Shown piece by piece: positions 1 to 64,000 of a DNA stretch of 64,000 nt. Source of the DNA: an uncultured Candidatus Saccharibacteria bacterium. GTDB lineage: Bacteria > Patescibacteriota > Doudnabacteria > UBA920. The notes beneath the pieces are model-generated. The model made no database searches, was not told the origin of the DNA, and saw only the letters and a program-made list of their open reading frames with translations. Numbering within the stretch: the first letter of the stretch is position 1; each line of letters begins with the position of its first letter. The position numbers and the translations under genes were made by a program. The stretch covers positions 1,033,606 through 1,097,605 of the forward strand of contig CAYYWQ010000001.1 of assembly GCA_964474825.1 (NCBI GenBank). Reading direction: 5' to 3'.

Positions 1-41
1 TAATTAAATTTAATCTTTTTGGCTTCCCAAGCAACGTTTTA

Positions 42-1136
42 ATGGCTTGGGTCTTTTTGTTTTGGATAATTTTTGCTATTTGGCTAATTGCAAAAAAACA
101 GATATCAGCATTTCTGACGGTCGTCAAAAACACTGATAGTAAAATCCTAATTTTAACCGGATTATTTTTTACATCGGGAATAATCAGCTTGTGGGTAGGC
201 GACCTTGACCGCGCGAAACTGGGACAATTTATTGTTCTTTTCCTTCAGCCGATAGGTATTTTTTTCATCGGAAAATTCCTAAACGAAAGTTTTCCAAATA
301 CAAAATACATAATACATAATACTTTATACGCCTTGCTTGGTCTTGCTGGCGCTTACGCCCTAATCCAATACCTCACCCTCTTAGGCCTGCCTCCCGCGTG
401 GTGGGGGAACAACGAGGAACCCAAACGCGCTTTAAGTTTTTTTATACATCCCAACTTTTACGCCCTGTGGTGCGCACCACTTCTGGCGTTTTTGTTGCCA
501 GATTTAGGATTTAAGATTAAAGATTTACGAAAGAACCATCTTGCCGTTATTGCTTGGGTGCTTGGATCAATCGGATTGTTTTTATCTTTGTCCCGCGCCG
601 GTTGGCTTGGGCTCGCGGCCGCAATTTTAACTTATCTGATTGTTGCTGCGGATAAAAAAATTAGGCAAACAGTTTTTGCCGCAGTTATTATTATGATCAT
701 AATTATTTTTGCAGTCCCTAACTTCCGCTACCGTGTATTACTGCCTTTTTACGGAGAGAAATCCGCTGTGTCGCGTTTTTCGCTCTGGGACACAGGTTAC
801 AAAGGCATAAAGCAGTCGCCTCTAACCGGTCTTGGACTCACAGGCTTTTCCAAACAATGGAATACCTTAAACACAGACCCAGGCCTAACAGAAACCCACA
901 ACTACCCGCACAATATTTTTTTGGACTTGTGGGTAGAAACGGGCTTAATAGGACTAATAAGTCTAACAGGACTCATGGGACTCTATATTTTCCGCGGCCT
1001 TAAAAACAAAAGCAATCTTATTGCGCTATCTGTTAGTCTATTTTTAATAACCCTTCTGGTCCAAGGCCAAATAGACAACCCCTATTTTAAAAACGATTTG
1101 GCAATGGTGTTTTGGATAATTTTGACCTTTATTTAA
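42..1136 (+). CDS. Polytopic membrane protein, O-antigen ligase/polymerase (WaaL/Wzy_C)-like
   Basis: About 10 predicted TM helices. The LSLSRAGWLGLAAAIL segment is typical of the Wzy_C/O-antigen ligase loop. No homology search was run. Confidence 0.5.
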   Translation: MAWVFLFWIIFAIWLIAKKQISAFLTVVKNTDSKILILTGLFFTSGIISLWVGDLDRAKLGQFIVLFLQPIGIFFIGKFLNESFPNTKYIIHNTLYALLGLAGAYALIQYLTLLGLPPAWWGNNEEPKRALSFFIHPNFYALWCAPLLAFLLPDLGFKIKDLRKNHLAVIAWVLGSIGLFLSLSRAGWLGLAAAILTYLIVAADKKIRQTVFAAVIIMIIIIFAVPNFRYRVLLPFYGEKSAVSRFSLWDTGYKGIKQSPLTGLGLTGFSKQWNTLNTDPGLTETHNYPHNIFLDLWVETGLIGLISLTGLMGLYIFRGLKNKSNLIALSVSLFLITLLVQGQIDNPYFKNDLAMVFWIILTFI

Positions 1137-2314
1137 AAAAGACAATTAATAAAAAATTTATGAAATTAAAATTTTTTATTGCCCTTCTAATAATTGCCAC
1201 TGCCTGGGGTCTGGTTTATTTCAAAAATAAAAAAAGCCTACCAAACAGCGAACAGGCGCAAGAAATAAAAATTGGATTTATTGCCCCCTTAACAGGAAGC
1301 GCGGCGTCTTACGGCGAAGAGACGCGCAATGCCGCTTTAATGGCGCAAGAGGAAATTAACTCGCAGGGCGGCATTAACGGAAAAAAGTTAAACATAATTG
1401 TTGAAGATGGGAAATGTGATGCTTCCGCGGCCCTGGGCGCGTGGCAAAAATTAACCGAAACCGACAAAGTCAATATAATTTTAGGCGGTCATTGCAGCAC
1501 GGAAACAGTTGCGCTAGCCCCTAAAACTGCGGGGAAGAAAGTGTTACTGCTGGCAAATATCACTTCCAAATCCGAAATTGCGAATGAAGGCACGTGGGTT
1601 TTTAGGAACTCTCCTCCAAACAGCTATTACGCGGAACAGGCGGCCAAACATGCTTTTAGCCAAGGCTACAAAAGAATGGCTGTAGTAACCGAACTCAAAG
1701 ACTACACTAAAGATTTTAACCAAACTTTTATTAAGGTTTACCAAGATTTAGGGGGAGTGGTAGTGACCGAGGAACAGGTCACCCCTGACAGTACGGATTT
1801 TAGGACAGTCATGGCAAAATTAAAAACAGGTTCTTTTGACGCAGTACAGGCATCTTTTCAAGGCCCCGCCACTATGGGCATATTTGCCAAACAAATGACC
1901 GAAGCGGGAATAGACAAACCCTTGCTCCTAGACGCCGCTTTTAACGGCAAGCAATTCCTTAGCGCTTCGGGCAACCAAACACCCAAAGTTTTTTACGGCA
2001 TCACCGGGTACACAGACCCGATCCAACCGGCAGCTAAAATTTTTGTTGATAACTATAAATCTAAATATAACAAAGATATTAATTTTAGCCTGTTTTACAT
2101 TGCCGCTACATACGACATGGTCTACCGCCTAAAAAACGCAATTGCGAATTGCGGCTCCACGGAAACCGCTTGCATACAAAGCCGTTTTCAAAAAACTGAA
2201 CCAATTTCAGGCGCGGCCGGCACCATTACTTTTGACAGCTTGGGAAGACCTCGGTCACCCATAGCTGTCGCTACTATAGTAGACGGCCTAGCCCAATACA
2301 CTTTAATAAAATAA
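1112..2314 (+). CDS. Periplasmic-binding-protein family 6 substrate-binding protein (Leu/Ile/Val-binding LivK-like), with an N-terminal TM anchor
   Basis: The N-terminus FIAPLTGSAASYGEETRNAALMAQEEINSQGGINGKKLNIIVEDGKCD is the hallmark start of branched-chain amino-acid-binding proteins. A hydrophobic anchor precedes it. Confidence 0.7.
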   Translation: MDNFDLYLKKTINKKFMKLKFFIALLIIATAWGLVYFKNKKSLPNSEQAQEIKIGFIAPLTGSAASYGEETRNAALMAQEEINSQGGINGKKLNIIVEDGKCDASAALGAWQKLTETDKVNIILGGHCSTETVALAPKTAGKKVLLLANITSKSEIANEGTWVFRNSPPNSYYAEQAAKHAFSQGYKRMAVVTELKDYTKDFNQTFIKVYQDLGGVVVTEEQVTPDSTDFRTVMAKLKTGSFDAVQASFQGPATMGIFAKQMTEAGIDKPLLLDAAFNGKQFLSASGNQTPKVFYGITGYTDPIQPAAKIFVDNYKSKYNKDINFSLFYIAATYDMVYRLKNAIANCGSTETACIQSRFQKTEPISGAAGTITFDSLGRPRSPIAVATIVDGLAQYTLIK

Positions 2315-2345
2315 AAAAAACACCCTCACGAGAGGGTGTTTTAAA
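2312..2345. terminator. Bidirectional intrinsic terminator (acaccctc-acgag-agggtgt flanked by A/T runs)
   Basis: A perfect hairpin sits between the convergent genes 1112-2314(+) and 2347-2817(-), with an A-run on one side and a T-run on the other. Confidence 0.5.
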
Positions 2346-2346
2346 T

Positions 2347-2817
2347 TTATCTTTTAAGCCTTATAACCACTTGGCGGTAGGGGTCTTGGCCCAGACTTTC
2401 ACTAAAGACTTCGGGGCAGTTTTCTTGAAGGTAGGCATGGACCAAGCGGCGTTCGTAGTTGGGCATGGGCTCCAGGGCTTGTCCGCGTCCGGTTTTTTTA
2501 AGCTGCTCCACAGCGGCTTTGGCTGTTTCTTTTATATACCACTCGCGCTTACGTTTGTAGTCGTCTACATCGAGCGAAAACCAGAACGGTTCCTGAGAGT
2601 GAAATTTTTTAGAAGCCAGAGCCTGAACTAAAATTTGCAAAGAGTGCAGAGTCGCTCCCTGGCGGCCAATGAGCAAGAAAGAGTCAGGGGAGCTAATGTT
2701 AAATATTAACCCTTTGGTAATGCTTTCTTCAAACTCCACCTGAGCTTTAACACCAAGGTAACCGAGCAATTCATTTATTATTGTTTTTACTTGTTCAATT
2801 TTGTCGTAGTCGGTCAT
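2347..2817 (-). CDS. jag: Jag/KhpB RNA-binding protein (KH + R3H domains)
   Basis: It has the C-terminal R3H motif region RRLVHAYLQEN. It sits immediately downstream of yidC in the conserved rnpA-yidD-yidC-jag cluster. Confidence 0.75.
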   Translation of the reverse strand: MTDYDKIEQVKTIINELLGYLGVKAQVEFEESITKGLIFNISSPDSFLLIGRQGATLHSLQILVQALASKKFHSQEPFWFSLDVDDYKRKREWYIKETAKAAVEQLKKTGRGQALEPMPNYERRLVHAYLQENCPEVFSESLGQDPYRQVVIRLKR

Positions 2818-2900
2818 AGGAATGTAGTTAGTAGTAAGTAGTTAGTAGCCAAAATTCCTGACTACTACCTACCAGCTACTTACTACGGACTAACAGACTG

Positions 2901-3710
2901 TTACTTTGTATTTTTTTCTTCATTTTTTGACCAAATATGACCAGAAGCCATGACCCTAGCCCCTGGAGTAATCCCATCTTTTCCAGTTTTAAGTATCCAA
3001 TACTGCTGGGCTATTGTAAAAACTGTGGTCGCGGTCCAGTAAAGGGAAAGTCCGGTAACAAAGCGGAGTGACAAGTAAACAAAGAATACCGGGAAAAAAT
3101 ATGTCATCTGCATTTGCATAATTTTAGCCGTAGCATCCACCGGGCCTTTGGCTGTTGTCAGCATTAGCTTAGACTGCCAGAACTGGCTAAGTCCGGTAAG
3201 CACTGCCAGCACCACTCCCGGCCAATACCAAACACTACCAACCCAGGGGATTTTAGACAAATCTAAAAAGTGCAAAAACATAAAGCTAATATGTTCCGGC
3301 GCTTTAACAAAAGTATACAGGCCTTCAATCTGTCCGGTACCTAAAGCCGCGCGGAAAACCTGGTTTAAGGCCAAGAGTAAAGGAAGCTGGATTAACAAAG
3401 GCAAGCAGGAAGCAAAAGGGTTAATCTTGTGCTCTTTGTAGAGGTCCATCATGGCTTTAGCTTCAGCCTCTTTATTACCTTTATGCTTTTCCCGCAGTTC
3501 AGTAAGCTTTGGCTGCAAGTCGTTCATGGCCTTTTGGCTTTTGAGAGACTTGTGGAAGCTGGGCGCCAAAGCCAAACGAATAAGTACAGTAAGTAAAATA
3601 ATAACCACGCCAATGTCGTGGCCCGGAATGACATTGTAAAAAAAGATCAGCAGGTTAAGCAGAGGGCGGTAAACGGATTCGTGATATAAAACACTAATAA
3701 AATGGAACAT
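2901..3710 (-). CDS. yidC: Membrane protein insertase YidC/Oxa1 family
   Basis: It carries the conserved YidC core LPLLIQLPLLLAL and has several TM segments. It sits in the rnpA-yidD-yidC synteny. Confidence 0.85.
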   Translation of the reverse strand: MFHFISVLYHESVYRPLLNLLIFFYNVIPGHDIGVVIILLTVLIRLALAPSFHKSLKSQKAMNDLQPKLTELREKHKGNKEAEAKAMMDLYKEHKINPFASCLPLLIQLPLLLALNQVFRAALGTGQIEGLYTFVKAPEHISFMFLHFLDLSKIPWVGSVWYWPGVVLAVLTGLSQFWQSKLMLTTAKGPVDATAKIMQMQMTYFFPVFFVYLSLRFVTGLSLYWTATTVFTIAQQYWILKTGKDGITPGARVMASGHIWSKNEEKNTK

Positions 3711-3720
3711 TCAAATAAAA

Positions 3721-3987
3721 TTAAGGAACTAAATCTACCGAAGGCTCGGCCCAAGGGTGGCAATGAGCTAATCTTTTTGCTGATAAAAACAAACCTTTAA
3801 ACACTCCATGCTTAAGCAAGCTTTGCCTGCTATATTCGCTGCAGGAAGGGTAGTGCCGGCAAAAACCATAAGGAAAACTGGCAGAAAGCCAGCTATGGTC
3901 TGGGGACAGGAGTAGCTGATAAAGACTAATTAACAAAGACAGGGCCTTTGTTGGTAAGCTTATAAAGTTTTGAAAAATTTTTTTCAT
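3721..3987 (-). CDS. yidD: Membrane protein insertion efficiency factor YidD
   Basis: It has the CRHYPSCSEY...HGxxKGxxLxxxRLxxCHPW signature of YidD. Confidence 0.8.
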   Translation of the reverse strand: MKKIFQNFISLPTKALSLLISLYQLLLSPDHSWLSASFPYGFCRHYPSCSEYSRQSLLKHGVFKGLFLSAKRLAHCHPWAEPSVDLVP

Positions 3988-3990
3988 TTT

Positions 3991-4329
3991 TTATGTCAGA
4001 AGCTTGCCGGACCTGCACAGCTCTTCAAATTTTTTTACGAGTTCTTTACTTTCCTTGGCCGCGGCTGCCGGTTTTATAACAATCGCGTAATCGCCTGTGC
4101 GAAAACTCTTTATATTTAAGCGAATAAATTCCCGAATTAAGCGCTTAAGCCTGTTTCTTTTAACAGCGCTTTTGGAAACTTTAGTGGAAACCACAACCGT
4201 GAACCGGGAAGGCTCGTTAGTTATAGCCAAAAATTTTACTGTAAACAATGGGTTAAAAAAAGCCCTCCCTCGCGCAAACACACGCTGTACTGCTGTTGTC
4301 TTGCCCAAGCGATGCTCTTTTTTAAACAT
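3991..4329 (-). CDS. rnpA: Ribonuclease P protein component
   Basis: A small basic protein with the N-terminus KKEHRLGKTTAVQRVFARGRAFFNPLFTVKF, which is the RnpA RNR-like motif region. It sits between rpmH and yidD. Confidence 0.85.
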   Translation of the reverse strand: MFKKEHRLGKTTAVQRVFARGRAFFNPLFTVKFLAITNEPSRFTVVVSTKVSKSAVKRNRLKRLIREFIRLNIKSFRTGDYAIVIKPAAAAKESKELVKKFEELCRSGKLLT

Positions 4330-4339
4330 AAACCTTAAA

Positions 4340-4474
4340 TTAAACCGTCAGTTTCTTGCGGCCTTTTGCCCTGCGGCGAGCCAAAACATTGCGGCCAGTC
4401 TTGGTTTGCATGCGCTTTAAAAAGCCATGCCTGACTTTGCGCCTTTTGCTTTTGGGTTGGTAAGTTCTTTTCAT
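4340..4474 (-). CDS. rpmH: 50S ribosomal protein L34 (missing from the ORF track; 44 aa)
   Basis: Reverse-complement translation of 4340-4474 gives [44 protein letters not shown], a textbook L34 sequence. It lies directly upstream of rnpA, as in most bacteria. Confidence 0.8.
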
Positions 4475-4778
4475 AATAAAGTTAATTATCTTCCTCGCGG
4501 CTGCATCCGCGGCTAATAAATCTTAAATAATTATACAGAAAAAACCTCTTGCAGTCAATTGGCAAAAAGACTAAAACTCAAAAAAATAATTGGACACATC
4601 TTGTCCACAGGATGTTAACAGACTTTGCATTTTCCCTTTTATTTAAGGCCTGTTTTGCCTTGTTTACATGTTGATAACTCCCTGTTACAATGAAATACAC
4701 AACTAAAAAATATTTGAAATCTAACACCTAAACCCTAAGAAACAGAAATAATAATACCGAAAATCCCTAAAGGACATT

Positions 4779-6125
4779 ATGAATAACCAACAACTCTGGC
4801 AAGCAATTTTAGGAAGCATGGAAGTATCCCTTAGCAAAGGGAGTTTTAACACCTGGTTTAAAGGAACAGGCATTATTGAGCATGGGGCGGACTATATCAT
4901 TGTTGGTGTTCCCAGTGATTTCCACAAAAATTGGATTTCCGGAAAATATCACCAGGAAATGCTAAAATCCTTAAAAACTATTTCCCCTGAAATTAAAGAA
5001 ATCCGCTACCAATTAGGCAACACCCCGCAAGCTGCAGCGCCGGCTAAGACCACCAGCAAAAACGAGGGGACCACGCATCACCACAAAGAAGCAGGGGGCT
5101 CTGGGTTTTCCGGCTTAAACCCCAAATACACTTTTGAAACGTTCATTATTGGCAAAAATAACGAATTAGCCCACGCGGCTTCCATTTCCGTGGCCAAAAC
5201 GCCCGGAACACAGTATAATCCGCTATTTATTTATGGAGGTGTGGGTTTGGGTAAAACCCATTTAATGCAGGCTGTTGGCCACAGACTGCTCCAAACCAAC
5301 CCCCAGGCCAAAGCCATGTATGTAACTTCCGAAAAATTCACAAATGACTACGTAGACGCCATAAAACAGAACCGAATGGAAGATTTTAAGAAGAGTTATC
5401 GCCATTTGGATATTTTAATGATAGACGACATCCAGTTTATTGCCGGCAAAGAAGGTACCCAGGAAGAATTCTTTCACACCTTTAACGAACTGCGTGATAA
5501 AGGCAAACAAATCTTAATTACTTCAGACCGTTTGCCAAAAGATATCCCCGCTATTGAGCAAAGACTAGTCTCCCGCTTTGAATGGGGGATGGTGGCAGAC
5601 ATTCAGGCGCCGGACCTGGAAACCCGCATGGCCATACTCCGCACCAAAATGGAAAAACGCGGCACCCAGATTTCCGAAGATATTTTATTTTACATTGCGG
5701 AGAATATTCAGAACAACGTGCGCGAACTGGAAGGTGCCTTAAACCGTTTAGCGGTCTACCAGCAAATGGAAAACCGCGGGCTGGTACTTGACCAGGCTAA
5801 AAGCATTTTAGCCAGCATTATAGGCACTAAAAAGAAGATTACCTCGGCAAAGAAAATAGCTGAATCTGTTGCGGAATTTTACAATATTACCACTGAAGAC
5901 CTTATAAAACAGTCGCGAAAGAAAGAATTTGTTAAGCCTCGCCAGATTGCCATGTACTTAATTCGCAAACAACTGGAAAACTCTTTCCCTTCCATTGGTG
6001 ATTTTTTTGGGGGCCGCGACCACACCACAGTTATGCACGCTGTAGAAAAAGTGGAAAAGCTGGTGATAGAGAAGGACCAATTCAAACAAGAGATGGATTT
6101 AATACTGGATAAGCTGTTCACATAA
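4779..6125 (+). CDS. dnaA: Chromosomal replication initiator protein DnaA
   Basis: It has the Walker A GVGLGKTHLMQAVGH, an AAA+ domain III and a C-terminal DNA-binding domain (QIAMYLIRK...FGGRDHTTV). Confidence 0.95.
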   Translation: MNNQQLWQAILGSMEVSLSKGSFNTWFKGTGIIEHGADYIIVGVPSDFHKNWISGKYHQEMLKSLKTISPEIKEIRYQLGNTPQAAAPAKTTSKNEGTTHHHKEAGGSGFSGLNPKYTFETFIIGKNNELAHAASISVAKTPGTQYNPLFIYGGVGLGKTHLMQAVGHRLLQTNPQAKAMYVTSEKFTNDYVDAIKQNRMEDFKKSYRHLDILMIDDIQFIAGKEGTQEEFFHTFNELRDKGKQILITSDRLPKDIPAIEQRLVSRFEWGMVADIQAPDLETRMAILRTKMEKRGTQISEDILFYIAENIQNNVRELEGALNRLAVYQQMENRGLVLDQAKSILASIIGTKKKITSAKKIAESVAEFYNITTEDLIKQSRKKEFVKPRQIAMYLIRKQLENSFPSIGDFFGGRDHTTVMHAVEKVEKLVIEKDQFKQEMDLILDKLFT

Positions 6126-6313
6126 CTGTTAATAACTTTACAAGTTGGGTATAAAAAATATTCCAGGTGATATTTAAAAAGGTTTCCGGTTTATTATCAA
6201 CAGCTAATTTCACACCAAGTACCATTATTTATTACTTAAGCAAGGCTTATCCCCAAATCCACAAGACTTATTATTACTATCTATTTATACTTTATATTTA
6301 AATACTAAGTAAC
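6126..6313. promoter_or_regulatory. Candidate oriC: the dnaA-dnaN intergenic region has three near-consensus DnaA boxes and an AT-rich unwinding-like stretch
   Basis: TTATCAACA (6194-6202), TTATCCCCA (6247-6255) and AAATCCACA (6256-6264) each differ from TTATCCACA by 1-2 positions. A very AT-rich run (ctatttatactttatatttaaatac) follows. A second weaker cluster (TTGTCCACA at 4601-4609, TGTTGATAA at 4669-4677) lies upstream of dnaA. Confidence 0.4.
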
Positions 6314-7408
6314 ATGAAAATAATTTGTACCCAAGAAAATTTAAAGAACGGGTTACTGACTGTTGGAAGGATTATTTCATCTAGCAACAGTTTACCTATC
6401 TTAAATAATATTTTAATAAAATCTGAAAATGGTTTATTAAAGCTTTCCTCAACAAACCTGGAAATTGGGATCACTACCTATATTCGCTGTAAAATAGAAG
6501 AGGAAGGGGAAATTACCATACTTTGTAAAACCATAACAGAGTTGATTGGTAGTTTTCCAAACCAAAACATTGAGCTTAAAACTGAAAACGGGCAAATGAA
6601 GGTGGAGACCGAAAATTACCATACCCAAATTAAAACCTTGCCGGCCGAAGAATTTCCTTTGATCCCGGTTTTGGAAAACAACAACACTTTGGAGCTGGAT
6701 GCGCAGGAGTTAAAGCAGGCGCTGGATCAAGTGGTGTTTGCGGTTTCCACAAACCAGACCCAGCCGGAGATTTCTGGGGTATTACTTTCTTTTGAAGGCA
6801 AGAATTTAACCATAGCAGCTACTGATCGTTACCGTTTAGCCGAAAGAAAATTGGTTTTACCTAAAAACGACAGCGGCGACCAGCAGATTATTGTGCCGCA
6901 TAAAACCATTTTAGAAATCTCTAGGGTTATTGGCGGACAAAAGGGTAATATAGAAGTTAAATTTACAACCAGCCAGATTGCTTTTAAGTTTAATAACACG
7001 GAAATTATTAGCCGTCTAGTGGATGGACAGTATCCGGACTATAAACAAATTATTCCCACGGAATTTCCTACTCAAGTAACAGTGAAAAAGCCGGAACTTC
7101 TTAGTGCCTTAAAAGCCAGTAGTATTTTTAGTCAAACAAGTAATAGCGTAAAATTTGAATACGGAGATAATTCCCTTAAGCTCAGTACGGAATCGCAGGA
7201 CTTGGGAAAAAGCGAGGTGGATATAGCGGCTACAGTTGAGGGAAAATCCGGCATGGTAATGCTAAATTACCATTATATTATTGACTGTTTAAACAGTATA
7301 AGTTCTGAAAATGTTATAATGAAAATCATTGACGACAGTTCCCCGAGTTTGATTTTGCCCGAAAGCCAAAGCGATTATTTATATTTAGTAATGCCTATTA
7401 AATCATAA
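6314..7408 (+). CDS. dnaN: DNA polymerase III beta sliding clamp
   Basis: Its position is immediately after dnaA. It has the N-terminus MKIICTQENLKNGL and a three-domain clamp length of 364 aa. Confidence 0.9.
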   Translation: MKIICTQENLKNGLLTVGRIISSSNSLPILNNILIKSENGLLKLSSTNLEIGITTYIRCKIEEEGEITILCKTITELIGSFPNQNIELKTENGQMKVETENYHTQIKTLPAEEFPLIPVLENNNTLELDAQELKQALDQVVFAVSTNQTQPEISGVLLSFEGKNLTIAATDRYRLAERKLVLPKNDSGDQQIIVPHKTILEISRVIGGQKGNIEVKFTTSQIAFKFNNTEIISRLVDGQYPDYKQIIPTEFPTQVTVKKPELLSALKASSIFSQTSNSVKFEYGDNSLKLSTESQDLGKSEVDIAATVEGKSGMVMLNYHYIIDCLNSISSENVIMKIIDDSSPSLILPESQSDYLYLVMPIKS

Positions 7409-7409
7409 T

Positions 7410-8495
7410 ATGAGAATAAAAAGCATAGTAATAAAAAACTTTCGCAACTATCCAAGTTTAGACATAGATATAAATAGTGATGTGGTGGTGTTAACCGGCC
7501 CCAACGCTGTTGGTAAGACTAACCTGCTAGAGTCGGTGTATTTTGCCTCGTTGTTTAAGTCTTTTAGGGACGACACCGAATTTATTTTCTTAAAAGACAG
7601 TTCTAATTTGGAACTAAAAATGCTGGTGGAAAAAGGCGATCAAACTTTCAGTTTTGAGGTTTTTTTGGAACGACGTGAAAAGATTTACGCCAATTTTTTA
7701 CTGGACGGAGTAAAAAAGAAAAGAAGGGAAGCACAGGGTTTTATTAGTGTGGTAATTTTTGACCCTACTGACGTGGATATGTTTAGTAAGACTCCAGAAG
7801 CCAGGAGAAAATATTTAAACATGGTTTTGTCCCAAAAGAGGATAGATTACCTGGACGCACTTGTAAACTATAAAAAAGTTTTATTCCAGAAAAACAAGTT
7901 GCTTCAAGATATAAAACAAGGACGTGGGAACCGAGAAGAGCTTGAGTCATGGAACGAACAATTGGTTAGTTTTGGCAGTCTAATAATGTACGAGAGGAAA
8001 AAATTTGTAAATTTTTTGAATAATAGTATTGCAGAAATTTATTCCAGCATTTCCGGGTTCCACCGCCCTGTTGAAGTGGCTTTGGAGAGCCTGCCGGGTG
8101 ACAGTTTTGAGGAATTGGCAGAAAACTTCCGATTAAAACTTGCGGCCGTAGGTCAAAAAGAACAGCTGGTTGGTATGTGTTTGGCTGGACCTCATCGGGA
8201 CGACTTCTTTTTAAAAAGCGAAGGCTTGTATTTGTCCCCGTTTTCCTCCCGGGGTGAGTTACGCAGCCAAATTTTGTCCTTAAAAATTTTAGAACTGGAA
8301 TATTTAAGTAAAGACGGAGAAAAGCCGATTTTGCTACTAGATGACGTGCTGAGCGAATTAGATGATACCCGGAGAACGTTCCTGCTCAAATATTTACAAG
8401 GAAAATTTCAAACCTTTATTACCACCACTCACCCGCTGGAAATGCCTGCCCAGCACATTACCTTAACACCTGCAGTAGAAGAAGAGGCAAAGTAG
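7410..8495 (+). CDS. recF: DNA replication and repair protein RecF
   Basis: It has the Walker A VLTGPNAVGKTNLLESVYF and the SMC-like signature region LLLDDVLSELDDTRR. It sits after dnaN. Confidence 0.9.
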   Translation: MRIKSIVIKNFRNYPSLDIDINSDVVVLTGPNAVGKTNLLESVYFASLFKSFRDDTEFIFLKDSSNLELKMLVEKGDQTFSFEVFLERREKIYANFLLDGVKKKRREAQGFISVVIFDPTDVDMFSKTPEARRKYLNMVLSQKRIDYLDALVNYKKVLFQKNKLLQDIKQGRGNREELESWNEQLVSFGSLIMYERKKFVNFLNNSIAEIYSSISGFHRPVEVALESLPGDSFEELAENFRLKLAAVGQKEQLVGMCLAGPHRDDFFLKSEGLYLSPFSSRGELRSQILSLKILELEYLSKDGEKPILLLDDVLSELDDTRRTFLLKYLQGKFQTFITTTHPLEMPAQHITLTPAVEEEAK

Positions 8496-8676
8496 AATTT
8501 ACACACCGCCGCCTTTTGGGCTGGCGGAGCCAGTCCCTTTAGGCGGCTCTGGCCAATTTCTTCGTTATTTTCTTCCGGTGTTTGTCACCGTAAGTAAATT
8601 ACGTCTCCAAGCATCCTCAGAAAATGCCTCGAACTTGACTCAGTGTTTAAATTCTAACTATCTATAAATAAAAATT

Positions 8677-8988
8677 ATGTCGCCAAAACCAAAACAGGGT
8701 TTTACATCAATCCAAAAAGTTCTGCCAAACAAACTAAAACAATACAAATTAGAAGCCGCGTTCTATAAACACCAGGCCATAAAACACTGGAACGAAGCTG
8801 CAGGAAAATTCATTAACCAAGCTAAAGACCAAACAAAGGCAATAGATTTAAAAAACGGAATTTTAGTAGTCGCCTGTTTGTCCAAAGAGTTGGCTTATGA
8901 AATAAGAATGATTGTAGAAAGAATAGTTTACGAAATAAACAAACTCATAGGAAAATCTGTGGTGTTTGGGATACATATGGAAATATAA
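8677..8988 (+). CDS. DUF721 / DciA-like small protein (candidate helicase-loading factor)
   Basis: A 103-aa protein with the pattern W..aaG..i...t...d.knGiLvV.c.s...a.El......i...iN...G...V..I, typical of DUF721. It sits at the ori-proximal position after recF, where DUF721/DciA genes are commonly found. Confidence 0.5.
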   Translation: MSPKPKQGFTSIQKVLPNKLKQYKLEAAFYKHQAIKHWNEAAGKFINQAKDQTKAIDLKNGILVVACLSKELAYEIRMIVERIVYEINKLIGKSVVFGIHMEI

Positions 8989-9019
8989 AAAAACACCCCT
9001 AGTCAGGGGTGTTTTTTTA
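8986..9019. terminator. Bidirectional intrinsic terminator (acacccct-agtc-aggggtgt + T7)
   Basis: A perfect GC-rich hairpin flanked by A- and T-runs sits between convergent genes. Confidence 0.5.
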
Positions 9020-9469
9020 TATTTTTTCTTTAGCTTTTTTTACCAGCTCGCTCGAGCTTTGTATTTTACCGCTTTTACCAACATTGAAAACTAATTCTAT
9101 TCCCAGTTTTTGGCAGAGGGCTTGCTCGGGGTTTAAGGAAGATGTTGTGGTGTCGGCATCTTTTTTGTCACGGTCCCCGCCGTTGGCGAAAATGTCGGGC
9201 TTTAGGGTTTCCAGTTCCGCGCAGACTGACATGTCGGTAGGGTTTTCCTGGTGGCCTGTAATTACAACCTCGTCTACGTAGCGGATTGCCTCCACAATGG
9301 CTTTTCGCTCGTCCTGGTTCATAAAGACAAAGCCTTTTTTCTTGTTCAGCCAGTTGTCGTTGTTTATAATTACAACTAATTTGTCGCCGAGTTGTTTGGC
9401 TTCCTGCATCATTTCTACGTGGCCAACATGGATTGGGTCAAACCCTCCGGAAATCGCTACGGTTTTCAT
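9017..9469 (-). CDS. Cytidylyltransferase-like nucleotidyltransferase (HxGH family; RfaE domain II / TagD-like)
   Basis: It has the N-terminal motif GGFDPIHVGHVEMMQEAKQLG, which is the (T/H)xGH signature of the nucleotidylyltransferase alpha/beta phosphodiesterase superfamily. At about 150 aa its size fits adenylyl/cytidylyltransferases. Confidence 0.6.
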   Translation of the reverse strand: MKTVAISGGFDPIHVGHVEMMQEAKQLGDKLVVIINNDNWLNKKKGFVFMNQDERKAIVEAIRYVDEVVITGHQENPTDMSVCAELETLKPDIFANGGDRDKKDADTTTSSLNPEQALCQKLGIELVFNVGKSGKIQSSSELVKKAKEKI

Positions 9470-10026
9470 ATTTTTTCATTCTCCCTTCCTTCTTTAGCAA
9501 AGTTGGAATTTTTTTCGTAAAGATCCAGTATAACTCTTTCTATTTCCGCGGGGTTAGGGACGTCAGAAAATTCAAAGCGTTCCACCTTACCCGCGGTTTG
9601 CACAAAAACATCGCCGTAGTTAAAAATTGTTCCAAAAATTCCCGTGGTTTCGCTGGTGACATCTTCTATTTTGTCTATGTGTAGTTCGGAAATGGTGTGG
9701 TTAAACAGTCCGACCTGGTCAATGTCCACAATGCGGATATTGGTAATAATTTGAATGTTTAAATAATAGAAAACAAAAATTAAAAACAAACTTAAGGAAA
9801 GGAACATCGTATAAACCTGGGTGAATAAATGTGTTATGTCGCCGGCGCTGTCCACAAACAAGTCCGGGGCGTAGCGGGGCATGTAATGGTTAAACAACAA
9901 CAGGGCCGCGGTAAAAAAAATCCAAACCAAAATTTTTAGGAAAAAATGAAACCAATGCTCGCGCACCACCAAATAAATGGTTTCTTCTTCTAGCTGGCTG
10001 GGAAAAAGTTTGTGAAATGAAGGCAT
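9466..10026 (-). CDS. Membrane protein with a bacterial PH (bPH_2/YdbS-like) domain
   Basis: It has two N-terminal TM helices followed by RIVDIDQVGLFNHTISELHIDKIEDV...GDVFVQTAGKVERFEF, which resembles the bPH_2 beta-sandwich pattern. Confidence 0.45.
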   Translation of the reverse strand: MPSFHKLFPSQLEEETIYLVVREHWFHFFLKILVWIFFTAALLLFNHYMPRYAPDLFVDSAGDITHLFTQVYTMFLSLSLFLIFVFYYLNIQIITNIRIVDIDQVGLFNHTISELHIDKIEDVTSETTGIFGTIFNYGDVFVQTAGKVERFEFSDVPNPAEIERVILDLYEKNSNFAKEGRENEKI

Positions 10027-10054
10027 AAATTATAACGGACAAAAGTGGTAAAAG

Positions 10055-10267
10055 TTACTGCAAAATAGACTGCAATGTTTGGTAGGATGTGCCAAGAATG
10101 GACAAAAAAATAAAAGCGTAGAACACGCTAATGCTAAAAGAGAGTAAAGTGGATTTGCCGTAGCGAATAAGGACGTAAACGCCAAAAATAGAAAACAGGC
10201 TCAGGATGCCAACAATAATATAGTATATGGAAGCAATAAGCAGGTTTAAGGGTTCCGAAAGATTCAT
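10055..10267 (-). CDS. Small two-TM membrane protein, hypothetical
   Basis: A 70-aa ORF that is hydrophobic throughout. It sits upstream of, and in the same orientation as, the bPH gene. Confidence 0.3.
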   Translation of the reverse strand: MNLSEPLNLLIASIYYIIVGILSLFSIFGVYVLIRYGKSTLLSFSISVFYAFIFLSILGTSYQTLQSILQ

Positions 10268-10271
10268 AAAA

Positions 10272-11321
10272 TCAAATTAACTTTTGTTGGATAGACGCGG
10301 GCATAGAGGCTCCGAGATGTTTATAGCCTGCTTCTGTTGCTTGTCTGCCTTTGGGGGTTTTAGTAATTAATCCTAAGCGGATTAAAAACGGTTCGTGAAC
10401 GTCTGTGATAGTGTCTTCTTCTTCGCCTGTGGCCGCGGCAAGAGTGGTAAGGCCCACCGGCTGCCCGTTAAACTTATGAATCAAAGTTTCCAAAATTCTG
10501 CGATCGTTTTTGTCCAAGCCAAGCTCGTCCACCTCCATTAATTCCAAGGCTTTGGCCACAACTTCTTTGTTAATTGTATCATGGTCGTGGACCTGGGCAA
10601 AGTCCCTTGTGCGCTTAAGAAGGCGGTTAGCAATGCGCGGAGTAAAGCGGCTGCGGACAGAAAGAAGGGCCGCGCCTTCGTGGTCAATTTTGGCGTTAAG
10701 AATTTTAGCAGAGCGCACAATAATTTTTTCCAACTCCTCCGCCGTGTAATATTCCAGCCTATATGTAGCGCCAAAGCGGTCGCGTAGCGGGGAGGAAATA
10801 AGTCCCATTCTTGTGGTTGCGCCAATTAAAGTAAATTTTGGTAAGTCCATTCTAATGCTTCGGGCGCCTGGGCCTTTACCTAAAATAATATCCAGCGCGA
10901 AATCTTCCATGGCAGGATATAAAACTTCTTCCACAACTTTGTTTAAGCGGTGAATTTCGTCTATAAATAACACATCACCCTGGTTTAAATTGGTAAGGAG
11001 AGACGCCAGGTCCCCGGCGCGTTCAATGGCAGGACCCGAAGTAACGCGAATATTAACTCCCATTTCCTTGGCAATAATAAAAGACAGGGTGGTTTTGCCT
11101 AAGCCCGGCGGGCCGTAGAACATTAAGTGCTCTAAAATTTCCCCGCGCTGTTTGGAAGCTTCCATAATAATCCCAAGGTTTTTTTTCACTGATTCCTGAC
11201 CCACATATTCACCCAAAACAGCCGGCCGTAAATTTTGGTCCAGGCCCTTTTCGTCTTCGTCCACAACGGCTGCGTCCAGCGGAGCCGCTATATCACTTTC
11301 TTCTTTGTTAGACTGTATCAT
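10272..11321 (-). CDS. ruvB: Holliday junction branch migration ATPase RuvB
   Basis: It has the Walker [23 protein letters not shown], sensor/arginine-finger regions and a C-terminal winged helix, all typical of RuvB. Confidence 0.9.
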
Positions 11322-11405
11322 ATTACTATAATACTATATTTTTCTGCGCGTTGACAGGTGGCCGAAAACGGCACATACTAAAGACCAGATTATTAAGTTT
11401 TTGAT

Positions 11406-12290
11406 ATGAAAAAACTATTTATATTTGCTACGGTTTTGCTTTTGGCAGCCGCATGCAACAGCTCAAAGCCTGTGGTTAATCCTCCGGCCCCAACCCCGTC
11501 TGACACCGCTTCAAATTGGAAAACTTATACAAATGCTAAGTATGGGTTTGAGGTAAAGTATCCGGCGGCCTGGGGTGTTATTAGTAATACTGAAGCAGGG
11601 GCGAATATTGGAGACCCGGCCAATCCCGACACAGCAAGAATGTCTGTTTTTGTGGAAACAGAAGACCCCGAAGCAAAAATTTTAGACACATATGGAATTG
11701 CTAATTCCGAGGCGTATGTTTTTCAAGGCGTTGAAGGCAAAAAACTTACCGGTGAAAGCGGAGTTACGGGCAAGCCGGTTAATGTTTTGGTTGTAAAAAA
11801 AGGCAACTTATATTATGAAATAAGCACTCCCCCGGAAATATTTGAACAGGTGCTCGCAGGTTTTATGTTTGGGCCGCAAGCAGTAGAATACAAGAATACT
11901 CAGTATGGTTTTACTTTTTCTTTGCCGGCAAGCTGGCAAGGGTATTCGATTTTTACACAGACCAGCGGCGGCTGGAGTTGGCAGGCTCACGACGTCAACG
12001 ATTCGCAAAAGATCGTTGCCAAAGGTCCTGCCTTAGTTATTCGCAACCCTAACTGGACCGTGCAAAAACCCTACCAGGATATTCCAGTCCTTATTTTTAC
12101 CATTCAACAATGGAGCGATATCCAAAGTGAAAAGATTTTATACAGTACAGCAGCGCCTATGTTGCCCAGCGAACTGGGTCGAAACACCAGATATGTTTTT
12201 GCCTTGCCCGCCCGTTATAATTTTGCGGATGCCGATGGTATACGGGAAGTGGATGACATTATTCAAAGTCACCCTTTAAAAGGGTTTTAA
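11406..12290 (+). CDS. Lipoprotein, hypothetical
   Basis: It has a signal peptide with the lipobox LLAAAC. There is no recognisable catalytic motif. Confidence 0.5.
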   Translation: MKKLFIFATVLLLAAACNSSKPVVNPPAPTPSDTASNWKTYTNAKYGFEVKYPAAWGVISNTEAGANIGDPANPDTARMSVFVETEDPEAKILDTYGIANSEAYVFQGVEGKKLTGESGVTGKPVNVLVVKKGNLYYEISTPPEIFEQVLAGFMFGPQAVEYKNTQYGFTFSLPASWQGYSIFTQTSGGWSWQAHDVNDSQKIVAKGPALVIRNPNWTVQKPYQDIPVLIFTIQQWSDIQSEKILYSTAAPMLPSELGRNTRYVFALPARYNFADADGIREVDDIIQSHPLKGF

Positions 12291-12296
12291 AAGGAA

Positions 12297-12335
12297 TAAA
12301 AAAATCCCTCTCGTCATGGCGAGAGGGATTTTTAG
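12297..12335. terminator. Bidirectional intrinsic terminator (atccctctcg-tcatgg-cgagagggat)
   Basis: A 10-bp perfect stem sits between convergent genes, with A/T runs on both sides. Confidence 0.5.
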
Positions 12336-12337
12336 TT

Positions 12338-13567
12338 TTAATTTGTTTTTGGAATTTGTAATCCGCTGCTTGGCGTGCCGGTGGCGCTGACAAAGCTTTC
12401 GGTTTTGTGGTAAAGCGCTGGGGATTGGTAGACAGATTTAAAAACATCTGTTTTAGTTTGGCCGTTGTTGGTAACTTCTCGCGTCCAGGTGGCCTTCATG
12501 GAGCCGTCTGTTTGGCGGTCGTAAACTACGGGTTTTTCTAAGGTGACCTGACGGCTGTCTTTAGTGCCGTAAAAATCAAATATTAGAGTGTTCTTGTCTT
12601 TTAGGTACGGCCAAATTAAAATTGCGGCAGGAGTATTGTTTGTAAATTTTAAATCCACAATGCCTGGGTAAATGGTGGCGTCTGTGCCTTGGGGCGCGTA
12701 ATACTGTACCGCATAAGCGTGGTTGCGGCGTTCTGTAATTGGAAGTCCTGCAGCCATGGCCGCACGGAATGTAGTGGAAGAAACCTGACAAAGGCCGCCG
12801 CCAAATTCCGGCACAGTACCGGTTTTTTTTATTACTAGCTCGGGCAGGAAGCCATGTTCGCCGTCCACATCGCCCAGGTTGTCGTTAAAGCTAAAGGTTC
12901 CGCCTTGGGGCACGATTATCCCTTTCATTTTTTCCACGCCCACGGCAATGTTGTGGCGGCGGTTGTTGGGGCTGCCCGCAAACCCGGAAACCCCCTGAGC
13001 CACCAGTTCGGTGATCCCTAAGTTATTTGTGTCAGCCAAATTTTTGGTTGGCCTGACTTCGTTTACCGCAAGTTCGGCTTTGGTTTGGCGAGCCTCCAAA
13101 GCATTTAAAACATTAAAAGTGCTAGCATAAACATTCAGGCTTAGGCCGGTTTGCGGCGGTGTGAATTTGGTGACGCGTCCGTTCTCTATAATAAGCTCGG
13201 GCTCAACCATGGTTTGGTTGGTGGTGCTGGCAATGGTTGTTTGCAAATATGAATAGATTTTGTCGGGTGAGAAATGGTAAATTTGGAATGCCTGGGGCTC
13301 GGGGCTTGAGGGCAGTCCCAGCCAGGAGCCGATTTGCAGAGGCAGGGAGTTTGGTGATTCCTGCAGCGGGGAAAATTTGGGCCAGGCATTTAAACCCTGC
13401 CAGCCAGTAACTGTGTCGGCATCCACAGTAAAAGTTTTGTCGTCCACTGTTAAAGTAAGCGGCTTGTTGTCATAGTCAAAACCCCGCGGCTGGACTTGCG
13501 CGTGGGAGGCTGGGGCAATTACCAGTGAGCTGATAATTAGTAAAAAAAATAGTAATAGTTTTTTCAT
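12338..13567 (-). CDS. VanW family protein (secreted/anchored)
   Basis: The central segment GGGLCQVSSTTFRAAMAAGLPITERRNHAYAVQYY matches the conserved VanW core. The start is probably the internal Met preceding the signal peptide MKKLLLFFLLIISSLVIAPASHA, so the ORF-track start at 13642 would overlap tsaE. Confidence 0.7.
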   Translation of the reverse strand: MKKLLLFFLLIISSLVIAPASHAQVQPRGFDYDNKPLTLTVDDKTFTVDADTVTGWQGLNAWPKFSPLQESPNSLPLQIGSWLGLPSSPEPQAFQIYHFSPDKIYSYLQTTIASTTNQTMVEPELIIENGRVTKFTPPQTGLSLNVYASTFNVLNALEARQTKAELAVNEVRPTKNLADTNNLGITELVAQGVSGFAGSPNNRRHNIAVGVEKMKGIIVPQGGTFSFNDNLGDVDGEHGFLPELVIKKTGTVPEFGGGLCQVSSTTFRAAMAAGLPITERRNHAYAVQYYAPQGTDATIYPGIVDLKFTNNTPAAILIWPYLKDKNTLIFDFYGTKDSRQVTLEKPVVYDRQTDGSMKATWTREVTNNGQTKTDVFKSVYQSPALYHKTESFVSATGTPSSGLQIPKTN

Positions 13568-13574
13568 TCGGATC

Positions 13575-13970
13575 CTAATGTTCAAAATAAATAAAGCTGG
13601 TTTTTTTGGGTAAATGTTTTTTAACTTTGTCCGCCCATTCAATTACCGTTATGGTTTTGGGCTTTCCCCATAATTCGGTAATTCCTAAAGCTTTTACTTC
13701 TCTAAAATTTTTAGCCCTATAAAGGTCTAAGTGATAAACAATCATGGGTCTGCTTTTGGTCCCGGCCGGGAAGACATTCATTAAGTTAAACGTCGGGCTG
13801 GTGATTTTGTTCCTGATTTTTAAAGCTTTGCCCAAACTTTGCGTAAAAGTGGTCTTTCCGCTGCCCAAAGGCCCGACTAAAGCTAACACTTCTCCGCCTT
13901 TGAGTTGCCCGGCAATTTCTTTCGCAGTTGTTTTTACTGCGGATAATTTAATGAGTTGGGACTTAATCAT
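13575..13970 (-). CDS. tsaE: tRNA t6A37 biosynthesis ATPase TsaE (YjeE)
   Basis: It has the P-loop VLALVGPLGSGKTTFTQSLGKAL and the size and layout of YjeE. Confidence 0.75.
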   Translation of the reverse strand: MIKSQLIKLSAVKTTAKEIAGQLKGGEVLALVGPLGSGKTTFTQSLGKALKIRNKITSPTFNLMNVFPAGTKSRPMIVYHLDLYRAKNFREVKALGITELWGKPKTITVIEWADKVKKHLPKKTSFIYFEH

Positions 13971-14121
13971 AATAGGATTTTAGCATCAATTGACCGAAAT
14001 GGTAAAATCCGATATACTAATCAATCGTACTGATTCTTTGTTAAATAAAATACACCAAAGTTACGAAAGTTTTTAATGTTAGGGTTAGTATTTTTAGTAT
14101 AATTTAGTATTTAGTAGAAGT

Positions 14122-15288
14122 ATGGAAATGTCCGTTCGCCAACAAATTTTTGACCAGCTGCGTAAGAGCGAGAAAATTCTTATTGCCTTGCCGGAAAAAC
14201 TTACAGCCGACAGTCTTTCTGCCGGCCTGGCTTTGCAGTTGTTTTTGCGTAAATTACAAAAAGAAGCTGTGGTGGCCAGTAGCGGCAGTTTGCCGGAAAA
14301 CCTGCGGTTTTTGCCCGGAGCCGATGGGATTAAGTCTAGTATTGGCAGTGGCAGCGGCCTTGTAGTAACGGTAGATGCTACTATAAAAAAACTGGAAGAA
14401 ATAAGCTACCACACCACGGACGACAAAGTCCATATTTATTTAAAATCTAAAAACCAGCCGTTTACTCCGCAAGACTTGAGTTTTACAGAAGACAAGTTGC
14501 CACTGGATTTAATAGTTGTTTTAGAAGCCCAGTCTTTGGAAAGTCTTGGCGCGCTGTTTCGTGACCATGCGGATTTGTTTTACCAAACTCCAAAAATTAA
14601 TATTGACCACAAAGCCGGCAACGAACTTTTTGGCGCTGTTAATTTGGTGGAACTGGCCGCAACTTCTATTGGCGAAATTTTAGCCGGGCTTTTGGAAGAG
14701 TTTGAACAGGGTCTCATAGACGAAGATATTGCCACCTGTCTCTTGGCAGGAATTATTACCAAGACACGCAGTTTCCAGCAGGCCCAAACTACGCCGGAGG
14801 CATTTTTAAAAGCCTCGCGTTTAATTGGCGCTGGCGGCAGGCAACAGGAAATAATTAAAAATATTTATAAAACCAAGTCTTTGGCCTTACTGAAACTTTG
14901 GGGCCGATGTTTGGCTCGTTTAAAAACAGTGGGTGATTTATCTTTAGTTTATTCTTCCCTAAATGCTGGGGACTTTGAAAAGTCCGAAGCTTCGGGCGAG
15001 GAAATTTTGCCTGCCTTAAAAGAATTGTTAGACAATTTGTCCGGGTACCAAGTAGCAGGGATTTTTGCGGAGCAGGTTCAAGGCGTCGTGCGTTTGGTGT
15101 TAGCAATTTATTCCACATTGCCGCTGGAAAAAATAACAGAAGCCTTAGAAATTAAAACCAAACCAGTAACAGAACTGGGACAATACCAAATTTTTGAAGT
15201 TGAGTGGAAGGACTTAAGTTTGGCAGAAGCTGAACAGCGACTGCTTTTTGCCCTACAGCCGCTCAAAACTTTTTTGGGTTCAGTTTAA
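14122..15288 (+). CDS. DHH/DHHA1-family (NrnA-like) protein with degenerate catalytic motifs
   Basis: Its overall layout resembles NrnA, but motif I is LPEKLTADSLSAG instead of HxxPDGDAxGS. The DHH triad reads IDHK, and GGGH is replaced by GAGGRQ. Confidence 0.4.
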   Translation: MEMSVRQQIFDQLRKSEKILIALPEKLTADSLSAGLALQLFLRKLQKEAVVASSGSLPENLRFLPGADGIKSSIGSGSGLVVTVDATIKKLEEISYHTTDDKVHIYLKSKNQPFTPQDLSFTEDKLPLDLIVVLEAQSLESLGALFRDHADLFYQTPKINIDHKAGNELFGAVNLVELAATSIGEILAGLLEEFEQGLIDEDIATCLLAGIITKTRSFQQAQTTPEAFLKASRLIGAGGRQQEIIKNIYKTKSLALLKLWGRCLARLKTVGDLSLVYSSLNAGDFEKSEASGEEILPALKELLDNLSGYQVAGIFAEQVQGVVRLVLAIYSTLPLEKITEALEIKTKPVTELGQYQIFEVEWKDLSLAEAEQRLLFALQPLKTFLGSV

Positions 15289-15379
15289 GGATTTTAAGGA
15301 AGAAGTTTCTAAGCTCTTTGGAAATTTTTTCTTTCAAATCCGCAAGTAGTACAGTGCGGAGAAGGAAGGAGGAGAAGGA

Positions 15380-15889
15380 ATGGAAGCTGAAATTACTCTG
15401 GCAAAGGCAATACATTGGTCAGGGGCGGAAAAGGTAATGGCCCGGTTGGCATGCGAGTTGGTTGCCCGCGATATCCAGGTTGAAACCCTGGGATCAGAGA
15501 TGTCGGCCCTGCGCGCAGAATTGTTGAGGTTGCAGGAGATAAAGCGGGGGCATGAAAGCGAATTGTTGGAAGTCGGGAAGCGCAATTCTGCTCTGGGCCA
15601 GCAGCTCGTGGAAGCACACGCGCAGATTGCGTCTCTCCTGCAGGCTGTAGACTTGTGGAAGTCGCAGCTCACAACTTTGTCGGACCGGAGGTTTGTCTTA
15701 TACGGTTTGTTGGAGGACAAAAATCCGATCTGGAAAACCCGCACAATTTCGTCTAAGGTCATCCGTGACCTATTGCTCGTAATTATGGACACCGGCGCCA
15801 CGCCCCAGGCAGTGTCCGATGCCAAAACTCAGTTCCTGCGGCTCGCGGCGGCCAAGAAGCCGCGCGGCCGCAAAAGCCGCAAGTCCTAG
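15380..15889 (+). CDS. Hypothetical coiled-coil protein on a short GC-rich patch
   Basis: A strong SD (aggaggag) lies 7 nt before the ATG. The protein has heptad-like Leu/Glu/Gln-rich composition and a basic tail KKPRGRKSRKS. The fully overlapping antisense ORF 15334-15825 has a Ser/Cys-rich, implausible composition. Confidence 0.45.
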   Translation: MEAEITLAKAIHWSGAEKVMARLACELVARDIQVETLGSEMSALRAELLRLQEIKRGHESELLEVGKRNSALGQQLVEAHAQIASLLQAVDLWKSQLTTLSDRRFVLYGLLEDKNPIWKTRTISSKVIRDLLLVIMDTGATPQAVSDAKTQFLRLAAAKKPRGRKSRKS

Positions 15890-16012
15890 TTTCGTCGAGG
15901 TTCCTATGGAATCTCCTATCAGCCGGCGCCGCCCACCAGGGACGACGCCGGTATTTTGTTGGCGAAATTATGTTATAATTACTAAAGACAAATCAAATAT
16001 CCAGAAACAAAA

Positions 16013-17668
16013 ATGAGTAAGAATTTTTTAGCTAGCACGCCAAAACAACTGCAGGAAGCGCTGGACGATGTTAACCGCAAAATGGCGGAGGAAGAAACGC
16101 AGGCCAAGGCCGGATCCCTTGGCTTGCCTTATATTGATTTGCATAATTTCCCTGTGGATTTAATAATTTTGGGCATGTTTACCGAAGAAGAGGCTAAGGA
16201 AATAGGCGCGGTGCCTTTCTATAAAGAAGGGAAAGATTTACGTTTGGGTGTTACGAATCCGGACCACCCGCTTCTTTTGGAAAAAATTAATGAGTTTAAA
16301 AAAGAGGGCAACAAGATTACCTTGTACATGATTTCCAAACGCAGCCTGGCTCAGGCTATGCGTTTTTACAGTAAAGTTCTTCGCCCCAAAGCCGCGCATG
16401 AGGAAGCCGTTAGGGTTGGTGAAGGCCGGGATTTTGTAGAGGAGATAAAAATACTTCAAGCAGAGGAAGAGCAAAAGAAAAAAACAGCCAGCGAGCTCAT
16501 GGAAGTAATGTTTGGCGGCGGACTTTTTTACAAAGCTTCAGACATTCATTTGGAACCAGAAGAACATTTTGTTAAACTTCGCTTCCGTGTGGACGGAGTC
16601 TTGCAAGACGTTTTACATATTAGCAAAGACTTGCAGCGCTCTTTAGTTACCCGCATAAAAATTTTGGCGCAAATGAAATTAAACGTGGAGAACGTTCCCC
16701 AGGACGGGCGTATTACTTTTTACTATTTGGACAAACCCATAGACGTCCGTGTTTCTGTGTTGCCTAGTGCATACGGCGAGGAAATAGTTATGAGACTTTT
16801 AGGGACTGGTGCCGTAGAACTTCATTTGAAAGATTTGGGTTTCCGGCAGCAGCATCAGGACGCGGTGCATAGAATTTTAAACAAGCCTAACGGCGCAATT
16901 ATTACTACTGGCCCCACGGGCAGCGGAAAAACCACAACGCTTTATGCTTTTTTAAATGAACTCAATGAGCCAGGCGTAAAAATTATTACTTTAGAAGACC
17001 CGGTGGAATATAAACTGGAGGGGATAGTGCAAACGCCAATAGACCACACAGCAGATTTTGATTTTGCCAAAGGCCTTAGAGCAATTCTGCGGCAAGACCC
17101 GGACGTAGTTATGATTGGTGAAATCCGCGACCAGGAAACTGCTGAGGTGGCGCTTCAGGCCGCTCTTACCGGACACACGGTGCTTTCTACTTTGCATACT
17201 AACGACGCGGCTGGTGCCATTCCTCGTTTAATAAATATGGGAGTAAAACCTTTTATAATCGGCCCCGCGCTTTCTGCCGTGTTGGCCCAGCGTTTGGTGC
17301 GCCGCTTATGCCAAGACTGCAAAACAAAAACAGCGCTTGCTCCAACTGTAATGGAAAAAATAAATTATGTGTTAAAGCAATTACCCAAGGCTTCAGGAAT
17401 TGAATTGCCAAAAGAAATGCAATTCTATCACAGCCCGGGCTGCGAACAGTGTCACAAGCTCGGCTACAAAGGCCGCTTGGGCATATACGAAATTTTGGAA
17501 GTTACAGACGCAGTCCAAAAGTTGGTTATGAAAGAATCTTCCATGTCGGAGTTTAAGGAAGAGGGTATAAAGCAGGGAATGATAACTATGCTGCAAGATG
17601 GATTACTAAAAGCGTTAGATGGTTTAACAGATGTAGAAGAAGTGTTTAGGGTTGCGGGGGAGGGATAA
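16013..17668 (+). CDS. Type II/IV secretion system ATPase (GspE/PilB family)
   Basis: It has the Walker A GPTGSGKTTTLYA, Asp and His boxes, a tetracysteine CxxC...CxxC motif (CQDC...CEQC), and an N-terminal GspE_N-like domain. Confidence 0.85.
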   Translation: MSKNFLASTPKQLQEALDDVNRKMAEEETQAKAGSLGLPYIDLHNFPVDLIILGMFTEEEAKEIGAVPFYKEGKDLRLGVTNPDHPLLLEKINEFKKEGNKITLYMISKRSLAQAMRFYSKVLRPKAAHEEAVRVGEGRDFVEEIKILQAEEEQKKKTASELMEVMFGGGLFYKASDIHLEPEEHFVKLRFRVDGVLQDVLHISKDLQRSLVTRIKILAQMKLNVENVPQDGRITFYYLDKPIDVRVSVLPSAYGEEIVMRLLGTGAVELHLKDLGFRQQHQDAVHRILNKPNGAIITTGPTGSGKTTTLYAFLNELNEPGVKIITLEDPVEYKLEGIVQTPIDHTADFDFAKGLRAILRQDPDVVMIGEIRDQETAEVALQAALTGHTVLSTLHTNDAAGAIPRLINMGVKPFIIGPALSAVLAQRLVRRLCQDCKTKTALAPTVMEKINYVLKQLPKASGIELPKEMQFYHSPGCEQCHKLGYKGRLGIYEILEVTDAVQKLVMKESSMSEFKEEGIKQGMITMLQDGLLKALDGLTDVEEVFRVAGEG

Positions 17669-17700
17669 AAGAGTAATAAAGTTCGTAAAGTTAAAAAGTA

Positions 17701-17727
17701 AAAACCGCTTGTTTAGGCGGTTTTTTT
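17701..17727 (+). terminator. Intrinsic terminator after the GspE/PilB gene
   Basis: aaaaccgcttgtttaggcggttttttt: a hairpin followed by T7. Confidence 0.5.
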
Positions 17728-17738
17728 AATTGGGAGGG

Positions 17739-17767
17739 TTGACAATTAGATTGAAATAATGTATAAT
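17739..17767 (+). promoter_or_regulatory. Perfect sigma70 consensus promoter (TTGACA-N17-tgTATAAT)
   Basis: TTGACA is at 17739-17744, the spacer is exactly 17 nt, and TATAAT is at 17762-17767 preceded by TG. It points into the GC-rich gene at 17993. Confidence 0.55.
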
Positions 17768-17992
17768 TGCGGGTCATAATCCAAAATTGTGGGTTGTGCA
17801 TTTTTTGGTCTTTAAAAGTCTTTAGGAGGATTTTTTAAGGACCCTGAACCAGTCAGCGAAAGCTTCCGGTTTAGGGCAAGGAAGAAATTATATTCCCTGG
17901 GCAGGTTTGGCTATTATTTTAGTACCCAATCCCGCCCAGGGAACAGTCGCGAAGTTCCTTGGTTGTTGTTATCTCACGTTCAAAGGATCCAG

Positions 17993-19030
17993 ATGAAAAA
18001 TTTACTGAAGTTCGGTTTGCTGTGGCTCACGTTCACCACAGTCGTTTTTTCACAGAACAACATCCAGCCAGCCGGGGGCAGTGATTCCCAGCCGAAGGGC
18101 TGCAACGGGACGGTAATGTATGTTACGGAGATCCAATCGCAGACAGTGTATCAAGTCTGCATTGAGAAGAACGGGACGCGTTTCCGTTCTGTTGGGTACT
18201 CCGGCTATTCTTATCGGCTGGCCCTGACGAATGACGAACAGGTCGCCGCCTACGAAGCGACCGGACGATTGTTCCGTTACTGGACGGGCGTCTTCCAGGG
18301 ACAGCACTATCTCCCGGGGAACGGCCGCATTACCCAGCTCGAAGGCAACACCATCTCGTTCGAGTATCCCAATGCCGCACCCCGCACTTTCGCCCTGTAC
18401 TACGACGGCGAATTTTCCACGTTCCGGACAGGTCCTATTACCGGCTTTCCGAAGCCTACCCAGAATTGCCTCAGAGCTGTCGACAACGGCGGCTACTGGT
18501 GTCTGATGCCAGACCGCAAGCTGTTGTTTTGGCAGCGTGGGTTCGCCGGGTTCAACACGCTGGAAGGGGCCCGGGTGGTTGCTGAGGGGGTGGGAGGGTT
18601 GGTCTCATTGGAGTTGGGTTCCGTGCTCTACACGACCGTTAACGAACTCAATTGCGGCGTACCTAGCTCCAGGCCCCAGCCTTGCAGGTTGCAGAAGCCG
18701 GCCCAGATAATTCGGGCAAGCTTCAACTACGGCAGCTTGCAGTTCGACCGCAAAACTTTGGGGTCGGGGTATATAAACGACAACCCCTACTCCGATGGAC
18801 TTGCGGTGTCGGACGGCAACCTGTACTACATTGACTACGACCCCTCCATCGGATCCCGCATCATTCAGTTCGACCTGAAGACCAACCGGTCCAGGGTTGT
18901 TCTGGACGGCAACCTGTTCAGGCTTCGCCGTGATGATGGTACGCGCATTATGCCGGGGTTTGGCGCACTTGTTGTTGCGCCGAATCTCAATCCGGCGATG
19001 GCCGCGCCTGCCCTTCCGACCGTTCGGTAG
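17993..19030 (+). CDS. Secreted hypothetical protein, GC-rich, possibly beta-propeller-like
   Basis: It has the signal peptide MKNLLKFGLLWLTFTTVVFSQNN; the ORF-track start at 17963 is upstream. G+C is much higher than in its neighbours. The blade-like segment GNLYYIDYDPSIGSRIIQFDLKTNRSRVV is weak evidence only. Confidence 0.5.
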   Translation: MKNLLKFGLLWLTFTTVVFSQNNIQPAGGSDSQPKGCNGTVMYVTEIQSQTVYQVCIEKNGTRFRSVGYSGYSYRLALTNDEQVAAYEATGRLFRYWTGVFQGQHYLPGNGRITQLEGNTISFEYPNAAPRTFALYYDGEFSTFRTGPITGFPKPTQNCLRAVDNGGYWCLMPDRKLLFWQRGFAGFNTLEGARVVAEGVGGLVSLELGSVLYTTVNELNCGVPSSRPQPCRLQKPAQIIRASFNYGSLQFDRKTLGSGYINDNPYSDGLAVSDGNLYYIDYDPSIGSRIIQFDLKTNRSRVVLDGNLFRLRRDDGTRIMPGFGALVVAPNLNPAMAAPALPTVR

Positions 19031-19105
19031 TTTCTTCTCCCAGCCCGACTCCATCAAACATTTTTCGTGTAGAGTCGGGGCCGTTCTCGGCGGTTTTCTC
19101 GAGGT

Positions 19106-19138
19106 GCAGGCAATCCAAGTGGTTGCCTGCGTTTTTTT
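19106..19138 (+). terminator. Intrinsic terminator (gcaggcaa-tccaagtgg-ttgcctgc + T7)
   Basis: A perfect 8-bp stem followed by a T-run, immediately after the GC-rich gene. Confidence 0.55.
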
Positions 19139-19167
19139 ATTGTCATAAATAGTTTATAATACTGAAT

Positions 19168-21951
19168 ATGACATCTCCCAAAACTGCCCGCTATATGTTA
19201 ATAGACGGTAACGCGTTAATTCACCGCGGTTACCATGCTATTCCGGTTTTAAATACTAAAAGTGGTGAGCAAACCAACGCGGTTTATGGCTTTAGTTTAA
19301 TTTTGCTAAAAGCCATGGCCGACATTAAGCCCACGCATATTGCCTGCACGTTCGATTTAGCAGGCCCGACTTTTAGGCATGAGCAATACAAAGAATATAA
19401 AGGCACGCGTGTTAAGGCCGACCAGGAACTTTATAACCAAATTCCTCGGGTAAAAGAAGTGGTGCGAAGTTTAAATATTCCAATTTTTGAAAAGCAGGGT
19501 TTTGAGGCGGACGATTTACTCGGGACTTTGGCTTGCGGCATTCACAAAGGTTTTCCTGAAGCAGAAGTTTTAATTGTTACCGGGGATTTAGATACGCTGC
19601 AATTAGTGAATCATAAAATCAAGGTGTATACCATGCGGAAGGGTATTTCTGACGTGGTAATTTATGATGCTAAGGCAGTGCGGGAGCGTTACGGCCTTTT
19701 GCCTGAGCAAATGGTGGACTATAAAGCCCTCCGCGGCGACCCCAGTGACAACATTCCTGGCGTAAAAGGTATTGGAGAAAAAACTGCTGAGGAATTAATT
19801 AAAGAATTTAAATCTTTGGACGGTTTATATCAAGCGATTAGAGAAAAGAGAGTAGAGAATAGGATAAAGCCACGGATATTGAATTTACTTACTGAACAGG
19901 AGGAGCAGGCAAGGATGTCTTATAAATTATCCGTAATAGACTGCAACGTACCGGCAGACATAACTGTTCCGGCCTACGATTTTGACGCGCCGCATTTACA
20001 GCAAACAGTAAAGCTGTTTCAGGAACTGGAGTTTAGGAGTTTGATAAATAAGCTGCCGAAACAAGATTCAAGATTTAAGATTCAAGATTCAAGTCAGACC
20101 GACACAGAGCTATTAGCTTCTGAGGAAGACGTCGTTTCACAAAGTAAGATAGGGACACAAGATTATAAGTTAATAGATACAGAAGAAAAACTTGAGCAAA
20201 TTTTAAAAGTATTATCTTCCGCAAAAGAAATTTCTGTAGACACTGAGACAACAAGTTTAAATACTATAGACGCTAAATTGGTTGGTGTTGGTTTGGCTAT
20301 GGAGCCTGGGCAAGCCTATTATCTTCCGGCCAATATTGTGTTTAATTCCCCTGACTTAAAGCAAATTTTAGAAAATCCGGAAATAAAAAAAATCGGCCAC
20401 AACATAAAATACGACCTGCAGATCCTGAGCACTGAGCACTTAGCACTGAGCACTGTTTCTTTCGACACCATGATAGCCTCCTACCTTTTAAACGCGGGCA
20501 CTCGCCAGCACGGCTTGGACGCTTTGGCTTTTAACGAATTTGGTTACCAAATGCAGCCAATAGAAGATTTAATTGGCAAAGGTAAAACGCAGATTACCAT
20601 GGATAAGGTGGACCCGGAAAAAGTTTCCTGGTATTGCTGTGAAGACGTAGACATAACCTTGCGCCTTAAAGAATTGTTTGAGCCGCAACTGAAAAAAGAA
20701 GGTTTGGAAAAAGTTTTTTACGAAATAGAAATGCCTTTGCTGGAAGTTTTATCTGCCATGGAGATGGCGGGCATTAAAGTAGATGCTAAGTTTTTAAACA
20801 AACTTTCCTCGGAAGCGGAAATTGAAATTAAAGATCTAGAAAGAAGTATTTATAAGCTCACAGGCGAGGAGTTTAATATAAACTCGCCTAAGCAAATGAA
20901 GGAAGTGCTGTTCGACAAGCTAAAGTTGGAACCCATTGCTAACAAGAAGAATAAGAGTGGACTTAGTACTGCCGCGGGAGAGCTGGAAAAAATGTTGGGA
21001 CAGCACCCGGTTATTCCAAAAATTTTAGAATACCGGGAAATTTCCAAGCTGCAAAATACTTATTTGCTCGCTTTGCCTGAATTGGTTAACAAAAAAACTG
21101 GACGTATTCACACCAGTTATAGCCAAACTATTGCCGCAACAGGCAGGCTTTCTTCTATAGACCCAAATTTACAAAATATTCCTGTACGCGGTGAAGGCAT
21201 GGGCAGTAAAGTGCGCCAGGCTTTTGTAGCGGAAAAAGGTTATAAACTTTTAAGTTTGGACTATTCTCAAATTGAACTGCGCATTGTGGCACACTTAGCG
21301 CAGGACAAAACCATGCTGGAAGTTTTTAAGAATGACCAGGATATTCACAGTAAAACTGCAATGGAAATTTTTGGAGTGAGCGCAGACAAAATTACACCAG
21401 ACATGAGGCGCGACGCTAAAACTATTAATTTTGGAATTTTATACGGTTTATCATCTTTTGGACTTTCGGCCCGCATTGGTGAAGTTAATCGTGCCGAAGC
21501 CAAAGAATTTATTACCAAATATTTTGCGGCTTACCCAGGTGTGGCTGAATATATAGAGCAAATTAAACTTCAAGTTAACGAAGAAGGATTTGTAAAAAAT
21601 GAGCTTGGACGCATACGCAAATTTCCGGAAATAAAATCTTCTCAGTTCTTTATTCGAGCCGCAGCAGAAAGAGCAGCTGTTAATTTTCCAATTCAAAGTT
21701 TGGCAGCAGATGTAATTAAGGTGGCGATGATAAATATACACAAGCTAATCAGCGAATCAGCGAATCAGCCGATCCGCATGCTACTGCAGGTGCACGACGA
21801 ATTGGTGTTTGAGGTTCAAGAAGATAAAGTGGAAGAATGGGCAAAAAAGCTCATACCTTTAATGGAAAATGCAATTAAACTCTCTGTTCCCATTAAAGTA
21901 GAAGGTAAGGTCGGGGATAATTGGGGAGAAATGGAGAGGTTAAATGAGTAA
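19168..21951 (+). CDS. polA: DNA polymerase I
   Basis: It has a 5'-3' exonuclease N-terminus, 3'-5' exo motifs (ISVDTETTSL, YDLQIL...FDTMIASYLLN), and polymerase motifs A/B/C (LLSLDYSQIELRIVAHL, RRDAKTINFGILYG, LLQVHDELVFEV). Confidence 0.95.
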   Translation: MTSPKTARYMLIDGNALIHRGYHAIPVLNTKSGEQTNAVYGFSLILLKAMADIKPTHIACTFDLAGPTFRHEQYKEYKGTRVKADQELYNQIPRVKEVVRSLNIPIFEKQGFEADDLLGTLACGIHKGFPEAEVLIVTGDLDTLQLVNHKIKVYTMRKGISDVVIYDAKAVRERYGLLPEQMVDYKALRGDPSDNIPGVKGIGEKTAEELIKEFKSLDGLYQAIREKRVENRIKPRILNLLTEQEEQARMSYKLSVIDCNVPADITVPAYDFDAPHLQQTVKLFQELEFRSLINKLPKQDSRFKIQDSSQTDTELLASEEDVVSQSKIGTQDYKLIDTEEKLEQILKVLSSAKEISVDTETTSLNTIDAKLVGVGLAMEPGQAYYLPANIVFNSPDLKQILENPEIKKIGHNIKYDLQILSTEHLALSTVSFDTMIASYLLNAGTRQHGLDALAFNEFGYQMQPIEDLIGKGKTQITMDKVDPEKVSWYCCEDVDITLRLKELFEPQLKKEGLEKVFYEIEMPLLEVLSAMEMAGIKVDAKFLNKLSSEAEIEIKDLERSIYKLTGEEFNINSPKQMKEVLFDKLKLEPIANKKNKSGLSTAAGELEKMLGQHPVIPKILEYREISKLQNTYLLALPELVNKKTGRIHTSYSQTIAATGRLSSIDPNLQNIPVRGEGMGSKVRQAFVAEKGYKLLSLDYSQIELRIVAHLAQDKTMLEVFKNDQDIHSKTAMEIFGVSADKITPDMRRDAKTINFGILYGLSSFGLSARIGEVNRAEAKEFITKYFAAYPGVAEYIEQIKLQVNEEGFVKNELGRIRKFPEIKSSQFFIRAAAERAAVNFPIQSLAADVIKVAMINIHKLISESANQPIRMLLQVHDELVFEVQEDKVEEWAKKLIPLMENAIKLSVPIKVEGKVGDNWGEMERLNE

Positions 21952-22657
21952 TGAGGGGCAAAATCTAGGCCGAGTTCCTTTTGAGCTTGGTGAAAAAATT
22001 GGTTCTGGTACGACTGCGGAAGTTTTTGAGTCCGTGAAGAATCCAAATTTGGTTGTCAAAAAATTTAAAATAATTTGGGCAGAAGGAGATGAGTCAGAAA
22101 ATTATTCTGAGGAGACTTTTAAAAGGATTTTTAAAAGAAATTTTGACCAAATGGCTGAAGCTTTTGGTGAGTATTTTCCAAAAGGACAGTTGGTGTTTGG
22201 AGAAGAGGAAAAAGGGCAGACTGTAGGTTACTTAATTCAGGAGAAGATATTTAAAGACCGCCCCTTGTTTTTTACCAAGGAAAAAAAACAGAAACTAGAG
22301 GCTTTGGATAGTGTTCTTAGTCATATTGTAGAAAATTTTAAAAGACTAAGTGCGGAAAAAGAGAAGGTGTCCGGAAAATTAGGCACACGGACTTGGAATT
22401 ATTTGCCAGAGATGTTGTCGCAAGATGAAAATAAGGAAACGCGGGTTACTATGCCGGACTTTATGGGTCCAGACGATATGGTATATGGTCACACTGCGGA
22501 CAATCCAAAACCACGATATCTTTTACACGACATTTATCGTTTCGTGGCAATAAACCAGGATAATTTGCTAAAGTTTGTTAAAAGTACAGTGGCTTTTAAA
22601 ATTTATGATTTTCCTAAAACCCGCGCTGCTTTGGAATCATTAAAAAGTATTGAATAA
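21944..22657 (+). CDS. Hypothetical protein, possibly with a protein-kinase-like fold
   Basis: The N-terminus LGEKIGSGTTAEVFESVKNPNLVVKKF resembles a kinase Gly-rich loop followed by a VxxK lysine. I found no clear catalytic HRD/DFG motif. It overlaps the polA stop by 8 nt. Confidence 0.3.
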   Translation: MSNEGQNLGRVPFELGEKIGSGTTAEVFESVKNPNLVVKKFKIIWAEGDESENYSEETFKRIFKRNFDQMAEAFGEYFPKGQLVFGEEEKGQTVGYLIQEKIFKDRPLFFTKEKKQKLEALDSVLSHIVENFKRLSAEKEKVSGKLGTRTWNYLPEMLSQDENKETRVTMPDFMGPDDMVYGHTADNPKPRYLLHDIYRFVAINQDNLLKFVKSTVAFKIYDFPKTRAALESLKSIE

Positions 22658-22662
22658 AGTTT

Positions 22663-23265
22663 ATGGATTTAACTGAGTATCATCAAAAATATATTAACAT
22701 GCCCCAAGATTGGGTGGAGTTTGGTCTTAGGGCCAAAGATGCCCAATTAAAACAGGTCTTTGAGGAAATTAACTGGCAGCCAGCGGCCGACGCTGTAAAG
22801 ATTGCGGTTTTAGGCTGCGCGGACAAGCGCTTTGTTGCTGGCCATAAACAACTTTTTAAAAAGTTTCTAAAAAAAGAAGTAGAGGTTACAACTTTTGACA
22901 TTACAACCGAGCATCTTTCTGGCGCGGAAAATGTAGTTGAGCACGACTGCACCAAACCTTTTCCCGGCGCGTCGTTTGATTTAATTTTTTCTCACATTCT
23001 ACTTAAGTTTATGCCTGCAGATTCGCAATGGTTGGTTTTAGAAAACTCTTTTAACGCTTTAGCGCCAGGTGGTGTGGCATTACATTTTATGGACGTACAA
23101 GGCCAGACCGTGCCAACAAGCATGATAGCAGAAGGTTTTTTTCAAATTCCTTTGGCGGAATTTAAAAATCGTCTTACAGAAAAAGCAATTAAATTTCAAA
23201 GCTGTATAGTCAAGTCTAAGGCAGAACAAAATAGAGATTTGGAATGCCTGGCGTTGTTTAAATAG
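22663..23265 (+). CDS. Putative class I SAM-dependent methyltransferase-like protein
   Basis: IAVLGCADKRF looks like motif I and DLIFSHILLKF like post-II, followed by LAPGGVALHF. The assignment is weak. Confidence 0.3.
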   Translation: MDLTEYHQKYINMPQDWVEFGLRAKDAQLKQVFEEINWQPAADAVKIAVLGCADKRFVAGHKQLFKKFLKKEVEVTTFDITTEHLSGAENVVEHDCTKPFPGASFDLIFSHILLKFMPADSQWLVLENSFNALAPGGVALHFMDVQGQTVPTSMIAEGFFQIPLAEFKNRLTEKAIKFQSCIVKSKAEQNRDLECLALFK

Positions 23266-23266
23266 T

Positions 23267-23914
23267 ATGCAAATATTAGAAATTTATAAAAAATATAAAA
23301 TAATGCCGCAATTGGCTGAGCATCAGTTTGCTGTTGCGGCAGTGGCTGATGTTATTTGCGAGAATTTTAAAATTGATATCGATCGTGAAAATATAATCAA
23401 AGCGTGTTTGCTACATGACATGGGGAATATTGCCAAGTTTACTTTTGACGAACCTAGTAAATATTTAATTCCAGAAAGTGAACAGGGTAGACTCGAATAT
23501 TGGCAACAGGTAAAAGACGAATTCATACAAAAATACGGCAGCGGCAGTCATAATGTAACCATGAAGATAGTGGGGGAGCTGGGGGTGAGCGCAAGAATTA
23601 TAGAATTAGTAGACTGCGTGGGGTTTGAGCAGGGCGTGGACAACGAGGCAACAAATGATTTTGGTAAAAAGATTTGCGCTTACAGCGACATGCGGGTGGG
23701 GCCGAAAGGAGTGTTCAGTTTGGAAGAAAGGCTGGCGGATTTAAGGGTGCGTTATAAAAACCACAGTGAGGGAACGCCGGAGAGGGATTCTTTTGAGCAA
23801 GCTCTGCGGCAAATAGAAAAACAAATTTTTGAACATTGCAGTATAAAGCCGGAAGACATCACCGCACATGCAGTAGGGGAAAGGAAAGAGGGGCTTAAGA
23901 GTTTTGAGATTTAA
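23267..23914 (+). CDS. HD-domain phosphohydrolase-like protein
   Basis: It has the ACLLHDMGN (H...HD) metal-binding motif and a later D residue region, which fits the HD superfamily. Confidence 0.5.
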   Translation: MQILEIYKKYKIMPQLAEHQFAVAAVADVICENFKIDIDRENIIKACLLHDMGNIAKFTFDEPSKYLIPESEQGRLEYWQQVKDEFIQKYGSGSHNVTMKIVGELGVSARIIELVDCVGFEQGVDNEATNDFGKKICAYSDMRVGPKGVFSLEERLADLRVRYKNHSEGTPERDSFEQALRQIEKQIFEHCSIKPEDITAHAVGERKEGLKSFEI

Positions 23915-24069
23915 ATAATTTTAAAGTGGATAAATAAGGCAGAAAATATATTTTTGCCTTATTTTATTGGGTTTGACTAACGGTGAACGATTGTATACTA
24001 TAATAATATAGCGAAAAGGGAATAGCGAAGAGGGAAGAGGAAAGCGCAAAGATTAAAGTATGTTCCAAA

Positions 24070-25155
24070 ATGGAACATAGTGAAAAACCTCATAAACAAG
24101 CCAATGTGCAAAAAATGCATATTGGCTTAAACAAAAGGAGCTATATGCAAGAAGAAATAAAAAAAGGAGAAATTGTTATCTATAAAGCCCCAGAAGGCCC
24201 GGAATTACAGGTGCAGATGGATGGGGAGACAGTTTGGATGACTCAAGATCAGATTGCTAAGCTTTTTAGTACCCAAAGACCGGCAATCACAAAACATTTA
24301 AATAATATTTATAAATCCTCTGAGTTAAGCGAAAAAAGCACAAGTTCCATTTTGGAACATATGGGTGGCTTAGGGCAAAGATATAAGACCAAGTCTTACA
24401 ATCTTGATGCCATAATATCAGTGGGTTATAGGGTTAATTCTGCAAGAGCTACTCAATTTCGTATTTGGGCAACGCAGAGGTTGAAGGATTTTTTGCTTAA
24501 AGGTTATGCAATTAACCAGCACAGGCTGGACCAATTAAAGCAGGAACATAATAGCCAGGTAAAGGAACTGCAGTCTACGGTTAAGCTTTTTCAGAATGTA
24601 ATAGAGGCACAGAGGACTGAGGGGTATGAAAAGGAATTTTTGAATATTATTGTTGACTACGCTAACACGTGGACGGTCCTTCAGGAATACGACGAAGGCA
24701 AATTAGAAATTTCTAATGTTAGCAAAAAAACTTCTAAAGCTTTAGACCATAAAGAAATACAAAAATCCATTCAGCGGTTTAAAAAACGCTTAATGGACAA
24801 AAAACAGGCCAGCGGTTTGTTTGGCCAGGAAGTTGGCGGCAAGTTTGAAGCTGTGCTTGGCAGCATTTACCAAACTTACGGCGGTAAAGAATTGTATGCA
24901 AGCCTGGAAGAAAAGGCCGCGCACCTATTTTATTTTGGTATTAAGGACCACCCGTTCGTGGACGGTAACAAACGCATTGCCAGCTTACTATTTTTATTAT
25001 TTTTAATAGAAAATAACTATTTACTCAACAAAAAAGGCGAACGTAAGGTTAATGACACCGCGTTAGTTGCATTGGCTCTCCTTATTGCAGAGAGTAAGCC
25101 TCAGCAAAAAGATGTAATGGTAAAGTTGATAGTAAATCTTATAAACAAAAAATAG
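24070..25155 (+). CDS. Fic/Doc family protein with an N-terminal RhuM-like (virulence protein) domain
   Basis: The N-terminal half has the RhuM-family pattern IAKLFSTQRPAITKHLNNIY...AIISVGYRVNSARATQFRIWAT. The C-terminal half has the Fic/Doc core HPFVDGNKRIASLLF (HxFx(D/E)GNxR). Confidence 0.65.
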   Translation: MEHSEKPHKQANVQKMHIGLNKRSYMQEEIKKGEIVIYKAPEGPELQVQMDGETVWMTQDQIAKLFSTQRPAITKHLNNIYKSSELSEKSTSSILEHMGGLGQRYKTKSYNLDAIISVGYRVNSARATQFRIWATQRLKDFLLKGYAINQHRLDQLKQEHNSQVKELQSTVKLFQNVIEAQRTEGYEKEFLNIIVDYANTWTVLQEYDEGKLEISNVSKKTSKALDHKEIQKSIQRFKKRLMDKKQASGLFGQEVGGKFEAVLGSIYQTYGGKELYASLEEKAAHLFYFGIKDHPFVDGNKRIASLLFLLFLIENNYLLNKKGERKVNDTALVALALLIAESKPQQKDVMVKLIVNLINKK

Positions 25156-25224
25156 GGCTTGTTACTTGTCTTTAACTTTAACAAAGAGTAAATTAGTGGT
25201 ATTATATAAGGGACAAAAAATCTG

Positions 25225-26940
25225 TTGAAACAAAAAATGTTCCTCTATAACTGGTACCAAAAATTTAAAGTAATTAAGCGTTTTAATTATATTTTGATAG
25301 TCCTGTTTCGGGCGGGGTTTTCGGCGTTCTTGTATAACGCGGGACTTAAGAAAAATATTCCAGTTGCTCAGAGGCTGGACAGGCACGGAAAAACCGTAGA
25401 TGAATCTATTTTGCCTGTAAAGCTTCGCCAAACTTTGGAAAAATTGGGTCCGGTATTTGTAAAGTTCGGGCAAATTTTAAGCACTCGCACGGACTTGTTG
25501 CCAAAGCCTTATATTGAAGAATTAACAAAGCTCCAGTCGCAAGTGCCGCCGTTTTCCTACAAAGAGGCGGAAAAAATTATCCAGAAGAATTTGGGCAAAC
25601 CGGCCGGGGAGATTTTTAAACATTTTGAAACAGTGCCTTTTGCTTCAGCCTCTTTGGGGCAAGTTTATAAAGCTGCTTTAACAACCGGGGAAACTGTGGC
25701 GGTTAAAGTCCAGCGGCCAAAAGCCAAGGAACAAATTAAGTTGGATATAGCGGTGCTTTTAATGCTGGCGCATTTTGTTGAAAAACATATACCCGGAGCA
25801 AAAGAACGCGGCATTGTAGGCGTGGTAAAAGAGTTCCAGCGCTGGACAGTGAATGAAATAGATTACCGCAAGGAAGCCACAAATTGCGAGGTTTTTGCCA
25901 ACTTTTTTAAGGACGACAAAAATGTTTACAGTCCAAAGGTGTATTGGGATTATTCCGGCGACAGTGTTTTGTGTTTAGAATACGTGGAAGGAATGTCCTT
26001 GGGAAATGTGGTAAAAGACCTGAATAATAAAAAGCTTAACAAAAAGCTAATTGCCCACCGCTTGGCTGACTCATTCATAAAGCAGTATTTTGATTACGGC
26101 TACTTCCACGCGGACCCGCACCCCGGAAATATTTTTGTGCTTCCGGGCAATAAGTTAATGTTTTTGGACTTTGGCATGGTGGGCCTTTTGGATAGCCAAC
26201 TTACTGCTTTGGCTTCCGGAGCTTTTTTGGCGCTGCTCCAGCGTGACGTGGAAAAAATTGTGGCAATACTTGTGCAAATTGAGCAGAACTATGACGAGCG
26301 CGCGCAGACTAAAGACGTAAGGGATTTGGTAAATGTTAATGGCCTGCGGAAAGAAATTACACAAATTGTACTTCAGTGGGCCAGCGTGGGCCAAGCGGGG
26401 CAGTTTACTAAATTGTTTTACCAAATAGTGGACGCGGCCATTCAAAACGGTATTGCCGTGCCTGTGGACTTAACTTTGTTTAGTAAATCCATAATGACAC
26501 TGGACGCCGTGGCTCATGACTTGGACCCGGGGCTAAAAATAGAAGAGTGGGAGAAGCCACTGGTTGAAAAAATTGTAATGGAGCGGTTTAAAGCGGAAAA
26601 AATAAAAGACCGTACTCAAGGCGCGGCGCTGGCCTTGGACGAGCTTCTTAAAAAATTGCCGGATTCCACGGCTACTATAGTTAACAATTTAGAACGCGGC
26701 AAGTTTGGTATGGAAATAAATACCGACCAACTTTTGGAATATGAAAAGCTTCTTAATGCCAATTCCCACTTTAGCACTTACGGGACATTTTTTGCGGCCA
26801 TACTTATTGCCGGCGCCTTAATTTACCAGAGCGGCACGCATCCGTTAGTTTGGGACATTGCCATACCTGGTTGGGGGCTTTATGTTGGCTTAGGGTTGAT
26901 TATATTATTTTTCTTCCGAGTCCGCAGCCGAAGCGTCTAG
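25225..26940 (+). CDS. ABC1/UbiB-family atypical kinase with a C-terminal TM region
   Basis: FETVPFASASLGQVYKAALTTGETVAVKVQRP is the ABC1 Gly-rich/Lys motif. It also has catalytic HADPHPGN and DFG-like LDFGMVG motifs, and two C-terminal TM helices. Confidence 0.8.
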   Translation: MKQKMFLYNWYQKFKVIKRFNYILIVLFRAGFSAFLYNAGLKKNIPVAQRLDRHGKTVDESILPVKLRQTLEKLGPVFVKFGQILSTRTDLLPKPYIEELTKLQSQVPPFSYKEAEKIIQKNLGKPAGEIFKHFETVPFASASLGQVYKAALTTGETVAVKVQRPKAKEQIKLDIAVLLMLAHFVEKHIPGAKERGIVGVVKEFQRWTVNEIDYRKEATNCEVFANFFKDDKNVYSPKVYWDYSGDSVLCLEYVEGMSLGNVVKDLNNKKLNKKLIAHRLADSFIKQYFDYGYFHADPHPGNIFVLPGNKLMFLDFGMVGLLDSQLTALASGAFLALLQRDVEKIVAILVQIEQNYDERAQTKDVRDLVNVNGLRKEITQIVLQWASVGQAGQFTKLFYQIVDAAIQNGIAVPVDLTLFSKSIMTLDAVAHDLDPGLKIEEWEKPLVEKIVMERFKAEKIKDRTQGAALALDELLKKLPDSTATIVNNLERGKFGMEINTDQLLEYEKLLNANSHFSTYGTFFAAILIAGALIYQSGTHPLVWDIAIPGWGLYVGLGLIILFFFRVRSRSV

Positions 26941-26989
26941 ACAAAAAAATAATTAGGGTTATAATTAAGGCAATTAACCAACTATTACC

Positions 26990-27235
26990 ATGGACAAAAG
27001 AGTAGAAAAAGCGTTTCGTATCAGTGATGGGCTAGCTAGTCTGGCTCATAAAAAAGTTACGGGTCTTGTTAAGGAGCTGCAAGGCGAAGGGGTGTTAACT
27101 GCCGCTGAAGGCCAAAAAGTTTTAAAGGGTCTGGGCAAAGTTAAAAAAGCTTTGTACGACGACGTTAGTGGCGAACTCAAGAAAGCTTTGAATAAGAAAG
27201 CTCCTGCTAAAAGTAAAGCTAAGAAACGAAGATAG
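26990..27235 (+). CDS. Small basic hypothetical protein
   Basis: An 81-aa Lys-rich protein followed by a clean terminator. There is no clear SD. Confidence 0.35.
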   Translation: MDKRVEKAFRISDGLASLAHKKVTGLVKELQGEGVLTAAEGQKVLKGLGKVKKALYDDVSGELKKALNKKAPAKSKAKKRR

Positions 27236-27237
27236 AA

Positions 27238-27270
27238 TAAAAAAACCACCCTTATCAGGGTGGTTTTTAA
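27238..27270. terminator. Bidirectional intrinsic terminator (accaccc-ttatc-agggtggt)
   Basis: A hairpin flanked by an A-run and a T-run, between convergent genes. Confidence 0.5.
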
Positions 27271-27272
27271 AT

Positions 27273-27536
27273 TTACTTAAGCTTGGCCAAAGCTTTGGCC
27301 ATTCTGGATTTTAAGCGGGAAGATTTGCCTTTCTTAATCACGTTTTTCTTGGCGGCTTTGTCTAAGCTGGACATGGCTTTTTTCATGGCTTCCATTGCAT
27401 CGCTCTTTTTGCCGGCAACAATAAGTTTGCGGACTTCCTTTACGGCTTCTTTGAAAACATCTTTAGTCTTTAAATTCCGCACATGGCGGCGAATGCTTTG
27501 TCTCATGGCCTTAGCGGCCGACTTGGTATTAGGCAT
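27273..27536 (-). CDS. rpsT: 30S ribosomal protein S20
   Basis: It has the N-terminus MPNTKSAAKAMRQSIRRHVRNLKTKDVFK and an all-helical basic 87-aa protein. Confidence 0.85.
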   Translation of the reverse strand: MPNTKSAAKAMRQSIRRHVRNLKTKDVFKEAVKEVRKLIVAGKKSDAMEAMKKAMSSLDKAAKKNVIKKGKSSRLKSRMAKALAKLK

Positions 27537-27704
27537 AAATAGTATTTAGTAGATAGTAATTAGTAGTTAGATTGTTGCGACACGCTTGTCCCGTAAAGTT
27601 TGCAGCAACTTTTACTGGGATAAAAAGAGTTTAGCAGAAAATAATAAAATAATCAAGGGTGGGTGGGAGGCGAAACGTTAGACGTCCGCCTCCACCGAAG
27701 CGAT

Positions 27705-28382
27705 CTACCACTCGAGCGAGACGCCGAACTTGGCGCCGAACTTGGAAGGGCTGTGCTCCTCTTCCTTGTGCTCGAAGGGCGATCTATAAACACTGTGAGT
27801 GACACCGGCCGTGAGCCGGTACTTTAACCTGTTGTGGAAATGGGCTTCCCAACGGACCGCGCCGACGGCCTCCGCCTCCCATTTTTCGTTGATTCCGAGG
27901 TAGCCGCCTTCAGCTACGGCAAAGAAGTTGTGGTACAGGTGCCGTGCGTATTCGGCTCCAGGATTGCCGATCTTTATAGAGCTTGATCGGAATTGGAGAT
28001 GGCGGTAGTTACCGGTCAGTTCGTGGAGTGGATGGTGGCTTTTGTCGAAGAATTCCACGTAGGCACCCGCTTCCACCATGGCGCCAACCAGTCCTTTCTC
28101 TGAGAACAAGGGACCTGCATTGGCCCGAATTCTCCATTCCCGGTCTTCTTTCCCTTCAGGGTTCTTCCAGGAATAACCTAGAGTTGCTGCCCCAAACTGC
28201 TGGGGATGGCCCTCGTCGGCTAAGCGGAGCCAGGTGGCTCCGACGGAAACGTTTCCAGTTAGCTTTTGGTGTGTGCTAACCAGTTGCGTTCCGCTCTGGT
28301 AGATGGCGTTGATCTGGTAATCCTCGGCAAACATCTCCGAAGACAAAATAAAAACTGCTACAGTCAGCAGTGTTAGTCTCAC
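27705..28382 (-). CDS. Predicted outer-membrane-type beta-barrel protein (OmpW/PagL-size), GC-rich
   Basis: It has the signal peptide MRLTLLTVAVFILSSEMFA, alternating hydrophobic beta-strand patterns, and a C-terminal beta-signal ...KFGVSLEW ending in an aromatic residue. Its G+C is well above that of its neighbours. Confidence 0.4.
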   Translation of the reverse strand: MRLTLLTVAVFILSSEMFAEDYQINAIYQSGTQLVSTHQKLTGNVSVGATWLRLADEGHPQQFGAATLGYSWKNPEGKEDREWRIRANAGPLFSEKGLVGAMVEAGAYVEFFDKSHHPLHELTGNYRHLQFRSSSIKIGNPGAEYARHLYHNFFAVAEGGYLGINEKWEAEAVGAVRWEAHFHNRLKYRLTAGVTHSVYRSPFEHKEEEHSPSKFGAKFGVSLEW

Positions 28383-28442
28383 TCGCGTCTCTCCTTAGAG
28401 TTTTTTCGGTATCGTATAATACCACCAAAATATTAAATAAAA

Positions 28443-28475
28443 TACGCACTTGTGTCAAGACATAGGGGGGTTGAC
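28443..28475. promoter_or_regulatory. Perfect 11-bp-arm palindrome ACTTGTGTCAA-N12-TTGACACAAGT upstream of the beta-barrel gene (candidate operator)
   Basis: The inverted repeat is seen directly in the sequence. Each arm contains a TTGACA hexamer. It lies between the gene start at 28382 and the terminator of the upstream SBP gene. Confidence 0.4.
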
Positions 28476-28476
28476 A

Positions 28477-28501
28477 CAAGTAGAAAAAAGCCCTCAATGA
28501 G
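28477..28501 (-). terminator. Intrinsic terminator of the SBP gene (aagccctca-atg-agggctt + T-run on the - strand)
   Basis: The hairpin lies immediately after the stop of 28512-29609(-) and is followed by ttttttct on the - strand. Confidence 0.5.
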
Positions 28502-28511
28502 GGCTTTTAAG

Positions 28512-29609
28512 TTATTTTACCAATTCCGGTTTCCCGTTTGTGATTTTAAATATTTTTTCTACTTTTTCCGAATACTGTTTTCCGTCCATGTTAATTGGAG
28601 AGCCTGTACCTTGTATTTTTACCTGTGTTAGAGCGTCTCTAAGAGAAATGCTTTTATTTAAAGATATTCTATGAGCTTCCCCTATGGTTTTAATGCCATC
28701 GTATCCAAAGGTGACAAATTCTGCCGCCGACGCTTCTGTTCCGTACTTGGCTTTATATTTAATTAGCAAATTAGTAGCGTTGTCCGCAAAAATATTTGTT
28801 TGGTAAACATTTTCCGCAGCTTTCCCGGCCGCATCAATTTCGTCTTGAATTAAGCCGTCCGCGCTTAAAAGTTGTCCGTTAAATTTAAGTTCTTTGGCTT
28901 GGGTAATAATGCGGCTCCCTCCGGGAGGATTTACCGGAAAATAAATACCTTGAGCTCCGGCGTTTTTTGCCTTGGTAATTAAAGTCCTGAAGTCTTGTTC
29001 TGTAACTATAACTTTTTCATTCATTACCACCACGCCTCCCAAAGCTTGGAATTTTTTTATAAATGCCGCGGAAATCAATTCTGACCAGGCGTCGATTTGT
29101 TCTATTACTGCCACCTTTTTTACTCCAAGTTTGTTAAAACCATACTCAGCCATTTTTTCACCAGTGGCCTCTGTGTTAAAGCCAATGGAAAATATATAGT
29201 CTCCCGCTGTCTTCATGTAGTCATTGCTGTCCCAGGTTCCTAATATTGGTATTTTAGCTTTATTAAATATTGGCGCTACCGGCTTAATTTCTTCTATGGC
29301 CATGGTAAACACCGCGTCTACTTTGTTTCGTGATATCAGCTTATTGGCGGCATTTACAGAGTCGGTTGCTTTAAACTGGTCGTCTTCTACAATGTACTCG
29401 ATTTTTTTCCCAGCTGTATTTTCTTCTTCCACGGCCAATAAAGCACCCCGGTTTACTTCTTCCGCTATAGAGCTGTAGCCTCCTGTCATTGGCAAAATAG
29501 CTCCAATTTTCAGGGTAGCGGTGGTTGCGCTTTGTTTGCTATTATTTATTTTTATGACCACGAAGGCCAAAATCGCTAATACCGCAATGACTAAAATTTT
29601 GTTTCTCAT
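28512..29609 (-). CDS. Periplasmic-binding-protein family 6 substrate-binding protein (LivK-like), second copy
   Basis: It has an N-terminal anchor and then IGAILPMTGGYSSIAEEVNRGALLAVEEEN. Its architecture is the same as the gene at 1112-2314. Confidence 0.7.
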   Translation of the reverse strand: MRNKILVIAVLAILAFVVIKINNSKQSATTATLKIGAILPMTGGYSSIAEEVNRGALLAVEEENTAGKKIEYIVEDDQFKATDSVNAANKLISRNKVDAVFTMAIEEIKPVAPIFNKAKIPILGTWDSNDYMKTAGDYIFSIGFNTEATGEKMAEYGFNKLGVKKVAVIEQIDAWSELISAAFIKKFQALGGVVVMNEKVIVTEQDFRTLITKAKNAGAQGIYFPVNPPGGSRIITQAKELKFNGQLLSADGLIQDEIDAAGKAAENVYQTNIFADNATNLLIKYKAKYGTEASAAEFVTFGYDGIKTIGEAHRISLNKSISLRDALTQVKIQGTGSPINMDGKQYSEKVEKIFKITNGKPELVK

Positions 29610-29674
29610 TTTGTTTTTATGAAGCTTTTTAACTTATGTAATCTAATTTTACTTAATTTAAGCCAAATTAGCAA

Positions 29675-31765
29675 TTATTTCTTTCCTTGCAAATGTTTTA
29701 TCTTTTTTATTTCTTCTATTCTGTCGCGGAGGCGGGCAGCGAGTTCAAATTCCAGGTTTTGGGCGGCTAAGTCCATTTGTTCTTCTAGCTCGCTTACGTA
29801 GAATTTTAATTCTTCCGGAGTCATTTTGGAGGAATCTACCTGGCGTTCTTTTTCGTCTTCTATTTCTTTATGACTACCGGCAAGGCGTGAGTCGGCTATG
29901 GCTTTTTGAATACTTTGGGGGGTTATGCCGTGTTTGGTGTTGTAAATTTCCTGAAGTTTTCTGCGCCTATTTGTCTCATCTATCGCTCGTTTCATTGAGC
30001 CGGTAATTTTGTCCGCGTACATTACCACATGGCCTTTAAGGTGCCTGGCGGCGCGGCCCATCATTTGCATAAAGAAAGTCTCGCTGCGTAAAAAACCTTC
30101 TTTGTCGGCATCTAAAATTGCCACCAAAGAAACTTCTGGTAAATCTAATCCTTCCCTAAGCAGGTTAATGCCAACTAGTACATCGTAAATACCTAGGCGT
30201 AAATCGCGTAATATTTCCAAGCGTTCAAATGTGTCTACATCAGAATGCAAATACTGAACTTTAACCCCGTCTTCTTTTAAGTATTCGGTAAGTTCCTCAG
30301 CCATGCGTTTGGTTAGGGTTGCCACTAACACGCGCTGATGTTGCCCAACTCTTTCTTTAATTTGCTCTATTAAATCATCCACCTGGTTTTTAATGGGCTT
30401 TATTTCTATGCTTGGGTCTAAAAGGCCTGTGGGTCGAATAATTTGTTCTACAATTGTGGGAGGTTTTAACTCCTTTAGTTTTGGCCGCGCGTCTATAATG
30501 CTTTGTTCTTCTTCGGTGCGCTTGGATTTAGAAATAAATTTAATGTCTTTTTGGGTCAGGCTTCTTTCTATTTCAAATTCCGCTGGGGTGGCCGAAACAA
30601 ACACGGCTTGGGTAATTTTTTTCTCAAATTCTGTAAATTTTAATGGGCGATTGTCTAAAGCACTGGGCAGTCTAAAGCCGTAATCTACTAAGGTTGTTTT
30701 TCTGCTTTTATCTCCTTCGTACATAGCGCCAATTTGGGGGATGCTCTGGTGGGACTCGTCTATAAATAGCAGGAAGTCGTCCGGGAAATAATCTATTAGC
30801 GTAGAAGGTGGATCGCCGGCATTTCGGCCGTCTAAGTGCCTGGAATAGTTTTCTATACCCGCAACAAAGCCGGTGTTGGTGAGCATTTCCAAGTCAAAGT
30901 TGGTTCTTTGTTCCAGTCTCTGGGCTTCTAAAAGCTTCCCTTCTTTTTTAAATTCTTTGAGTCTTTCAGCAAGCTCCTCGCGTACTTTTTCCATGGCTTC
31001 TTTTAATTGCTCCTCAGGAGCAACAAAATGCTTGGCAGGGAAAATTGTGAATTCTTCTAAGGTTTCCAGTTTATGTCCGCTGACTGCGTCCAGGCGTTCT
31101 ATTTTTTCCAACTCGTCGCCATTAAAATCCATGCGGATTATTGTGTCTTCGGAAGACAGGATAATTTCTAACACATCTCCTTTGGCTCGGAAGCTTCCGC
31201 GTTCAAGTTCTAGGTCGTTCCTATGGAACTGCAAATCTGTAAGCCTTCTTAAAAGCTTGTCGCGTTTAAAGCTTTCTCCCCTTTTTATTTTAAGGGAAAG
31301 CTCCAAATAGTTGGCCGGATTGCCTAAACCGTAAATGCAGGAAACACTGGCTACAATCAACACATCTTTTCTAGAAAGTAGCGACTGGGTAGCAGCGTTA
31401 CGAAGCCTGTCTATCTCTTCGTTAATTTGCGTGTCTTTCTCTATGTATGTGTCTGTGCGGGGAATATAGGCTTCCGGCTGGTAGTAGTCGTAGTAGGAAA
31501 CAAAATAGTGAATGGCATTGTCCGGGAAAAATTCCTGGAATTCCGCGGCCAGTTGCGCGGCTAAAGTTTTGTTGTGGCTAATGATTAAAGTAGGTTTTTG
31601 AAAATGCTGAACCACATTGGCCATAGTAAAAGTCTTGCCGCTTCCGGTAACGCCAAGTAAAGTTTGGTATCTGCGTCCGGCTTCTATAGACTTAATTAAG
31701 CCCGCAATTGCAGCGGGTTGGTCGCCAGCTGGTTTAAATTTAGATTGTAATTTAAATTTACTCAT
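29675..31765 (-). CDS. uvrB: Excinuclease ABC subunit B
   Basis: It has the Walker [10 protein letters not shown], helicase motifs, a beta-hairpin region, and the C-terminal UVR domain [22 protein letters not shown]. Confidence 0.95.
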
Positions 31766-31811
31766 AAAATATATAAAGAGAATACGACTTATATCATAAC
31801 ATCATAGACGC

Positions 31812-31850
31812 ACAAAAAAAAGTGCCGAACGGTGGATCAAACCGTTCGGC
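31812..31850 (-). terminator. Intrinsic terminator on the - strand (gccgaacgg-tttgatcca-ccgttcggc + T8)
   Basis: A perfect 9-bp hairpin is followed on the - strand by an 8-T run, 45 nt upstream of the uvrB start. It ends a - strand transcript coming from the 31.9-32.4 kb region. Confidence 0.5.
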
Positions 31851-31859
31851 GTAGGCCAT

Positions 31860-32420
31860 CTCGCATAAGGATGGCTAAAAAGGAGTGGCCCAATAGGGCC
31901 ATGGAGGAGCCAGTGGAGGCCAGAGGATTATGTGGGGGATCCTCACGAAATGGGGCAAAAGATTTTTTTCATCACTCACCAACCCAGGAAAGTGATTACT
32001 CATCTCTAGTCTCAGTTCCGTATGACCTCCGGACAGATACTATGCGGATTGGTGTGCAGGCACCATTCGGTACAGTAACTGCTTTTCAGGTTATGATGAA
32101 CGCGAGGCTGCGTTCCTCAAGCCTGATATCCCTTCTTTGAATTATTTGTGAGCGGACGCTCTTGCAAGCGCCCGCTCCAAATCCGGTTGCAGAATGTGCC
32201 TCATTCCATCCTGCTATCCTGTGGAGTCTCGAGCCACAAGAAACCGGAAAACTTTTTGGTGCCGGACGACTGTAGAGTTCTTCCTCGTACAACCTTAGGA
32301 AGGTCTCTAGTTTGCCGTCCGGCGTGTTAAGCCGGGCTTGGGTGGTCGCGCAACCACCATATTCTGCCTCGGAGGTGGCAGAAAAGACCCGGCTTGTCGG
32401 AGTTAGACCATTTTTGCATT
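31860..32420 (-). ncRNA. Candidate structured non-coding RNA; identity unresolved (RNase P RNA, tmRNA or other)
   Basis: The region is GC-richer than the flanks and densely self-complementary. It contains only short, mutually overlapping ORFs with poor composition. It carries an RNase-P-P4-like AGACCCGGCTTGTCGG (+ strand, about 32385) and ends in the - strand terminator. The strand is uncertain. Confidence 0.3.
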
Positions 32421-32565
32421 TGCCGGCCGCTTTGTCAATGGTGGGTATTGGTGTTAAAATATTATAAGCTAATCAGTAAATCAGCTGATCAGTTAATTAG
32501 TAGAGGGATCCAGTTATGTAGTGCTGATCCGCTGATTAGCTGACATACTGATGCGTTTTCCCTAT

Positions 32566-33123
32566 ATGATTGCTTATTTAAAAGGAACAATTTTAGAAAA
32601 AGGATTAACATATCTCATTGTTTTAAATGGAGGCATGGGTTATAAGGTTTTTGTAACGCCTGAGAATTTGGAAAAAAAGATTGGCGACGAAGTTTCCATG
32701 TTTACCTACCATAAAGTCTCGGACGACGGACAGAGTTTGTTTGGCTTGCCGGATTTTTCTACGCTGCAGTTTTTTGAAATGTTAATTACTGTTTCCGGAG
32801 TTGGCCCTAAGGTTGCACTGGCGATTTTATCTGCGGCACGCGTAGACGCGGTAAAGTCCGCCATTGCCAACCAGGACGCCGGAGCGTTTACAAGAATTGC
32901 CGGTGTGGGAACAAAAACGGCGGAAAAAATTATAGTTGAGTTAAAATCTAAAGTTGGGGTTTTGGGGACAGATAATCAGCAATCTAATAATGACGTGTTC
33001 GACGCATTGTTGGCTTTAGGTTATGGCCAGAAGGAAGTTCGCGAAGTAGTAAGTAAATTAGACGGCAAACTTTCTCAGCAAGAACAAATTAGGGAAGCGT
33101 TAAAAATACTGGGAAAGCATTAA
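32566..33123 (+). CDS. ruvA: Holliday junction DNA helicase RuvA
   Basis: MIAYLKGTI... is the canonical RuvA N-terminus, so the true start is probably the internal Met at 32566. It has OB domain I, a helix-hairpin-helix domain II (GVGPKVALAIL) and a C-terminal domain III. Confidence 0.85.
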   Translation: MIAYLKGTILEKGLTYLIVLNGGMGYKVFVTPENLEKKIGDEVSMFTYHKVSDDGQSLFGLPDFSTLQFFEMLITVSGVGPKVALAILSAARVDAVKSAIANQDAGAFTRIAGVGTKTAEKIIVELKSKVGVLGTDNQQSNNDVFDALLALGYGQKEVREVVSKLDGKLSQQEQIREALKILGKH

Positions 33124-33127
33124 ATTA

Positions 33128-34183
33128 ATGAAGTTAGTTGAATTAACATCTTCAGATAAAGAACAATACAACCGCTTTGTTGCCTCGCAGCAAGCGGGTA
33201 GTTTTTTGCAGGCTTGGGAATGGGGAGAGTGGCAGGTTCGCCTTGGACGAACTGTTAGCAGATTTAAGATTTCAGATGACAGTGGGAATCAGGCCGGATC
33301 TATCCAGCTAATTAAAATGCCCTTGCCGTTTGGGAAGTATTATTTATACGCGCCATATGGACCGGTTGTAAGTGGGCAGTGGGCAGTGGGCAGTGGTCAG
33401 TTGTTAGACCAATTAAAACAGAAATTTCCGGAAGCAATATTCATTCGCCTTGAGCCAAAAACCTCTTTTCTATCCACTACTCACTATCCAGTACTCACTA
33501 AGTCCGCCAACATTCAACCCACAAAAACTTTAGTTTTGGATTTAGCCAAGACTGAGGAGCAGTTACTTGCAGAAATGCACCCAAAGACACGCTACAACAT
33601 TAAGTTGGCGCAAAGGCATAACGTAGAAGTCAGTTGCGATTTAATGGTAGTTCCCGGATATGGTTTGTATTTAAAGGAAGCGCTGGATTTGTTAGTACAA
33701 ACTGCCGGAAGGCAAAGCTTTCAAACTTTTCCGCGAAGTTATTATGAACAGCTTTTAAACTTCTTCGCACTTCACAATTCAAATGGTGATGTAAAACTTT
33801 ATGTTTATAAAGCGTTAAAAGACAAAGAGCTTTTGGTAACCGCGGTTATGGTAGACTTTGGGGGAACAAGGACTTATTTGTTTGGCGGCAGCAGCCCGCA
33901 CCATAGGGAAGTTATGGCGCCGTACGCGCTACACTGGCAGGCAATTTTAGATGCCAAAAATTTAGGATTAAAACTTTATGATTTCTGGGGAATAGAAACT
34001 AGCTCTGGCGACACTCCTGGGTTTGTTAGGTTTAAAATGGGTTTTGGGGGAGAGGAACTGGTTTATGCAGGCGCATACGATATTAGCAACAAGAAATTGT
34101 GGTATCATGGCTACAAGGGATTGCGCGGAATTAATAGGTCTTTATTACATATCAAAAATTTTACCTCCAAGACTTATAAATAA
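33128..34183 (+). CDS. FemAB-family peptidoglycan interpeptide-bridge aminoacyltransferase
   Basis: It has the conserved KTRYNIKLAQRHNVEV block and a two-GNAT-like-domain layout of about 350 aa. Confidence 0.7.
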   Translation: MKLVELTSSDKEQYNRFVASQQAGSFLQAWEWGEWQVRLGRTVSRFKISDDSGNQAGSIQLIKMPLPFGKYYLYAPYGPVVSGQWAVGSGQLLDQLKQKFPEAIFIRLEPKTSFLSTTHYPVLTKSANIQPTKTLVLDLAKTEEQLLAEMHPKTRYNIKLAQRHNVEVSCDLMVVPGYGLYLKEALDLLVQTAGRQSFQTFPRSYYEQLLNFFALHNSNGDVKLYVYKALKDKELLVTAVMVDFGGTRTYLFGGSSPHHREVMAPYALHWQAILDAKNLGLKLYDFWGIETSSGDTPGFVRFKMGFGGEELVYAGAYDISNKKLWYHGYKGLRGINRSLLHIKNFTSKTYK

Positions 34184-34211
34184 AAGAACCCCTTCTGGGG
34201 TTCTTTTATTT
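34183..34211. terminator. Bidirectional intrinsic terminator (agaacccc-ttct-ggggttct)
   Basis: A perfect hairpin with A/T runs on both sides, between convergent genes. Confidence 0.5.
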
Positions 34212-34778
34212 AGTATTATTTCTTAATTCCTTATCAATGTCTTTAATACTATCCTCTATGTCTTCCCTAAAATTTTTTATTGATTCCATCCATAGGTCAT
34301 CTCTCGAAGTTTCTTTTATCCGTTCTAGGAAAAGCTTTAATGTCGGTTTATTTTTATCTTTTATTTGCTCAGGAATTTTATTTAGGGGAGTCCAAGGGTG
34401 TACATCCAAGCTTTTAATTTCTTCCACCAGCTTAGTCAGTCGTTCTTTGCGTTTAATCAAATCTTTTTTTTGTTGTCTTTCGTTACCAGATCGTGTTTCA
34501 TTTCTATCTTTAGTTGCCTTTTCTCCGTCCTTAGTGCTGTACTCAATAACTTTGTCTATATCATTGGTTCCAAGACGCTTATTTAATTCTTTTCCTAGCT
34601 GCGTTGGAGTTTTTTCTCCCAGTTCCCCCAAGGTCTTCTTAAAAGACCCTGACTCAGTCGACGAACCAAATAACTCTTGATCAATTTTTTCATCGGCTCC
34701 TGGGGCAGTTAGGTCGTCAAGCTTAGGATACCCACGTTTTTTAAAGGGATTAGTAAATATATCTCTTCTGTTGAACAT
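34206..34778 (-). CDS. Hypothetical, highly charged protein
   Basis: A Lys/Glu/Asp-rich 190-aa ORF with no motif I could recognise. It is bracketed by a terminator and has a coding-like composition. Confidence 0.35.
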   Translation of the reverse strand: MFNRRDIFTNPFKKRGYPKLDDLTAPGADEKIDQELFGSSTESGSFKKTLGELGEKTPTQLGKELNKRLGTNDIDKVIEYSTKDGEKATKDRNETRSGNERQQKKDLIKRKERLTKLVEEIKSLDVHPWTPLNKIPEQIKDKNKPTLKLFLERIKETSRDDLWMESIKNFREDIEDSIKDIDKELRNNTK

Positions 34779-34871
34779 ATTGGTGTTTTAGTCTATGTTT
34801 TAAAGACTTTATGTTTATTAAGTATATAATATTTTTTCTTATTTTGCCATTTCAGTTATAATGTTATTGTT

Positions 34872-36191
34872 ATGGTTAATCTTATAAAAAGTTTTATTCC
34901 CAAAAGTTGGTTAAAAATTTTCAGGCCTTGGTATCACGGCATGGTTGCCTGGGATGCTAATATTTATTATGACCAACCGAGTGAACATTTAACAGTAATT
35001 GGTGTTACTGGTACAGCAGGGAAGTCTACCACTGTGGCAATGCTGGCTCATATTTTAAATTTTGCCGGTAAAAAAACCGGCTACATTACTACGGTAGATT
35101 TTTTTGACGGCAAACACCAGTTTATGAATAAGCACGGGCTTTCCATGCCCAATGAAATTAAGCTGCAAAAACAGCTTAAAACTATGGTAACGCGCGGTTG
35201 CAAATACGCAATTGTAGAATGCACCAGTGAGGGCCTTGAGCAGAACCGTCACATTGGAATTAATTTTGACGTAGCTTTGTTTACTAATTTGTCCCGCGCG
35301 CATTTGGAAGCACATGGCGGTTATGGAAATTATCAGGAAGCAAAGGGCAAGTTGTTTACATCCTTGTCCCGCGGCAAACGCAAAAAGTTTTTTCCGGAAA
35401 AAATAATTGGTGTGAATTTTGACGACCAGACTTCCGGATACTTTTTTAGTTTCCCGGCCGACAAAAAATTCGGAGTAACTTTTAGTGGTATTCAGCTAAC
35501 AGGCGGGCAAAAAGTTTTCTTTGCGGAAACCACAAAGTCCAGTCAGGGCTTAGGGTTTATTTTAGAAGGCCAGCAGTTTAATTTGGAAATGCTGGGAGAG
35601 TTTAATGTAAAAAATGCCGCACTTGCCTCGGCCTGTGCTGCTTCTTTGGGTGTAGACTTAGCTAAAGCTGCTGAAGCTTTAAAGAATTTTCATGGCGTTC
35701 GTGGCCGTATGGAACAAGTGCAGAATAATAGAGGTTTAAAAATAATTGTGGACTACGGCTGTGAGCCCGAAAGTTTTAAAGCCGCCGTGGAAGCTGCGGC
35801 TTTGCTGCCACATAACCGTTTAATACATGTTTTTGGCAGCACAGGCGGACACAGAGACACCAGTAAACGCTTTGAGTTCGGTAAAATTTCCGCCGCCTAT
35901 GCCGACCATATTATTATTACCAATGACGACATTTACGACTCTGACCCAAAAGAAATTGCGGCAAATATTGAACAAGGGATAAAAAGCAACGCGCTCCGCA
36001 AACCTTCCTATGAAATAATCTTAGACAGAAGATCGGCCATTACCAAAGCATTATCTACCGCTCAAAAAAATGACATAGTCCTAATTACCGGAAAGGGGAG
36101 CGAACAGTTCTTGGTCTTGCCTGGGAATAAAAGGGTAGAGTGGGACGAAGTTTCCGTGGTTAACCATGAATTACTAACACCTAACACCTAA
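34872..36191 (+). CDS. Mur ligase family protein (MurE-like UDP-N-acetylmuramoyl-tripeptide synthetase)
   Basis: It has the ATP-binding P-loop VIGVTGTAGKSTTVAMLAHIL, central-domain motifs (DVALFTNLSRAHLEAHG) and a C-terminal domain. Its specificity was not determined. Confidence 0.7.
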   Translation: MVNLIKSFIPKSWLKIFRPWYHGMVAWDANIYYDQPSEHLTVIGVTGTAGKSTTVAMLAHILNFAGKKTGYITTVDFFDGKHQFMNKHGLSMPNEIKLQKQLKTMVTRGCKYAIVECTSEGLEQNRHIGINFDVALFTNLSRAHLEAHGGYGNYQEAKGKLFTSLSRGKRKKFFPEKIIGVNFDDQTSGYFFSFPADKKFGVTFSGIQLTGGQKVFFAETTKSSQGLGFILEGQQFNLEMLGEFNVKNAALASACAASLGVDLAKAAEALKNFHGVRGRMEQVQNNRGLKIIVDYGCEPESFKAAVEAAALLPHNRLIHVFGSTGGHRDTSKRFEFGKISAAYADHIIITNDDIYDSDPKEIAANIEQGIKSNALRKPSYEIILDRRSAITKALSTAQKNDIVLITGKGSEQFLVLPGNKRVEWDEVSVVNHELLTPNT

Positions 36192-36499
36192 TGACTCTTT
36201 ACATAGACACAACGGATTTTAATAAAATGGTTTTTGGTGTTTTTGATGGGAAAAAAACTATCAAGCGGACATATAAAATAGATCCGCACAAATCAAACGA
36301 GACTTTGGGAAAGCTAGATGAATTTATAAAGGGATTAAAGATTAAGGATTTAGGATTAAAGATAAAACAGATTGTAGTTAACAAAGGCCCTGGTTCCTAT
36401 ACCGGCGTGCGCGTGGGCGTAACTATCGCCCAAGCTTTGGGGTTTGCCTGGAACGTACCGGTAAAAGCTGTGGTAAAAGATAAATTTATCATTAGTTGA
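36191..36499 (+). CDS. tsaB: TsaB (YeaZ)-like protein, short form
   Basis: MTLYIDTTDFNKMVFGVFDGK...VNKGPGSYTGVRVGVTIAQALGFAWNVPV matches the N-terminal ASKHA half of TsaB (GPGSFTGxRIG). It is only 102 aa. Confidence 0.55.
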   Translation: MTLYIDTTDFNKMVFGVFDGKKTIKRTYKIDPHKSNETLGKLDEFIKGLKIKDLGLKIKQIVVNKGPGSYTGVRVGVTIAQALGFAWNVPVKAVVKDKFIIS

Positions 36500-36511
36500 T
36501 TGTTGTAAATA

Positions 36512-36545
36512 AAAACGCTGATCTTTTGAGATCAGCGTTTTTTAG
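36512..36545. terminator. Bidirectional intrinsic terminator (acgctgatc-ttttga-gatcagcgt + T-run)
   Basis: A perfect 9-bp hairpin between convergent genes. Confidence 0.5.
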
Positions 36546-36555
36546 TATTTATCGA

Positions 36556-37299
36556 TTATTCCTTTAATCTAAACAACCAAAAAGTCAAAACCAGCATTAC
36601 CGCCAGCCATATGGCGAGAATTAAAATATCAAAACCAATTGTGGCAAAGTTAAATGGGTATAAATAGGCTTGGCGCAGGCCGTCGGCCAGGTAGGTAATG
36701 GGTAGGAAGCGCGCCACAACTTGCAGGCCGTGCGGCAGGGTTTCAATAGGGTAAAAAATATTTCCTAAAAATGTTAATGGCAGGCCAATGGCTGAGGTAA
36801 TAGGCGCGGCAGAGTCATAGCTTTTGGCAAAAGTGGAAATGAGCAGGCCACAGAGCAGAAAAATAGAACCGCCTAACAGGACAAGAATCAGCGTAGAAAT
36901 TATATTGCCAACAAATTGGGCTTTAAAAACTAAAGCGCCTAACAGGGTTAAGATAACCACTTGGGCAATAACAATAGTTAGCCTGGCGCAAACCAAACTC
37001 AAGGCCAGTTGCCATTGTTTTAATGGAGTGGCCAAAAGGCGTTTAATAATTCCCCGGGCTTTTAAGTCCACCATCCAGTAAGCCAGGGAATAAATGCCGC
37101 CTTGCATAATGGTCATGGCAATTATTCCGGGCAAAACGTAATTGGAATATTTTAAATTGGTGTTTATTATTTTACCAACCGGTAAAACTGAAAGCACAAT
37201 ATAAATAAAGGAAGGCATTAGCACAGTCCAGTAAAAGCCTTCTTTTTCCCGGTAAAACATTTTGAAGTTGGATTTGAAAAGTTGCCAAAAGCTATTCAT
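36556..37299 (-). CDS. ABC-2 type transporter permease
   Basis: It has six TM segments and the ABC-2 layout. It overlaps the upstream ATPase gene by 8 nt. Confidence 0.7.
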   Translation of the reverse strand: MNSFWQLFKSNFKMFYREKEGFYWTVLMPSFIYIVLSVLPVGKIINTNLKYSNYVLPGIIAMTIMQGGIYSLAYWMVDLKARGIIKRLLATPLKQWQLALSLVCARLTIVIAQVVILTLLGALVFKAQFVGNIISTLILVLLGGSIFLLCGLLISTFAKSYDSAAPITSAIGLPLTFLGNIFYPIETLPHGLQVVARFLPITYLADGLRQAYLYPFNFATIGFDILILAIWLAVMLVLTFWLFRLKE

Positions 37300-38251
37300 T
37301 TTCCTCCTCTTCCCCGTAAGCGCGGCCTGTTAAGTCCAAGTAGACGTCTTCCAGAGTTGCTGTTTTAACAGTAAAGCCGTAAAAAACAATGTTGTGGGTT
37401 TTTAATAAATTAACAACGGCGGAAATTTTGTCTAAGCTGGTAATTTCCAAAATAACTTTGGGAAAATCAGCGTGGACTTTTTTTATTTCCGGCATTTTAG
37501 AAAAAAGTTTTTCGTCCACCTGGTTGTCCGTAAAAAAAGAAATCTGCGTAGTGTCGGAAAGTCTGTCTATTAGTTTTTTTGGCTCGTCTATTTCCAGTAT
37601 TTGCCCTTGGTCCATAATAGCCACGCGGTGGCAAAGGTATTCCGCCTCTTCCATGTAATGAGTGGTAATAATAATTGTAATGCCGCGGGAATTTATTTTT
37701 TTAATTAACTGCCACATGTCCCTCCGGGCTTTTGGGTCCAGTCCTGTAGTGGGTTCGTCTAAAAACAAAATTTCCGGTTCGTTAACCAGGGAAGTGGCAA
37801 TTGTAAAGCGCTGTTTTTGCCCGCCGGAGAGGTTGGAAAACTCCTCGTGCTCTTTGTCTATTAAATTTACTAAGCCAAGCAGTTCTTGTTTGTCGGCCTT
37901 TAGGTTATAGAAAGAGGCAAAGAGGTCTAAGAGTTCCCATAAACTTAAATGGTGCAGGTATTGGCTGCTTTGAAGCTGAATGCCAATCCGTTTTTTTATT
38001 TCTTCAACCTGTTTTAGGTTATCGAACCCTAAAACTTGCACAGTTCCGGAAGTCTGCGGCTTTAATCCCTCTATAATCTCTAGTGTTGTGGTCTTTCCAG
38101 CTCCATTTGGCCCTAAAATCCCAAATATCTCCCCCTTCTCTACGTTAAAGCTTGTTCCCTTAACTGCCTCAAAAACCCCTTTGCCTTTTGGCAGGGGGTA
38201 AGTTTTTTTAAGATTTGTAACTTCTATAACTTTGTCCATTGTTAAATGCAT
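37292..38251 (-). CDS. ABC transporter ATP-binding protein
   Basis: It has the Walker A GILGPNGAGKTTTLEII, the signature LSGGQKQRFTIA, the Walker B ILFLDEPTTGLD and a C-terminal accessory domain. Confidence 0.85.
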   Translation of the reverse strand: MHLTMDKVIEVTNLKKTYPLPKGKGVFEAVKGTSFNVEKGEIFGILGPNGAGKTTTLEIIEGLKPQTSGTVQVLGFDNLKQVEEIKKRIGIQLQSSQYLHHLSLWELLDLFASFYNLKADKQELLGLVNLIDKEHEEFSNLSGGQKQRFTIATSLVNEPEILFLDEPTTGLDPKARRDMWQLIKKINSRGITIIITTHYMEEAEYLCHRVAIMDQGQILEIDEPKKLIDRLSDTTQISFFTDNQVDEKLFSKMPEIKKVHADFPKVILEITSLDKISAVVNLLKTHNIVFYGFTVKTATLEDVYLDLTGRAYGEEEENE

Positions 38252-38288
38252 TATAGCATTTTGTCTTTTTTATAGGTATAATAATTTT

Positions 38289-40601
38289 ATGAATACAGAA
38301 TTTAATCCCATTGAGAAATATGGGCCAACTACTTTACCGGAGTCAAAATCAGAGCATGAACTGCGGGAATCAAAGGCAGAAGTTTTGGAATTAGGGAAAA
38401 GATTTATTCAAGGACGGGATTGGAAAGCACTGGAAGATTTAGTTAGATCTTTGCCGGACAATGATTTTCTTGTCACTCAAACTACTTTGTTACAGGAGTT
38501 AAATGATGGTTTATTTGATGTTCAACTGAAGCCTGGACCTGCCAATAGATATTTTGAAGAAGGGGACGGTTGGGAAACTTTACGCTGCGCCACAGAAATT
38601 ATAAGGAAAATGGGAAATAATCCCAGCTCATCCAAATATTTGCATAAGGTTATGGAGATGGACAGGATTCCTAAGGTTGTTTTAAAAGAAGGGCAAGCTG
38701 CCATTACTAATGATATAAATGCAGGAGCTGATTTAGATATTGATGTTCGTTGGTTTTATTATAGGGCATTGACAGAGGCTTTTTTAAAATTTCCAGACGA
38801 TCGAGCCCTGCTCGCGGTAAAGCAAATTTTAAATAAGATTGACCAGCAGGTACTTGAAAATACCAGACATTATTACTACCCTGAGGGAAAAGATATAACA
38901 GGGAGTTTTGAAGAAACGCCACAGGAGTTGTTTGACTATCAGTTCAAGGCTGCGGAATCTAATATGCCCAGTGACTTAATTGCAGGCATATCCGCCGGTG
39001 ATATGGCAGTTGGCACTAAGTCTTTTATAATAAAAAAATTAGGGGGAGCCAAACAGCCGGAATCACTTCCTATGTTTTTAGAAGTGATAAAGCTCGAAGG
39101 CTCAGATGCCCCAATATATTTTCATCCTATATTGGAGGCTCTTAGGCAATTGGACCAAAATTTGGTGGCGGACAAGCTCTTAAATTTGGTTAAGAGCGGA
39201 AACCCATTTGAAAAAAGAAGCGCATTATGGCTGCTATATAGGTTGGAAATTGGACAAGTTGGGGTTTCTGAAGAAGGCGTACATTATTTGCATAAAGTTT
39301 ATGACGTGGGAAACTATAATAATCCTAATTATTATGTACAACGCTTAACTTCCGGTGGGCAGGTTGGTATTTTTTCCCAAGAGGGAAAATTTGAGAAATA
39401 TTTTAATTTGGAGGGATTGGGCAGTGAAGAACAGCGCATTAGAGCTAAATTGTTGGACATTACCTACGCTACTTTGTTTGGGCATCACGCTAAGGAGAAG
39501 CCGGAAGAACGCAAACAAAGAACAAAGTTATTAGAGGAGTTTCAGTTAAAATATTTTGAATTTTTACAACACGATTTTTTCAATGATCTTCCAGTAAAGT
39601 TTTCTGATTTAACTTTTCCGGAACAAGGGCAGTTTTTAAAATTTTATTCTGACTCTGAGGAGTCAGAAAGAGCGAGACTGAAAGATTATTGTAAGAAGTT
39701 TGGGCTAACTGGGTTTCGTTCATTAATGTCTTTGGATTATGATGGGGGTGTCGCCGCCAAGCTTTTAGACATGGCCGAAAGTTTGCCTCAGTCACGAATG
39801 CAGATGATTTTAGATAAATATGTGGCAATAGTTTCCGCAGCTGATACCGCGGAAATGGCACTTTGGGAAAACTTACCTCAATCCGCAAATGCTTCTCCAG
39901 ATTTAAAAGAACGGGTAAGAGAATTTATTATGGAAAAAGGTAGTAGATTTTTAAGGCATTTAGGGCTGGACGAATCTGAGGCATTTTCACACAAAGACAC
40001 AATCATGTATTTAAGTGGAATTCGTACAGAAGTAATGATTTATGCCGCTTTATTTAAAGAACTTTCTAAAATTAACAAACTTTCTATAACTGACATTAAA
40101 GACGCTAGGTTTGACATCGTCCCAGCTAAATTACTTTCTGAAGATGATAAAAAACAGATGTTGGAAATTTTTGCAAATAATAGAGACGAGAGCTATCCTT
40201 TAAAGTTGAGAGAAGCGACGTTAAGAAGTTTTGAGCAAACTTTACAAGCAGAAGGGCCGGTTTTTAGAGTGCTAAAGTACAAAGGAAGTATTGTGTCGTT
40301 TTTCCACGCTCAACCACAAGGAGAGGATGCTATTTATGTTGGATCTTTGAATTTGAGTCCTGACGCCCAAGACAGCTCTATTGCAGTTAGTATGGTAGTT
40401 GCGGCTTTGGAACAGGCCGGGACAGAAAAAAATATAACAGCTAAGGTTTGGTCTAAAAATGAAAAACTTTATAAATTTTATAAGCGCTATCTACATTTTC
40501 AAGATGATGGGGTAGAAGAGAATTATGAAGGAACGGGGGAAAATTATTACAAGCTAAAAAAACCAAAGCAGGAAGAATCTACTTTTGCAGTAGCGGCTTA
40601 A
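38289..40601 (+). CDS. Large hypothetical protein
   Basis: A long ORF with coding-like composition. The likely start is MNTEFNPIEK at 38289; the track start at 38232 overlaps the divergent ABC gene. I recognised no motif. Confidence 0.5.
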   Translation: MNTEFNPIEKYGPTTLPESKSEHELRESKAEVLELGKRFIQGRDWKALEDLVRSLPDNDFLVTQTTLLQELNDGLFDVQLKPGPANRYFEEGDGWETLRCATEIIRKMGNNPSSSKYLHKVMEMDRIPKVVLKEGQAAITNDINAGADLDIDVRWFYYRALTEAFLKFPDDRALLAVKQILNKIDQQVLENTRHYYYPEGKDITGSFEETPQELFDYQFKAAESNMPSDLIAGISAGDMAVGTKSFIIKKLGGAKQPESLPMFLEVIKLEGSDAPIYFHPILEALRQLDQNLVADKLLNLVKSGNPFEKRSALWLLYRLEIGQVGVSEEGVHYLHKVYDVGNYNNPNYYVQRLTSGGQVGIFSQEGKFEKYFNLEGLGSEEQRIRAKLLDITYATLFGHHAKEKPEERKQRTKLLEEFQLKYFEFLQHDFFNDLPVKFSDLTFPEQGQFLKFYSDSEESERARLKDYCKKFGLTGFRSLMSLDYDGGVAAKLLDMAESLPQSRMQMILDKYVAIVSAADTAEMALWENLPQSANASPDLKERVREFIMEKGSRFLRHLGLDESEAFSHKDTIMYLSGIRTEVMIYAALFKELSKINKLSITDIKDARFDIVPAKLLSEDDKKQMLEIFANNRDESYPLKLREATLRSFEQTLQAEGPVFRVLKYKGSIVSFFHAQPQGEDAIYVGSLNLSPDAQDSSIAVSMVVAALEQAGTEKNITAKVWSKNEKLYKFYKRYLHFQDDGVEENYEGTGENYYKLKKPKQEESTFAVAA

Positions 40602-41380
40602 ACAGCTTTTGCATTTTGCCACAGTGCTTCAAATACAGTTTTGTGCATTTTGTAAATTGCAGGGTGTTCTATGGTCATACTGACAATTTTTCCGGCTTCC
40701 ATGCTAATGTAAGAAATCTTGCCGTCGTAAATGTACATTATGGTGGAAAAGGCCGCGGGCGCCGGTATAACGCGAACCTGGGTAACGTTGGGGTTAAAAG
40801 TTTTAGCGTGCTGCCGCACAAAAGCGGAGTCCACCATAATAATTTTTTTCTTTATGCCTTTAGTTGTCCGCGCTTCCGTAAAGTTTTTGTTAAGTTCAGG
40901 AAATTGTTTATTTAGCGCCTCGCTGTCTATGTAAGAATAAATTTCCGTAGCTGAAGTTAAAGAATCCTCCACGACCTGTTGTGCTCCGTCCAATCCTTCG
41001 AAAAATTTAATTGTTGGTTTGGTTGCCGCGAGTTGATAAAGACTTCTAAGTCCCGGTAAGGTTTTGCCCAATTCTTCCTCCGCCGTTGTAATGGCGGATT
41101 TTTGTTTAGCTAAAAGAAGTTCCAGGTGCTCTGGATGTTTGGCTATAAATTTGGTGGTGGTTTTTGGCAAGTCTTGTTTTTCTACTAATCCTTTGGCTAC
41201 TAAGCTGTCCAGGTGGTAGTAAGCGTTGCCGCGCTTTAACTTGGTGTGGAATAAAATTGGCTTCATGCTTTGCGGACCCAAGTTTAAAAGCAGCTCGTAG
41301 ATTTGGGCTTCGTTTTTGTTGAGGCCTAGTTTTTCCAGGAGGGGGATATAAGGGGATTGTTGTATTTGATTATTATCCAT
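40598..41380 (-). CDS. TrmB-family transcriptional regulator (N-terminal wHTH)
   Basis: The N-terminus KNEAQIYELLLNLGPQSMKPILFHTKLKRGNAYYHLDSLVAKGLVEK matches the TrmB winged-helix pattern. Confidence 0.55.
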   Translation of the reverse strand: MDNNQIQQSPYIPLLEKLGLNKNEAQIYELLLNLGPQSMKPILFHTKLKRGNAYYHLDSLVAKGLVEKQDLPKTTTKFIAKHPEHLELLLAKQKSAITTAEEELGKTLPGLRSLYQLAATKPTIKFFEGLDGAQQVVEDSLTSATEIYSYIDSEALNKQFPELNKNFTEARTTKGIKKKIIMVDSAFVRQHAKTFNPNVTQVRVIPAPAAFSTIMYIYDGKISYISMEAGKIVSMTIEHPAIYKMHKTVFEALWQNAKAV

Positions 41381-41500
41381 ATACCCTTATTATGCGCCCT
41401 TTTTAGAATTTTGTCAAGTTAAAACTGACATTTTACTATTAATTTAAGCCATTTATTTAAAAGAAATATAGAGTTTATATATTATTACATCAGTATATTA

Positions 41501-41529
41501 TTGACATTTTGTCAAATTTAGACTACAAT
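41501..41529 (+). promoter_or_regulatory. Near-consensus sigma70 promoter (TTGACA-N17-TACAAT) pointing into the GC-rich island
   Basis: TTGACA is at 41501-41506, the spacer is 17 nt, and TACAAT is at 41524-41529. Confidence 0.5.
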
Positions 41530-41536
41530 GCGTAGT

Positions 41537-43240
41537 TAACATAAAAACAGCAAAAAGCACCTTTTACAATATATATGACTTTCTGAGGAGAGAGTCGGCA
41601 ATAGGCGCCGAAAAGCCTGGTAAATTAAGTCTTTTTGTCGCAATAAGCGGCTAATTGGTTATCTCTCCCAAAGAAATAGCTTGTTAGCCGCTTTTTTGGT
41701 AGAAGGGGATTTGGAGAAGAATACACCACATATTTCTTCTTCAAGTCTCTCTCTATAAAGAGGAGAGAGCCTGCGCTTAAAAAGAGCAGGTAAAAAATTC
41801 TTTTAAAACCATTTGTCTTGCTCAAAGGTTGGAGTAAGGATTAGAAACCCTAAAACAACCCCGCTCCATGCTCAGCATGGAGAAAGTAGACTTTAGCTAG
41901 AGTAGGTAAGTTACAGTGTTAAGCGCTTCGGCTTACAGGAAGCCGCGGCCCTGACCGCTTACCTATGGACCTAGCAATGAGTGCACCCTTCATAACCCAA
42001 AAGGTTGTGAAGGGAACAGTCATTGTTATAAGTAGAATATAGAATCTAGAAGATAGAATTTAGGAAATAGGTGCGTGCGGAAATTTTTATCGCCTGTGGT
42101 AAATATTTCTGCCCTCGCTACTACAGGAGTAGTGAGGTAGCACCTTAAAATTTTCAAATAAGATTTTAATTTTTGCTTAAGTTCGTCTTAAGCGTATTAG
42201 ATTTTGTCGGCAGCGTTGAGCAGCAAAGCTATGTCTTTGCTTTTTTAAGCTGCCGACAAGCCATGCATCTTTTTGGCGCATGGCAGCAGAAAAGGAGGCG
42301 GATATCGTGGAATACCCGCCGGGCAAGCAATAAAATTGCCGGGGTACAGCGTGAACCCTATCCCAAATTCGCTCGACAACTTCTGTGGCCTTTGCAGAAG
42401 ATCGTATTGATAAGGCAACCGGCAAGCAATTCTTGCCAAAGGAGGGTGGAAATGAAAACTCCACCTGGAAATAGGGGTAACTGGAAGAGGCCCAAAAAAC
42501 CAGCAACCGGAAACCTAGGGTATTAGTTGTCCCTAAGTGGAAGGTAAAAACCCGTCGCCGACAACTAAATGTGCTGCAGGAGTAAGGTAAGACTAGTAGT
42601 TATATTAGTAGGCTTGGATAAGGGCGTATGATCCTGGACTGAGTTAAAAGTATAATGAAGTGCTTATCTGAAACTGCACACATGGCAAGGAAGAGTCCTC
42701 CCTCCAGGAGGTGAGCGAGCTTGGGATAGTATCTCCGGGCCGCCTGCCTGGAGAAACTGCTCTATACCCCGAGGATCCGATGCTTCATGATTTGGGGTGA
42801 ACTTCCAGACGCCCAGGCACTTTGTTTTAGGAGGTGTGTTATGTTGAAACTTCCGTTTTAGCCCGGTCTCTGGATCCGGGCGAAGCCTGCCGCAAGGTAG
42901 GAAAACCAGCAACCAACCTATAGCAACAGATAGCTATGGGAAGGTTTACCCTAGGCCGTGTCTGTATGTTTTGTTAAGTAGTTTACGGAAAGGCGGATGA
43001 TCTGGAACGTAAACGAAAGGCGAGGCATGGTCGTGTGGTCCCGTGCGGCAACGGGACAAGGAAGAAAGTCTCTCCGCGTCTGTGGAGAGGATGGGCGAGC
43101 TCGGGACACAATTCCGCGGCTCGGCCTGTCCGAGTCCGCGGGAGAATGCCCAGAATCTTTCAGACGCCCGAGCGTTTTTGTTGTAAAAATCAAAACCGCC
43201 CGCGGCGCCGGATGATGCGCCAAGGGCAAAGGAGCTTGTC
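41537..43240 (+). other. About 1.7-kb non-coding, hairpin-dense leader / candidate large structured RNA preceding the Ubl-conjugation operon
   Basis: There is no ORF with credible composition. I saw at least ten perfect 5-10-bp hairpins by eye. Two 26-nt direct repeats lie at 42803-42828 and 43158-43183. G+C rises sharply from about 41830 onward. Confidence 0.3.
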
Positions 43241-44308
43241 ATGGTTGAGGTAAAATGGGGTGCAAATGCGGATCGTCCGTATTGGTTTCCCTTTAGTGAT
43301 CAGATAAAAGAATGGCTCTCTAATAACGAGAGCCTGCCAGACACTTTGTTGTACCTGCGCCCAACGTATAAGGAGGGGCAGCAGGAGCAAGTGGCTGGAC
43401 GTTTGGTTGTTGTGCTGGGTCGTGATGATTGGCCGAGCACAAAAGGGACCCTTGAGGCGGAAGGGAGCTTGAAGATTGACTTCATTCCGCAGGGTAATTT
43501 TCTTCGGATTTGGGGGCTACCAAATTGTCCCGACCGGAGAGACGGCGAGGAGGTGGTGAGGATTCTGAGTCGTCTGTTGCCCGAGGTTGCAAAGACTGAC
43601 CCACAAAAAAAACTTGCAATAATGGCAATGGTCTCTGAGGCCTATGTTAAAGAGTGCTCGAAGAGATTTGAAAAAACCCTTGAAGGAACCCGCAAGGCGA
43701 TCAAAGACGGTAACGCAGCCGTGGCCAAGCTCCAAGTGGAGCTCGTGAAAAAGATTCGCGAGACCCGAGGGGCTGAGCGCAAGCTTGAGCAAATGGAGTC
43801 CTCGCGCGAAGCGCAGACCGAAGGATACGCGCAGGAGTTTAATAAACTCCTGCAGGTCCCTAAAGTCCGTAGGGTGGAGGCAAAGGAGGGCAAAGTGATA
43901 GTTTACACCGACGTTCTTTTTTGTACGGATCCCCGGACGGGGATATGTCACGAGATTGGCGCGTTCAGGATTGAACTAGTTGCGGATATGGGGATCCCGT
44001 ACTGGTTTAACTTAACCCGTTCCGTTGACGGGTACAACAATAGAATGCAGGCACCACATATTTACTCGAACGGGCAGGCCTGTCTGGGTAACGCCGCGGA
44101 AATCTTCCCGGAACTCATAGGTAACTATGAGTTTGCGGCCGCAGCCATGGTGGCTATCCAGTTCGTGGAGTCGGTGAACACCGACGACACGGCTGGAAAA
44201 CACATTGACAAGTGGCCGGTGGCGAAGGAGCAACCGGTCAAAATCGCAACCGCAACAAAGGTGGCAAATTTAGTGCCGCCACAACCGTCTTGGAGGAGCA
44301 ATGGCTGA
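43241..44308 (+). CDS. E2-like (UBC-fold) ubiquitin-conjugating enzyme homolog with a roughly 200-aa N-terminal coiled-coil extension
   Basis: The C-terminal segment IPYWFNLTRSVDGYNNRMQAPHIYSNGQACLGNAAEIFPEL parallels the E2 core YPF.PP...F.T.IyHPNI..nG.ICLdiL, with the catalytic Cys in the xCL position. An SD (aaggag) precedes the ATG. Its stop overlaps the next gene. Confidence 0.5.
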   Translation: MVEVKWGANADRPYWFPFSDQIKEWLSNNESLPDTLLYLRPTYKEGQQEQVAGRLVVVLGRDDWPSTKGTLEAEGSLKIDFIPQGNFLRIWGLPNCPDRRDGEEVVRILSRLLPEVAKTDPQKKLAIMAMVSEAYVKECSKRFEKTLEGTRKAIKDGNAAVAKLQVELVKKIRETRGAERKLEQMESSREAQTEGYAQEFNKLLQVPKVRRVEAKEGKVIVYTDVLFCTDPRTGICHEIGAFRIELVADMGIPYWFNLTRSVDGYNNRMQAPHIYSNGQACLGNAAEIFPELIGNYEFAAAAMVAIQFVESVNTDDTAGKHIDKWPVAKEQPVKIATATKVANLVPPQPSWRSNG

Positions 44309-45035
44309 AAAGTTAAGGCGTGAGTGGGGCGGCGCCAAGAAGTTTGCGCCTCATGAATTTTCCTCGCGAGTAGAACTCGCGGGAGGCTTGCCTCGGGTTC
44401 TCGTGACCCGCGATGCGTACGAAGATATGTACTGCATCGTTGACGCGGTCGACAAAGAGGTAGGTTGGCTTGGCGCTGTCCAGCGTCTCGGAAATGATTT
44501 TCTGATCACGGAGGTTTTCCTCTTTGACCAGGAGACGCACGCGACAACGTGTGAGATCACGCCCGACGGCATGGCGGAGTTCGCCATGCAGCTCATGTCG
44601 TCCCGACCGGACGGCATGGAAGTAGCCAACTCAATCCGCTTCTGGGGGCACAGTCACGTGAATATGGGGACCAGCCCTTCGGGGCAGGACGAGACCCAAT
44701 TGCGTGAGCTGGCGGCTTCGTGTGGTGATTTTTTCGTTCGGGGCATTTTGAATAAGTCCGGACGGATGGAGTGGACCATCGTACTTGCTTCTGTTGGCGT
44801 CGTAATCCGCGACGCCGCGTGGGAGCTTTACGAACCCGCCGCCGATGCCCGCCGCCGACAGCGGTGGGAGGCGGAAATCGCAACTAAAGTCCGGGAAAAG
44901 ACCTACCCGCAACCGACCTTCGGGTCGGAACGTCGGTGGTCATCAACGATTATTCCCGGACCGGTCGCCTCCGCGGTCCCGCTCTCCAAGCGGGCACAGC
45001 GGCGGCTAGAGAAAGCGGGCAAAAATGGCCATTGA
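44301..45035 (+). CDS. JAB/JAMM (MPN+) metalloprotease-family protein, a putative Ubl-processing/deconjugating peptidase
   Basis: It has a complete JAMM motif: E (LITEVF) ... HSHVNMGTSPSGQD, which is HxHx7Sx2D. It overlaps both neighbours, indicating translational coupling. Confidence 0.65.
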   Translation: MAEKLRREWGGAKKFAPHEFSSRVELAGGLPRVLVTRDAYEDMYCIVDAVDKEVGWLGAVQRLGNDFLITEVFLFDQETHATTCEITPDGMAEFAMQLMSSRPDGMEVANSIRFWGHSHVNMGTSPSGQDETQLRELAASCGDFFVRGILNKSGRMEWTIVLASVGVVIRDAAWELYEPAADARRRQRWEAEIATKVREKTYPQPTFGSERRWSSTIIPGPVASAVPLSKRAQRRLEKAGKNGH

Positions 45036-45732
45036 TCCGCTTCGGCATCTAAGCGTCTTTTCGCCGCATGCCTTTGGGCAGCGGCGGGTAGACGTAATTG
45101 GCTGCGGGGCCACAGGGTCCCGTATTGTGCTTTCTTTGGCGAAGCTCGGCGTGGAGAACATTCACGTGTGGGACTTCGACGTCGTCGAAGAGCACAACAT
45201 TCCGAACCAAGCGTTCTGGCAGGAAATGCACGTCGTGCACGATTCTGCCAAACCGAAGCTGGCGAAGGTCTCGGCCATGGCCGAGATCGTCGAGATCGCC
45301 ACGGGGACCAAAATCACCGTCCATCAGGAGAAGGTGGACGGCACCCAAAGCTTGGGTGAAGTAGTTTTTCTTCTCACCGACACCATGTTTTCGAGAAAGG
45401 AGATTTGGGAAGGAGCCTTGAAGTTCAAGCTCCGGACCGAACTCTTAATTGAGACCCGCATGGGTGCGGACTCGGGCCGGGTGTATAGCCTGGACCCGAA
45501 TAAGCTCGGCCAAATCAAAGCATACGAGGAGACTCTGTGTTCTGACGAAGAGGCCGAGGTTAGCGCTTGCGGCGCAAGTGTGTCGGTGGGGTCAACCGCG
45601 GAAGTGATTTCCGGACTCGCGGTCTGGCAAATGATTCGATGGTTTTCCATTGAGCAGGGAGGCGACGATGAGCTCGACAACGAGATCATTTTTGGCCTCC
45701 GCCCAATGCTGACCATCAGCAGGAAGTTTTGA
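45025..45732 (+). CDS. ThiF/MoeB-type E1-like activating enzyme
   Basis: It has the Rossmann/ATP motif VDVIGCGATGSRIVLSLAKLGVENIHVWDFDVVEEHNIPNQ, with Gly-rich GxGxxG and acidic DxD, and a downstream Cys-containing block ACGASVSVGSTAEVISGLAVW, which is the E1 catalytic-Cys region. Confidence 0.7.
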   Translation: MAIDPLRHLSVFSPHAFGQRRVDVIGCGATGSRIVLSLAKLGVENIHVWDFDVVEEHNIPNQAFWQEMHVVHDSAKPKLAKVSAMAEIVEIATGTKITVHQEKVDGTQSLGEVVFLLTDTMFSRKEIWEGALKFKLRTELLIETRMGADSGRVYSLDPNKLGQIKAYEETLCSDEEAEVSACGASVSVGSTAEVISGLAVWQMIRWFSIEQGGDDELDNEIIFGLRPMLTISRKF

Positions 45733-45733
45733 T

Positions 45734-46051
45734 ATGGGCTGGCTGGCGGGCCGTAACGAGATAATTCAACTTCGTCTCCAACCACCAAAGCCAACGGCCT
45801 ATGTTAATTTTGGTTCAGGTATTGAGTTCACTGCCGACTTCATTGTTGGTATGACACTTCGCAACCTGATCCAGTTTTTGCAGCAGAACTGTAGCTATCG
45901 TTCTATTCACGGCGATGAAATCCCGTGGTTGCATGACTTCCTGCGAACCGGCGACCTTAAGAATTTCCCGGCGGATTTGGACTATGTTATCCAGCCGGGT
46001 GACAAAATTGTTCTGGACTTAACGAAGTTGTTGAGTCCGGTAAGTAAGTAA
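45734..46051 (+). CDS. Small beta-grasp (ubiquitin-like/ThiS-like) protein without a terminal Gly-Gly
   Basis: It has the C-terminal beta-grasp-like DYVIQPGDKIVLDL pattern. Its start is 1 nt after the E1 stop. It ends ...LLSPVSK, with no GG. Confidence 0.4.
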   Translation: MGWLAGRNEIIQLRLQPPKPTAYVNFGSGIEFTADFIVGMTLRNLIQFLQQNCSYRSIHGDEIPWLHDFLRTGDLKNFPADLDYVIQPGDKIVLDLTKLLSPVSK

Positions 46052-46183
46052 ATGTAGTATAGAGGCCGGCATTGCCGCCCGTCGAATGTAGACGTTAAAA
46101 AATATGGGTCCCAAAGGGATTAAATTTAAAACCCATCCGCAGTTTGTAGAGCATTGGCAAACAGCGAAGACAGGAGTAAAACA

Positions 46184-46966
46184 ATGCGGAGTTTCATTAA
46201 CGTCAGAATCGGCCGGCTCCCCGGTCGGATTTCGGAAATTGTGCTTAATGGCGACCGCACGGTCGCTACCGCGTTGATGACCGCCGGCCTGGACAGCGCT
46301 GGCTACGATATCCGGGTGCAGGGTGCACCCGCGAGCATGACAACCGGACTCAACGAGGGGGACATTGTCCTCCTCGTGAAGAAGATCAAGGGGAACGGCG
46401 GGATTGAGGGCGCAACCTTCGTTCACGTCGGCCGCGTCCCCGGACCCGGTCTTGTCCAGTTTGCACTGGATGAGCCCACGGTCTTCATGGCTTTGTCTGC
46501 CGCTGGTCTCAATCTGGGGCCGGATGAGGTGGTTTACCGCAACGACCAGCTTTCTTCCATCGGGGAACCGGTGGAAGACGGCGACAAGATCGTCGTCCGG
46601 CATCCGATGCCGGCGATGGTCGCGGCTTCGCCGGAATTGCCGTCCGGCTTGCACCAGACTGCGCCGGTAGTTTCTGCCACGTTCGATTTCTCGGCCGTGG
46701 TCGGCACCGACCCGGCCCAGCTCTGCTCCAGCGCGGAACGGCTGACCCGCGAAGCGGAGGAGCTCGAGGCGGGAGCTCGCGCCGCGCTCGCCAGCGCGGC
46801 CGAGAAGAAGGTTGCGGCCTCGGCCCATTGGGCCAAAGCCGCGGCTATCGAGACCGCCAACGAGGCGTTGGCAAATGCCAGCGCCCAGCTCGAAACCCTT
46901 GGGGTTATTCGCCCCAAGGGCGAAGGACGGTGGACTGATATCCGCCGCCTCTTCGGCCTCTCGTAG
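46184..46966 (+). CDS. Tandem beta-grasp (multi-ubiquitin-like) protein with an internal KGNGG and a C-terminal Ala-rich coiled coil
   Basis: Module 1 is INVRIGRLPGRISEIVLNGDRTVATALMTAGL...EGDIVLLVKKIKGNGG, with a diglycine at the module end. Module 2 is ...GPDEVVYRNDQLSSIGEPVEDGDKIVVRHP. The SD (aggag) favours the ATG at 46184 over the track start at 46154. Confidence 0.5.
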   Translation: MRSFINVRIGRLPGRISEIVLNGDRTVATALMTAGLDSAGYDIRVQGAPASMTTGLNEGDIVLLVKKIKGNGGIEGATFVHVGRVPGPGLVQFALDEPTVFMALSAAGLNLGPDEVVYRNDQLSSIGEPVEDGDKIVVRHPMPAMVAASPELPSGLHQTAPVVSATFDFSAVVGTDPAQLCSSAERLTREAEELEAGARAALASAAEKKVAASAHWAKAAAIETANEALANASAQLETLGVIRPKGEGRWTDIRRLFGLS

Positions 46967-47376
46967 TAGACGAGGTGCGCGAAATTTTGTCACCGTCTTA
47001 GCAACAGATGGCGAGACAAGCAGGGGCAGACCTGCAAACATCAAATTAATAAAAAGGAAAATAAAAAAAGGTAAAAAAATAAATCTTCCCGCAAGGGTTG
47101 CCTGAAACCTTAAAGCACCACAGGCGTAAAAGCACGGGTACACTGATCGTAATGTCAACGAGTTTAATAAAATAGGTCTCTGCCACAAGGCGGAGGCCAT
47201 CGAGTCAAGAAGTAAATGGCAGGGTGATGCCCACCTGCCAGCCACGAAGTTGTGGCAAACAAAACGGGACAATGCACCAAGATTGGGGAGAGGTAGACTG
47301 CACACCTACCTTTCCTCTTTCCAATTTAGCGCACAAAATTTTTGTGAGCTGGATTGGGAGGTGAAGTATTAAAAAA

Positions 47377-47622
47377 TTACCAGAACTTCTTTGCCAGTTC
47401 TGCCAGCGCAAGCTGGAGGGCTGGGAAGATTACCGGCAGACGCACGAATGCGTCTGCGGAGCTAAGTACTTTGTCGTCTCGCATGACGACTTGTGTATGG
47501 CTCCGAGTTTGGCCCACGATGCCTTTGGTATTAAGGAAGAAGGCGCGGTCGAAGTCAGGGTCATCGAGAAGTTCGATGTCCTGACCGATGAAGGCCAGGT
47601 TCCGGAAGATGGGGATTGGCAA
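47377..47622 (-). CDS. Small hypothetical protein on the island
   Basis: An 81-aa ORF with an SD (aggaaggg) 9 nt upstream of the ATG on the - strand. It has no recognisable motif. Confidence 0.25.
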   Translation of the reverse strand: MPIPIFRNLAFIGQDIELLDDPDFDRAFFLNTKGIVGQTRSHTQVVMRDDKVLSSADAFVRLPVIFPALQLALAELAKKFW

Positions 47623-47699
47623 GACATGGTCTTTGCCCTTCCTAAAAAATAAAAAGCCCGGTTGGTGGACCGGTTAAATAAAACCGCTAAGCACTCAAA

Positions 47700-47752
47700 T
47701 TTGGGACGAGTGAGTTAACAGTCATTCGTCCCAAATTTATTTATTATTTATC
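47700..47752 (+). terminator. Intrinsic terminator (ttgggacga-N14-tcgtcccaa + T-rich tail)
   Basis: A 9-bp perfect stem at about 47703-47736, followed by tttatttattatttatc. It probably ends the Ubl operon transcript. Confidence 0.4.
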
Positions 47753-47918
47753 TTCAATCACCTGCCGGAATGACGGCTTAAGAGTAGTTGGGGAGCTGTA
47801 TGGTTTAGCCAATTAATTTTGGTACAAATCTCTCTCCTCAAGCGGCTCCTTAATGCTTTTAAACTTTTCATTTCGGCAGTTGGGTGGAGGAAAAATAAAA
47901 AAAACAAAGGTGAACAAA

Positions 47919-48500
47919 ATGTTTAGTTGGTTGTTAAGATGGTTGAACTTGGACAAACCAACGGCCACAGGTGCGGCCGTTGAACAAGTGACGACAGAAG
48001 TTGCGGTCGTCGAAAAACCAAAAACGTCAGAGCCCCCGCCTGCCCCGCGGGAGGAGGCGGACCGGGACACGCATGTACTTAATTCCCAGTATCGCAGCAT
48101 TCGGCCGTTTGTGCCGGCGGCTGAAGTTCCCAAGGCCGTTGTGGCGGCGGATCTTGTGGAGTTTGAGGCTATTCCCGCTGGAGACGGGAAAACGGCGCCC
48201 GGGGATTGCCGACCGACGCGATTCCCCAATGGGGCGATCCTTGAGGTTGTCCAGAAAAGGGAGGGGGTAGTAATGGTGCGGTGCTATGTGCCGTACCACT
48301 ACACCAACAGGAGGTGGTGGCGGCCAGAAAAATTGATGGGTCAAATTTTTTTGATGCCAACAGAGAGATTTTGTTGGCTGGCCCAGCAGAAGTACCCGCC
48401 GGGCCACTGGGCTTTGCGGGACTACCGGGACGAGGTGGCCCGTCGGCAAGCTCAGGGCTTGCTGGATTACATCAACCTGCCCCCGCCTGGGGGCAAATAA
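47919..48500 (+). CDS. Hypothetical protein on the island
   Basis: The start MFSWLLRWL is preceded by an SD (aaggtg). The track start at 47853 has no SD. It is Pro/Ala-rich N-terminally, and I could not identify a domain. Confidence 0.4.
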   Translation: MFSWLLRWLNLDKPTATGAAVEQVTTEVAVVEKPKTSEPPPAPREEADRDTHVLNSQYRSIRPFVPAAEVPKAVVAADLVEFEAIPAGDGKTAPGDCRPTRFPNGAILEVVQKREGVVMVRCYVPYHYTNRRWWRPEKLMGQIFLMPTERFCWLAQQKYPPGHWALRDYRDEVARRQAQGLLDYINLPPPGGK

Positions 48501-48517
48501 ACGAAGCATTCAGTTTT

Positions 48518-48565
48518 GGCCGAAAGCACGCACTTTCGCTTTCGGCCACTTCTTTCAGATTACGA
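48518..48565 (+). repeat. Copy 1 of a roughly 48-nt direct repeat (GC hairpin ggccgaaagc/gctttcggcc + ctttcagattacga), followed by a TTGACA promoter-like site at 48657
   Basis: It is more than 90 percent identical to 50052-50099. Both copies are followed about 80-100 nt later by ctgaaag and a TTGACA -35-like hexamer. Confidence 0.5.
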
Positions 48566-48789
48566 CTCATGTCGCGGTCTGAAAGTTGTCGAGGTTATAG
48601 TTTGGAACATCTGCTTTGTGAGCGCCCTTGCTTGGTAGATGTTCCGCATTTTGGCCTTGACAATAACAGTAGTTTGTGATAAATTAAGTAGTTAAAACTT
48701 AATATTTCTCAAGGGCGCATTTTGCGCCCTTTTTTTGTTTGCCTTTTTCTTTTAGCCCGCAGTGATGGCGGGTTGGAAGAAGGAGGAAT

Positions 48790-49104
48790 ATGGATAAGAG
48801 TGTTTTTGGATTTGTGTCCGCCTTTTTGGTGGACTCGGGATACAACTTGGAATGGAAAACCCAGGAAGGGCGGACATTCGAGGTTTCCGGTGACCCCAGG
48901 TTTCCGGAAATGTATTACGAGGTTTTTGATTCGGCCAAAAAGGTGATCCGTAAGCAGGAAGCGGATTTTGCTTTTGAGGCCGCTTCAGGAGATTTTTTTC
49001 TCTTTCTTTTCTCCGGCGAGGAGAAGAAAGGAGAGTCTTTGTCCAGGGAGCAATTTTTGGACCAGGTGCAGAATCGGTTCCCGGCATTTGTCCGGATCCG
49101 ATAG
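48790..49104 (+). CDS. Hypothetical small protein
   Basis: A strong SD (gaaggagg) lies 6 nt upstream of the ATG. The 104-aa protein is acidic. Confidence 0.45.
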   Translation: MDKSVFGFVSAFLVDSGYNLEWKTQEGRTFEVSGDPRFPEMYYEVFDSAKKVIRKQEADFAFEAASGDFFLFLFSGEEKKGESLSREQFLDQVQNRFPAFVRIR

Positions 49105-49142
49105 GCTAAGATGCTGGTACATAATTTAAAGAAGAAAGCAAT

Positions 49143-50027
49143 TTGAGAAAAGAAGGAGAGGTTTTGACTGTGCCGCGAAAAAAAGGGCCGCAGGCTAAAC
49201 AGAAACAGCGGGAGGCCGACGAACGGCGCAAAAAAGGTACGGCCAAACCGGCTAATGAGTCGGCAAGGGCGTATCTTAACAACAAGGAAATGGCGATGCC
49301 GCTCGACAAGCTGCATCAATATCTTCGTGACAAGAAGGGGTTTAATGTTTCCAGGGCGACCGCCTGGCGCGCCAAAAGGACGGGGTATTTTTATCCGCAA
49401 CACGTGCCGACGTTTGGCGCTAAGCGGATTAAATTGACCCTGGATGAGAGGTCTGCTTCGGTGGATTTTTTGGTCAAGCGGTTTGGCTTTACCCGTCAAA
49501 CCGCCCGGGAAGCCAAGCGGCGTGGGTGGTTTACGGTCGACGTGAACACACGCGGCCGTATTAGGATTCCGGCAGACCGTTATGTTCCGCCGGCGGAGCT
49601 CAAACCTGAGCTGGTGGTGGAAAGGGTAGACCTCACTCAGGAGGAGAGGCAGGCTTTTCCGGATTTTTTGGCAAAGCGGTTCGGGATTTCCCGTCGTACC
49701 GCCGCGGTAGCCAAGGAGCGCGGCTGGTTCAAAGTTTTGCCCGCAATGAGGGGGAAGCTGCGAATTCCCAATGACCGCAAAATGCCGAGCATTTTCCCGG
49801 GGAAAAAGGTGGAGCTGACCACCTCGGAAATGCAGACCAGCCTGGATTTCTTGGTTAATCGGTTCGGCATTCACCGCACTACTGCCGCGGTAGCCAAGGA
49901 GCGGGGGTTCTTTATTGTCATGTCGCAACATATGGGCAAGACAAGGATTCCCGTGAATCGAGTGGTGGGCATGGATGAGACGCGGTATTTCCGTCGCGGC
50001 CGGCCCCCAAAGCCTGGAAAAAAATAA
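49143..50027 (+). CDS. Protein with four tandem excisionase/AlpA-type HTH (HTH_17-like) repeats
   Basis: There are four repeats of about 35 aa: FLVKRFGFTRQTAREAKRRGWFTV...GRIRIP, FLAKRFGISRRTAAVAKERGWFKV...GKLRIP, FLVNRFGIHRTTAAVAKERGFFIV...GKTRIP, and a diverged first copy YLRDKKGFNVSRATAWRAKRTGYF. The real start may be the GTG at about 49170, after an SD (aaggagagg). Confidence 0.5.
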   Translation: MRKEGEVLTVPRKKGPQAKQKQREADERRKKGTAKPANESARAYLNNKEMAMPLDKLHQYLRDKKGFNVSRATAWRAKRTGYFYPQHVPTFGAKRIKLTLDERSASVDFLVKRFGFTRQTAREAKRRGWFTVDVNTRGRIRIPADRYVPPAELKPELVVERVDLTQEERQAFPDFLAKRFGISRRTAAVAKERGWFKVLPAMRGKLRIPNDRKMPSIFPGKKVELTTSEMQTSLDFLVNRFGIHRTTAAVAKERGFFIVMSQHMGKTRIPVNRVVGMDETRYFRRGRPPKPGKK

Positions 50028-50051
50028 GGAGGGGGCATGAGACTTGCAGCA

Positions 50052-50099
50052 GGCCGAGAGCACGCACTTTCGCTTTCGGCCATTTCTTTTAGAATACGA
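50052..50099 (+). repeat. Copy 2 of the roughly 48-nt direct repeat, followed by a TTGACA-N16-TATATT promoter (50132-50159)
   Basis: The match to 48518-48565 is seen directly in the sequence. The promoter hexamers are near consensus. Confidence 0.5.
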
Positions 50100-50399
50100 T
50101 AAGTATCGTGACCTGAAAGAAGTTCTAGTACTTGACAAACCCCCAATTCGTGCTATATTAGGTATACACATTGCACGATTTGGGGATGATATGTGCGCTT
50201 CCGATTCACCCGCTTTAGGCGTAAATATCGGATAAAATAATAAAACCTTAGACCGAAAACATTAAGTTTTCGGTAGGGTTAGTTTGTCGCCAGTTTTTAT
50301 TTTAATGGTAAAAAATCTGATAAACTCTTAATTTTAATAATACCTTTTATTTAAGCCATAAAAGGTATATTTTTAGTGTCTCTGCAACTTTCTTTTGTT

Positions 50400-50491
50400 G
50401 TCATCCCGAGCGACTGCTGAGTGCATCCGAAGCAGGAGTCGAGGGATCCCTCCACTCGCCCTCGGATGCACTCGGGCTCGGTCGGGATGAC
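50400..50491. repeat. Roughly 92-bp GC-rich imperfect palindrome centred on GGATCC, immediately upstream of rpoB (MITE/REP-like element or attenuator)
   Basis: The arms gtcatcccga...gagtgcatccga...gaggga and tccctc...tcggatgcactc...tcgggatgac are reverse complements apart from an internal indel. G+C is far above the surrounding AT-rich intergenic DNA. Confidence 0.5.
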
Positions 50492-50550
50492 ATCTGTAAA
50501 AATTTTTAATTTTTGTTTGTCAATTAATCAACTAATTAAAGGATATATAA

Positions 50551-53500
50551 ATGCCCGCCAAAGCATCAAACGTCGCCTTAGCTAAGCCTGAGCGCAAAAT
50601 CGTCCGCAAGTTTTTTACCAAAGACCACGAAACCAAGTTGCTACCCAACCTTATAGAGGTGCAGCTCGACTCTTATAAATGGTTTTTGGAAAAAGGCCTT
50701 AAAGAACTTTTAGGGGAAGTTACTCCTATTAGAGACTTTACTGGCAAGAATTTAGAATTGTTCTTTGGCGATTACTTTTTTGACAAAACCAAGTACGACG
50801 AATTCCTTTCCCGCGAACGCAACACCACTTTTGAAGCTCCTTTGTACGTGAGCGCTAAGCTTATTAACAAAGTTACGGGCAAAACGAAAACTCAAGACGT
50901 TTACTTTGGCGATTTTCCTTTAATGACCCCGCGCGGAACTTTTATAATCAACGGTGTAGAACGCGTTGTAGTTAACCAGCTTATAAAATCCCCGGGTGTA
51001 TTTTTTACTTCGGAAAATGTCCGCGGAAAAGTTTTGTACGGCGCGAAAATTATTCCTAACCGCGGCGCATGGCTGGAACTAGACACTGACAGCAGCGGCG
51101 TTATTGGCGTAAAAATAGACCGCAAACGCAGAATTCCTATTACAGCTTTAATCCGCGTGTTTGGTTTAACTTCTAACGAAGACATTTTAGCCGCTTTTAA
51201 AGATGTAGACACAGACCCGGACGTAAAATACATTCAATCCACTTTAGAAAAAGACGCTTCCACTAACGCAGACGAAGGTTTTAAAGAAGTTTATAAAAGA
51301 ATCCGCCCGGGAGACTTAGCCACAGTAGACAACGCTAAATCCCTCATCAGTGGTATGTTCTTTAACCTAGAAAGATACGATCTTTCCCCGGTTGGCCGCT
51401 ACAAATTTAACCAACGCTTGCATATAGACGAAAGCCGCGACAACGCACTGCTTCTTTTGGAAGATTTGCTCGCGGTTGTTAAAGAAGTTATTCGTTTAAA
51501 CAACACCCAAGAAACTCCGGACGACATTGACCACTTAGCCAACCGCCGCGTGCGCGCCGTGGGTGAATTAATCCAAACTCGCTTCCGCGTAGGTCTTGCT
51601 CGTATGGCCCGTATTGCCAAAGACAGAATGAGCTTGGCGGATTTAGAAAGCGTAACTCCGGCTCAGCTTATTCATGTCCGTCCTATTGTGGCCACTATGC
51701 AGGAATTCTTTTCCTCTTCCCAGTTGTCACAATTTATGGACCAAACAAATCCTTTGGCCGAACTGGAACACAAAAGAAGGCTCAGTGCCATGGGCCCTGG
51801 TGGTCTTAGCCGTGAACGCGCTGGGTTTGAAGTTCGTGACGTGCACCATAGCCATTACGGCAGGCTTTGCCCAATCACCACTCCTGAAGGACCAAACATT
51901 GGTTTGGTTGCCCACTTGGCTACTTATGCCAGAGTAAATGATTTTGGTTTTATTGAAACTCCTTACCGAAAAGTTAAAAAGGTCGCCAAGAACGACGGCA
52001 AAGACGCGGTAGGGGAAATTGCTTCGTTCGATATTAAAGACGAAAAAGGTAATGTTATTGTAGCTGCCGGAGCGGAAATTTCTGCTACCGCTGCCAAAGA
52101 AATTGCCAAGAACGAACAACTTTTGGAAGTTCCGGTTAAAGCCCGTGTTCTGTTTTCCGAAGTAATGTATTTGGATGCTTTTGAAGAAGAAGAGCTTATT
52201 ATTGGTGCGGCCGGTATTGCCTTTGACGAAAAAGGTTACTTTATAGAGCAGCGTGCTTCTGTAAGACTGCACACAGTGCCAAGTATTGCCGCCACTTCCG
52301 AAATAGACTGCATAGACGTGTCCCCAAAACAAATTATTTCCGTAACCACCTCCCTCATTCCATTCTTGGAACACGATGATGCTAACCGTGCGTTAATGGG
52401 CAGCAACATGCAACGTCAGGCCGTGTCCTGCATTAAGCCGGACGCGCCTTTAGTGGGTACTGGTATGGAAGCCAAAGCCGCGCGCGACAGCGGCACGGTT
52501 GTAGTTTCCGAAGAAGACGGGGAAGTTGTTTCTGTAACCGGCGACAAGATTGTAGTTGTTGGCGACAAAGGCAAAAAGAAAGAGTATCACTTATTAAAAT
52601 TTTTACGTACCAACTCAGCCACGGCTGTTAACCAAATCCCTAGAGTAAACAAAGGCCAAAAAGTTAAGAAAGGCGATTTGCTCGCAGACGGCGCCTCCAC
52701 CGAAGACGGAGAATTGGCTTTGGGACAAAACGTTTTAGTGGCTTTCCTTTCCTGGGAAGGTGGTAACTATGAAGATGCTATTTTGGTTTCTGAGCGCGTA
52801 GTTCAGCAGGACCGCTACAGCTCCATTCATATAGATGACTTTAAAATAGACGTGCGCGACACAAAACTCGGGCCCGAACAAGTTACCCGAGACATTCCTA
52901 ATGTTGGTGAAGAAAAGTTAAAAGACTTAGACGAAAACGGAGTCATCCGCATTGGCGCGCAAATTAAATCCGGTGACATTTTAGTCGGTAAAATTACGCC
53001 AAAAGGTGAGACCGATTTAACCGCAGAAGAAAAACTGCTTCGCGTAATTTTTGGTGAAAAATCCAGGGACGTAAAAGACACTTCCCTTACGCTTCCTCAC
53101 GGTGAATACGGAAAAGTTGTTAACATCCGCGAATTTACCAGGCAGGCCGGGGACAAATTACCTTCCGGTGTTATTCGAAGCATTCAGGTTTCTGTTGCTG
53201 TGCTTAGGAAAATCCAGGTAGGGGATAAAATGGCCGGACGCCACGGTAACAAAGGTGTTATTTCAAAAATTATTCCAGTTGAAGACTTGCCATTCATGAA
53301 AGACGGCCGCGCCGTGGACATTGTCTTAAACCCGCTTGGTGTTGTGTCCCGTATGAACCTGGGACAAATTTTGGAAACCCATTTGGGTATGGCCGCTTAT
53401 AAACTCGGCTACCATGTGGCTACTCCCGTTTTAGACGGAGTCACAGAAGGCGAAATTAAATCGGAACTCAATCGTGCCGGCGTGCCGGAAGACGGTAAAG

Positions 53501-54045
53501 TTGTTTTGTACGACGGAAAAACCGGCGAGGCTTTTGACGAAAAAGTTACGGTTGGTGTTATGTACATGTTAAAACTCCACCACTTAGTAGACGACAAAAT
53601 GCATGCCCGCTCAACCGGTCCGTACAGCTTAATTACCCAGCAGCCACTTGGTGGTAAAGCGCAGTTCGGTGGACAACGTTTTGGAGAAATGGAAGTCTGG
53701 GCTTTGGAAGGTTATGGCGCGGCTCACACTTTGCAGGAAATGTTGACCATAAAATCCGACGACGTAGTCGGCAGAAGCAAAACCTACGAAGCTATTGTTA
53801 AAGGCGAACCAATTAAGAAGCCAAACATTCCGGAAAGTTTCCGTGTTTTAGTTAAAGAATTACAAAGTTTAGGATTAGACGTAGAGCTGCTGGGAGCCGA
53901 CGGCAGCATAACTACTGCGGCGCAGGAACAGGAAATAGTAGTGCCGGGCGGCATGCAAATGCCATCCGCTGTCCCTGACCTTTCTCTGTTTGAGGATGAG
54001 CCAAAGAAAGAGAAAAAGTATAAAAAGGAGAAAAAAAGTAAATAG
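50551..54045 (+). CDS. rpoB: DNA-directed RNA polymerase subunit beta
   Basis: It has canonical RpoB blocks (FFGDYFFD..., [61 protein letters not shown]). Confidence 0.97.
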
Positions 54046-54097
54046 CGATAAGGCAATAGTCAATCTAAGAACTTATCACTAATCACTATATACAATT

Positions 54098-57000
54098 ATG
54101 TTAACTCAAACAGAAGATTTCAAAGGTGTCCGCATTAAACTGGCCAGCCCGGAAACCATTATGCAATGGTCTCACGGCGAAGTTACCAAGCCGGAAACCA
54201 TTAACTATAGAACACAGCGTCCGGAAAAAGACGGTCTTTTTGACGAGAAAATTTTTGGTCCTATTAAAGACTGGGAATGTTACTGTGGTAAATACAAGCG
54301 CATTCGCTACAAGGGGATTGTTTGCGACAAGTGTGGCGTAGAAGTTACAAAATCCAGTGTGCGCCGTGAACGCATGGGCCACATTAAACTGGCTGTGCCT
54401 GTTGGCCACATTTGGTTTTTGCGCGGCGTTCCTTCCCGCTTAGGGTTGGTGCTTGATTTAGGCGTGCAGGAATTGGAAAAAGTTGTTTATTTTGCTTCCT
54501 ATATTATTACAGAAGTAGATGAAGAATCCAGGCTGCAGACTTTGGAGCAGATTGAACGCGAATTTAAGGCTAAGAAAAAAGAAATAGAAGACAAGTTTGA
54601 AACTTTAATTGCCAAGACCAGAACCGCAGTCCAGCAAAAAGCCGGCAACAAAGACAAAGATTTGGTTGCCGCGGAAATTGATTCTGAAGTTACTAGACTC
54701 AAAGACGCCTGGAGCAAAGAACTGGAAGCTTTGGAAACCATTCGCGACCAAGCCCGCTCTGAACTTAAAGCCATTAGAAAAATGCAGGTTATTAGCGAAC
54801 TGCAATACCGCGACTTGTCTTTAAAATACGGACCGGTGTTTAGCGCTGGTATTGGCGCCGAAGCTTTAAAAGGACTTTTAGAACAAACTAATTTAGAACA
54901 GCTGGCTCAGGACTTGCAAACTAGTTTGCCGGAACTTGAAGGCCAGGCAGAACGCAAAGTTTTAAAGCGCCTTAAATTAATAAAATCTTTAATCAATGCA
55001 GGACTCCGCCCGGAATGGATGTTAATTACCATGCTGCCGGTTATTCCTCCGGATTTGCGCCCTATGGTGCAGTTGGACGGTGGCCGTTTTGCCGCATCTG
55101 ACTTAAACGATTTATATCGCCGCGTCATTAACCGTAACAACCGCTTAAAGAAACTTTTGGAAATTAAAGCTCCGGAAGTTATTACCAGAAACGAAAAAAG
55201 AATGCTCCAGGAAGCTGTGGACGCGCTTATCGACAACAGCATTCGCCACGGTAAAGAAGTAACGGCGTCAACTGGGCAAAAAAGAAAACTGCGTTCCTTG
55301 GCAGACATGCTTAAAGGTAAGCAGGGTCGTTTCCGTCAGAACCTTTTGGGTAAACGCGTAGACTATTCCGGACGTTCCGTAATTGTCGTAGGTCCTCACT
55401 TAAAATTACACCAGTGTGGTTTGCCGAAAATGATGGCCTTGGAATTATTCAAACCATTTGTTATTTCCAAATTAATTGCCCGCGAATACGCGCATAACGT
55501 AAGAAGCGCTAACCGCCTTATTGAACAGGCTCGCACTGAAGTTTACGACATCTTGGAAGAAGTTACCAAAGACCACTACGTATTACTTAACCGCGCTCCA
55601 ACCCTGCACCGCTTAGGTTTCCAGGCGTTCCAGCCGGTATTAATAGAAGGAAAAGCCATTCAGCTTCACCCCATGGTCTGTGCCGCTTTTAACGCTGACT
55701 TTGACGGTGACCAAATGGCCGTACACGTGCCCCTTACCGAACTTGCGCAAAAAGAAGCGCGCGAAATTATGGTCTCTGCCCATAACTTGCTTAAGCCTGC
55801 CAGTGGCGACCCGGTTATGACTCCTGACAAAGACGTAGTTGTAGGCTGTTACTATATTACCCGTATGCACCCAGGTGTTAAGGGCGAAGGAAAAATTTTC
55901 AGCAGCCCCGGCGAAGCCATAATGGCTTACAATAACAAGTATGTCCACATCCAGGCCAAAATTAAAGTTCGTTTGGAAAATGGCGAAATGGTGGAAACTT
56001 GTGTTGGCCGCTTAATTTTTAACAAAGTTGTACCTCCGGAACTAGGGTTCCGCAATGAAAATTTTGACAAAAAGAAACTCCAGGCTTTGGTCCGCGAAGC
56101 TCACCGCGCATTGGGCAACGAACGTACCGCGGAATTAATCGACGAAATTAAGCGCACGGGTTTTTACTACATGAAGCAGTCCGGTTTGTCCTGGGGTATG
56201 GATGACTTAATGGTTCCCCAAAGCAAGCACGCATTGTTCTTGGAAGCGGACAAAGAAGTAGACGCTACTTACCAGCAATACCGTGAAGGTCTTTTGACTG
56301 AAGAAGAACGCAAAAACCGCGTGGTGGAAATTTGGGCAGACATTTCTGAACAAATTGCCAAGAGTGTTACCGGCACAGTTACGGAATACGGTTCGGTTAA
56401 CTATTTCGTATCTTCCGGTGCTCGTGGTAGTTTTTCCCAAATTACCCAAATGTCCGGTATGAAAGGCTTGGTGGTAAACCCGGCCGGAGACGTTATTGAA
56501 CTTCCTGTTAAAGGCAGCTTTAAAGAAGGTCTGGCTGTGTTGGAATACTTTATTTCCACTCACGGTTCCCGAAAAGGTATGTCCGACACCGCTTTAAGAA
56601 CTGCCGATGCCGGTTACTTAACAAGACGTTTAGTAGACGTAGCCCAGGACATTGTTATTAACGCGGAAGACTGCGGTACGGAAGAATTTGATTACATTAC
56701 TTTGGAAGACAGCAAGAAAATGGGTAAACCATTTGACCGCCGTTTGTTCGGCCGCGTGTCCGCGGAAACAGCCAAAGACAAAGACGGTAATGTCCTAATA
56801 GAAAAAAACCAGGGCATAGACGACCAACAGGCAAAGGCTATTGTGGAAGCCGGCCTTACGGAATTAAAATGCCGCAGCGTGCTTAAGTGCAAACTGTCAC
56901 GCGGTATTTGCCGCTTGTGCTATGGTTACGACTTGGGTTTTAACGACATGGTCAAATCCGGAGCTGCCGTGGGAATTGTGGCCGCCCAGGCCATTGGTGA

Positions 57001-57994
57001 GCCTGGAACTCAGCTGACCATGAGAACTTTCCACACTGGTGGATCTGCTTCCGTAAAAGATATTACCCAGGGACTTCCCCGCGTAGAAGAATTATTTGAA
57101 GCCCGTGAACCTAAAGGTCAGGCCACGGTTTCCGAAGTGGACGGACAGGTTTATATTGCCAAGCCAAACAACAAAGAATATATAGTCAGAATCCAGGGAG
57201 CCGACGTTGCCAAAGACAGTTACGATTTAAGCGGCGCCAATTCCGTGCTTAAAGACGGCAGTAAAGTTGTTGCCGGAGAAACTTTATTCACAGACGGCAA
57301 AAATGAAAGCGTTAAAGCCAAGACCGCCGGCCACGTTAGGGTTGAAAAAAACAAGTTAATGGTCATTCACGAAAGTGATGACATTAAAGAATATGTTGTC
57401 CCGGCTTCTTATTCCCTTGCAGTTAAGGAAGGGGACTTGGTGACCAAAGGACAGCAGCTGACAGAAGGCAATTTAAACCCCAACCAAATTATGCAGCTCA
57501 GAGGTTTAGAAGCAGCCCAGCGTTACATTGTAAAAGAAGTCCAGGACATTTACGTTTCCCAAGGACAAAACATCCACGATAAACACATTGAAGTTATTGT
57601 CCGCCAAATGTTTAGCAAAATGCGCATGCAAGACGGCGGTGACAGCGAATTTGTGGTTACCGAAATTGTGGACAAAGCCAAGTTTAACTACATCAACGAA
57701 GAATTGGTTAAATCCGGCAAGCGTCCGGCCACTGCGGAACAGTTGCTTATGGGTATTACCAAAGTTTCCTTAAATACCGAAAGCTTCCTGGCCGCAGCGA
57801 GTTTCCAGGAAACCACCCGCGTGCTCATTGAAGCGGCGGTTACCGGCAAGACCGACTATTTGAGAGGTCTTAAAGAAAACGTTATTATTGGTAAGCTTAT
57901 TCCTGCAGGTACCGGTTTTACAGACCAAATTGCTAAAGAGAACTTAACTGTTCGGCACGAAGCAATTTTGTCCGCCGAACCTACAGCTGAATAG
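54098..57994 (+). CDS. rpoC: DNA-directed RNA polymerase subunit beta'
   Basis: It has the zinc-binding [23 protein letters not shown], the catalytic [12 protein letters not shown], and the bridge-helix and trigger-loop regions. Confidence 0.97.
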
Positions 57995-58008
57995 CCTGTT
58001 TCAAAAAG

Positions 58009-58043
58009 AAAACTCCTCCCTTTGATAGGGGAGGAGTTTTTTG
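58009..58043 (+). terminator. Intrinsic terminator after rpoC (aactcctcccc-tttgata-ggggaggagtt + T-run)
   Basis: An 11-bp perfect stem followed by tttttt. Confidence 0.55.
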
Positions 58044-58105
58044 ATATACTATAAATAGATAAAAAGTATGACAACATCATACTTTTAAATATTAACAAAT
58101 ATCAA

Positions 58106-59305
58106 ATGCCCAAATTAGAAGTTTCCAAGCGAGCTCAGAATGTTATTGCTTCCCCAATCAGAAAATTTTTGCCATATATGCAGCAGGCGGAAAAAGACGG
58201 GGTCAAGGTTTATAAAATAAACGTGGGCGATCCGGACTTGGAAGCGCCGCCGCAGTTTTTTAAAACAGTAAAATCTTACGCGGCTAAAACTTTAGGCTAT
58301 GCCCCTTCCCCCGGAATAATTTCGCACATGAAGGCCTGGCAAAAATATTACCAGCAGTTTGGGGTTAAGGTGGAATTAAATAACATGCTGCCAACCGTTG
58401 GCTGCGCCGAAGCTATTATGCTTGCTCTTCAGGCAGTGGCAGACCATGGCGATGAAATAATTGTTTTTGAGCCTTTGTATGCTTCGTATAAATCTTTTTC
58501 TGTTATTGCCGGAATCAAGCTTGTGCCGGTATTGCTTCCTATAGAAAAAAACTTTGCTCTTCCGGACGAGAAAGAAATTACCAAGCACATTAGCAAAAAA
58601 ACCAAGGCCATTGTGGTAATTAACCCGGACAACCCCACAGGCAAACTGTGGAGTGAAAAAGAACTGGCGACAATTATCAAGATAGCCAAAAAGCATAATC
58701 TGTTCATTATAAGCGATGAGACTTACCGCGAAATCCGCTTTGACGGCAAAAAACCTTCCTGCCTTTTAACTAACGTTTCTGCCAGGCAAAATATAATTGT
58801 TTGCGACAGTGTTAGTAAAAGGTTTTCTATGCCAGGCGCTCGCTTAGGCTGCGTGGTTAGCTTTAACAAAGAAGTAATGAACTCTGTTCTTAAATTCGCT
58901 CAAGCGCGATTATCAGCAGGTACATTAGAGCAACTTGGTACAGTCCCATTACTTTCCAACTCCAAAGGCTATACCACAAAAATTACCAAAGAATACAAGC
59001 TTAGGCGCAATGTGGTAGCTGAGGGCTTAAGCAAAATGCCAACAGTATTTAAGCCGGCAATGGGAGCGTTTTATCAGGCTGTTGGTCTTCCTGTTAAAGA
59101 TGCGGAAGATTTCGTAAGGTTTATGATTGGCGAATTTCGCTACAACAACCAAACCGTAATGGTGACCCCAATGCAGGATTTCTACATAACTCCAGGCCGC
59201 GGCAAAAACCAAATCCGCATTGCTTATGTTCTAAACGTAACAGAACTTAAAAAGGCTATGGATGTGCTTAAGAGGGGGTTGGAAGCATTTTTGAAAACGA
59301 AATAG
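58106..59305 (+). CDS. Class I/II PLP-dependent aminotransferase (aspartate/aromatic aminotransferase-like)
   Basis: It has SDETYREIRFDG, the PLP-lysine block SVSKRFSMPGARLG (SxSKxxxxxGxRxG), and an N-terminal INVGDPDL. Confidence 0.8.
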   Translation: MPKLEVSKRAQNVIASPIRKFLPYMQQAEKDGVKVYKINVGDPDLEAPPQFFKTVKSYAAKTLGYAPSPGIISHMKAWQKYYQQFGVKVELNNMLPTVGCAEAIMLALQAVADHGDEIIVFEPLYASYKSFSVIAGIKLVPVLLPIEKNFALPDEKEITKHISKKTKAIVVINPDNPTGKLWSEKELATIIKIAKKHNLFIISDETYREIRFDGKKPSCLLTNVSARQNIIVCDSVSKRFSMPGARLGCVVSFNKEVMNSVLKFAQARLSAGTLEQLGTVPLLSNSKGYTTKITKEYKLRRNVVAEGLSKMPTVFKPAMGAFYQAVGLPVKDAEDFVRFMIGEFRYNNQTVMVTPMQDFYITPGRGKNQIRIAYVLNVTELKKAMDVLKRGLEAFLKTK

Positions 59306-59361
59306 CTGGTAGCTGGCTTGCCCTGAGCATGTCGAATGGGTAGTGAGTAGGCAGTAGCCAG

Positions 59362-59396
59362 AAAAAAACCACCCCGCCAGGCGGGGTGGTTTTTTA
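59362..59396. terminator. Bidirectional intrinsic terminator (accaccccgcc-ag-gcggggtggt flanked by A7/T5)
   Basis: A perfect GC-rich hairpin between convergent genes. Confidence 0.5.
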
Positions 59397-59951
59397 AGCA
59401 GTAGCGGAGAATGATTTTGGTTTCATAAGTTTTGAGTGTTCTTTTGCGGTGTCTTGGTAAGCGACTTCCATGATTTTTGCAACCAGTTGGATTATTTGTT
59501 TTACCCTTTGTACTTCCTCAAAGGTAAGTTTTAAATGTCCACCGTTTTTTCGGTTTTTTCCCTCACTGTCAAAATTGGTAATTTTTTCCAGCTCCTGGGC
59601 GTAAAGTTTCAATGTGGATTCGTCGTCTAAACTTAAAGGTAGTCGTTCTAGCTTTAGAGTATTCCCAATTTCCAGGATGACTCCATTAATCAATCCTACG
59701 CGACACATATAACGGTTGTAGTTTTTGTCGCCAACTTTTAAAATTTCTGCTGGGGTGTTGTAAATAAATCCGGGCTTGCTGCCATCTTTGTCATCTTCAT
59801 CTGATGCGCCTTTTTCTAATAAGCGGTTTTGGAAAAAAGCCAGCTTATTTAAAAATTCCGGATTAGAATATTCCCGGTCAAAACTACTTTCAGCATGAGA
59901 ATGGCCTAAACTTGTTTCTCCAAAACCTCGCTGGTGTATTTTGAATGTCAT
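59394..59951 (-). CDS. Hypothetical protein
   Basis: A 185-aa ORF with coding-like composition and no recognised motif. Confidence 0.4.
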   Translation of the reverse strand: MTFKIHQRGFGETSLGHSHAESSFDREYSNPEFLNKLAFFQNRLLEKGASDEDDKDGSKPGFIYNTPAEILKVGDKNYNRYMCRVGLINGVILEIGNTLKLERLPLSLDDESTLKLYAQELEKITNFDSEGKNRKNGGHLKLTFEEVQRVKQIIQLVAKIMEVAYQDTAKEHSKLMKPKSFSATA

Positions 59952-59969
59952 AAAAAACTTTTTTATTAA

Positions 59970-62129
59970 TTACCTAGGCCACTCGGCGACCATTAATAAA
60001 TCTGTTTTTGTCAGGCTTCTTTCTTTCAACAGTTGCCAAATGTGTTCGGTTACAAAGGGCATGTAGGGGTGGAGGAGTTTTAAGACCATTATGAGGTTGT
60101 GGAGCAGGACTTTTTGGGTGTTCTCCTTTAATTTCCCATCATTTAGCTGTCCTTTACTGGCCTCTAAATAAATATCTGCCAAGTCATGCCAAGTGAATTG
60201 GTAAATGTCCTGGGCGGCTTCGTGAAGGTGCAAGCCTTCCATGTTTTTAGTGGCAGATGATATAACGGCTTCAAGTTTGGAAATTATTTCTTTGTCGGCA
60301 TCTGTTATTGCTTCCCATTTGTTATCACTCTTTTCCACATTAGTCATAATAAACCTGGCAATGTTCCAGAGCTTGTTGGCAAAGTGCTTCATGCCTTTAA
60401 TTTTGTCTTCTGCCAAGGGGATGTCGTTGCCCGCTGCTGTAGAGAAGATCAGTGCAAAGCGCAGTGCGTCTGTACCGTAGGTGTCTATAACACCTAACGG
60501 GTCCACCACATTGCCTTTGCTTTTGGACATTTTTTGTTTGTCTTTGTCGCGGACCAAACCGTGCAAATAAACTTTTTCAAACGGCGGCTTGCCGGTTTTA
60601 TAGTAGGACATCATTACCATTCTGGCTACCCAAAAGAATAAAATGTCCCAGCCGGTTTCCATTACTTGCGTTGGAAAATAAGTTTTTAAGTCTTTTTCGT
60701 CATGCGCTAAAAGCGTTGCATAAGGCCACTGACCACTGCTAAACCAAGTGTCAAAAGTATCCGGGTCTTTTTCTAAGTTTGCAGATGAGCATTTTGGACA
60801 AGCTGTTATATTATTAGCCGTGTCAACAACCACTTCTTGGCAATCGGCGCAGTATTTTACGGGAATGGGAATACCCCACCAAATTTGCCGGGAAATGGGC
60901 CAGTCGCGGATGTTTTCCATCCAGTGCATAAAGATTTTTTCAAACTTTTCCGTAACAATTTCCACTTCTTTGTTTTGTACAGCCTTCACTGCCATGTCGC
61001 GCAAGCTGGGTCGACCATCTTTAAGCGGTTTAGTCATGGCAATATACCACTGCGGAATAACTTGAGGTTCAACAACCTGGCCGCATTTGTAGCAAACATT
61101 TACATTGTGTTTGTAGTTTTCGTCTATTTTTTCCACTAAGCCTTTGCCCTGTAGTTTTTCTACAATTTTTGCTCGGGCCTCTGTAATTTTCATGCCAGCG
61201 AATTCTTCGGCAATAGGCAAAAGTTTTCCGCGTTGGTCAATAACTTTAACAATGGGTATATTATGGCGCTGGGCAATTTCGTAGTCTACTGCGTCGTGCG
61301 CTGGGGTTATGGTCATAACGCCGCTGCCGAATTCCATGTCTACGGCTTCGTCTTTAATAACTGTGGCGGTTAGGGGACCGTTAATCCATTCCAGTTCAAT
61401 TTGGTCGCCGTGTTTGTATTGGCTGTAGCGTTTATCGGCCGGGTGCATAACCACGTGTTTGTCCCCAAATTTGGTTTCCGGCCTGCTGGTGCCAATGGTA
61501 AAGGGCCCGTATTTAAAGTAGTAAAACGGCTCAACTCGTTCTTCGTATTTGGTTTCCAAATCTGCCAATCCCGTTTGATGTTTAACGCACCAGTTACAAA
61601 TTCTGTTGCCGCGGTAAATAAGGTCATCTGCATACATTTTTTGGAATGTGTCGTAAACAATTTCCACAATCCGTGGGTCCAGCGTGAAAATGTTGCGGCT
61701 CCAGTCGCAAGAAGCTCCTAGGCGTTTAATACCTTGTTCACTAATGTGTTTGTTCTCCTGCACAAAATCCCAGGTGCGTTTGTAAAATTCTTCGCGCGTC
61801 ATTTTAAAGCGGCTAGTACCTTCTTTGTCCAGCTTTTTTTCAAACACCACTTGGGTCTCAAACCCGGCGTGGTCTGTGCCCGGCAGCCACAGCGCTCTTT
61901 TGCCGTTCATTCTGTTGTAGCGAATTAAAATGTCTTCTATTGTCATACCCAAAGCATGCCCAACGTGCAGGGGAGCATTGGCATTCGGCGGCGGCATTAT
62001 TATAGTGTAAGGCTTCCGGCTTTCCGCGTTCGGCAAATTGTCCGGATTAAAATACCCTGACTCTTCCCACTGCTTGTAAATTTTTTCTTCGACCTTGCTG
62101 TGGTCGTAGGCTTTTTCTAGTTCTTGCAT
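59970..62129 (-). CDS. valS: Valine--tRNA ligase (short form lacking the long C-terminal coiled coil)
   Basis: It has the HIGH motif PPPNANAPLHVGHAL, the KMSKS motif KMSKSKGN, and the editing-domain signature GTSRPETKFGD (class Ia ValS TxRPET). Confidence 0.85.
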   Translation of the reverse strand: MQELEKAYDHSKVEEKIYKQWEESGYFNPDNLPNAESRKPYTIIMPPPNANAPLHVGHALGMTIEDILIRYNRMNGKRALWLPGTDHAGFETQVVFEKKLDKEGTSRFKMTREEFYKRTWDFVQENKHISEQGIKRLGASCDWSRNIFTLDPRIVEIVYDTFQKMYADDLIYRGNRICNWCVKHQTGLADLETKYEERVEPFYYFKYGPFTIGTSRPETKFGDKHVVMHPADKRYSQYKHGDQIELEWINGPLTATVIKDEAVDMEFGSGVMTITPAHDAVDYEIAQRHNIPIVKVIDQRGKLLPIAEEFAGMKITEARAKIVEKLQGKGLVEKIDENYKHNVNVCYKCGQVVEPQVIPQWYIAMTKPLKDGRPSLRDMAVKAVQNKEVEIVTEKFEKIFMHWMENIRDWPISRQIWWGIPIPVKYCADCQEVVVDTANNITACPKCSSANLEKDPDTFDTWFSSGQWPYATLLAHDEKDLKTYFPTQVMETGWDILFFWVARMVMMSYYKTGKPPFEKVYLHGLVRDKDKQKMSKSKGNVVDPLGVIDTYGTDALRFALIFSTAAGNDIPLAEDKIKGMKHFANKLWNIARFIMTNVEKSDNKWEAITDADKEIISKLEAVISSATKNMEGLHLHEAAQDIYQFTWHDLADIYLEASKGQLNDGKLKENTQKVLLHNLIMVLKLLHPYMPFVTEHIWQLLKERSLTKTDLLMVAEWPR

Positions 62130-62130
62130 A

Positions 62131-62330
62131 AAGAGTAGTTAGTGCTTAGAGAATAGAGATTAGGATAAAACAAAACACCACAAAAGTGGTGTTCACAAGC
62201 CCTCGCGGGCGGTACCATCGTGAAATTAACTTAATTTAATCGGGTAACGGTTGAATGCCGGCCAAGTCTACTAATCGATACTTCGATTTTCTTTTGGCGC
62301 TATTCCGGTGACAGCCGGAACATAAGCTTG
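62131..62330 (-). promoter_or_regulatory. Candidate T-box leader / transcription attenuator upstream of valS
   Basis: The - strand leader contains ...AATTTCACGATGGTACCGCCCGCGAGGG..., which is similar to the T-box AAUUAGGGUGGNACCGCG, with UGGU able to pair with the tRNA-Val ACCA end. This is followed by the hairpin acaccac-tttt-gtggtgt + tttgtttt, which ends about 50 nt before the valS ATG. Confidence 0.35.
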
Positions 62331-62335
62331 CCTAT

Positions 62336-62364
62336 ATTATAAATGAACGCGAATAAAGTATCAA
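62336..62364 (-). promoter_or_regulatory. Sigma70 consensus-like promoter TTGATA-N17-TATAAT on the - strand, driving the valS leader
   Basis: On the - strand the -35 TTGATA is at 62359-62364, the spacer is 17 nt, and the -10 TATAAT is at 62336-62341. Confidence 0.5.
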
Positions 62365-62376
62365 GGGTGAAAAGGT

Positions 62377-62408
62377 GATGGCGGCAGAACTGGGAGTTCT
62401 GCCGCCAT
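62377..62408 (-). terminator. 14-bp perfect-stem hairpin (atggcggcagaact-ggg-agttctgccgccat); probable terminator of the small - strand gene upstream
   Basis: A perfect palindrome seen in the sequence. On the - strand it is followed by caccttttcacc. Confidence 0.4.
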
Positions 62409-62447
62409 GATAGCGGACTAGCGAATTTGGGGCTTTTGCGTTGTCTC

Positions 62448-62675
62448 TTAGGCAACGACTGCTTCGGCAATGGGGACGGCCCTTACGGCTACCCATTTCA
62501 GGCCTGGTATTGCTTCGGTCCAGGCAAGTAGGTCTTTGCCGAAATGCTCACTGCAAGTCCTTTTTACATCTTCCAGTGACAGGCTGGGCATGAGCGTTTC
62601 AGAGTTTGGCCCGGTACTGTAAGCTTGCCAAACGCCTTTCTCTAAATTGATCACGTAGAGTGTTTTCATTTGCAT
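62448..62675 (-). CDS. Small hypothetical protein
   Basis: A 75-aa ORF followed by the strong hairpin. I could not assign it to a family. Confidence 0.3.
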   Translation of the reverse strand: MQMKTLYVINLEKGVWQAYSTGPNSETLMPSLSLEDVKRTCSEHFGKDLLAWTEAIPGLKWVAVRAVPIAEAVVA

Positions 62676-62966
62676 CCTCCTAAATTGATTTAGACGATTT
62701 TACTTCCCAAAAATTGGATTCCTTTGCCCAATTTTTGAAAAACAAAAAACCGCTCTTAGCAGAGCGGTTTTGATATCTTAGAAAATCAAAAACCTCACTC
62801 TGCGAGAGCAGTAGAGCAAGAGGAGGAGAAGCTGATCATGAATTGCAGGGAGGACTTTATCATTTATTTGGAGAAAGAGTTAACGTTGAAATTCATATAG
62901 GTAATATAGTAAAAGGTAAAAATTGTGTCAAGCCGCAGGCCCTGAGCAAAGTCGAAGGGTGGATAT

Positions 62967-64000
62967 CTAAAGGCTTAAATTTGGATCAGCTTTTATGGTT
63001 TTATAGCTTTTGGGTTTGTAGCCGTTGTACAGCATAAAGGCCGCGGCTAGGCCTATCATTTCGGCGTTGTCCGTGCATAAATTCATGGGCGGAGCCATGA
63101 ATTTAACATTTAACCTTTGACATTTAACATTTAACTCATCGCGCAGTTTTTTGTTAGCGGCAACTCCGCCAGATAAAGATATAGACTTGGCTTCAAATTC
63201 TTTAACTGCCTTAAAAGTTTTGCTTACTAAAACGTCTACCGCCGCCTCTTGGAAAGCTTTGCATAAATCAGCGGGTTTGGTTTTTGGGAAATCGCGGGTG
63301 CGGTAAAGAACCGCGGTTTTGAGTCCTGAAAAAGAAAAGTTATAATCTTTGCTATTCATCATGGGTCGTGGCAGTTGAAAATCTGGTTCGCCTTTTTCTG
63401 CTAATTTAGAAACTTCTGGTCCGCCCGGATAGGGGAGTCCTAGTAATTTTGCGACTTTGTCAAAAGCTTCGCCAGCTGCGTCGTCTACAGTTTGTCCTAG
63501 GACTTTGTAGTTTTTTTCGTCTTTCATTAGTACCAACAAAGTATGGCCTCCTGATACTATGAGAGCAATTTGTGGAAAAATATCTTTAATCTTTAATCCT
63601 AAATCTTCAATCTTGCCCATAGGGGAATAAAGATGTCCCGCCATGTGATTGACTGGGATTATTGGCTTGCCCGAAGCGAGTGAAAGCGCTTTGGCAAATT
63701 CTACTCCAACAATTAGGGAGGGGATTAAGCCAGGTCCTGCGGTAACTGCAAAGTAGTCTATGGCTTGTAGTGAGTAGGGAGTAGCTTGTAGGGCTTTTTC
63801 CACAACGGGGCGGATCCATTTAACGTGGGCTCTGGCCGCGGCTTCAGGAACAACGCCGCCCATTTTGCTGTGGAGTTTTATTTGGGATTTTACTATGGAC
63901 GATAAGGTTTTTATTTGTGGCCATTTTCCATTATCTGTCACAGACAAAATAGCCGCGGCAGTTTCGTCACAGCTGGTTTCTATAGCTAAAATAGTTTTAG
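62967..64000 (-). CDS. tsaD: tRNA N6-adenosine threonylcarbamoyltransferase TsaD (Kae1/YgjD), with the 5' end running off the window
   Basis: It has IPVNHMAGHLYSP, GGVAANKKLRDEL and the metal-binding HxxxH region. Reading upstream of the track's TTG start gives ...LILAIETSCDETAAAIL, the canonical TsaD N-terminus, so the gene continues beyond 64000. Confidence 0.85.
   Translation of the reverse strand, partial: KTILAIETSCDETAAAILSVTDNGKWPQIKTLSSIVKSQIKLHSKMGGVVPEAAARAHVKWIRPVVEKALQATPYSLQAIDYFAVTAGPGLIPSLIVGVEFAKALSLASGKPIIPVNHMAGHLYSPMGKIEDLGLKIKDIFPQIALIVSGGHTLLVLMKDEKNYKVLGQTVDDAAGEAFDKVAKLLGLPYPGGPEVSKLAEKGEPDFQLPRPMMNSKDYNFSFSGLKTAVLYRTRDFPKTKPADLCKAFQEAAVDVLVSKTFKAVKEFEAKSISLSGGVAANKKLRDELNVKCQRLNVKFMAPPMNLCTDNAEMIGLAAAFMLYNGYKPKSYKTIKADPNLSL

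Follow-up and report, generated by a model that had tools for sequence, protein, structure and literature searches.

The window analyzed in this work is a 64-kb stretch of DNA from a Doudnabacteria-like, ultra-small bacterium (Patescibacteria/CPR). Its ABC-transporter operon and rpoB are separated by 12.3 kb that comprise an accessory module with a TrmB-family regulator, a divergent promoter, a long structured leader and a GC-rich block carrying an operon for a ubiquitin-like (Ubl) protein (Table 1).

Table 1. Features located between the ABC-transporter operon and rpoB (coordinates within the window)
Feature	Position	Strand	Characteristics
Accessory module of host composition	38265..41380		789-aa protein gene and TrmB-family regulator gene
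789-aa protein with C-terminal GNAT domain	38232/38289-40601	+	Pfam Acetyltransf_1, 4.4e-5
TrmB-family regulator	40598-41380	-	Pfam TrmB, 6.5e-12
Divergent promoter region with conserved palindromes	41381..41545		Columns invariant across the window, L005 and L017
Host-side non-coding leader, strongly structured	41546..42262	+	Alignments of relatives; folding z-score
Gene-free leader preceding the Ubl operon, cassette side	42263..43240	+	G+C 0.51; folding z-score -5.5
E2-like protein, 355 aa	43241..44308	+	N-terminal domain, 84-residue helix, C-terminal UBC-like domain
JAB/JAMM-like peptidase, 244 aa	44301..45035	+	Motif GHSHVNMGTSPSGQD (H-x-H-x7-S-x2-D), read from the sequence
E1-like adenylyltransferase, ThiF family, 235 aa	45025..45732	+	Pfam ThiF, 3.3e-17
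Small conserved protein, 105 aa	45734..46051	+	54% identical to a 76-aa gene of L012 in the same position
Poly-β-grasp ubiquitin-like protein, 270 aa	46154..46966	+	Two tandem Ubl domains
60-nt non-coding element	46978..47040	+	86% identical to L005 1543-1590 (blastn, E 2e-8)
Probable 81-aa gene	47377..47622	-	Codon-phase G+C of 0.68, 0.34 and 0.66 (codon positions 1-3) fits the frame
Terminator-like hairpin	47697..47738		Perfect 17-bp stem, T-runs
215-aa protein	47853..48500	+	GC3 0.62
68-nt direct repeat, copy A	48518..48585	+	Hairpin GGCCGAAAGC...GCTTTCGGCC of terminator type, then a spacer; 82% identity with copy B
Promoter-like site	48657..48731	+	TTGACA-17-TAAATT, extended TG; then G+C hairpin and T-run
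104-aa protein	48790..49104	+	Homolog with 36% identity upstream of the E2-like gene in L024/L025 (tblastn, 7e-12)
294-aa ORFan	49143..50027	+	Three repeats of ~61-66 aa with weak HTH-like signatures
68-nt direct repeat, copy B	50052..50119	+	Final island sequence upstream of the rpoB promoter
Native rpoB promoter and leader of ~390 nt	50131..50550	+	Host DNA, not island; kept in L021 and L023

A variable slot upstream of rpoB

The genes of the accessory module are host-like in GC3 (0.33 for the 789-aa gene and 0.45 for the TrmB gene). The module is syntenic in two related loci, L005 and L017, whose TrmB proteins are 74 and 79% identical to that of the window, and is missing from L023, L027 and L028. 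The palindromes of the divergent promoter region (TGTCAAGTTAAAACTGACA and TTGACATTTTGTCAA) are candidate TrmB operators, and the plus-strand promoter, TTGACA-17-TACAAT at 41501-41529, scored 11/12 matches in a promoter scan. In the host-side leader, the blocks at 41,930-42,218 are almost identical in L005, and the terminal hairpin at 42,201-42,262 (TTGTCGGCAGC...GCTGCCGACAA) retains its stem there with a longer loop. The folding z-score reached -8.4 over 41830-42265; the leader has no codon periodicity and no match in Rfam.

Since homology to the relatives stops at this hairpin, the GC-rich DNA has its actual left junction at 42,262. On the other side, homology of the window to L021 and L023 begins at ~50,131, with the rpoB promoter (TTGACAAACCC...TATATT..GGTATACACAT), and the region 50131-50550 has a G+C content of 0.376. 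Thus, the borders lie at ~42,262 and ~50,128, and those given in the original prediction have to be moved inward at both ends. The left border had been placed at 41.5-41.8 kb, with the promoter and the start of the long leader assigned to the island; however, the segment 41,381-42,262 is host-like in G+C (0.33-0.42), is kept in relatives, and from 41.5 to 42.26 kb represents host-type DNA common to relatives with other cargo. The right border had been placed at 50,240, beyond the rpoB promoter at 50,132-50,171, which is conserved in relatives. Nor is TrmB the stable host flank it was assumed to be: in three close relatives rpoB follows directly on the ABC-transporter gene, with neither the TrmB nor the 789-aa gene between them. 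The variable region therefore spans ~38,265-50,128, its left breakpoint lying immediately 3' of ATTATAGCAT, and the GC-rich block is merely its right two-thirds.

Comparison of relatives revealed a lineage hotspot between the ABC-transporter operon and rpoB that is polymorphic for presence or absence of cargo. The gap measures only 310, 246 and 604 nt in the empty relatives L023, L027 and L028, respectively. In L021 it is 4.1 kb long and contains genes for an AAA_21 ATPase and an HTH protein as well as a 142-aa gene, and in L022 it is 8.9 kb long and contains a PemK toxin, Cas12a-Cas4-Cas1-Cas2 and an IS3 transposase. The cargo at the junction is again different in L005 (MoxR AAA_5, VWA and others; GC3 0.69 against 0.43 in host genes) and in L017 (a DEAH helicase and others; 0.64 against 0.42); both of these loci end inside the cargo, and the comparison covers the TrmB side of the slot. 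No excised or empty-site form of the window's own genome was seen.

The Ubl cassette and the remaining cargo

The Ubl operon predicted in the block was indeed found, with E2-like, JAB-like, E1 and poly-β-grasp Ubl genes. It is Bil-like, is the largest piece of the cargo and comes from a large unannotated family. Its cassette-side leader lacks 3-periodicity; the last ~150 nt (43,090-43,240, with CGGATGAT present twice) have a conserved counterpart in the 5' UTR of the L024 homolog of the operon (blastn, L024/L025 alignment), and a gene-free region of 1.5-1.75 kb likewise precedes the operon in L012, L013 and L024.

The UBC-like domain of the E2-like protein contains the motif APHIYSNGQACLG, in which Cys281 is nearly invariant. 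The JAB-like protein, whose motif gave a sub-threshold match to Pfam Prok-JAB (E 0.039), is 55-72% identical to proteins in the same operon position in L012, L013, L024 and L026. E1 matched the PADLOC CBASS E1-E2 model and NCBIfam 6A-MBL cap2_3 weakly, far below the family cut-offs, and the 105-aa protein had no match in family searches. In the Ubl protein, the first domain ends with LLVKKIKGNGG and the C-terminal tail is Ala-rich. It shares 45-61% identity with a 210-aa protein of L012 that matches Pfam ThiS (2e-13) in three stretches, and further homologs are present in L024, L026, L013 (with at least six repeats) and L015. Sequence searches of PADLOC, Pfam, NCBIfam and PDB gave no link between the E2-like, JAB-like and Ubl proteins and known Bil proteins.

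In the window as in L005, the 60-nt element lies immediately 3' of the gene that closes the first GC-rich cassette, and its hairpin shows compensatory changes (CCGTC/GATGG versus CCGTT/AACGG). Further downstream, the 81-aa minus-strand gene has no homologs or family matches, and the 215-aa protein has no match in family searches. Within 48657-48731, the hairpin and T-run that follow the promoter-like site belong to the 5' UTR of the gene for the 104-aa protein. The repeats of the 294-aa ORFan are visible in its DNA (49437-49531, 49635-49729 and 49818-49912); the protein gave sub-threshold matches to HTH_11, HTH_Tnp_4 and the IS607 N-terminal domain, and a database search returned only the protein itself.

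Thus, the cargo is a mosaic of the Ubl cassette, the minus-strand gene, the 215-aa gene and a module of the 104-aa and 294-aa genes bracketed by the 68-nt repeats. The view of the island as modular and self-contained holds as far as modularity is concerned, but it is composed of at least three to four separately distributed cassettes and is not one unit. Similarly, of the duplicated promoter modules described earlier, the duplication of a 68-nt terminator-like element is real, while the promoter of the second module is the native rpoB promoter.

Foreign composition and recurrence of the cargo

The high G+C content of the block, noticed previously by eye, was confirmed by calculation, and its foreign character was upheld by three measures that all deviate from the host. 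The G+C content is 0.54 from 42.26 to 50.13 kb against 0.43 in the rest of the window (0.538 over 42,700-50,050 against 0.427 in the remainder; mean of 1-kb windows 0.536 inside against 0.427, sd 0.036, outside). In 4-kb windows the tetranucleotide correlation with the remaining window is 0.40-0.63 within the block and at least 0.86 elsewhere. GC3 of the eight plus-strand genes of the block is 0.55-0.75, compared with 0.424 (sd 0.045) in 30 host genes. The long antisense ORFs at 46019-47305 and 48915-50171, already suspected to be artifacts, are spurious because their codon-phase G+C tracks the plus-strand genes; domain searches with them gave no match. In agreement with the original prediction, searches of the block revealed no tRNA and no integrase or transposase domain in any ORF of either strand; searches for tmRNA and Rfam families gave no match either.

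Relatives of the Ubl cassette were detected in several other contexts. In L024/L025 it adjoins a different TrmB-family gene, and it is also present in L012, L013 and L026. In L013 it is situated in a prophage-like region: a large serine recombinase (Resolvase + Recombinase + Zn_ribbon_recom) is encoded ~1.5 kb upstream of it, and N6_N4 DNA methyltransferases and a terminase-like gene are neighbours. Relatives in huge phages are contained in two IMG/VR viral contigs of 188 and 395 kb; the operon is present twice in L015. The GC3 of the cassette stays at 0.63-0.66 across hosts with GC3 values of 0.36-0.55. After GC normalisation, the tetranucleotide signature of the window's cassette correlates with the cargo of L005 (r 0.83) and L017 (0.79) better than with its own host (0.57); these are comparisons of short segments (3-9 kb), and the cargo of L005 and L017 is unrelated in content.

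Possible origin and role of the island

We consider it probable (about 0.7) that the segment 42,263-50,128 is horizontally acquired DNA with a mosaic cargo, lying in a lineage-specific variable slot that is flanked by the promoters of the ABC-transporter operon and of rpoBC and has been filled in layers. The older layer, ameliorated to the host and common to related genomes, would comprise the 789-aa GNAT protein, the TrmB regulator, the divergent promoter and the ~0.7-kb structured leader; in the second layer, GC-rich cargo differing from genome to genome would have been placed 3' of this leader. A pool of GC-rich mobile DNA, probably that of CPR phages or prophages, may be the source of the cassettes. 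Their entry may have involved recombination between conserved flanking sequences or conserved hairpins, e.g., after DNA uptake, or a recombinase acting in trans. Through the TrmB-linked promoter and leader, the host could control the cargo.

A defence role of the island is suggested by the resemblance to Bil and by the other occupants of the hotspot. By analogy, the JAB peptidase would process Ubl, E1 would adenylate its C-terminus, and Ubl would be transferred at the E2 step to a target, plausibly a phage protein. Alternatively, the cassette may serve phage-derived or stress-response conjugation, for example modifying virion or host proteins, and the island would then be 'moron' cargo. We regard this as unlikely. 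In its favour, the operon occurs twice in the 188-kb viral contig and again in the 395-kb contig and the prophage-like region, its E2-like, JAB-like and Ubl proteins have no PADLOC match, and the Bil-related Bub operons are discussed as stress-response systems (PMC11601603). The presence in huge phages could likewise point to a benefit for the phage rather than to defence. Against it stand the CRISPR-Cas12a, toxin and AAA_21 ATPase genes in the same slot of relatives and the four-part E1/E2/JAB/Ubl architecture, which is that of Bil, a system with a documented anti-phage role (PMC11601603).

According to another explanation, which we regard as improbable, the block is a decayed remnant of an integrated phage or integrative element. 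Such an element would have entered by site-specific recombination, catalysed for example by a large serine recombinase, and the genes for the recombinase and the structural proteins would have disappeared afterwards. The surroundings of the cassette in L013, its relatives in the two viral contigs, the bracketing of 48,586-50,051 by direct repeats and the IS3 transposase in the L022 hotspot are consistent with such a history. However, the window contains neither a recombinase nor a phage structural gene (the only PHROG match is E1), and the parts of the island are distributed differently among other genomes. A search of the outer borders found no att-type repeats, just as reported earlier for terminal direct repeats, but only AT-rich 15-19-mers inside conserved host DNA.

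It is quite improbable that the locus is an integron-like, regulator-anchored platform in which hairpin-bounded GC-rich cassettes are swapped by a recombinase encoded elsewhere. The fixed site for expression and recombination would extend here from the TrmB-linked promoter through the leader to the hairpin at 42,201-42,262. Indeed, three related genomes have the regulator, promoter and leader in common, with unrelated GC-rich cargo beginning within ~250 nt of the same point; the 60-nt hairpin element ends the first cassette in the window and in L005, 68-nt elements close the last two, and the Ubl cassette of L024 again has a divergent, unrelated TrmB-family gene upstream. Nevertheless, this pattern comes from two or three genomes at most, the site has no linked recombinase, the boundary elements are dissimilar to one another, the L017 junction lies ~200 nt earlier than that of L005, and the TrmB paralogue loci L006-L011 have no consistent GC-rich neighbour.

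Finally, an assembly or binning chimera of two organisms, as the sharp shift in composition and a break of the SRR14271365 Logan assembly at 42,939-42,957 within the leader might suggest, is disfavoured and hardly credible, because the Logan contigs SRR14271372_12206 (41,290, the TrmB start codon, to 48,038) and SRR14271365_27461 (42,939-55,342, through the island into rpoB and rpoC) are each unbroken and match the window at 100% identity, the source contig has a length of 1.21 Mb, and relatives show a matching architecture with different GC-rich cargo. In total, three Logan contigs from two sequencing runs match the window at 100% and cross both transitions, which are thus independently reproduced and do not result from a mis-join.

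The slot proposed here to have been filled in layers resembles the integrase-less defence hotspots described for E. coli and Pseudomonas aeruginosa (PMC10121019). Like E. coli hotspot #37 and the core defence hotspots of P. aeruginosa, it has a fixed position between conserved core genes, which are here those of the ABC-transporter operon and rpoBC. Some genomes have no cargo at this position and others have unrelated, often defence-related cargo, and many occupants lack an integrase (PMC10121019). It differs in belonging to an ultra-small CPR host and in its location right at the rpoB promoter. In addition, a conserved TrmB regulator with its promoter and structured leader anchors part of the cargo, and the GC-rich cargo of three genomes has a common oligonucleotide signature unlike that of the hosts.

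As in the bacterial ISG15-like (Bil) operons of types I and II (PMC11601603), E2, JAB/JAMM peptidase, ThiF-type E1 and Ubl are encoded here by separate genes, and Ubl has at least two β-grasp domains, as do type I BilA and the forms Ubl2/Ubl3 (PMC11601603). In contrast to Bil, the E2-like, JAB-like and Ubl proteins have no sequence match in PADLOC, Pfam Prok-E2 or PDB, the E2-like protein has an additional N-terminal domain and the 84-residue helix, the order is E2-JAB-E1-small-Ubl, a gene-free structured leader of 1-1.75 kb is present, and Ubl has a C-terminal tail. Type II CBASS (Cap2/Cap3) and Bub (6E/DUF6527) share the E1 and E2 chemistry, and CBASS also the JAB peptidase, but the operon has no E2-E1 fusion, CD-NTase or DUF6527 serine protease.

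An integron platform consists of an integrase gene, the Pc promoter, attI and a cassette array with attC hairpins. The locus is similar in that the divergent gene and the promoter are fixed and the promoter-proximal cassettes behind them vary, and in the short hairpin-forming elements at cassette ends. Unlike in integrons, the divergent gene encodes an HTH regulator and not a tyrosine recombinase, the boundary elements resemble neither attC nor one another, and the cassettes bring their own promoters and leaders.

Composition, assembly and borders of the GC-rich island

The GC-rich block in front of rpoB is genuine foreign DNA, with corrected borders. The original prediction of a G+C content far above that of the flanks is borne out by G+C, GC3 and tetranucleotide values. 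Between 42,700 and 50,050 the G+C content is 0.538 (0.427 in the remainder of the window); 1-kb windows give 0.54-0.60 at 43-50 kb and about 0.35-0.49 outside, where their mean is 0.427 (sd 0.036), and at the 300-nt scale values exceed 0.5 from ~42.7 kb and fall below 0.4 by ~50.05-50.35 kb. Correlation of tetranucleotide usage with the remainder of the window (strand-symmetrised, 4-kb windows) is 0.40-0.63 in the block and at least 0.86 elsewhere. GC3 of the eight plus-strand island genes is 0.55-0.75, that is 3-7 sd over the mean of 30 host genes, rpoB and rpoC included (0.424±0.045). By these three measures the block has the deviant composition and codon usage of a genomic island. The long antisense ORFs had been taken as spurious, and they were indeed without matches in a domain search; codon-phase G+C follows the plus-strand genes and not these ORFs.

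It was also asked whether a mis-join could have produced either border. Exact-protein look-ups in the Logan assemblies of two sequencing runs yielded three contigs, all 100% identical to the window (see the table); the NCBI source contig is 1.21 Mb long. Since contigs of the two runs match the window across the island edges, both compositional transitions are crossed independently, and the block is not an assembly artefact. It should be mentioned that the SRR14271365 assembly is interrupted at 42,939-42,957 within the leader, where its two contigs overlap by 19 nt, and that the SRR14271372 assembly passes this point unbroken; the break could reflect strain heterogeneity or a local assembly problem.

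Features of the window and independently assembled contigs covering the island
Feature	Position	Strand	Remarks
Isolated GC-rich gene	17,963-19,030	+	355 aa, G+C 0.57, GC3 0.71
Palindrome TGTCAAGTTAAAACTGACA	41,408-41,431		TrmB/cargo divergent promoter
Palindrome TTGACATTTTGTCAA	41,501-41,515		TrmB/cargo divergent promoter
Promoter TTGACA-17-TACAAT	41,501-41,529		shared with L005
Region without coding signal	41,546-43,240	+	~1.7 kb, TrmB-linked promoter to E2-like gene
Host-side leader	41,830-42,265		folding z = -8.4
Conserved leader blocks	41,930-42,218		nearly identical in L005
Leader hairpin	42,201-42,262		stem retained in L005, loop longer there
Cassette leader	42,263-43,240		non-coding by codon-phase analysis, folding z = -5.5
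Ubl operon	43,241-46,966	+	five genes
60-nt element	46,978-47,040		
Probable 81-aa gene		-	from codon phase
Strong hairpin	47,697-47,738		
215-aa gene			between strong hairpin and two-gene module
68-nt direct repeats	48,518-48,585 and 50,052-50,119		82% identical, bracket two-gene module
TTGACAAACCC...TATATTAGGTATACACAT	50,132-50,171		rpoB side, conserved in L021 and L023
TTTTATTTAAGCCATAAAA	50,345-50,363		identical in L023, upstream of promoter there
Long imperfect hairpin GTCATCCCGAGCGA...TCGGTCGGGATGAC	50,386-50,505		rpoB 5' leader, missing from matching leader of L021
Contig SRR14271365_12123	33,999-42,957		
Contig SRR14271365_27461	42,939-55,342		island through rpoB into rpoC
Contig SRR14271372_12206	41,290-48,038		TrmB start, leader, into island

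The left border had been placed at 41.5-41.8 kb. Comparison with Candidatus Doudnabacteria MAG palsa_1336 (L005; TrmB 74% identical, left-hand synteny kept) revealed a shared TrmB-side divergent promoter region with invariant palindromes, followed by the leader blocks and the leader hairpin, at which the homology ends. In a second TrmB-bearing relative (L017; TrmB 79% identical) promoter and leader are shared up to ~42,020. Because the homology with L005 stops at ~42,262 and the DNA before it is host-like (G+C 0.33-0.42 at 41,381-42,218), the left border of the GC-rich DNA was moved to this point. On the other side, TTGACAAACCC...TATATTAGGTATACACAT and the leader after it are conserved before rpoB in two relatives (L021 and L023), which puts the end of the island at ~50,128; the strong promoter at the right end, first assigned to the island, is the native rpoB promoter, conserved in the same two genomes.

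In three genomes the palindromes TGTCAAGTTAAAACTGACA and TTGACATTTTGTCAA show no variation. Another, of the form TTTGTC...GACAA, lies 18 nt upstream of an unrelated TrmB gene in L024, a different locus with a Ubl cassette (5849-5875 there); all three are possible TrmB operators. Outside the island, a second, isolated GC-rich gene was noticed between a PilB/GspE-like ATPase gene and polA. Its product has a hydrophobic N-terminus and no family match, and it is probably another horizontal acquisition with a compositional flavour like that of the island.

The variable slot on the rpoB promoter

The rpoB neighbourhood was compared in five relatives with RpoB 85-88% identical. In all of them the order UvrB, RuvA, FemAB, Mur ligase, ABC2 permease, ABC ATPase leads to rpoB; the proposed check for TrmB-rpoB adjacency in other genomes thus came out negative, and ABC_tran borders rpoB as the ancestral state. 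With the window included, the slot is flanked by the ABC_tran/ABC2 operon and rpoBC in six genomes out of six, and the gap varies from 246 nt to 12.3 kb, as in a hotspot. It is empty in L027 (246 nt), L023 (310 nt) and L028 (604 nt). In L021 it measures 4.1 kb and holds an AAA_21 ATPase of 849 aa, an HTH_24 protein and a 142-aa gene; in L022 it measures 8.9 kb and holds a PemK toxin, Cas12a-Cas4-Cas1-Cas2 and an IS3 transposase in AT-rich DNA (GC3 0.38 vs 0.56); in the window it measures 12.3 kb and holds the TrmB module (a gene for a 789-aa GNAT-domain protein and the TrmB-family regulator) together with the GC-rich island. Recognised defence genes are therefore among the occupants (Cas12a, Cas4, Cas1, Cas2 and PemK in L022, the AAA_21 ATPase in L021). 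The island itself is sporadically distributed, L021, L022, L005 and L017 having other content and the remaining three genomes none. The L022 insertion, at 1262-9087 of an 868-kb contig, is a type V-A CRISPR-Cas locus with accompanying genes, all more AT-rich than the host; the REC1, RuvC and NUC domains of Cas12a were found.

On the left, homology is lost at ~38,265, a few bases past the -10 element of the divergent ABC promoter (ATTATAGCAT). The variable slot therefore comprises all of ~38,265-50,128, with a core promoter on either side. The genes for TrmB and the 789-aa GNAT-domain protein also belong to the accessory part, despite their host-like GC3 (0.33-0.45); the G+C-normalised tetranucleotide signature of the TrmB module correlates with that of the host at r 0.85.

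Past the leader, L005 and L017 continue with other GC-rich DNA. In L005 it extends for at least 9 kb at G+C 0.53-0.65 and encodes a MoxR-type AAA_5 ATPase, a VWA protein and others, none related to the proteins of the window; in L017 it covers at least 7 kb at G+C 0.48-0.58, with a DEAH/HA2 helicase and several proteins of unknown function. GC3 of these cargos is 0.69 and 0.64, respectively, against 0.43 and 0.42 in adjacent host genes. In its G+C-normalised tetranucleotide signature the Ubl cassette is closer to the cargos of L005 (r 0.83) and L017 (r 0.79) than to its own host (r 0.57), a likeness that is no more than suggestive, because the segments are short. No consistent GC-rich neighbour was found at the loci of distant TrmB paralogues (L006-L011, L018-L020). 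One of these, a Patescibacteria MAG (L008, 5500-15000), has its paralogue between GC-rich blocks (0.54-0.63 vs ~0.42) encoding purine-biosynthesis genes, a radical-SAM protein and a Ro60/TROVE protein; its arrangement differs, and it was rejected as support for a TrmB anchor.

In this Doudnabacteria-like genome the newly defined hotspot lies on the rpoB promoter and is a variant of the known integrase-less defence hotspots. It goes beyond ordinary ones in the regulator/leader anchor common to different GC-rich cargos, in the long structured leaders and in the GC3 of the Ubl cassette, which stays high from host to host. Genomes of candidate-phyla-radiation (CPR) bacteria are tiny, and to our knowledge little is known about how they acquire or exchange accessory or immune genes. 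The slot is a concrete, comparable hotspot with empty, CRISPR-bearing and Ubl-bearing states, so that mobility without a recombinase in cis can be studied there.

The Ubl operon and its counterparts

The first protein of the operon (355 aa) has 84 homologs in 90% clusters, all unannotated, and a search of a library with 1.84 billion proteins (E<=1e-3) gave 2,969 representative clusters (50% identity) for its family. Its predicted structure (pLDDT 86.5) consists of an N-terminal α/β domain, an 84-residue helix and a C-terminal domain. For the E2-like domain modelled separately (pLDDT 89.3) the best Foldseek matches were UbcH5b/c (E 0.13-0.27, TM-scores ~0.36), and hhalign (E 0.05) placed APHIYSNGQACLG on YHPNINSNGSICLD of UBE2D2 (APH..G.AC on HPN..G.IC), with a cysteine nearly invariant among homologs. 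The protein had no match to Pfam Prok-E2. It is rated as a likely but not proven E2.

The second protein carries a JAMM motif HSH-x7-S-x2-D (H-x-H-x7-S-x2-D), read from the sequence, and reaches Prok-JAB below threshold (E 0.039, 14.3 bits, cut-off 25). The third is a ThiF-family E1 encoded by a separate gene, as in Bil (Pfam ThiF 3.3e-17, 62.9 bits, cut-off 28.1), and the fourth, of 105 aa, is conserved in L012, a 147-kb contig with the same cassette. The fifth (270 aa) has two tandem β-grasp repeats, as does the Ubl of type I Bil, and its repeats end in LLVKKIKGN(GG). Compared repeat by repeat, it shares 45-61% identity with a 210-aa protein of L012 that has three repeats and matches Pfam ThiS (2e-13) in three stretches.

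In a Bil operon, by definition, Ubl, E2, JAB DUB and E1 are each encoded separately, and the Ubl of type I has two β-grasp domains (PMC11601603); the cassette of the window, with its E2-like and JAB-like proteins, has this four-part architecture. In PADLOC the E2-like, JAB-like and Ubl proteins were unmatched and the E1 weakly matched CBASS E1-E2 models only; NCBIfam gave only sub-threshold matches for the operon proteins, and PDB sequence searches with the E2-like profile, JAB, E1 and Ubl returned nothing. The sequences therefore fall outside the described Bil families, and the operon is best called Bil-like and not a member of Bil. The cargo is a divergent, unannotated Bil-like system, which may attach its Ubl to targets and serve its uncultivated host in defence against phage. 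The E2-like family as a whole is unannotated and is found in operons with Bil architecture in CPR genomes and huge phages; a long leader free of genes always lies ahead of these operons.

Downstream of the operon, the two-gene module encodes a 104-aa protein, for which L024 has a homolog, and a 294-aa protein with three HTH-like repeats, which a homolog search showed to be an ORFan; an 85-aa ORF of L024 was considered as a relative of these repeats and rejected as unrelated.

The gene order of the cassette recurs in L012, L013, L024/L025 and L026. In L013 it lies ~1.5 kb downstream of a large serine recombinase, amid DNA methyltransferases and a terminase-like gene, and this context is prophage-like; the Ubl gene there (12896-14397) has six or more β-grasp repeats in tandem. 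The L024 cassette again has a divergent TrmB-family gene upstream of it, one that is unrelated (28% identical) to that of the window. More distant cassettes were revealed in a 395-kb viral contig and in a 188-kb one (L015), which carries two copies of the E2-like/JAB/E1/Ubl operon (3258-5712 and 10001-12481).

In the window, L024, L012 and L013 the cassette has a GC3 of 0.63-0.66, with flanks at 0.36-0.55. The cassette proteins are 46-79% identical, which argues against one recent transfer, and the distant copies in phage L015 share its low G+C, so the high G+C is not intrinsic to the proteins. A cassette GC3 near 0.65 across hosts of 0.36-0.55 suggests that AT-rich CPR genomes are supplied from a separate pool of GC-rich mobile genes, and the simplest reading would be that this reservoir has donated to them repeatedly.

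Acquisition, leaders and short elements

The absence of a tRNA, integrase, transposase or long terminal direct repeats noted in the original prediction was confirmed: ARAGORN found no tRNA or tmRNA, and domain searches of all ORFs on both strands found no integrase or transposase. The island thus has neither the mobility genes nor the tRNA target with flanking direct repeats of classical islands. Apart from the 68-nt pair inside the island, no long direct repeat was found, nor were there att-type repeats at the outer borders. Border-spanning repeats were limited to AT-rich 15-19-mers (42164/50504 and 41434/50341), which were rejected as att sites because they lie inside DNA conserved with relatives.

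A prophage would bring an integrase and structural or packaging genes, and none were found; PHROGs matches were confined to E1 (families of unknown function) and one sub-threshold match for the 294-aa protein, and tblastn against 50,697 records of cultured phages and against plasmids gave nothing. Nor is the locus an integron with IntI by attI and a Pc promoter: the divergent gene is the TrmB-family HTH regulator, and no recombinase was found in 38-51 kb.

The pieces of the island are distributed differently: the Ubl core stands alone in L026 and L012, the 104-aa gene lies upstream of E2 in L024, and the remaining genes are unique, which points to several acquisition events. These may have proceeded by homologous recombination following DNA uptake, at the highly conserved flanks or at cassette-end elements; the same is assumed for integrase-less hotspots of E. 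coli and Pseudomonas (PMC10121019). Alternatively, a recombinase could have acted in trans, one candidate type being that seen near the cassette of L013. Patescibacteria are reported to have HGT islands frequently (PMC12455944).

It can be hypothesized that in Doudnabacteria the conserved TrmB regulator, the divergent promoter and the ~0.7-kb structured leader with its conserved hairpin act together as a stationary site at which cassettes dock and are expressed. The cassettes, GC-rich and drawn from a common mobile pool, would each be closed by a short hairpin element and be exchanged there without a cis-encoded recombinase. Among them, the Bil-like ubiquitination operons, which have an RNA leader of ~1 kb of their own, would represent a new and very large family that lacks annotation. 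We consider this combined reading improbable (about 0.12); if true, it would describe a new type of integron-like cassette system in CPR bacteria.

Both parts of the leader fold far more stably than shuffled sequence (z values in the table). The E2-like genes of L012, L013 and L024 are likewise preceded by a gene-poor 1.5-1.75 kb, and the whole region without coding signal in the window is a candidate for one or more new structured RNAs. Searches of Rfam (gathering thresholds for the whole window; E<=1 for 41-51 kb and L005) gave nothing relevant and no family in the region. The leader of the window is dissimilar in sequence to those of L012 and L013, and its last ~150 nt are shared with L024/L025 only.

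Short conserved elements mark the cassette ends, namely the leader hairpin, the 60-nt element and the 68-nt pair. The hairpin pattern TTTGTC-N-GACAA and the octamer ATTTTGTC were rejected as junction marks, being common throughout the window. The octamer occurs in 18 copies across the whole window (3.7 expected from shuffles), four of them in the TrmB promoter, the leader hairpin and the 60-nt element. The 60-nt element is non-coding and 86% identical to L005 1543-1590, amid unrelated cargo genes; in both genomes it directly follows the final gene of the first GC-rich cassette and forms a hairpin with compensatory base changes.

Follow-up and report, generated by a model that had tools for sequence, protein, structure and literature searches.

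Results

A putative Ubl-conjugation operon preceded by a long non-coding gap

The window (the whole stretch of 64,000 nucleotides that was analysed) carries on its plus strand a putative Ubl-conjugation operon, the first gene of which begins with an ATG at 43241, and on the minus strand a regulator gene (40598-41380) with a TrmB HTH match. Like the Bil/Bub-type E1-E2-JAB-Ubl operons, it combines a ThiF E1 and a JAMM/JAB motif with a beta-grasp protein and a candidate for the E2-like protein. The E1 (ThiF match 3e-17) is a minimal ThiF of 235 aa without a peptide-clamp domain, and is the only component recognised by PADLOC. The JAMM motif of gene 2, HSHVNMGTSPSGQD, could be read directly and is of the JAB/JAMM peptidase type, while gene 5 has a beta-grasp-like segment ending in KGNGG (an internal Gly-Gly). 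A search of gene 1 against PDB sequences found nothing, and a fold search gave a weak E2 match only (UbcH7, E = 0.15); this match and an APH...G.AC.G motif make its product the E2-like candidate.

Between 41381 and 43240, the longest ORF measures at most 117 aa, and the ORFs of this gap gave no match to Pfam. Substitutions relative to the homologous locus L007 showed no 3-nt periodicity in the gap (p = 0.78), unlike those in gene 1 (p = 1e-9), and only 8 of 36 indels were multiples of three. An earlier sequence-only reading had found no credible ORF here and had allowed for a gene concealed by a frameshift; the lack of a Pfam match and of codon periodicity, together with frame-breaking indels, bore out the former and led us to reject a hidden gene or pseudogene. 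The same reading had raised the possibility of a GOLLD- or ROOL-like RNA. A scan of the 64-kb window against Rfam 15 gave no match at gathering score, nor did a scan of nine homologous loci, so this proposal was not sustained; at E<=10, the region 41300-43400 yielded only unrelated sub-threshold noise, and a tRNA/tmRNA scan found none.

Promoters and the 5' part of the proposed leader

A sigma-70-type promoter for leader and operon, TTGACA-N17-TACAAT (41501-41529, plus strand), scored 11/12 in a promoter scan that detected no further promoter-like site inside the leader; its counterpart in L007 reads TTGACA-N17-TATACT. The TrmB/MarR-type regulator gene has a divergent promoter (41389-41417, minus strand) with the same score. 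Overlapping the -35 of the leader promoter is a palindrome, TTGACA-TTT-TGTCAA (41501-41515), which on its sequence is a candidate operator, and a related palindrome lies at 41411-41429 with the divergent promoter (direct repeat D4). Activity of the leader promoter is probably under the control of the divergently encoded TrmB-like regulator.

The promoter, a terminator-like element, two 26-nt repeats and a series of hairpins (41864-41882, 42113-42137, 42206-42257, 42260-42284, 42445-42465, 42862-42880, 43039-43056 and 43070-43089), all noted in the sequence-only reading, are present in the DNA. The terminator-like element, gcggctaa...ttagccgc+T6 (41647-41697), belongs to a long imperfect hairpin followed by T6 (41642-41702, plus strand; inverted repeat I3; fold z = -6). 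Both hairpin and T6 exist as described, but they are specific to the window and occupy the least conserved stretch of the gap, which is 27-35% identical to L007, the closest homologue, or deleted or unalignable there, so that the element lacks the conservation expected of an intrinsic terminator.

Downstream of this lies a 5' structured domain (41885-42290, plus strand), a succession of stable hairpins (41972-42028, 42070-42147, 42174-42194, 42203-42260 and 42260-42284) that nhmmer found in common between the window and L007 only, the 42203-42260 stem occurring in L006 as well. The window/L007 consensus fold of the domain has 120 pairs, 13 of them compensatory and none broken. Fold z-scores of 150-nt segments on the plus strand ranged from -3 to -7 over 41600-42350, compared with merely -0.2 to -2.5 in the 3' half of the leader, because the helices there are long-range and pseudoknotted. 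Over the gap as a whole, the difference in fold stability from the coding flanks was marginal (p = 0.06).

Two tandem copies of a pseudoknotted RNA module

After the 5' hairpin domain, the leader is composed of a pseudoknotted RNA module of ~350-400 nt that is present in two diverged copies in tandem, A (about 42290-42825) and B (42826-43240), which are related by local alignment (z = 8.2). By plan, a module opens with a strong Shine-Dalgarno sequence (SD) and its mini-ORF, continues with a 5' half of several helices and closes with a pseudoknotted core of 95-135 nt, the 3' end of which sits shortly before the next ribosome-binding site. This module has not been described before, and the core, which shows good covariation, represents a new RNA fold.

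In module A, the 5' half (42527-42685, plus strand) is formed by a long-range helix, ATGTGCTGCAG / CTGCACACAT, around the stem-loop GGG-CGUAUGAU-CCU (42622-42635). Core A (42686-42820, plus strand; 76.6 bits with CM R1) is made up of P1, hairpin Ha, P3, P2 and hairpin Hc, and has an extra inserted hairpin at 42766-42797. The 5' half of module B (42862-43056, plus strand) contains two hairpins that covary with homologues (42862-42880 and 43039-43056) and a GGCGGAUGAUC element (42992-43002), and is followed by core B (43057-43175, plus strand; 94.5 bits with CM R1). Consensus folding also backed the structure of the 5' halves of the modules. An ORF inside core B (43091-43186) was rejected as a gene because its start codon is missing in 6 of 10 copies, and a 17-nt complementarity seen in the window only (42358-42374 / 42713-42729) was left out of the model, as it is not kept in L007.

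The two 26-nt direct repeats (42803-42828 and 43158-43183), which agree at 18 of 26 positions, mark the 3' ends of core A and core B, respectively. They are real but not isolated, nor are they paired sites for a regulator or for processing, as had been suggested; in its own copy of the module, each repeat supplies the 3' strand of P1 and P2, the pseudoknot helices. Between core B and gene 1 stands a two-tier leader hairpin, GCCC-GCGGCGC-CGGAUGAU-GCGCC-AA-GGGC (43198-43227), within a plus-strand element (43198-43234) that runs to the gene 1 SD, AGGAG (43230-43234); the hairpin adjoins this SD and excludes it. Its stems covary between loci (ggcgc/gcgcc, gcgg/ccgc, ggcgg/ccgct, gcgc/gcgc).

Core covariation was assessed in 10 copies from eight independent loci, all of uncultured organisms. 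Plain MAFFT misregistered the variable hairpins and was replaced by an explicit segment alignment, N-padded to hold register. In this small, hand-made alignment, in which Ha and Hc were placed in the register that lets them pair, 95.9% of cells pair, and 20 of 36 core pairs changed on both sides, as against 1-6 in slid controls; none of 500 shuffles reached the observed pairing values. The L070 core, found later by CM at 56 bits, retains all helices through compensatory changes. Conserved pairing among homologues, the check that the sequence-only reading had proposed, was thus found, and covariation of this strength shows that RNA pairing is under selection. The structured strand is the plus strand, as fixed by G-U pairs. 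The junctions hold many invariant unpaired nucleotides (GAGAAUGC, CAGACG, GCGAGCU), and a recurrent CGNAUGAU stem-loop is 40-fold enriched and has covarying stems. Readings of the CGNAUGAU loops, made by eye, as a K-turn, C/D-box, 16S anti-SD or tRNA mimic did not fit consistently and were dropped.

Mini-ORFs with a Pro-Pro motif

As in leader-peptide attenuators, the leader contains ORFs with their own ribosome-binding sites, and 13 such strong-SD mini-ORFs were identified across nine loci. Mini-ORF 1 (GTG, 42307-42333; with its SD AAGGAGGCGG, 42293-42333, plus strand) encodes MEYPPGKQ* and has a counterpart in L007 beginning MEYPPI...; the 3' part of its SD pairs with its own Pro-Pro codons. 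Mini-ORF 2 (ATG, 42452-42526; with its SD AAGGAGGGTGG, 42439-42526, plus strand) encodes 24 aa starting MKTPPGN..., and its SD/Pro-Pro hairpin is the one at 42445-42465. Its homologues read MTPPD*, MMSPPGF*, MPPG*, MSPPGL.., MNSPPDW*, MMNSPPGY* and, twice, MPPW*. Mini-ORF 3 (ATG, 42841-42861; with its SD AGGAGG, 42829-42861, plus strand) begins 22 nt past core A and encodes MLKLPF*, without Pro-Pro.

Most modules, namely module A and the single modules of most related loci, begin with a mini-ORF of the form M-x(0-2)-Pro-Pro-Gly/Asp/Trp. Pro-Pro is in frame in 11 of the strong-SD mini-ORFs, despite varying start-codon spacing and synonymous proline codons, and the residue that follows is G, D or W in 10 of these 11. 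Conservation of CCNCC is partly accounted for by pairing with the SD (GGUGG/CCACC, GGCGG/CCGCC), which was found in eight of the 11 copies; in L058-L060 the SD/Pro-Pro hairpin is lost and the peptide motif is kept. In the consensus fold, the Pro-Pro codons pair instead with a downstream GUGG. Pro-Pro is missing from the B-type modules (MLKLPF* in the window, MVLKYPV* in L007, the counterpart of mini-ORF 3) and from L070, which indicates that the predicted stalling cannot be the sole or a universal input.

Synthetic model peptides of the fMPPG type have been used in EF-P studies, and the M-PP-[G/D/W] mini-ORFs match them. Pro-Pro-Gly/Asp/Trp is among the strongest EF-P-dependent stall motifs. 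Stalling at PPG has been found to change transcription-translation coupling and attenuation (PMC5021804).

Conservation and placement of the proposed leader

The arrangement of regulator, gap of 1.6-2.6 kb and operon recurs in five Patescibacteria-type loci (the window, L004, L007, L061 and L070). The taxonomic placement relies on one named RpoB relative. Between the window and L007, the gap DNA is 65% identical, compared with 64% in gene 1 and 53% in the gene of the regulator, and identity reaches 88% over core B and the downstream leader hairpin; measured in this way, the leader DNA is conserved equally with the coding DNA or more. The core always lies on the same strand as gene 1, and its 3' end precedes the gene 1 start by 48-67 nt in seven copies and the next mini-ORF start by 15-22 nt in two. 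Among the 10 copies, no conserved intrinsic terminator or compact terminator hairpin was found downstream of the core; six have four or more T in a row within 20 nt of it.

A CM search of 364 kb (56 loci) returned no core copies beyond the training set, and the diverged cores of L006 and L058 were detected only by nhmmer and by eye. Scanning species-representative genomes with gene 1 yielded just one distant, uninformative locus. A suggested association with phage was not found: one protein scan and two motif scans of viral contigs gave no genuine core, and the neighbourhood of the operon is ordinary chromosome. The only CM match in the viral contigs (L069, 21.5 bits) was discarded as chance, since an ORF of 686 aa on the opposite strand encloses it and its P2 strands are unpaired.

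Discussion

We consider it somewhat better than an even chance (about 0.55) that the gap, over ~1.7 kb, forms the 5' leader of an E2-like/JAB/E1/Ubl operon that a Patescibacteria-type chromosome has acquired, acting as a multi-stage cis-regulatory element that couples ribosome stalling to operon expression. The complex leader or structured RNA that had been proposed from sequence is upheld to the extent that the region is non-coding, conserved and structured on the plus strand, and runs from a near-consensus promoter to a Ubl-type operon, but it belongs to no known large ornate family.

How the leader would act, including the direction and the output step of its control over the operon, we infer as follows. 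Whether a ribosome clears or stalls on Pro-Pro-X, which would depend on EF-P or on peptidyl-transfer capacity, would choose the RNA fold, with the Pro-Pro codons alternating between their own SD and the downstream GUGG as partners. The folded or unfolded state of the core would in turn govern whether translation is initiated at the next start site, or read-through there, such that a signal may be relayed from module A to mini-ORF 3, then to module B and finally to gene 1. Because cores without a Pro-Pro ORF exist, the core probably binds a second ligand or protein, in whose binding the CGNAUGAU stem-loops may take part; control of the operon is thus predicted probably to have a second input beside stalling. 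The narrower proposal that the modules are dedicated ribosome-stalling sensors, which would switch on the Ubl-conjugation system when EF-P-type rescue or peptidyl transfer fails (as might happen under phage takeover or antibiotic attack), is one that we regard as unlikely.

Several of these features would also be expected of riboswitch-like or protein-binding tandem aptamers, in which the core and the CGNAUGAU stem-loops bind a small molecule or a protein (such as an operon product, in autoregulation) and control the adjacent ribosome-binding site. The cores are, as riboswitch aptamers are, structured and covarying elements upstream of a gene, their ligand binding being putative. The invariant unpaired junction nucleotides, the cores without Pro-Pro ORFs (those of module B in the window and in L007, and of L070), a tandem arrangement typical of riboswitches, the fixed distance from core to next start codon and the enrichment and stem covariation of the CGNAUGAU stem-loop all speak for this possibility, with the mini-ORFs then reduced to accessory roles, for example in stabilising the mRNA, in standby loading of ribosomes or in anti-Rho coupling. 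It leaves unexplained, however, the restriction to G, D or W after Pro-Pro and the retention of the motif where the hairpin is lost; there is no Rfam relative, and the gene context suggests no ligand, as Ubl-conjugation enzymes are not metabolic. We think it an unlikely account overall, albeit one that deserves real weight. A trans-acting or structural RNA of a new 'large ornate' class, which would work with the Ubl proteins as a scaffold, guide or substrate, or in sensing invading nucleic acid, and would not control them in cis, would fit the ~350-400 nt of each module, its pseudoknot and many conserved loops, its strict co-occurrence with one operon family and the retention of a 1.7-kb non-coding stretch in a streamlined Patescibacteria genome. 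Yet the modules always occupy the same strand immediately before gene 1, with a conserved hairpin adjoining its SD; no promoter-like site was found internally beyond 41501-41529 and no conserved terminator separates leader from gene 1, while strong-SD mini-ORFs fit poorly with a purely untranslated RNA. The odds appear to us to be well against such an RNA.

Two further explanations carry little weight. The 7-aa microcin C precursor MccA is adenylated by the ThiF-like MccB, and by analogy the mini-ORF peptides could be the functional products, with the E1-like enzyme modifying or conjugating them and the RNA structure merely tuning their expression. The ThiF-family enzyme in the operon, the very strong SDs and the conserved peptide motif would agree with this, but MccB-type chemistry requires a fixed C-terminal residue, whereas these peptides end variously in Q, Y, D, F, G, K or W, range from 4 to 36 aa and, in their Pro-Pro form, are missing from some loci or modules. 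Moreover, the minimal 235-aa ThiF has no peptide-clamp domain and stands beside JAB and Ubl partners, and 300 nt of covarying RNA would go unexplained, making this very improbable. Membership of a known large RNA family (such as GOLLD, ROOL, HEARO, OLE, raiA, a group I/II intron or a T-box) is favoured only by the analogy of large size and a defence-like neighbour, and is contradicted by the Rfam results for the window and the nine loci; decayed coding sequence likewise conflicts with the Pfam, codon-periodicity and indel data, and the strong covariation also speaks against this pair of readings. Either is scarcely credible.

The closest known parallels to the proposed stalling-coupled leader are in Salmonella, where the mgtCBR leader has tandem attenuators with the short ORFs mgtM and proline-codon-rich mgtP, and the mgtA leader has the ORF mgtL (PMC3641672; PMC6460261). 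There too, a long 5' leader combines more than one short ORF with tandem units, and proline codons in a leader ORF link the progress of the ribosome (through Pro-tRNA or EF-P status) to alternative folds and to expression downstream, as we propose here. The two are without sequence or structural homology, however: here the ORFs can have as few as 4 codons and bear the strongly stalling tripeptides PPG, PPD or PPW, a ~300-nt pseudoknotted RNA takes the place of simple alternative stem-loops after each ORF, and the target is a Ubl-conjugation operon in Patescibacteria, with no conserved terminator seen. A pseudoknotted RNA of 300 nt far exceeds the needs of a leader-peptide attenuator.

In RAPP-type arrest peptides (the ApdA/ApdP class), a Pro-Pro upstream ORF arrests the ribosome and regulates the downstream gene (PMC12992588). 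These and the SecM/MifM-type leaders resemble the present one in having upstream Pro-Pro-containing ORFs, at which stalling is here predicted, but such peptides are longer, act in the exit tunnel, finish in R-A/G-P-P and precede genes for protein localisation. The mini-ORFs described here have an N-terminal M-x(0-2)-PP-[GDW] followed by 0-19 codons, mostly too short for tunnel interactions; no Arg-Ala/Gly precedes Pro-Pro, and the downstream genes are E1/JAB/Ubl. Tandem (glycine) riboswitches and the RNAs GOLLD, ROOL, OLE and raiA share with the modules a multi-helix pseudoknotted RNA, invariant junctions, tandem duplication and unusual size, but differ in that here there is no Rfam match, the mini-ORFs are predicted to be translated, the site before start codons is fixed and the distribution is narrow, with one operon family.

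To our knowledge, nothing is known of how bacterial Ubl (E1/E2/JAB/Ubl) operons are switched on, and in open-access text we found no bacterial Ubl-conjugation system for which a long, structured leader or mini-ORFs bearing stall motifs had been reported. The conserved 1.6-2.6-kb leader, together with the divergent regulator, provides a concrete and testable control region for these operons. Its pseudoknotted core is suited to an Rfam entry, to structure determination and to a search for ligand or protein partners. The M-PP-[G/D/W] mini-ORFs would be some of the smallest stall sensors in nature that depend on EF-P, and they allow a direct test of whether, beyond the Salmonella mgt genes, cells use polyproline stalling for regulation. 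A stretch of 1.7 kb of non-coding RNA has been retained in a Patescibacteria genome of ~1.2 Mb, which argues that its function is important. If the modules do act as stall sensors, streamlined Patescibacteria genomes would sense stalling by means of a new class of pseudoknotted RNA and MPPG-type ORFs of 4-8 codons, a counterpart in prokaryotes to the way in which eukaryotes connect stalled ribosomes with ubiquitin or UFM1 signalling.

Genomic setting of the leader

The gap at 41381-43240 separates a divergent TrmB/MarR-type regulator gene (40598-41380, minus strand; Pfam TrmB 6.5e-12) from the first gene of the operon (ATG 43241). A Ubl-type operon follows it, with a ThiF-family E1 (gene 3), the JAMM motif HSHVNMGTSPSGQD in gene 2 and an N-terminal beta-grasp-like segment ending in KGNGG in gene 5. 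For the candidate E2-like gene 1, the best PDB fold match of the AlphaFold model (pLDDT 83) was the E2 UbcH7, and this match was weak (E=0.15). The operon has a GC content of 52-65% (43241-46966) and the surrounding chromosome ~40%; the latter carries rpoBC, uvrB, ruvA and a Mur ligase, and the closest named RpoB relative is from a 'Patescibacteria group bacterium' (85% identity). The operon gives the impression of a horizontally acquired island within a Patescibacteria-type genome. The island may also include the gene at 38232-40601 (plus strand), which runs convergently to the regulator gene and encodes a 789-aa protein with GNAT as its C-terminal domain; large ORFs occupy its position in the homologous loci L004 and L061. 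A 428-aa ORF (46019-47305, minus strand) overlaps the Ubl-like gene at 46154-46966 (plus strand), which is annotated in L002 and L003, contigs of identical sequence; the 428-aa ORF is probably spurious.

The elements described in the sequence-only reading were recovered: the promoter TTGACA-N17-TACAAT (41501-41529; score 11/12), all eight short hairpins, a terminator-like hairpin with T6 (41647-41697) and two 26-mers (42803-42828 and 43158-43183; 18/26 identical). A promoter scan of the leader found no promoter-like site beyond the 41501-41529 region. Related palindromes, TGTCAAGTTAAAACTGACA (41403-41432) and TTGACA-TTT-TGTCAA (41500-41519), overlap both divergent promoters, are kept in the homologous locus L007 and probably serve as operators for the TrmB-like regulator.

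The gap is non-coding, as had been proposed. Its longest ORF is at most 117 aa, none of its ORFs matched Pfam, and relative to the closest homologue its substitutions lacked 3-nt periodicity (p=0.78, versus p=1e-9 for gene 1) and only 8 of 36 indels were multiples of three. An ORF in core B (43091-43186; MGELGTQFRGS...) recurs in L007 and L011; it was rejected as a gene, since it recurs only via RNA sequence conservation and its start codon is absent in 6/10 copies.

Tandem modules recur in homologous loci

Exact and homology look-ups with gene 1 gave nine further independent loci. L004, L007 (L057 is identical to it), L061 and L070 share the order of divergent TrmB-like gene, 1.6-2.6-kb gap and operon; their operons encode a homologue of gene 1, a protein of ~235-250 aa, a ThiF E1 and a further protein that matches ThiS faintly. 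Within the window, repeat families spaced at 355, 380 and 406 nt, together with a local alignment at z=8.2, indicate two diverged tandem units, A (~42436-42825; one more mini-ORF lies at 42307) and B (42826-43240). With nhmmer, the module was placed immediately before gene 1 in L004, L006, L007, L011, L058, L059, L060 and L061; L007 carries two tandem copies, as the window does. The window and L007 gaps can be aligned end to end, with DNA identities of 65% for the gap, 64% for gene 1 and 53% for the regulator gene, rising to 88% in core B plus the leader hairpin; the gene-1 proteins are ~60% identical by global alignment (56% in the tblastn locus match). Least conserved is 41593-41770, which includes the terminator-like element and is mostly deleted in L007.

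The 5' domain (41530-42334) is common to the window and L007 only, and its consensus fold from these two sequences has 120 pairs, 13 of them compensatory and none broken. Three loci (window 42203-42260, L007 1813-1907, L006 18-137) share an invariant 12-bp inverted repeat, TTGTCGGCAGCG...CGCTGCCGACAA, around a loop of 36 to ~95 nt; no covariation was seen among the three, so the repeat may be a site at the protein or DNA level. At the module-A position, the L004 (4898-5577) and L061 (4018-4326) leaders carry one or two small real-looking genes each (85, 127 and 102 aa), for which no Pfam match was found. The 2.6-kb L070 leader has a different ~50-nt repeat, TTATCCGCCTATGGCGGACCGGCRCTACGAATGCCGGACATGCGA (about 2370-2420, 2675-2725 and 3080-3120), absent from the window.

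Covariation supports a pseudoknotted core

When the 3' part of the module was aligned structurally, segment by segment, a core of five helices emerged: P1 (GGAAGAC/GUCUUYC), Ha (a variable hairpin; its 5' arm is always rich in pyrimidines, its 3' arm always GGAG-like), P3 (GGGC/GCCC), P2 (GCUCGGG/CCCGAGC) and the hairpin Hc. Because P1 and P2 interleave, the core is a pseudoknot. Across 10 core copies, 95.9% of pairing cells were paired, with P1, P2 and P3 anchored by invariant flanks and the Ha/Hc register chosen to pair; P2 was paired in all cells. Both sides had changed in 20/36 pairs, compared with 1-6 in slid-partner controls, and 0/500 shuffles reached the observed values, so that the structure is conserved among homologues. 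The L070 core was left out of the derivation, and the covariance model then matched it at 56 bits (E=2e-12), both helices being kept, P1 in the form GGACAGG/UCUGUCC and P2 in the form GUUCAGG/CCUGAGC. G-U pairs are frequent, and on the opposite strand they would turn into C-A mismatches; the plus strand is therefore the one that is read as RNA. The 26-mers, previously likened to paired regulator-binding or processing sites, are instead the 3' ends of the cores (P1 3' strand, AGACG, P2 3' strand). Over 17 nt, 42358-42374 is 88% complementary to 42713-42729; this long-range pairing, which L007 does not share, would compete in core A with the 5' strands of P3 and P2.

In the 5' half of the module lie a CCGAG/CUCGG pairing, a long hairpin that covaries and a stem-loop whose loop reads C-R-N-W-U-G-A-W. 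Such stem-loops, whose stems covary, number 19 on leader sense strands (1.64 per kb versus 0.04 per kb elsewhere), and one always lies within the two-tier hairpin adjoining the gene-1 Shine-Dalgarno sequence (SD; window 43198-43227). Thermodynamic structure excess is strong on the plus strand at 41600-42350 (z -3 to -7) and locally weak at 42300-43240; folding the whole units gave z=-2.5 and -3.9. Operon coding windows at 43300-43449, 44100-44249 and 45000-45149 also fold unusually well on the plus strand (z=-6.6, -5.6 and -5.4), which hints at further RNA structure inside the operon mRNA.

The core 3' end lies 48-67 nt upstream of the gene-1 start in seven copies, 15-22 nt upstream of the next mini-ORF start in two distal copies and at a distance of 255 nt in L070. 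No conserved compact terminator follows the core in the 10 copies (T-run of at least 4 in 6/10). A covariance-model search of 364 kb of loci plus the window found no core copies elsewhere, and none was supported in viral contigs.

Pro-Pro mini-ORFs at module starts

Nearly all modules open with a tiny ORF preceded by a very strong SD (peptides below end at a stop codon unless followed by an ellipsis). Those of the window are MEYPPGKQ (42307-42333), MKTPPGN... (42452-42526; 24 aa) and MLKLPF (42841-42861); the homologous loci have MTPPD (L004), MMSPPGF (L006), MEYPPI... and MVLKYPV (L007), MPPG (L011), MSPPGLL... (L058), MNSPPDW (L059), MMNSPPGY (L060) and MPPW (L061, twice). In every Pro-Pro mini-ORF the Pro-Pro is in frame, 0 to 3 codons from the start codon; the Pro codons vary synonymously, and Pro-Pro is followed by G, D or W in 10/11. 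PPG stalls, relieved by EF-P, change transcription-translation coupling and attenuation (PMC5021804).

In most copies the 3' part of the SD (GGUGG/GGCGG) pairs, with covariation, with the Pro-Pro codons (CCACC/CCGCC), leaving the AUG in the loop; in the alternative consensus fold these codons pair with a downstream GUGG. The two pairings would constitute an attenuator-like competition. L058-L060 keep the peptide motif and have lost the SD/Pro-Pro hairpin, which speaks for selection on the peptide. In B-type modules and L070 the core occurs without a Pro-Pro ORF, so core and ORF are separable.

A probable cis-acting leader of the riboregulator kind

The sequence-only reading had offered either a large ornate RNA of the GOLLD/ROOL type or a complex leader. 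No Rfam 15 family matched the 64-kb window at gathering thresholds, nor did any Rfam family match the nine homologous loci; at E<=10 the region gave only unrelated sub-threshold matches, and a tRNA/tmRNA scan found none. The first alternative is therefore set aside. The evidence best supports a long cis-acting leader; the region is non-coding and conserved, with a covarying fold, a conserved mini-ORF motif and a core in a fixed position before start codons. It is a real, previously undescribed structured leader of the leader-ORF/riboregulator kind. Its tandem modules would pass information along to successive ribosome-binding sites, with ribosome stalling at Pro-Pro-X as one input and, probably, a ligand or protein that acts on the core as a second. 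We infer translation of the mini-ORFs, a change of fold upon stalling, and the sign and step of regulation.

Among described systems, the Salmonella mgtCBR leader comes closest, having tandem attenuators and the proline-rich ORF mgtP (PMC3641672); RAPP-type arrest peptides are more distant (PMC12992588). No report of an RNA element tied to bacterial E1/E2/JAB/Ubl operons was found in the open-access literature. The interest of the leader lies in its PPG/PPD/PPW mini-ORFs and in its link to a bacterial ubiquitin-like system.

What the first reader, a model, noticed from the sequence alone, without database searches (positions are those of the whole stretch)
43241..46966. Complete ubiquitin-like conjugation cassette (E2-like, JAB/JAMM, ThiF-type E1, two beta-grasp proteins) in a translationally coupled operon
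Seen in sequence: five + strand genes have overlapping or abutting stops and starts (44301/44308, 45025/45035, 45732/45734). Gene 2 has a full JAMM motif (E...HSHVNMGTSPSGQD). Gene 3 has the ThiF/E1 Rossmann motif (VDVIGCGATGSRIVLSLAKLGVENIHVWDFDVVEEHNIPNQ) and a Cys block (ACGASVSVGSTAEVISGL). Gene 1 ends in a UBC-like core (PYWF...APHIYSNGQACLG, compare HPN..G.ICL). Gene 5 has two beta-grasp modules, the first ending KKIKGNGG. Gene 4 has a beta-grasp-like C-terminus. From established knowledge, this gene set defines the bacterial E1-E2-JAB-Ubl operons (the multiubiquitin class of Iyer, Burroughs and Aravind; the Bil and Bub anti-phage systems that conjugate a Ubl to phage structural proteins). 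Unusual features here are the roughly 200-aa coiled-coil N-terminal extension on the E2, the internal rather than C-terminal diglycine (suggesting JAB-dependent maturation of a tandem Ubl precursor), the extra Ala-rich coiled-coil tail, and the host context, which is an apparently reduced genome where defence islands are rarely described.
Basis: partly seen in the sequence, partly recalled or inferred. Interest (0 to 1): 0.9.

Follow-up and report, generated by a model that had tools for sequence, protein, structure and literature searches.

The report
Phage-type ubiquitin-like conjugation operon
A five-gene operon in a small bacterial genome encodes a full ubiquitin-like protein-tagging machine (activating enzyme, conjugating enzyme, trimming protease and a tag made as a precursor) of a type that current catalogues do not recognise, that is common in large uncultured phages, and whose tag ends in Gly-Asn rather than the usual Gly-Gly.

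Summary
Five co-directional genes (43241-46966) overlap or abut as described. g3 is a minimal ThiF-type E1 with an invariant crossover-loop Cys. g2 has an exact JAMM motif. The g1 C-terminal domain models as a UBC/E2 fold with the classical motif spacing. g5 has two beta-grasp modules plus a helical tail. g4 could not be confirmed as beta-grasp.

This is a Ubl-conjugation cassette, but it is not a Bil, Bub, CBASS or multiubiquitin member. Only the E1 is recognised by PADLOC, Pfam or NCBIfam. The Asn lies where SAMP2, ThiS and MoaD have their terminal Gly. Relatives include polyubiquitin-like tandem arrays.

The same four-gene module occurs in most of the 80 viral loci examined, out of 377 IMG/VR contigs that encode this E1. 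Many are 160-210 kb, and there the module sits among replication genes. In the window it forms a GC-rich block (cassette genes GC 0.47-0.64; the 2-kb windows from 42 to 50 kb read 0.50-0.56, against about 0.36-0.47 in nearly all other windows). It lies downstream of a TrmB-like regulator and a ~1.7 kb structured leader.

Verdict: new variant of a known kind. Biological role is untested.

The parts
40598..41380 (-). TrmB-like HTH regulator, divergently transcribed. It is a candidate regulator of the operon. It is a conserved neighbour, but its GC content is host-like.
   Evidence: Pfam TrmB E 6.5e-12. Homologues lie next to the cassette in L001, L007, L009, L012/47, L013 and L027/28. GC is 0.42, against 0.47-0.64 for the cassette genes.
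41501..41529 (+). Sigma-70-like promoter (TTGACA-17-TACAAT) that would drive the leader and operon. A repeated ATTTTGTCAA element at 41408 and 41506 is a candidate operator.
   Evidence: The consensus scan gives 11 of 12 matches. The repeat is D4. The region is conserved in L007 and L012/47. Function is inferred only.
41536..43240 (+). A gene-free, apparently structured leader or ncRNA region of about 1.7 kb upstream of g1.
   Evidence: No long ORF. Conserved blocks alternate with indels against L007. Gaps of about 1-3.3 kb between the TrmB gene and the g1 ORF occur in all TrmB-linked loci. No Rfam match.
42667..42840 (+). RNA motif R1, copy 1 (a multi-hairpin element of about 130-170 nt).
   Evidence: cmsearch 103.5 bits.
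43041..43195 (+). RNA motif R1, copy 2, 46 nt upstream of the g1 start codon.
   Evidence: cmsearch 133.3 bits. Copies lie upstream of g1 in L007 (two), L010 and L001 (E 4e-6). The motif is absent from 70 viral loci.
43241..44308 (+). g1: E2-like conjugating enzyme. It has an N-terminal alpha/beta domain (1-116), a long helix (121-187) plus a further helix (189-204), and a C-terminal UBC-fold domain (about 205-330) with P272-H273...G278...C281.
44301..45035 (+). g2: JAB/JAMM metallopeptidase (E53, H117-S-H119-x7-S127-x2-D130).
   Evidence: The motif is conserved in about 105 of 112 homologues. Prok-JAB is hit by 10 of 25 family members, best E 2.7e-4. The window protein scores E 0.039. The only PDB profile hit is the JAMM deubiquitinase BRCC36, E 0.28, aligned on the motif.
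45025..45732 (+). g3: minimal ThiF/MoeB-type E1 adenylating enzyme with a single domain, no Cys-domain insertion and no Zn CxxC pairs. Its invariant Cys182 lies on the crossover loop.
   Evidence: Pfam ThiF 62.9 bits, above the 28.1 cut-off. PDB profile hits: ThiF 1e-10, MccB 2e-10, Uba1 3e-9, Cap2 2e-7, BubCD 3e-6. C182 aligns with ThiF Cys184. Active-site residues are conserved in about 97 of 98 homologues.
45734..46051 (+). g4: a 105-aa accessory protein of unknown fold. It is not a conserved part of the module.
   Evidence: Homologues occur only in L001 and L014/15. No family hit. The word-index search found only itself. hhalign against the Ubl module gives 8%.
46184..46966 (+). g5: Ubl precursor. 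Module 1 (res 1-71) ends in the invariant LLVKKIKG70-N71. A variable linker (GG) follows, then a degenerate module 2 (about 78-139, no KGN), a disordered linker and a long helix (177-239).

Best explanation
The operon encodes a working ubiquitin-like protein-conjugation system of a previously uncatalogued, mainly phage-borne type.

Proposed sequence of events (all steps are inferred from sequence and models; none was shown biochemically):
1. Transcription starts at the promoter at 41501-41529 and runs through a ~1.7 kb structured leader. It is probably controlled by the divergent TrmB-like regulator.
2. g5 is made as a precursor. The JAMM peptidase g2 cuts at the invariant K-I-K-G-N junction. 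This releases a ~71-aa SAMP2/ThiS-like Ubl and leaves behind the degenerate second beta-grasp plus helical tail.
3. The minimal, presumably homodimeric, ThiF-type E1 g3 adenylates the Ubl C-terminus and takes it onto Cys182 of its crossover loop.
4. The Ubl passes to Cys281 of the UBC-fold domain of g1. The variable N-terminal domain and long helix of g1 choose the target, so g1 acts as an E2 with a built-in substrate receptor.
5. g2 can also reverse the conjugation.

The terminal residue that is activated is more likely the conserved Asn, which is in the Gly76-equivalent position, than the preceding Gly.

The biological role is most likely virus-host or mobile-element conflict. In phages the module sits with early or replication genes. 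The chromosomal copy here is a compositionally foreign block under dedicated regulation.
For: E1: Pfam ThiF is above its cut-off. All adenylation residues and Cys182 are conserved in about 97 of 98 homologues. C182 aligns with ThiF Cys184.

JAB: the JAMM motif is exact and conserved in about 105 of 112. Prok-JAB is the only recurrent Pfam family.

Ubl: both modules have a beta-grasp fold. Homologues pass the ThiS cut-off. The profile hits SAMP2.

KGN is invariant inside the tail-bearing precursors. The model has a flexible hinge at N71-G-G. JAB pre-processing of a Ubl is established for BilC/BilA (PMC10557695).

Asn as terminal residue: G70 aligns with the penultimate residue in 7 of 7 solved SAMP2, ThiS, MoaD and TtuB chains. 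None of the 150 family members ends at KG, while 56 end exactly at GN.

Co-occurrence: all four genes lie together in most of 46 metagenomic and 80 viral loci, in several permuted orders.

Target-selector idea: g1 N-termini are variable, and 5-6 tandem g1 paralogues occur in L031 and L041.

Against: A C-terminal Asn is unprecedented for a conjugated Ubl. By analogy with E. aridi BilA (Gly97-Ala98), the Asn could simply be a cap that the JAB removes. The E1 lacks a mobile Cys domain, so thioester formation on Cys182 is an inference from ThiF/MoeB-type enzymes. Archaeal SAMP systems work with no E2 at all. No target or E3 is identifiable, and the role in the host is unknown. The roles of g4 and of the module 2 plus helix remnant of g5 are unexplained.
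Confidence: 0.75

Rival explanations
1. This is a MccB-like chemistry rather than a thioester relay. The E1 adenylates the conserved C-terminal Asn. The Asn side chain then cyclises to a succinimide, as in microcin C7 maturation. That would give either a C-terminally nucleotidylated Ubl or an activated imide that reacts directly with a nucleophile. The UBC-fold protein would act as an adaptor rather than a thioester carrier.
For: The Ubl family ends in a conserved Asn at the terminal-Gly position. MccB, which adenylates the C-terminal Asn of MccA, is the second-best solved relative of the E1 profile (E 2.3e-10, against ThiF 1.2e-10). The E1 is a minimal single domain with no Cys-domain insertion. 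The MccB mechanism itself is from established knowledge and PMC4010828 (abstract).
Against: The E1 Cys182 and the E2 His273/Cys281 are almost invariant, which points to a thioester relay. The MccB match covers only the generic Rossmann region (profile positions 11-88). The MccB peptide-clamp domain is absent. About 9% of family members have Ala and about 5% have Gly instead of Asn, and neither can form a succinimide.
Confidence: 0.12
2. This is a sulfur-carrier or biosynthetic ThiS/ThiF-type pair. The Ubl would be thiocarboxylated for a cofactor, a thionucleoside or a natural product. The JAB would only unmask the C-terminus, as for CysO/Mec+ or QbsE/QbsD. No protein conjugation would occur.
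For: The best sequence relatives are ThiF for the E1 and ThiS, MoaD, SAMP2 and TtuB for the Ubl. C182 is the ThiF Cys184 equivalent. Deposited phage homologues are annotated 'thiamine biosynthesis protein ThiF'.
Against: No rhodanese domain, cysteine desulfurase, ThiG/ThiH, MoaE or other biosynthetic partner occurs in the window or in the conserved module. A UBC-fold protein with conserved His/Cys is an obligate partner in about 75 of 80 viral loci. Polyubiquitin-like arrays and multiple E2 paralogues make no sense for sulfur transfer. The terminus is G-N, not G-G. The phage context is replication genes.
Confidence: 0.05
3. Role rival A: in this bacterium the cassette is a domesticated anti-phage defence system that works like Bil. 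It would tag an invading phage's structural or replication proteins, and it would be kept silent by the TrmB-like repressor and the leader RNA until infection.
For: Its architecture and gene order (E2-JAB-E1) match Bil, whose anti-phage action is proven (PMC10557695; 10.1101/2023.09.04.556158). The chromosomal copies, and only they, carry a regulator plus a long leader with the R1 motif. The block is compositionally foreign, as defence cargo often is. E2 paralogue expansions suggest an arms race.
Against: No known defence genes flank it in the window. PADLOC finds no system. Among the loci examined, the module is found mostly on viral contigs. No phage-challenge data exist.
Confidence: 0.35
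4. Role rival B: the cassette is phage or mobile-element cargo that acts for the element. It would modify host proteins for takeover or counter-defence, or modify the element's own proteins. The window copy would be a remnant or a captured copy, with no integrase left.
For: 377 IMG/VR contigs encode this E1 type. About 75 of the 80 loci examined carry the E2-like, JAB and E1 genes together, and most of these also carry the Ubl. The module lies among dUTPase, helicase, DNA polymerase, SSB and nuclease genes of genuine phages. L002 is flanked by a serine recombinase, methyltransferases and a faint (sub-threshold) terminase-like Pfam mark. The window block is GC-rich relative to the host.
Against: The window block has no integrase, terminase or structural genes. 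In several genomes the cassette occupies the same position next to the TrmB and GNAT genes. That pattern looks like stable chromosomal residence rather than recent prophage decay.
Confidence: 0.35

Closest known systems
Bil (bacterial ISG15-like) operons, Type I and II: BilA Ubl, BilB E2, BilC JAB, BilD E1
   Different: BilD is a large E1 with inactive and active adenylation domains, a helical Cys-domain and a Zn site. g3 is a 235-aa single domain. BilB has a C-E-H-H motif, whereas g1 has the classical His-before-Cys arrangement plus a large N-terminal extension. BilA ends in Gly (Type I), or in Gly plus non-conserved residues (Type II). Here the terminus is a conserved G-N. In Bil the Ubl gene comes first; here it comes last. 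PADLOC models do not recognise g1, g2 or g5. Bil is chromosomal defence cargo, whereas this family is found largely on viral contigs.
Archaeal sampylation (SAMP1/2, E1 UbaA, JAMM1) and Thermus TtuB/TtuC
   Different: SAMP systems have no E2, end in Gly-Gly, double as sulfur carriers and are housekeeping genes. Here a UBC-fold protein is an obligate partner, the terminus is G-N, and the genes form a mobile module.
Eukaryotic polyubiquitin genes
   Same: Head-to-tail Ubl repeats are encoded as one ORF, often with one or a few extra residues after the last repeat, and need a deubiquitinase to release monomers (L001, L002 and the 2-4-module family members). The tail LLVKKIKGN aligns without gaps with ubiquitin's LHLVLRLRGG (my knowledge of the ubiquitin sequence).
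   Different: The fold subfamily is ThiS/SAMP2-like rather than ubiquitin proper. The terminal residue is Asn. The window's own g5 has only one intact repeat, fused to a degenerate repeat and a helix.
Type II CBASS Cap2 (E2-E1 fusion) with Cap3 (JAB), and Bub (6E/DUF6527) operons
   Different: There is no CD-NTase, no E1-E2 or JAB-E1 fusion and no DUF6527 protease. A separate Ubl is present. All matches are confined to the generic adenylation fold.
MccB/MccA (microcin C7) and other ThiF-like RiPP enzymes
   Same: A ThiF-like adenylating enzyme acts on a ribosomal product with an obligatory C-terminal Asn. MccB is the second-best solved match of the E1 profile.
   Different: The substrate here is a folded beta-grasp protein, not a heptapeptide. 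There is no peptide-clamp domain and no export or immunity genes. Conserved E1 and E2 cysteines are present.
PRTRC cassettes and Iyer-Burroughs-Aravind 2006 operon type '6d' (Ubl, JAB, E1-like, E2-like)
   Same: The four domain types are the same and occur on mobile DNA. E2-JAB-E1 adjacency is shared. There is a weak NCBIfam PRTRC_ThiF hit (24 bits).
   Different: The hit is far below the cut-off (144.75). The 6d E2s lack the His upstream of the Cys (PMC1779556), whereas g1 has it. There is no ParB and there are no PRTRC proteins.

Membership tests
ThiF/MoeB/E1 adenylating enzymes (Pfam PF00899) | Profile match above the curated cut-off; Rossmann GxGxxG, Arg finger and Asp/Lys catalytic residues | tested here: met
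   62.9 bits against a 28.1 cut-off. R7, G26/G28/G31, D50, K81 and D119 are invariant.
E1 enzymes that form a thioester | Catalytic Cys on or inserted into the crossover loop | tested here: met
   C182 is invariant in 96 of 98 homologues and aligns with ThiF Cys184 on the crossover loop. Thioester formation itself was not tested.
JAB/JAMM (MPN+) metallopeptidases | E...H-x-H-x7-S-x2-D zinc motif; profile match | tested here: met
   The motif is exact and conserved in about 105 of 112 homologues. The Prok-JAB profile match is sub-threshold for the window protein (E 0.039) but is hit by 10 of 25 relatives, best E 2.7e-4. The fold was not modelled.
UBC/E2 superfamily | UBC fold (helix, four-stranded meander, Cys loop, C-terminal helices) with a catalytic Cys preceded by an HPN-like motif | tested here: met
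Pfam Prok-E2_A-E / UQ_con families | Profile match | tested here: not met
   None of the 43 family members hits any E2 model at E <= 0.05.
ThiS/MoaD/SAMP beta-grasp Ubls | Beta-grasp fold; profile match; flexible C-terminal tail ending in a small residue that enters the E1 site | tested here: met
ThiS/MoaD/SAMP/ubiquitin-type modifiers | C-terminal Gly-Gly (terminal Gly activated) | tested here: not met
   The terminus is G-N in about 85% of 150 relatives, G-A in about 9% and G-G in about 5%. None ends at the first Gly. N aligns with the terminal Gly of 7 solved Ubls.
Bil (BilABCD) | PADLOC/HMM recognition of BilA-D; BilD with IAD+AAD+CYS domain and Zn site; BilB CEHH motif; BilA conserved terminal Gly | tested here: not met
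   PADLOC gives no hit for g1, g2 or g5. g3 is 235 aa, a single domain with no CxxC pairs. g1 has His upstream of Cys; C+6 Glu is present but the two His are absent. The terminus is G-N. Whether PADLOC v2 holds Bil models under another name was not verified.
Bub (6E/DUF6527) | Ubl-E2 or E2-E1 or JAB-E1 fusions plus the DUF6527 serine protease BubE | tested here: not met
   The genes are separate and there is no DUF6527 hit. The architecture is as described in PMC11601603.
Multiubiquitin (Pfam PF14452) | Profile match | tested here: not met
   There is no hit for g5. One homologue scores 18.1 bits, below the 24.5 cut-off.
Type II CBASS (Cap2/Cap3) | CD-NTase plus an E2-E1 fusion plus JAB | tested here: not met
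   Only the adenylation domain of g3 matches Cap2 models. There is no CD-NTase in the window.
PRTRC system | NCBIfam PRTRC_ThiF/A/B/C above cut-off, with ParB | tested here: not met
   PRTRC_ThiF scores 24.3 bits against a 144.75 cut-off. No other PRTRC models are hit.

The most novel reading that the evidence does not exclude
This is a large, undescribed family of phage-encoded 'ubiquitination' systems. Phages, and some small-genome bacteria that captured the module, would use it to tag proteins of their opponent. Its modifier is activated at a C-terminal asparagine rather than glycine. This may involve MccB-like adenylate-to-succinimide chemistry feeding an E1-E2 relay, with polyubiquitin-like precursor genes and E2s that carry their own interchangeable target-recognition domains.
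Probability: 0.25. Interest if true: 0.9.

Novelty: new variant of a known kind. Interest (0 to 1): 0.7.

Why it matters
Bacterial E1-E2-DUB-Ubl systems (Bil, Bub, CBASS Cap2/3) were shown only recently to carry out real ubiquitination in anti-phage defence. This cassette represents a further, sizeable family that the annotation libraries tested here miss. The evidence for its size:
- At least 84 E2-like proteins.
- 402 Ubl cluster representatives.
- 377 viral contigs with the E1.

The family differs from the known systems in four ways. Among the loci examined it is carried mainly by phages, which points to ubiquitin-like tagging used by the virus as well as against it. It has the most ubiquitin-like genetic feature seen so far in prokaryotes, polyubiquitin-style tandem genes with capped ends. 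It uses a minimal E1 together with a classical-motif E2. Its modifier ends in Gly-Asn, which challenges the rule that conjugated Ubls need a terminal Gly.

It also places such a system in a bacterium with a small genome (a 1.21 Mb contig), under an unusual regulator plus long structured leader. All components are small and soluble-looking, so each inference can be tested directly in vitro.

Tried and rejected
- PADLOC, NCBIfam and PHROGs scans of g1, g2, g4 and g5 gave nothing usable.
- The PDB sequence-profile search with the g1 family gave only coiled-coil noise.
- Rfam on the whole window and on the leader found no known family. The mir-77 and IhtA hits are far below their gathering scores and were rejected as chance.
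- No tRNA or tmRNA marks an integration site.
- tblastn of g1 and of the Ubl against 50,697 deposited phage genomes found no match.
- The AFDB Foldseek library was unavailable.
- g4: the word-index homologue search found only itself. hhalign against the Ubl family was negative. Its fold therefore stays open.
- The genome-collection scan with g1 returned only a distant Cytophagia MAG and not the source genome. Cluster look-ups gave no names. The organism is therefore not identified. 'CPR/Patescibacteria' rests only on the names of two homologues and the small contig.
- I considered that the GC-rich block is a prophage. I rejected this for the window because no integrase, terminase or structural genes are present.
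- I considered that the 41.4-43.2 kb gap hides genes. This is unlikely, given the indel pattern against L007 and the absence of called genes in four assemblies.

Full report
**1. The observation**

- g1: 43241-44308
- g2: 44301-45035
- g3: 45025-45732
- g4: 45734-46051
- g5: ends at 46966

g1/g2 overlap by 8 nt, g2/g3 overlap by 11 nt, and g3/g4 are 1 nt apart. g4 and g5 are separated by 132 nt. The likelier g5 start is ATG 46184, which gives 260 aa. It matches the NCBI-called protein and has an AGGAG site 8 nt upstream.

The cassette genes are GC-rich (GC 0.47-0.64, GC3 0.55-0.76; host-like neighbours 0.38-0.46). The 2-kb windows from 42 to 50 kb read 0.50-0.56. Nearly all other windows in the 64 kb read about 0.36-0.47, with one exception of 0.504 at 18-20 kb. 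The contig of origin is 1,211,450 bp. rpoB and rpoC lie just downstream.

**2. What each gene is**

*g3 (E1).* It passes Pfam ThiF (62.9 bits against a 28.1 cut-off). An alignment of 18 homologues, and then 98 unique homologues, shows invariant R7, G26/G28/G31, D50, D52, K81, D119 and C182. The family profile finds ThiF (1.2e-10), MccB (2.3e-10), PaaA, Uba1, UBA5, Cap2, MoeB and BubCD among solved structures. In the ThiF alignment, C182 pairs with ThiF Cys184 on the crossover loop. The protein is a bare adenylation domain of 235 aa. It has no inserted Cys domain and no CxxC zinc pairs.

*g2 (JAB).* It carries E53 and H117-S-H119-x7-S127-x2-D130, which is the exact JAMM signature. The signature is conserved in about 105 of 112 unique homologues. 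Profile evidence is weak but consistent. Prok-JAB scores E 0.039 for the window protein. It is the only Pfam family that recurs across relatives, in 10 of 25 with a best E of 2.7e-4. The only PDB profile hit is the JAMM deubiquitinase BRCC36, aligned on the motif (E 0.28).

*g1 (E2-like).* No family was found in Pfam, PADLOC, NCBIfam or PHROGs. It belongs to a family of at least 84 unannotated metagenomic proteins. With a 43-sequence alignment, AlphaFold gives a confident model (pLDDT 89). The model has an alpha/beta domain (1-116), a long helix (121-187) and a further helix (189-204). A C-terminal domain follows, with a four-stranded meander, a loop bearing H273 and C281, and three helices.

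Across 126 unique homologues, P272, H273, G278 and C281 are conserved in 117, 115, 109 and 111 sequences. The motif [A/H]-P-H-[IV]-x3-G-x-[AP]-C has the same Pro-to-Cys (9) and Gly-to-Cys (3) spacing as the classical HPN-[IV]-x3-G-x-[IV]-C. That comparison rests on established knowledge of UBC enzymes. I therefore accept a UBC-fold, probably catalytic, E2-like domain. The caveat is that this rests on a model and a motif.

*g5 (Ubl precursor).* An exhaustive search finds 402 cluster representatives. These are built from 1, 2, 3 or 4 copies of a ~70-aa module. Homologues 62-71% identical to the window's module 1 pass the Pfam ThiS cut-off (24.5-51 bits against 22.5). The module profile hits solved SAMP2 (8e-5, 1e-4), with weaker matches to MoaD, ThiS and TtuB. 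Module 2 of g5 matches the module family at hhalign 94%.

*g4.* It remains unassigned. Homologues exist in only three loci. There are no family hits, hhalign against the Ubl family gives 8%, and it could not be modelled. It is an accessory gene, not part of the conserved module.

**3. The Ubl terminus**

The family shows that the conserved element is K-[IV]-K-G-N. Of the 150 best relatives:

| C-terminal form | Count |
|---|---|
| Ends exactly at GN | 56 |
| GN plus a long tail | 23 |
| GA in place of GN (any form) | 14 |
| GG in place of GN (any form) | 7 |
| Ends at the first Gly (KG) | 0 |

In tandem arrays the modules are joined at GN-x. L001 has three near-identical modules joined ...KKIKGN|ADY. 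L002 has repeats joined KKIKGN-GGPGY.

In the 20-sequence alignment used for modelling, LLVKKIKGN is invariant, while the next residues vary among G, S, T, A, C and Y. In all seven alignments to solved SAMP2, ThiS, MoaD and TtuB chains, the profile's Gly70 pairs with the penultimate residue. Asn71 therefore occupies the position of the activated terminal Gly.

Two readings remain. In the first, Asn is the mature terminus. I favour this, at roughly 60:40, for two reasons: the residue is conserved while what follows it is not, and no gene encodes a form ending at Gly. In the second, Asn is a one-residue cap removed by the JAB. The precedent is E. aridi BilA Gly97-Ala98 (PMC10557695). In Type II BilA, however, the residues after the Gly are not conserved (same source).

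**4. The module is conserved and mostly viral**

The E2-like, JAB, E1 and Ubl genes lie together in most of 46 metagenomic loci. A scan of IMG/VR with the E1 alignment found 377 viral contigs that encode relatives. In the 80 best loci, about 75 hold E2-like, JAB and E1 genes, and about 70 also hold a KGN-type Ubl. The orders seen are g1-g2-g3-ubl, ubl-g3-g2-g1, ubl-g1-g2-g3 and g2-g3-g1. Many of these contigs are 160-212 kb.

The nearest neighbours in those loci are dUTPase, helicases, family A DNA polymerase, SSB, dNMP kinase and nucleases. That is the replication and nucleotide-metabolism part of genuine phage genomes, not the tail cluster.

Deposited phage genomes hold no g1 or Ubl relative. 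FpV4-like Flavobacterium psychrophilum phages carry a ThiF at 30% identity. It is flanked by a protein with an HSH-x7-S-x2-D motif and by a protein whose N-terminal module ends ...KQVKSGG before a long tail. I read this as a very distant analogue. My HMMs recognise only its E1.

Some loci carry 5-6 tandem g1 paralogues with different N-terminal regions (L031 and L041). Others carry g1 proteins of about 1300 aa (L075, L076, L079 and L082).

**5. The chromosomal version has extra features**

Upstream of g1 lies a 1.86-kb stretch with no long ORF. A near-consensus promoter (TTGACA-17-TACAAT, 41501-41529) faces the operon. A second promoter faces the divergent TrmB-like gene. A repeated ATTTTGTCAA element overlaps both promoters.

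The closest relative, L007, conserves the entire stretch as blocks separated by indels. A ~130-nt motif occurs twice in the window (42667-42840 and 43041-43195), twice in L007, and once each in L010 and L001. It is always just 5' of g1. Its consensus fold is 86% paired, with 7 pairs changed on both sides against 3.6 +/- 1.2 in shuffles. That is modest support from only five copies. The motif matches nothing in Rfam and is absent from 70 viral loci.

The TrmB-like gene and the preceding 789-aa protein also accompany the cassette in L001, L007, L009, L012/47, L013 and L027/28. The 789-aa protein has a C-terminal GNAT domain (24.2 bits against a 20.7 cut-off). In the loci compared, the cassette genes are generally richer in G+C than these neighbours. 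The contrast is clearest in L013 (0.49-0.52 against 0.29-0.34) and weakest in L027 (0.46-0.51 against 0.39-0.45). I cannot explain this combination of conserved position and foreign composition.

**6. Mechanism**

The best-supported reading is a JAB-matured, E1-to-E2 thioester relay that conjugates a SAMP2-like Ubl. The E2 carries its own target-recognition region. None of these steps has been shown biochemically.

Short-form g1 proteins (about 335-360 aa, as in the window) appear to go with tail-bearing Ubl precursors. Long-form g1 proteins (430-620 aa) appear to go with plain Ubls. This rests on loci L007, L010 and L012 against L001, L013 and L018. It also rests on matching contig lengths. 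The pattern suggests that the g5 remnant (module 2 plus helix) and the g1 N-terminus are functionally linked. This is inference only.

**7. Comparison with known systems**

The system works like Bil and shares its E2-JAB-E1 order, but it fails Bil's defining features:
- E1 architecture (single domain, against BilD's IAD, AAD, Cys domain and Zn site).
- E2 motif (classical His-before-Cys, against BilB's CEHH).
- Terminal Gly of the Ubl.
- HMM recognition.

These points rest. It also fails the tests for Bub, CBASS type II, PRTRC and Pfam Multi_ubiq. Its Ubl and E1 are closest to the archaeal SAMP/UbaA type, which has no E2.

Full-text searches, and the 2006 Iyer et al. survey and the 2021 jumbo-phage survey, turned up no description of a phage-borne E2-JAB-E1-Ubl(KGN) module. 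The search is limited to open-access text, so prior description cannot be excluded.

**8. Verdict**

This is a new variant of a known kind of system. It has several unusual features: a Gly-Asn terminus, polyubiquitin-like genes, a minimal E1 paired with a classical-motif E2, carriage mainly by phages among the loci examined, and a dedicated regulator and leader in the chromosomal form. The biological role is open. Interest: 0.7.

Noticed in passing
window 41381-43240 (R1 motif copies at 42667-42840 and 43041-43195): A gene-free, apparently structured leader or ncRNA of about 1.7 kb lies between a TrmB-like gene and g1. It contains a repeated multi-hairpin motif of about 130 nt, closed by a GGAAGA/UCUUYC stem. 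The motif also lies upstream of g1 in L007 (two copies), L010 and L001. It has no Rfam match and is absent from the viral versions of the module.
   Followed up: partly
window 38232-41380; L001, L007, L009, L012/47, L013, L027/28: A 789-aa protein with a C-terminal GNAT domain and a divergent TrmB-like regulator accompany the cassette in several distinct genomes. Their GC content (0.29-0.48) is generally lower than that of the adjacent cassette genes (0.46-0.66). The contrast is strong in L013 and weak in L027. Conserved position combined with foreign composition is unexplained.
   Followed up: partly
window 41389-41529: Divergent near-consensus sigma-70 promoters are present (TTGACA-17-TACAAT on the + strand, TTGACA-17-CATAAT on the - strand). 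Each overlaps a copy of ATTTTGTCAA(G/A)TT(A/T)A(A/G)ACT, which is a candidate operator for the TrmB-like protein.
   Followed up: no
L031 2-9826; L041 2-8426: Five to six tandem paralogues of the E2-like gene have different N-terminal regions, which suggests diversification of target recognition.
   Followed up: no
L075, L076, L079, L082 (viral): These loci have the gene order JAB-E1, followed by a giant protein of about 1300 aa that carries the E2-like domain. No separate Ubl was detected.
   Followed up: no
L135 (Flavobacterium phage Fpv3, NC_031904.1 record 62846-67948): Cultured FpV4-like phages have gp55 (a Ubl-like N-terminus ending KQVKSGG plus an acidic tail), gp54 (unknown), gp53 (JAMM motif) and gp52 ('ThiF', 30% identical to g3). 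They lie next to primase, UDG and exonuclease genes. This is a possible tractable distant analogue, currently annotated as thiamine biosynthesis.
   Followed up: partly
(matching contig lengths); L007, L010, L012 against L001, L013, L018: Short E2-like proteins (about 335-360 aa) co-occur with Ubl precursors that carry a degenerate second beta-grasp plus a helical tail. Long E2-like proteins (430-620 aa) co-occur with plain one- to three-module Ubls.
   Followed up: partly
L002 12839-14460: The Ubl array is split into three ORFs with identical repeats (KKIKGN-GGPGY junctions). This is probably a longer polyubiquitin-like gene broken by assembly or frameshift errors in the repeats.
   Followed up: no
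window 48518-48585 and 50052-50119: There are two copies (82% identical) of a 68-nt element made of two hairpins (GGCCGAAAG...CTTTCGGCC and CTTTCAGA...TCTGAAAG). They lie after the 193-aa ORF and after the HTH-repeat ORF of the GC-rich block.
   Followed up: no
window 49164-50027: A 287-aa protein is built of three diverged repeats of about 60-65 aa. Each contains an HTH-like segment (DNA repeats at 49437, 49635 and 49818, with sub-threshold HTH Pfam hits).
   Followed up: no
window 41434-41452 and 50341-50359: A 19-nt direct repeat (16 of 19 identical; TACYWTTWATTTAAGCCAT) brackets the GC-rich block, which runs from the leader to just before rpoB. It could be an insertion scar or a chance match in AT-rich spacers.
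   Followed up: no
window 46967-47850: A further ~0.9 kb stretch without a convincing gene follows g5. It ends with a perfect-looking hairpin (47697-47738) and a T-rich tract. A short segment (about 47278-47364) is conserved in L007.
   Followed up: no
L004 6117-7217 (viral, minus strand): A TnpB/IS605 OrfB-like gene sits between the two copies of the Ubl module on a 188-kb viral contig. Cas12f1-like TNB and OrfB_IS605 hits also occur among the viral neighbours.
   Followed up: no
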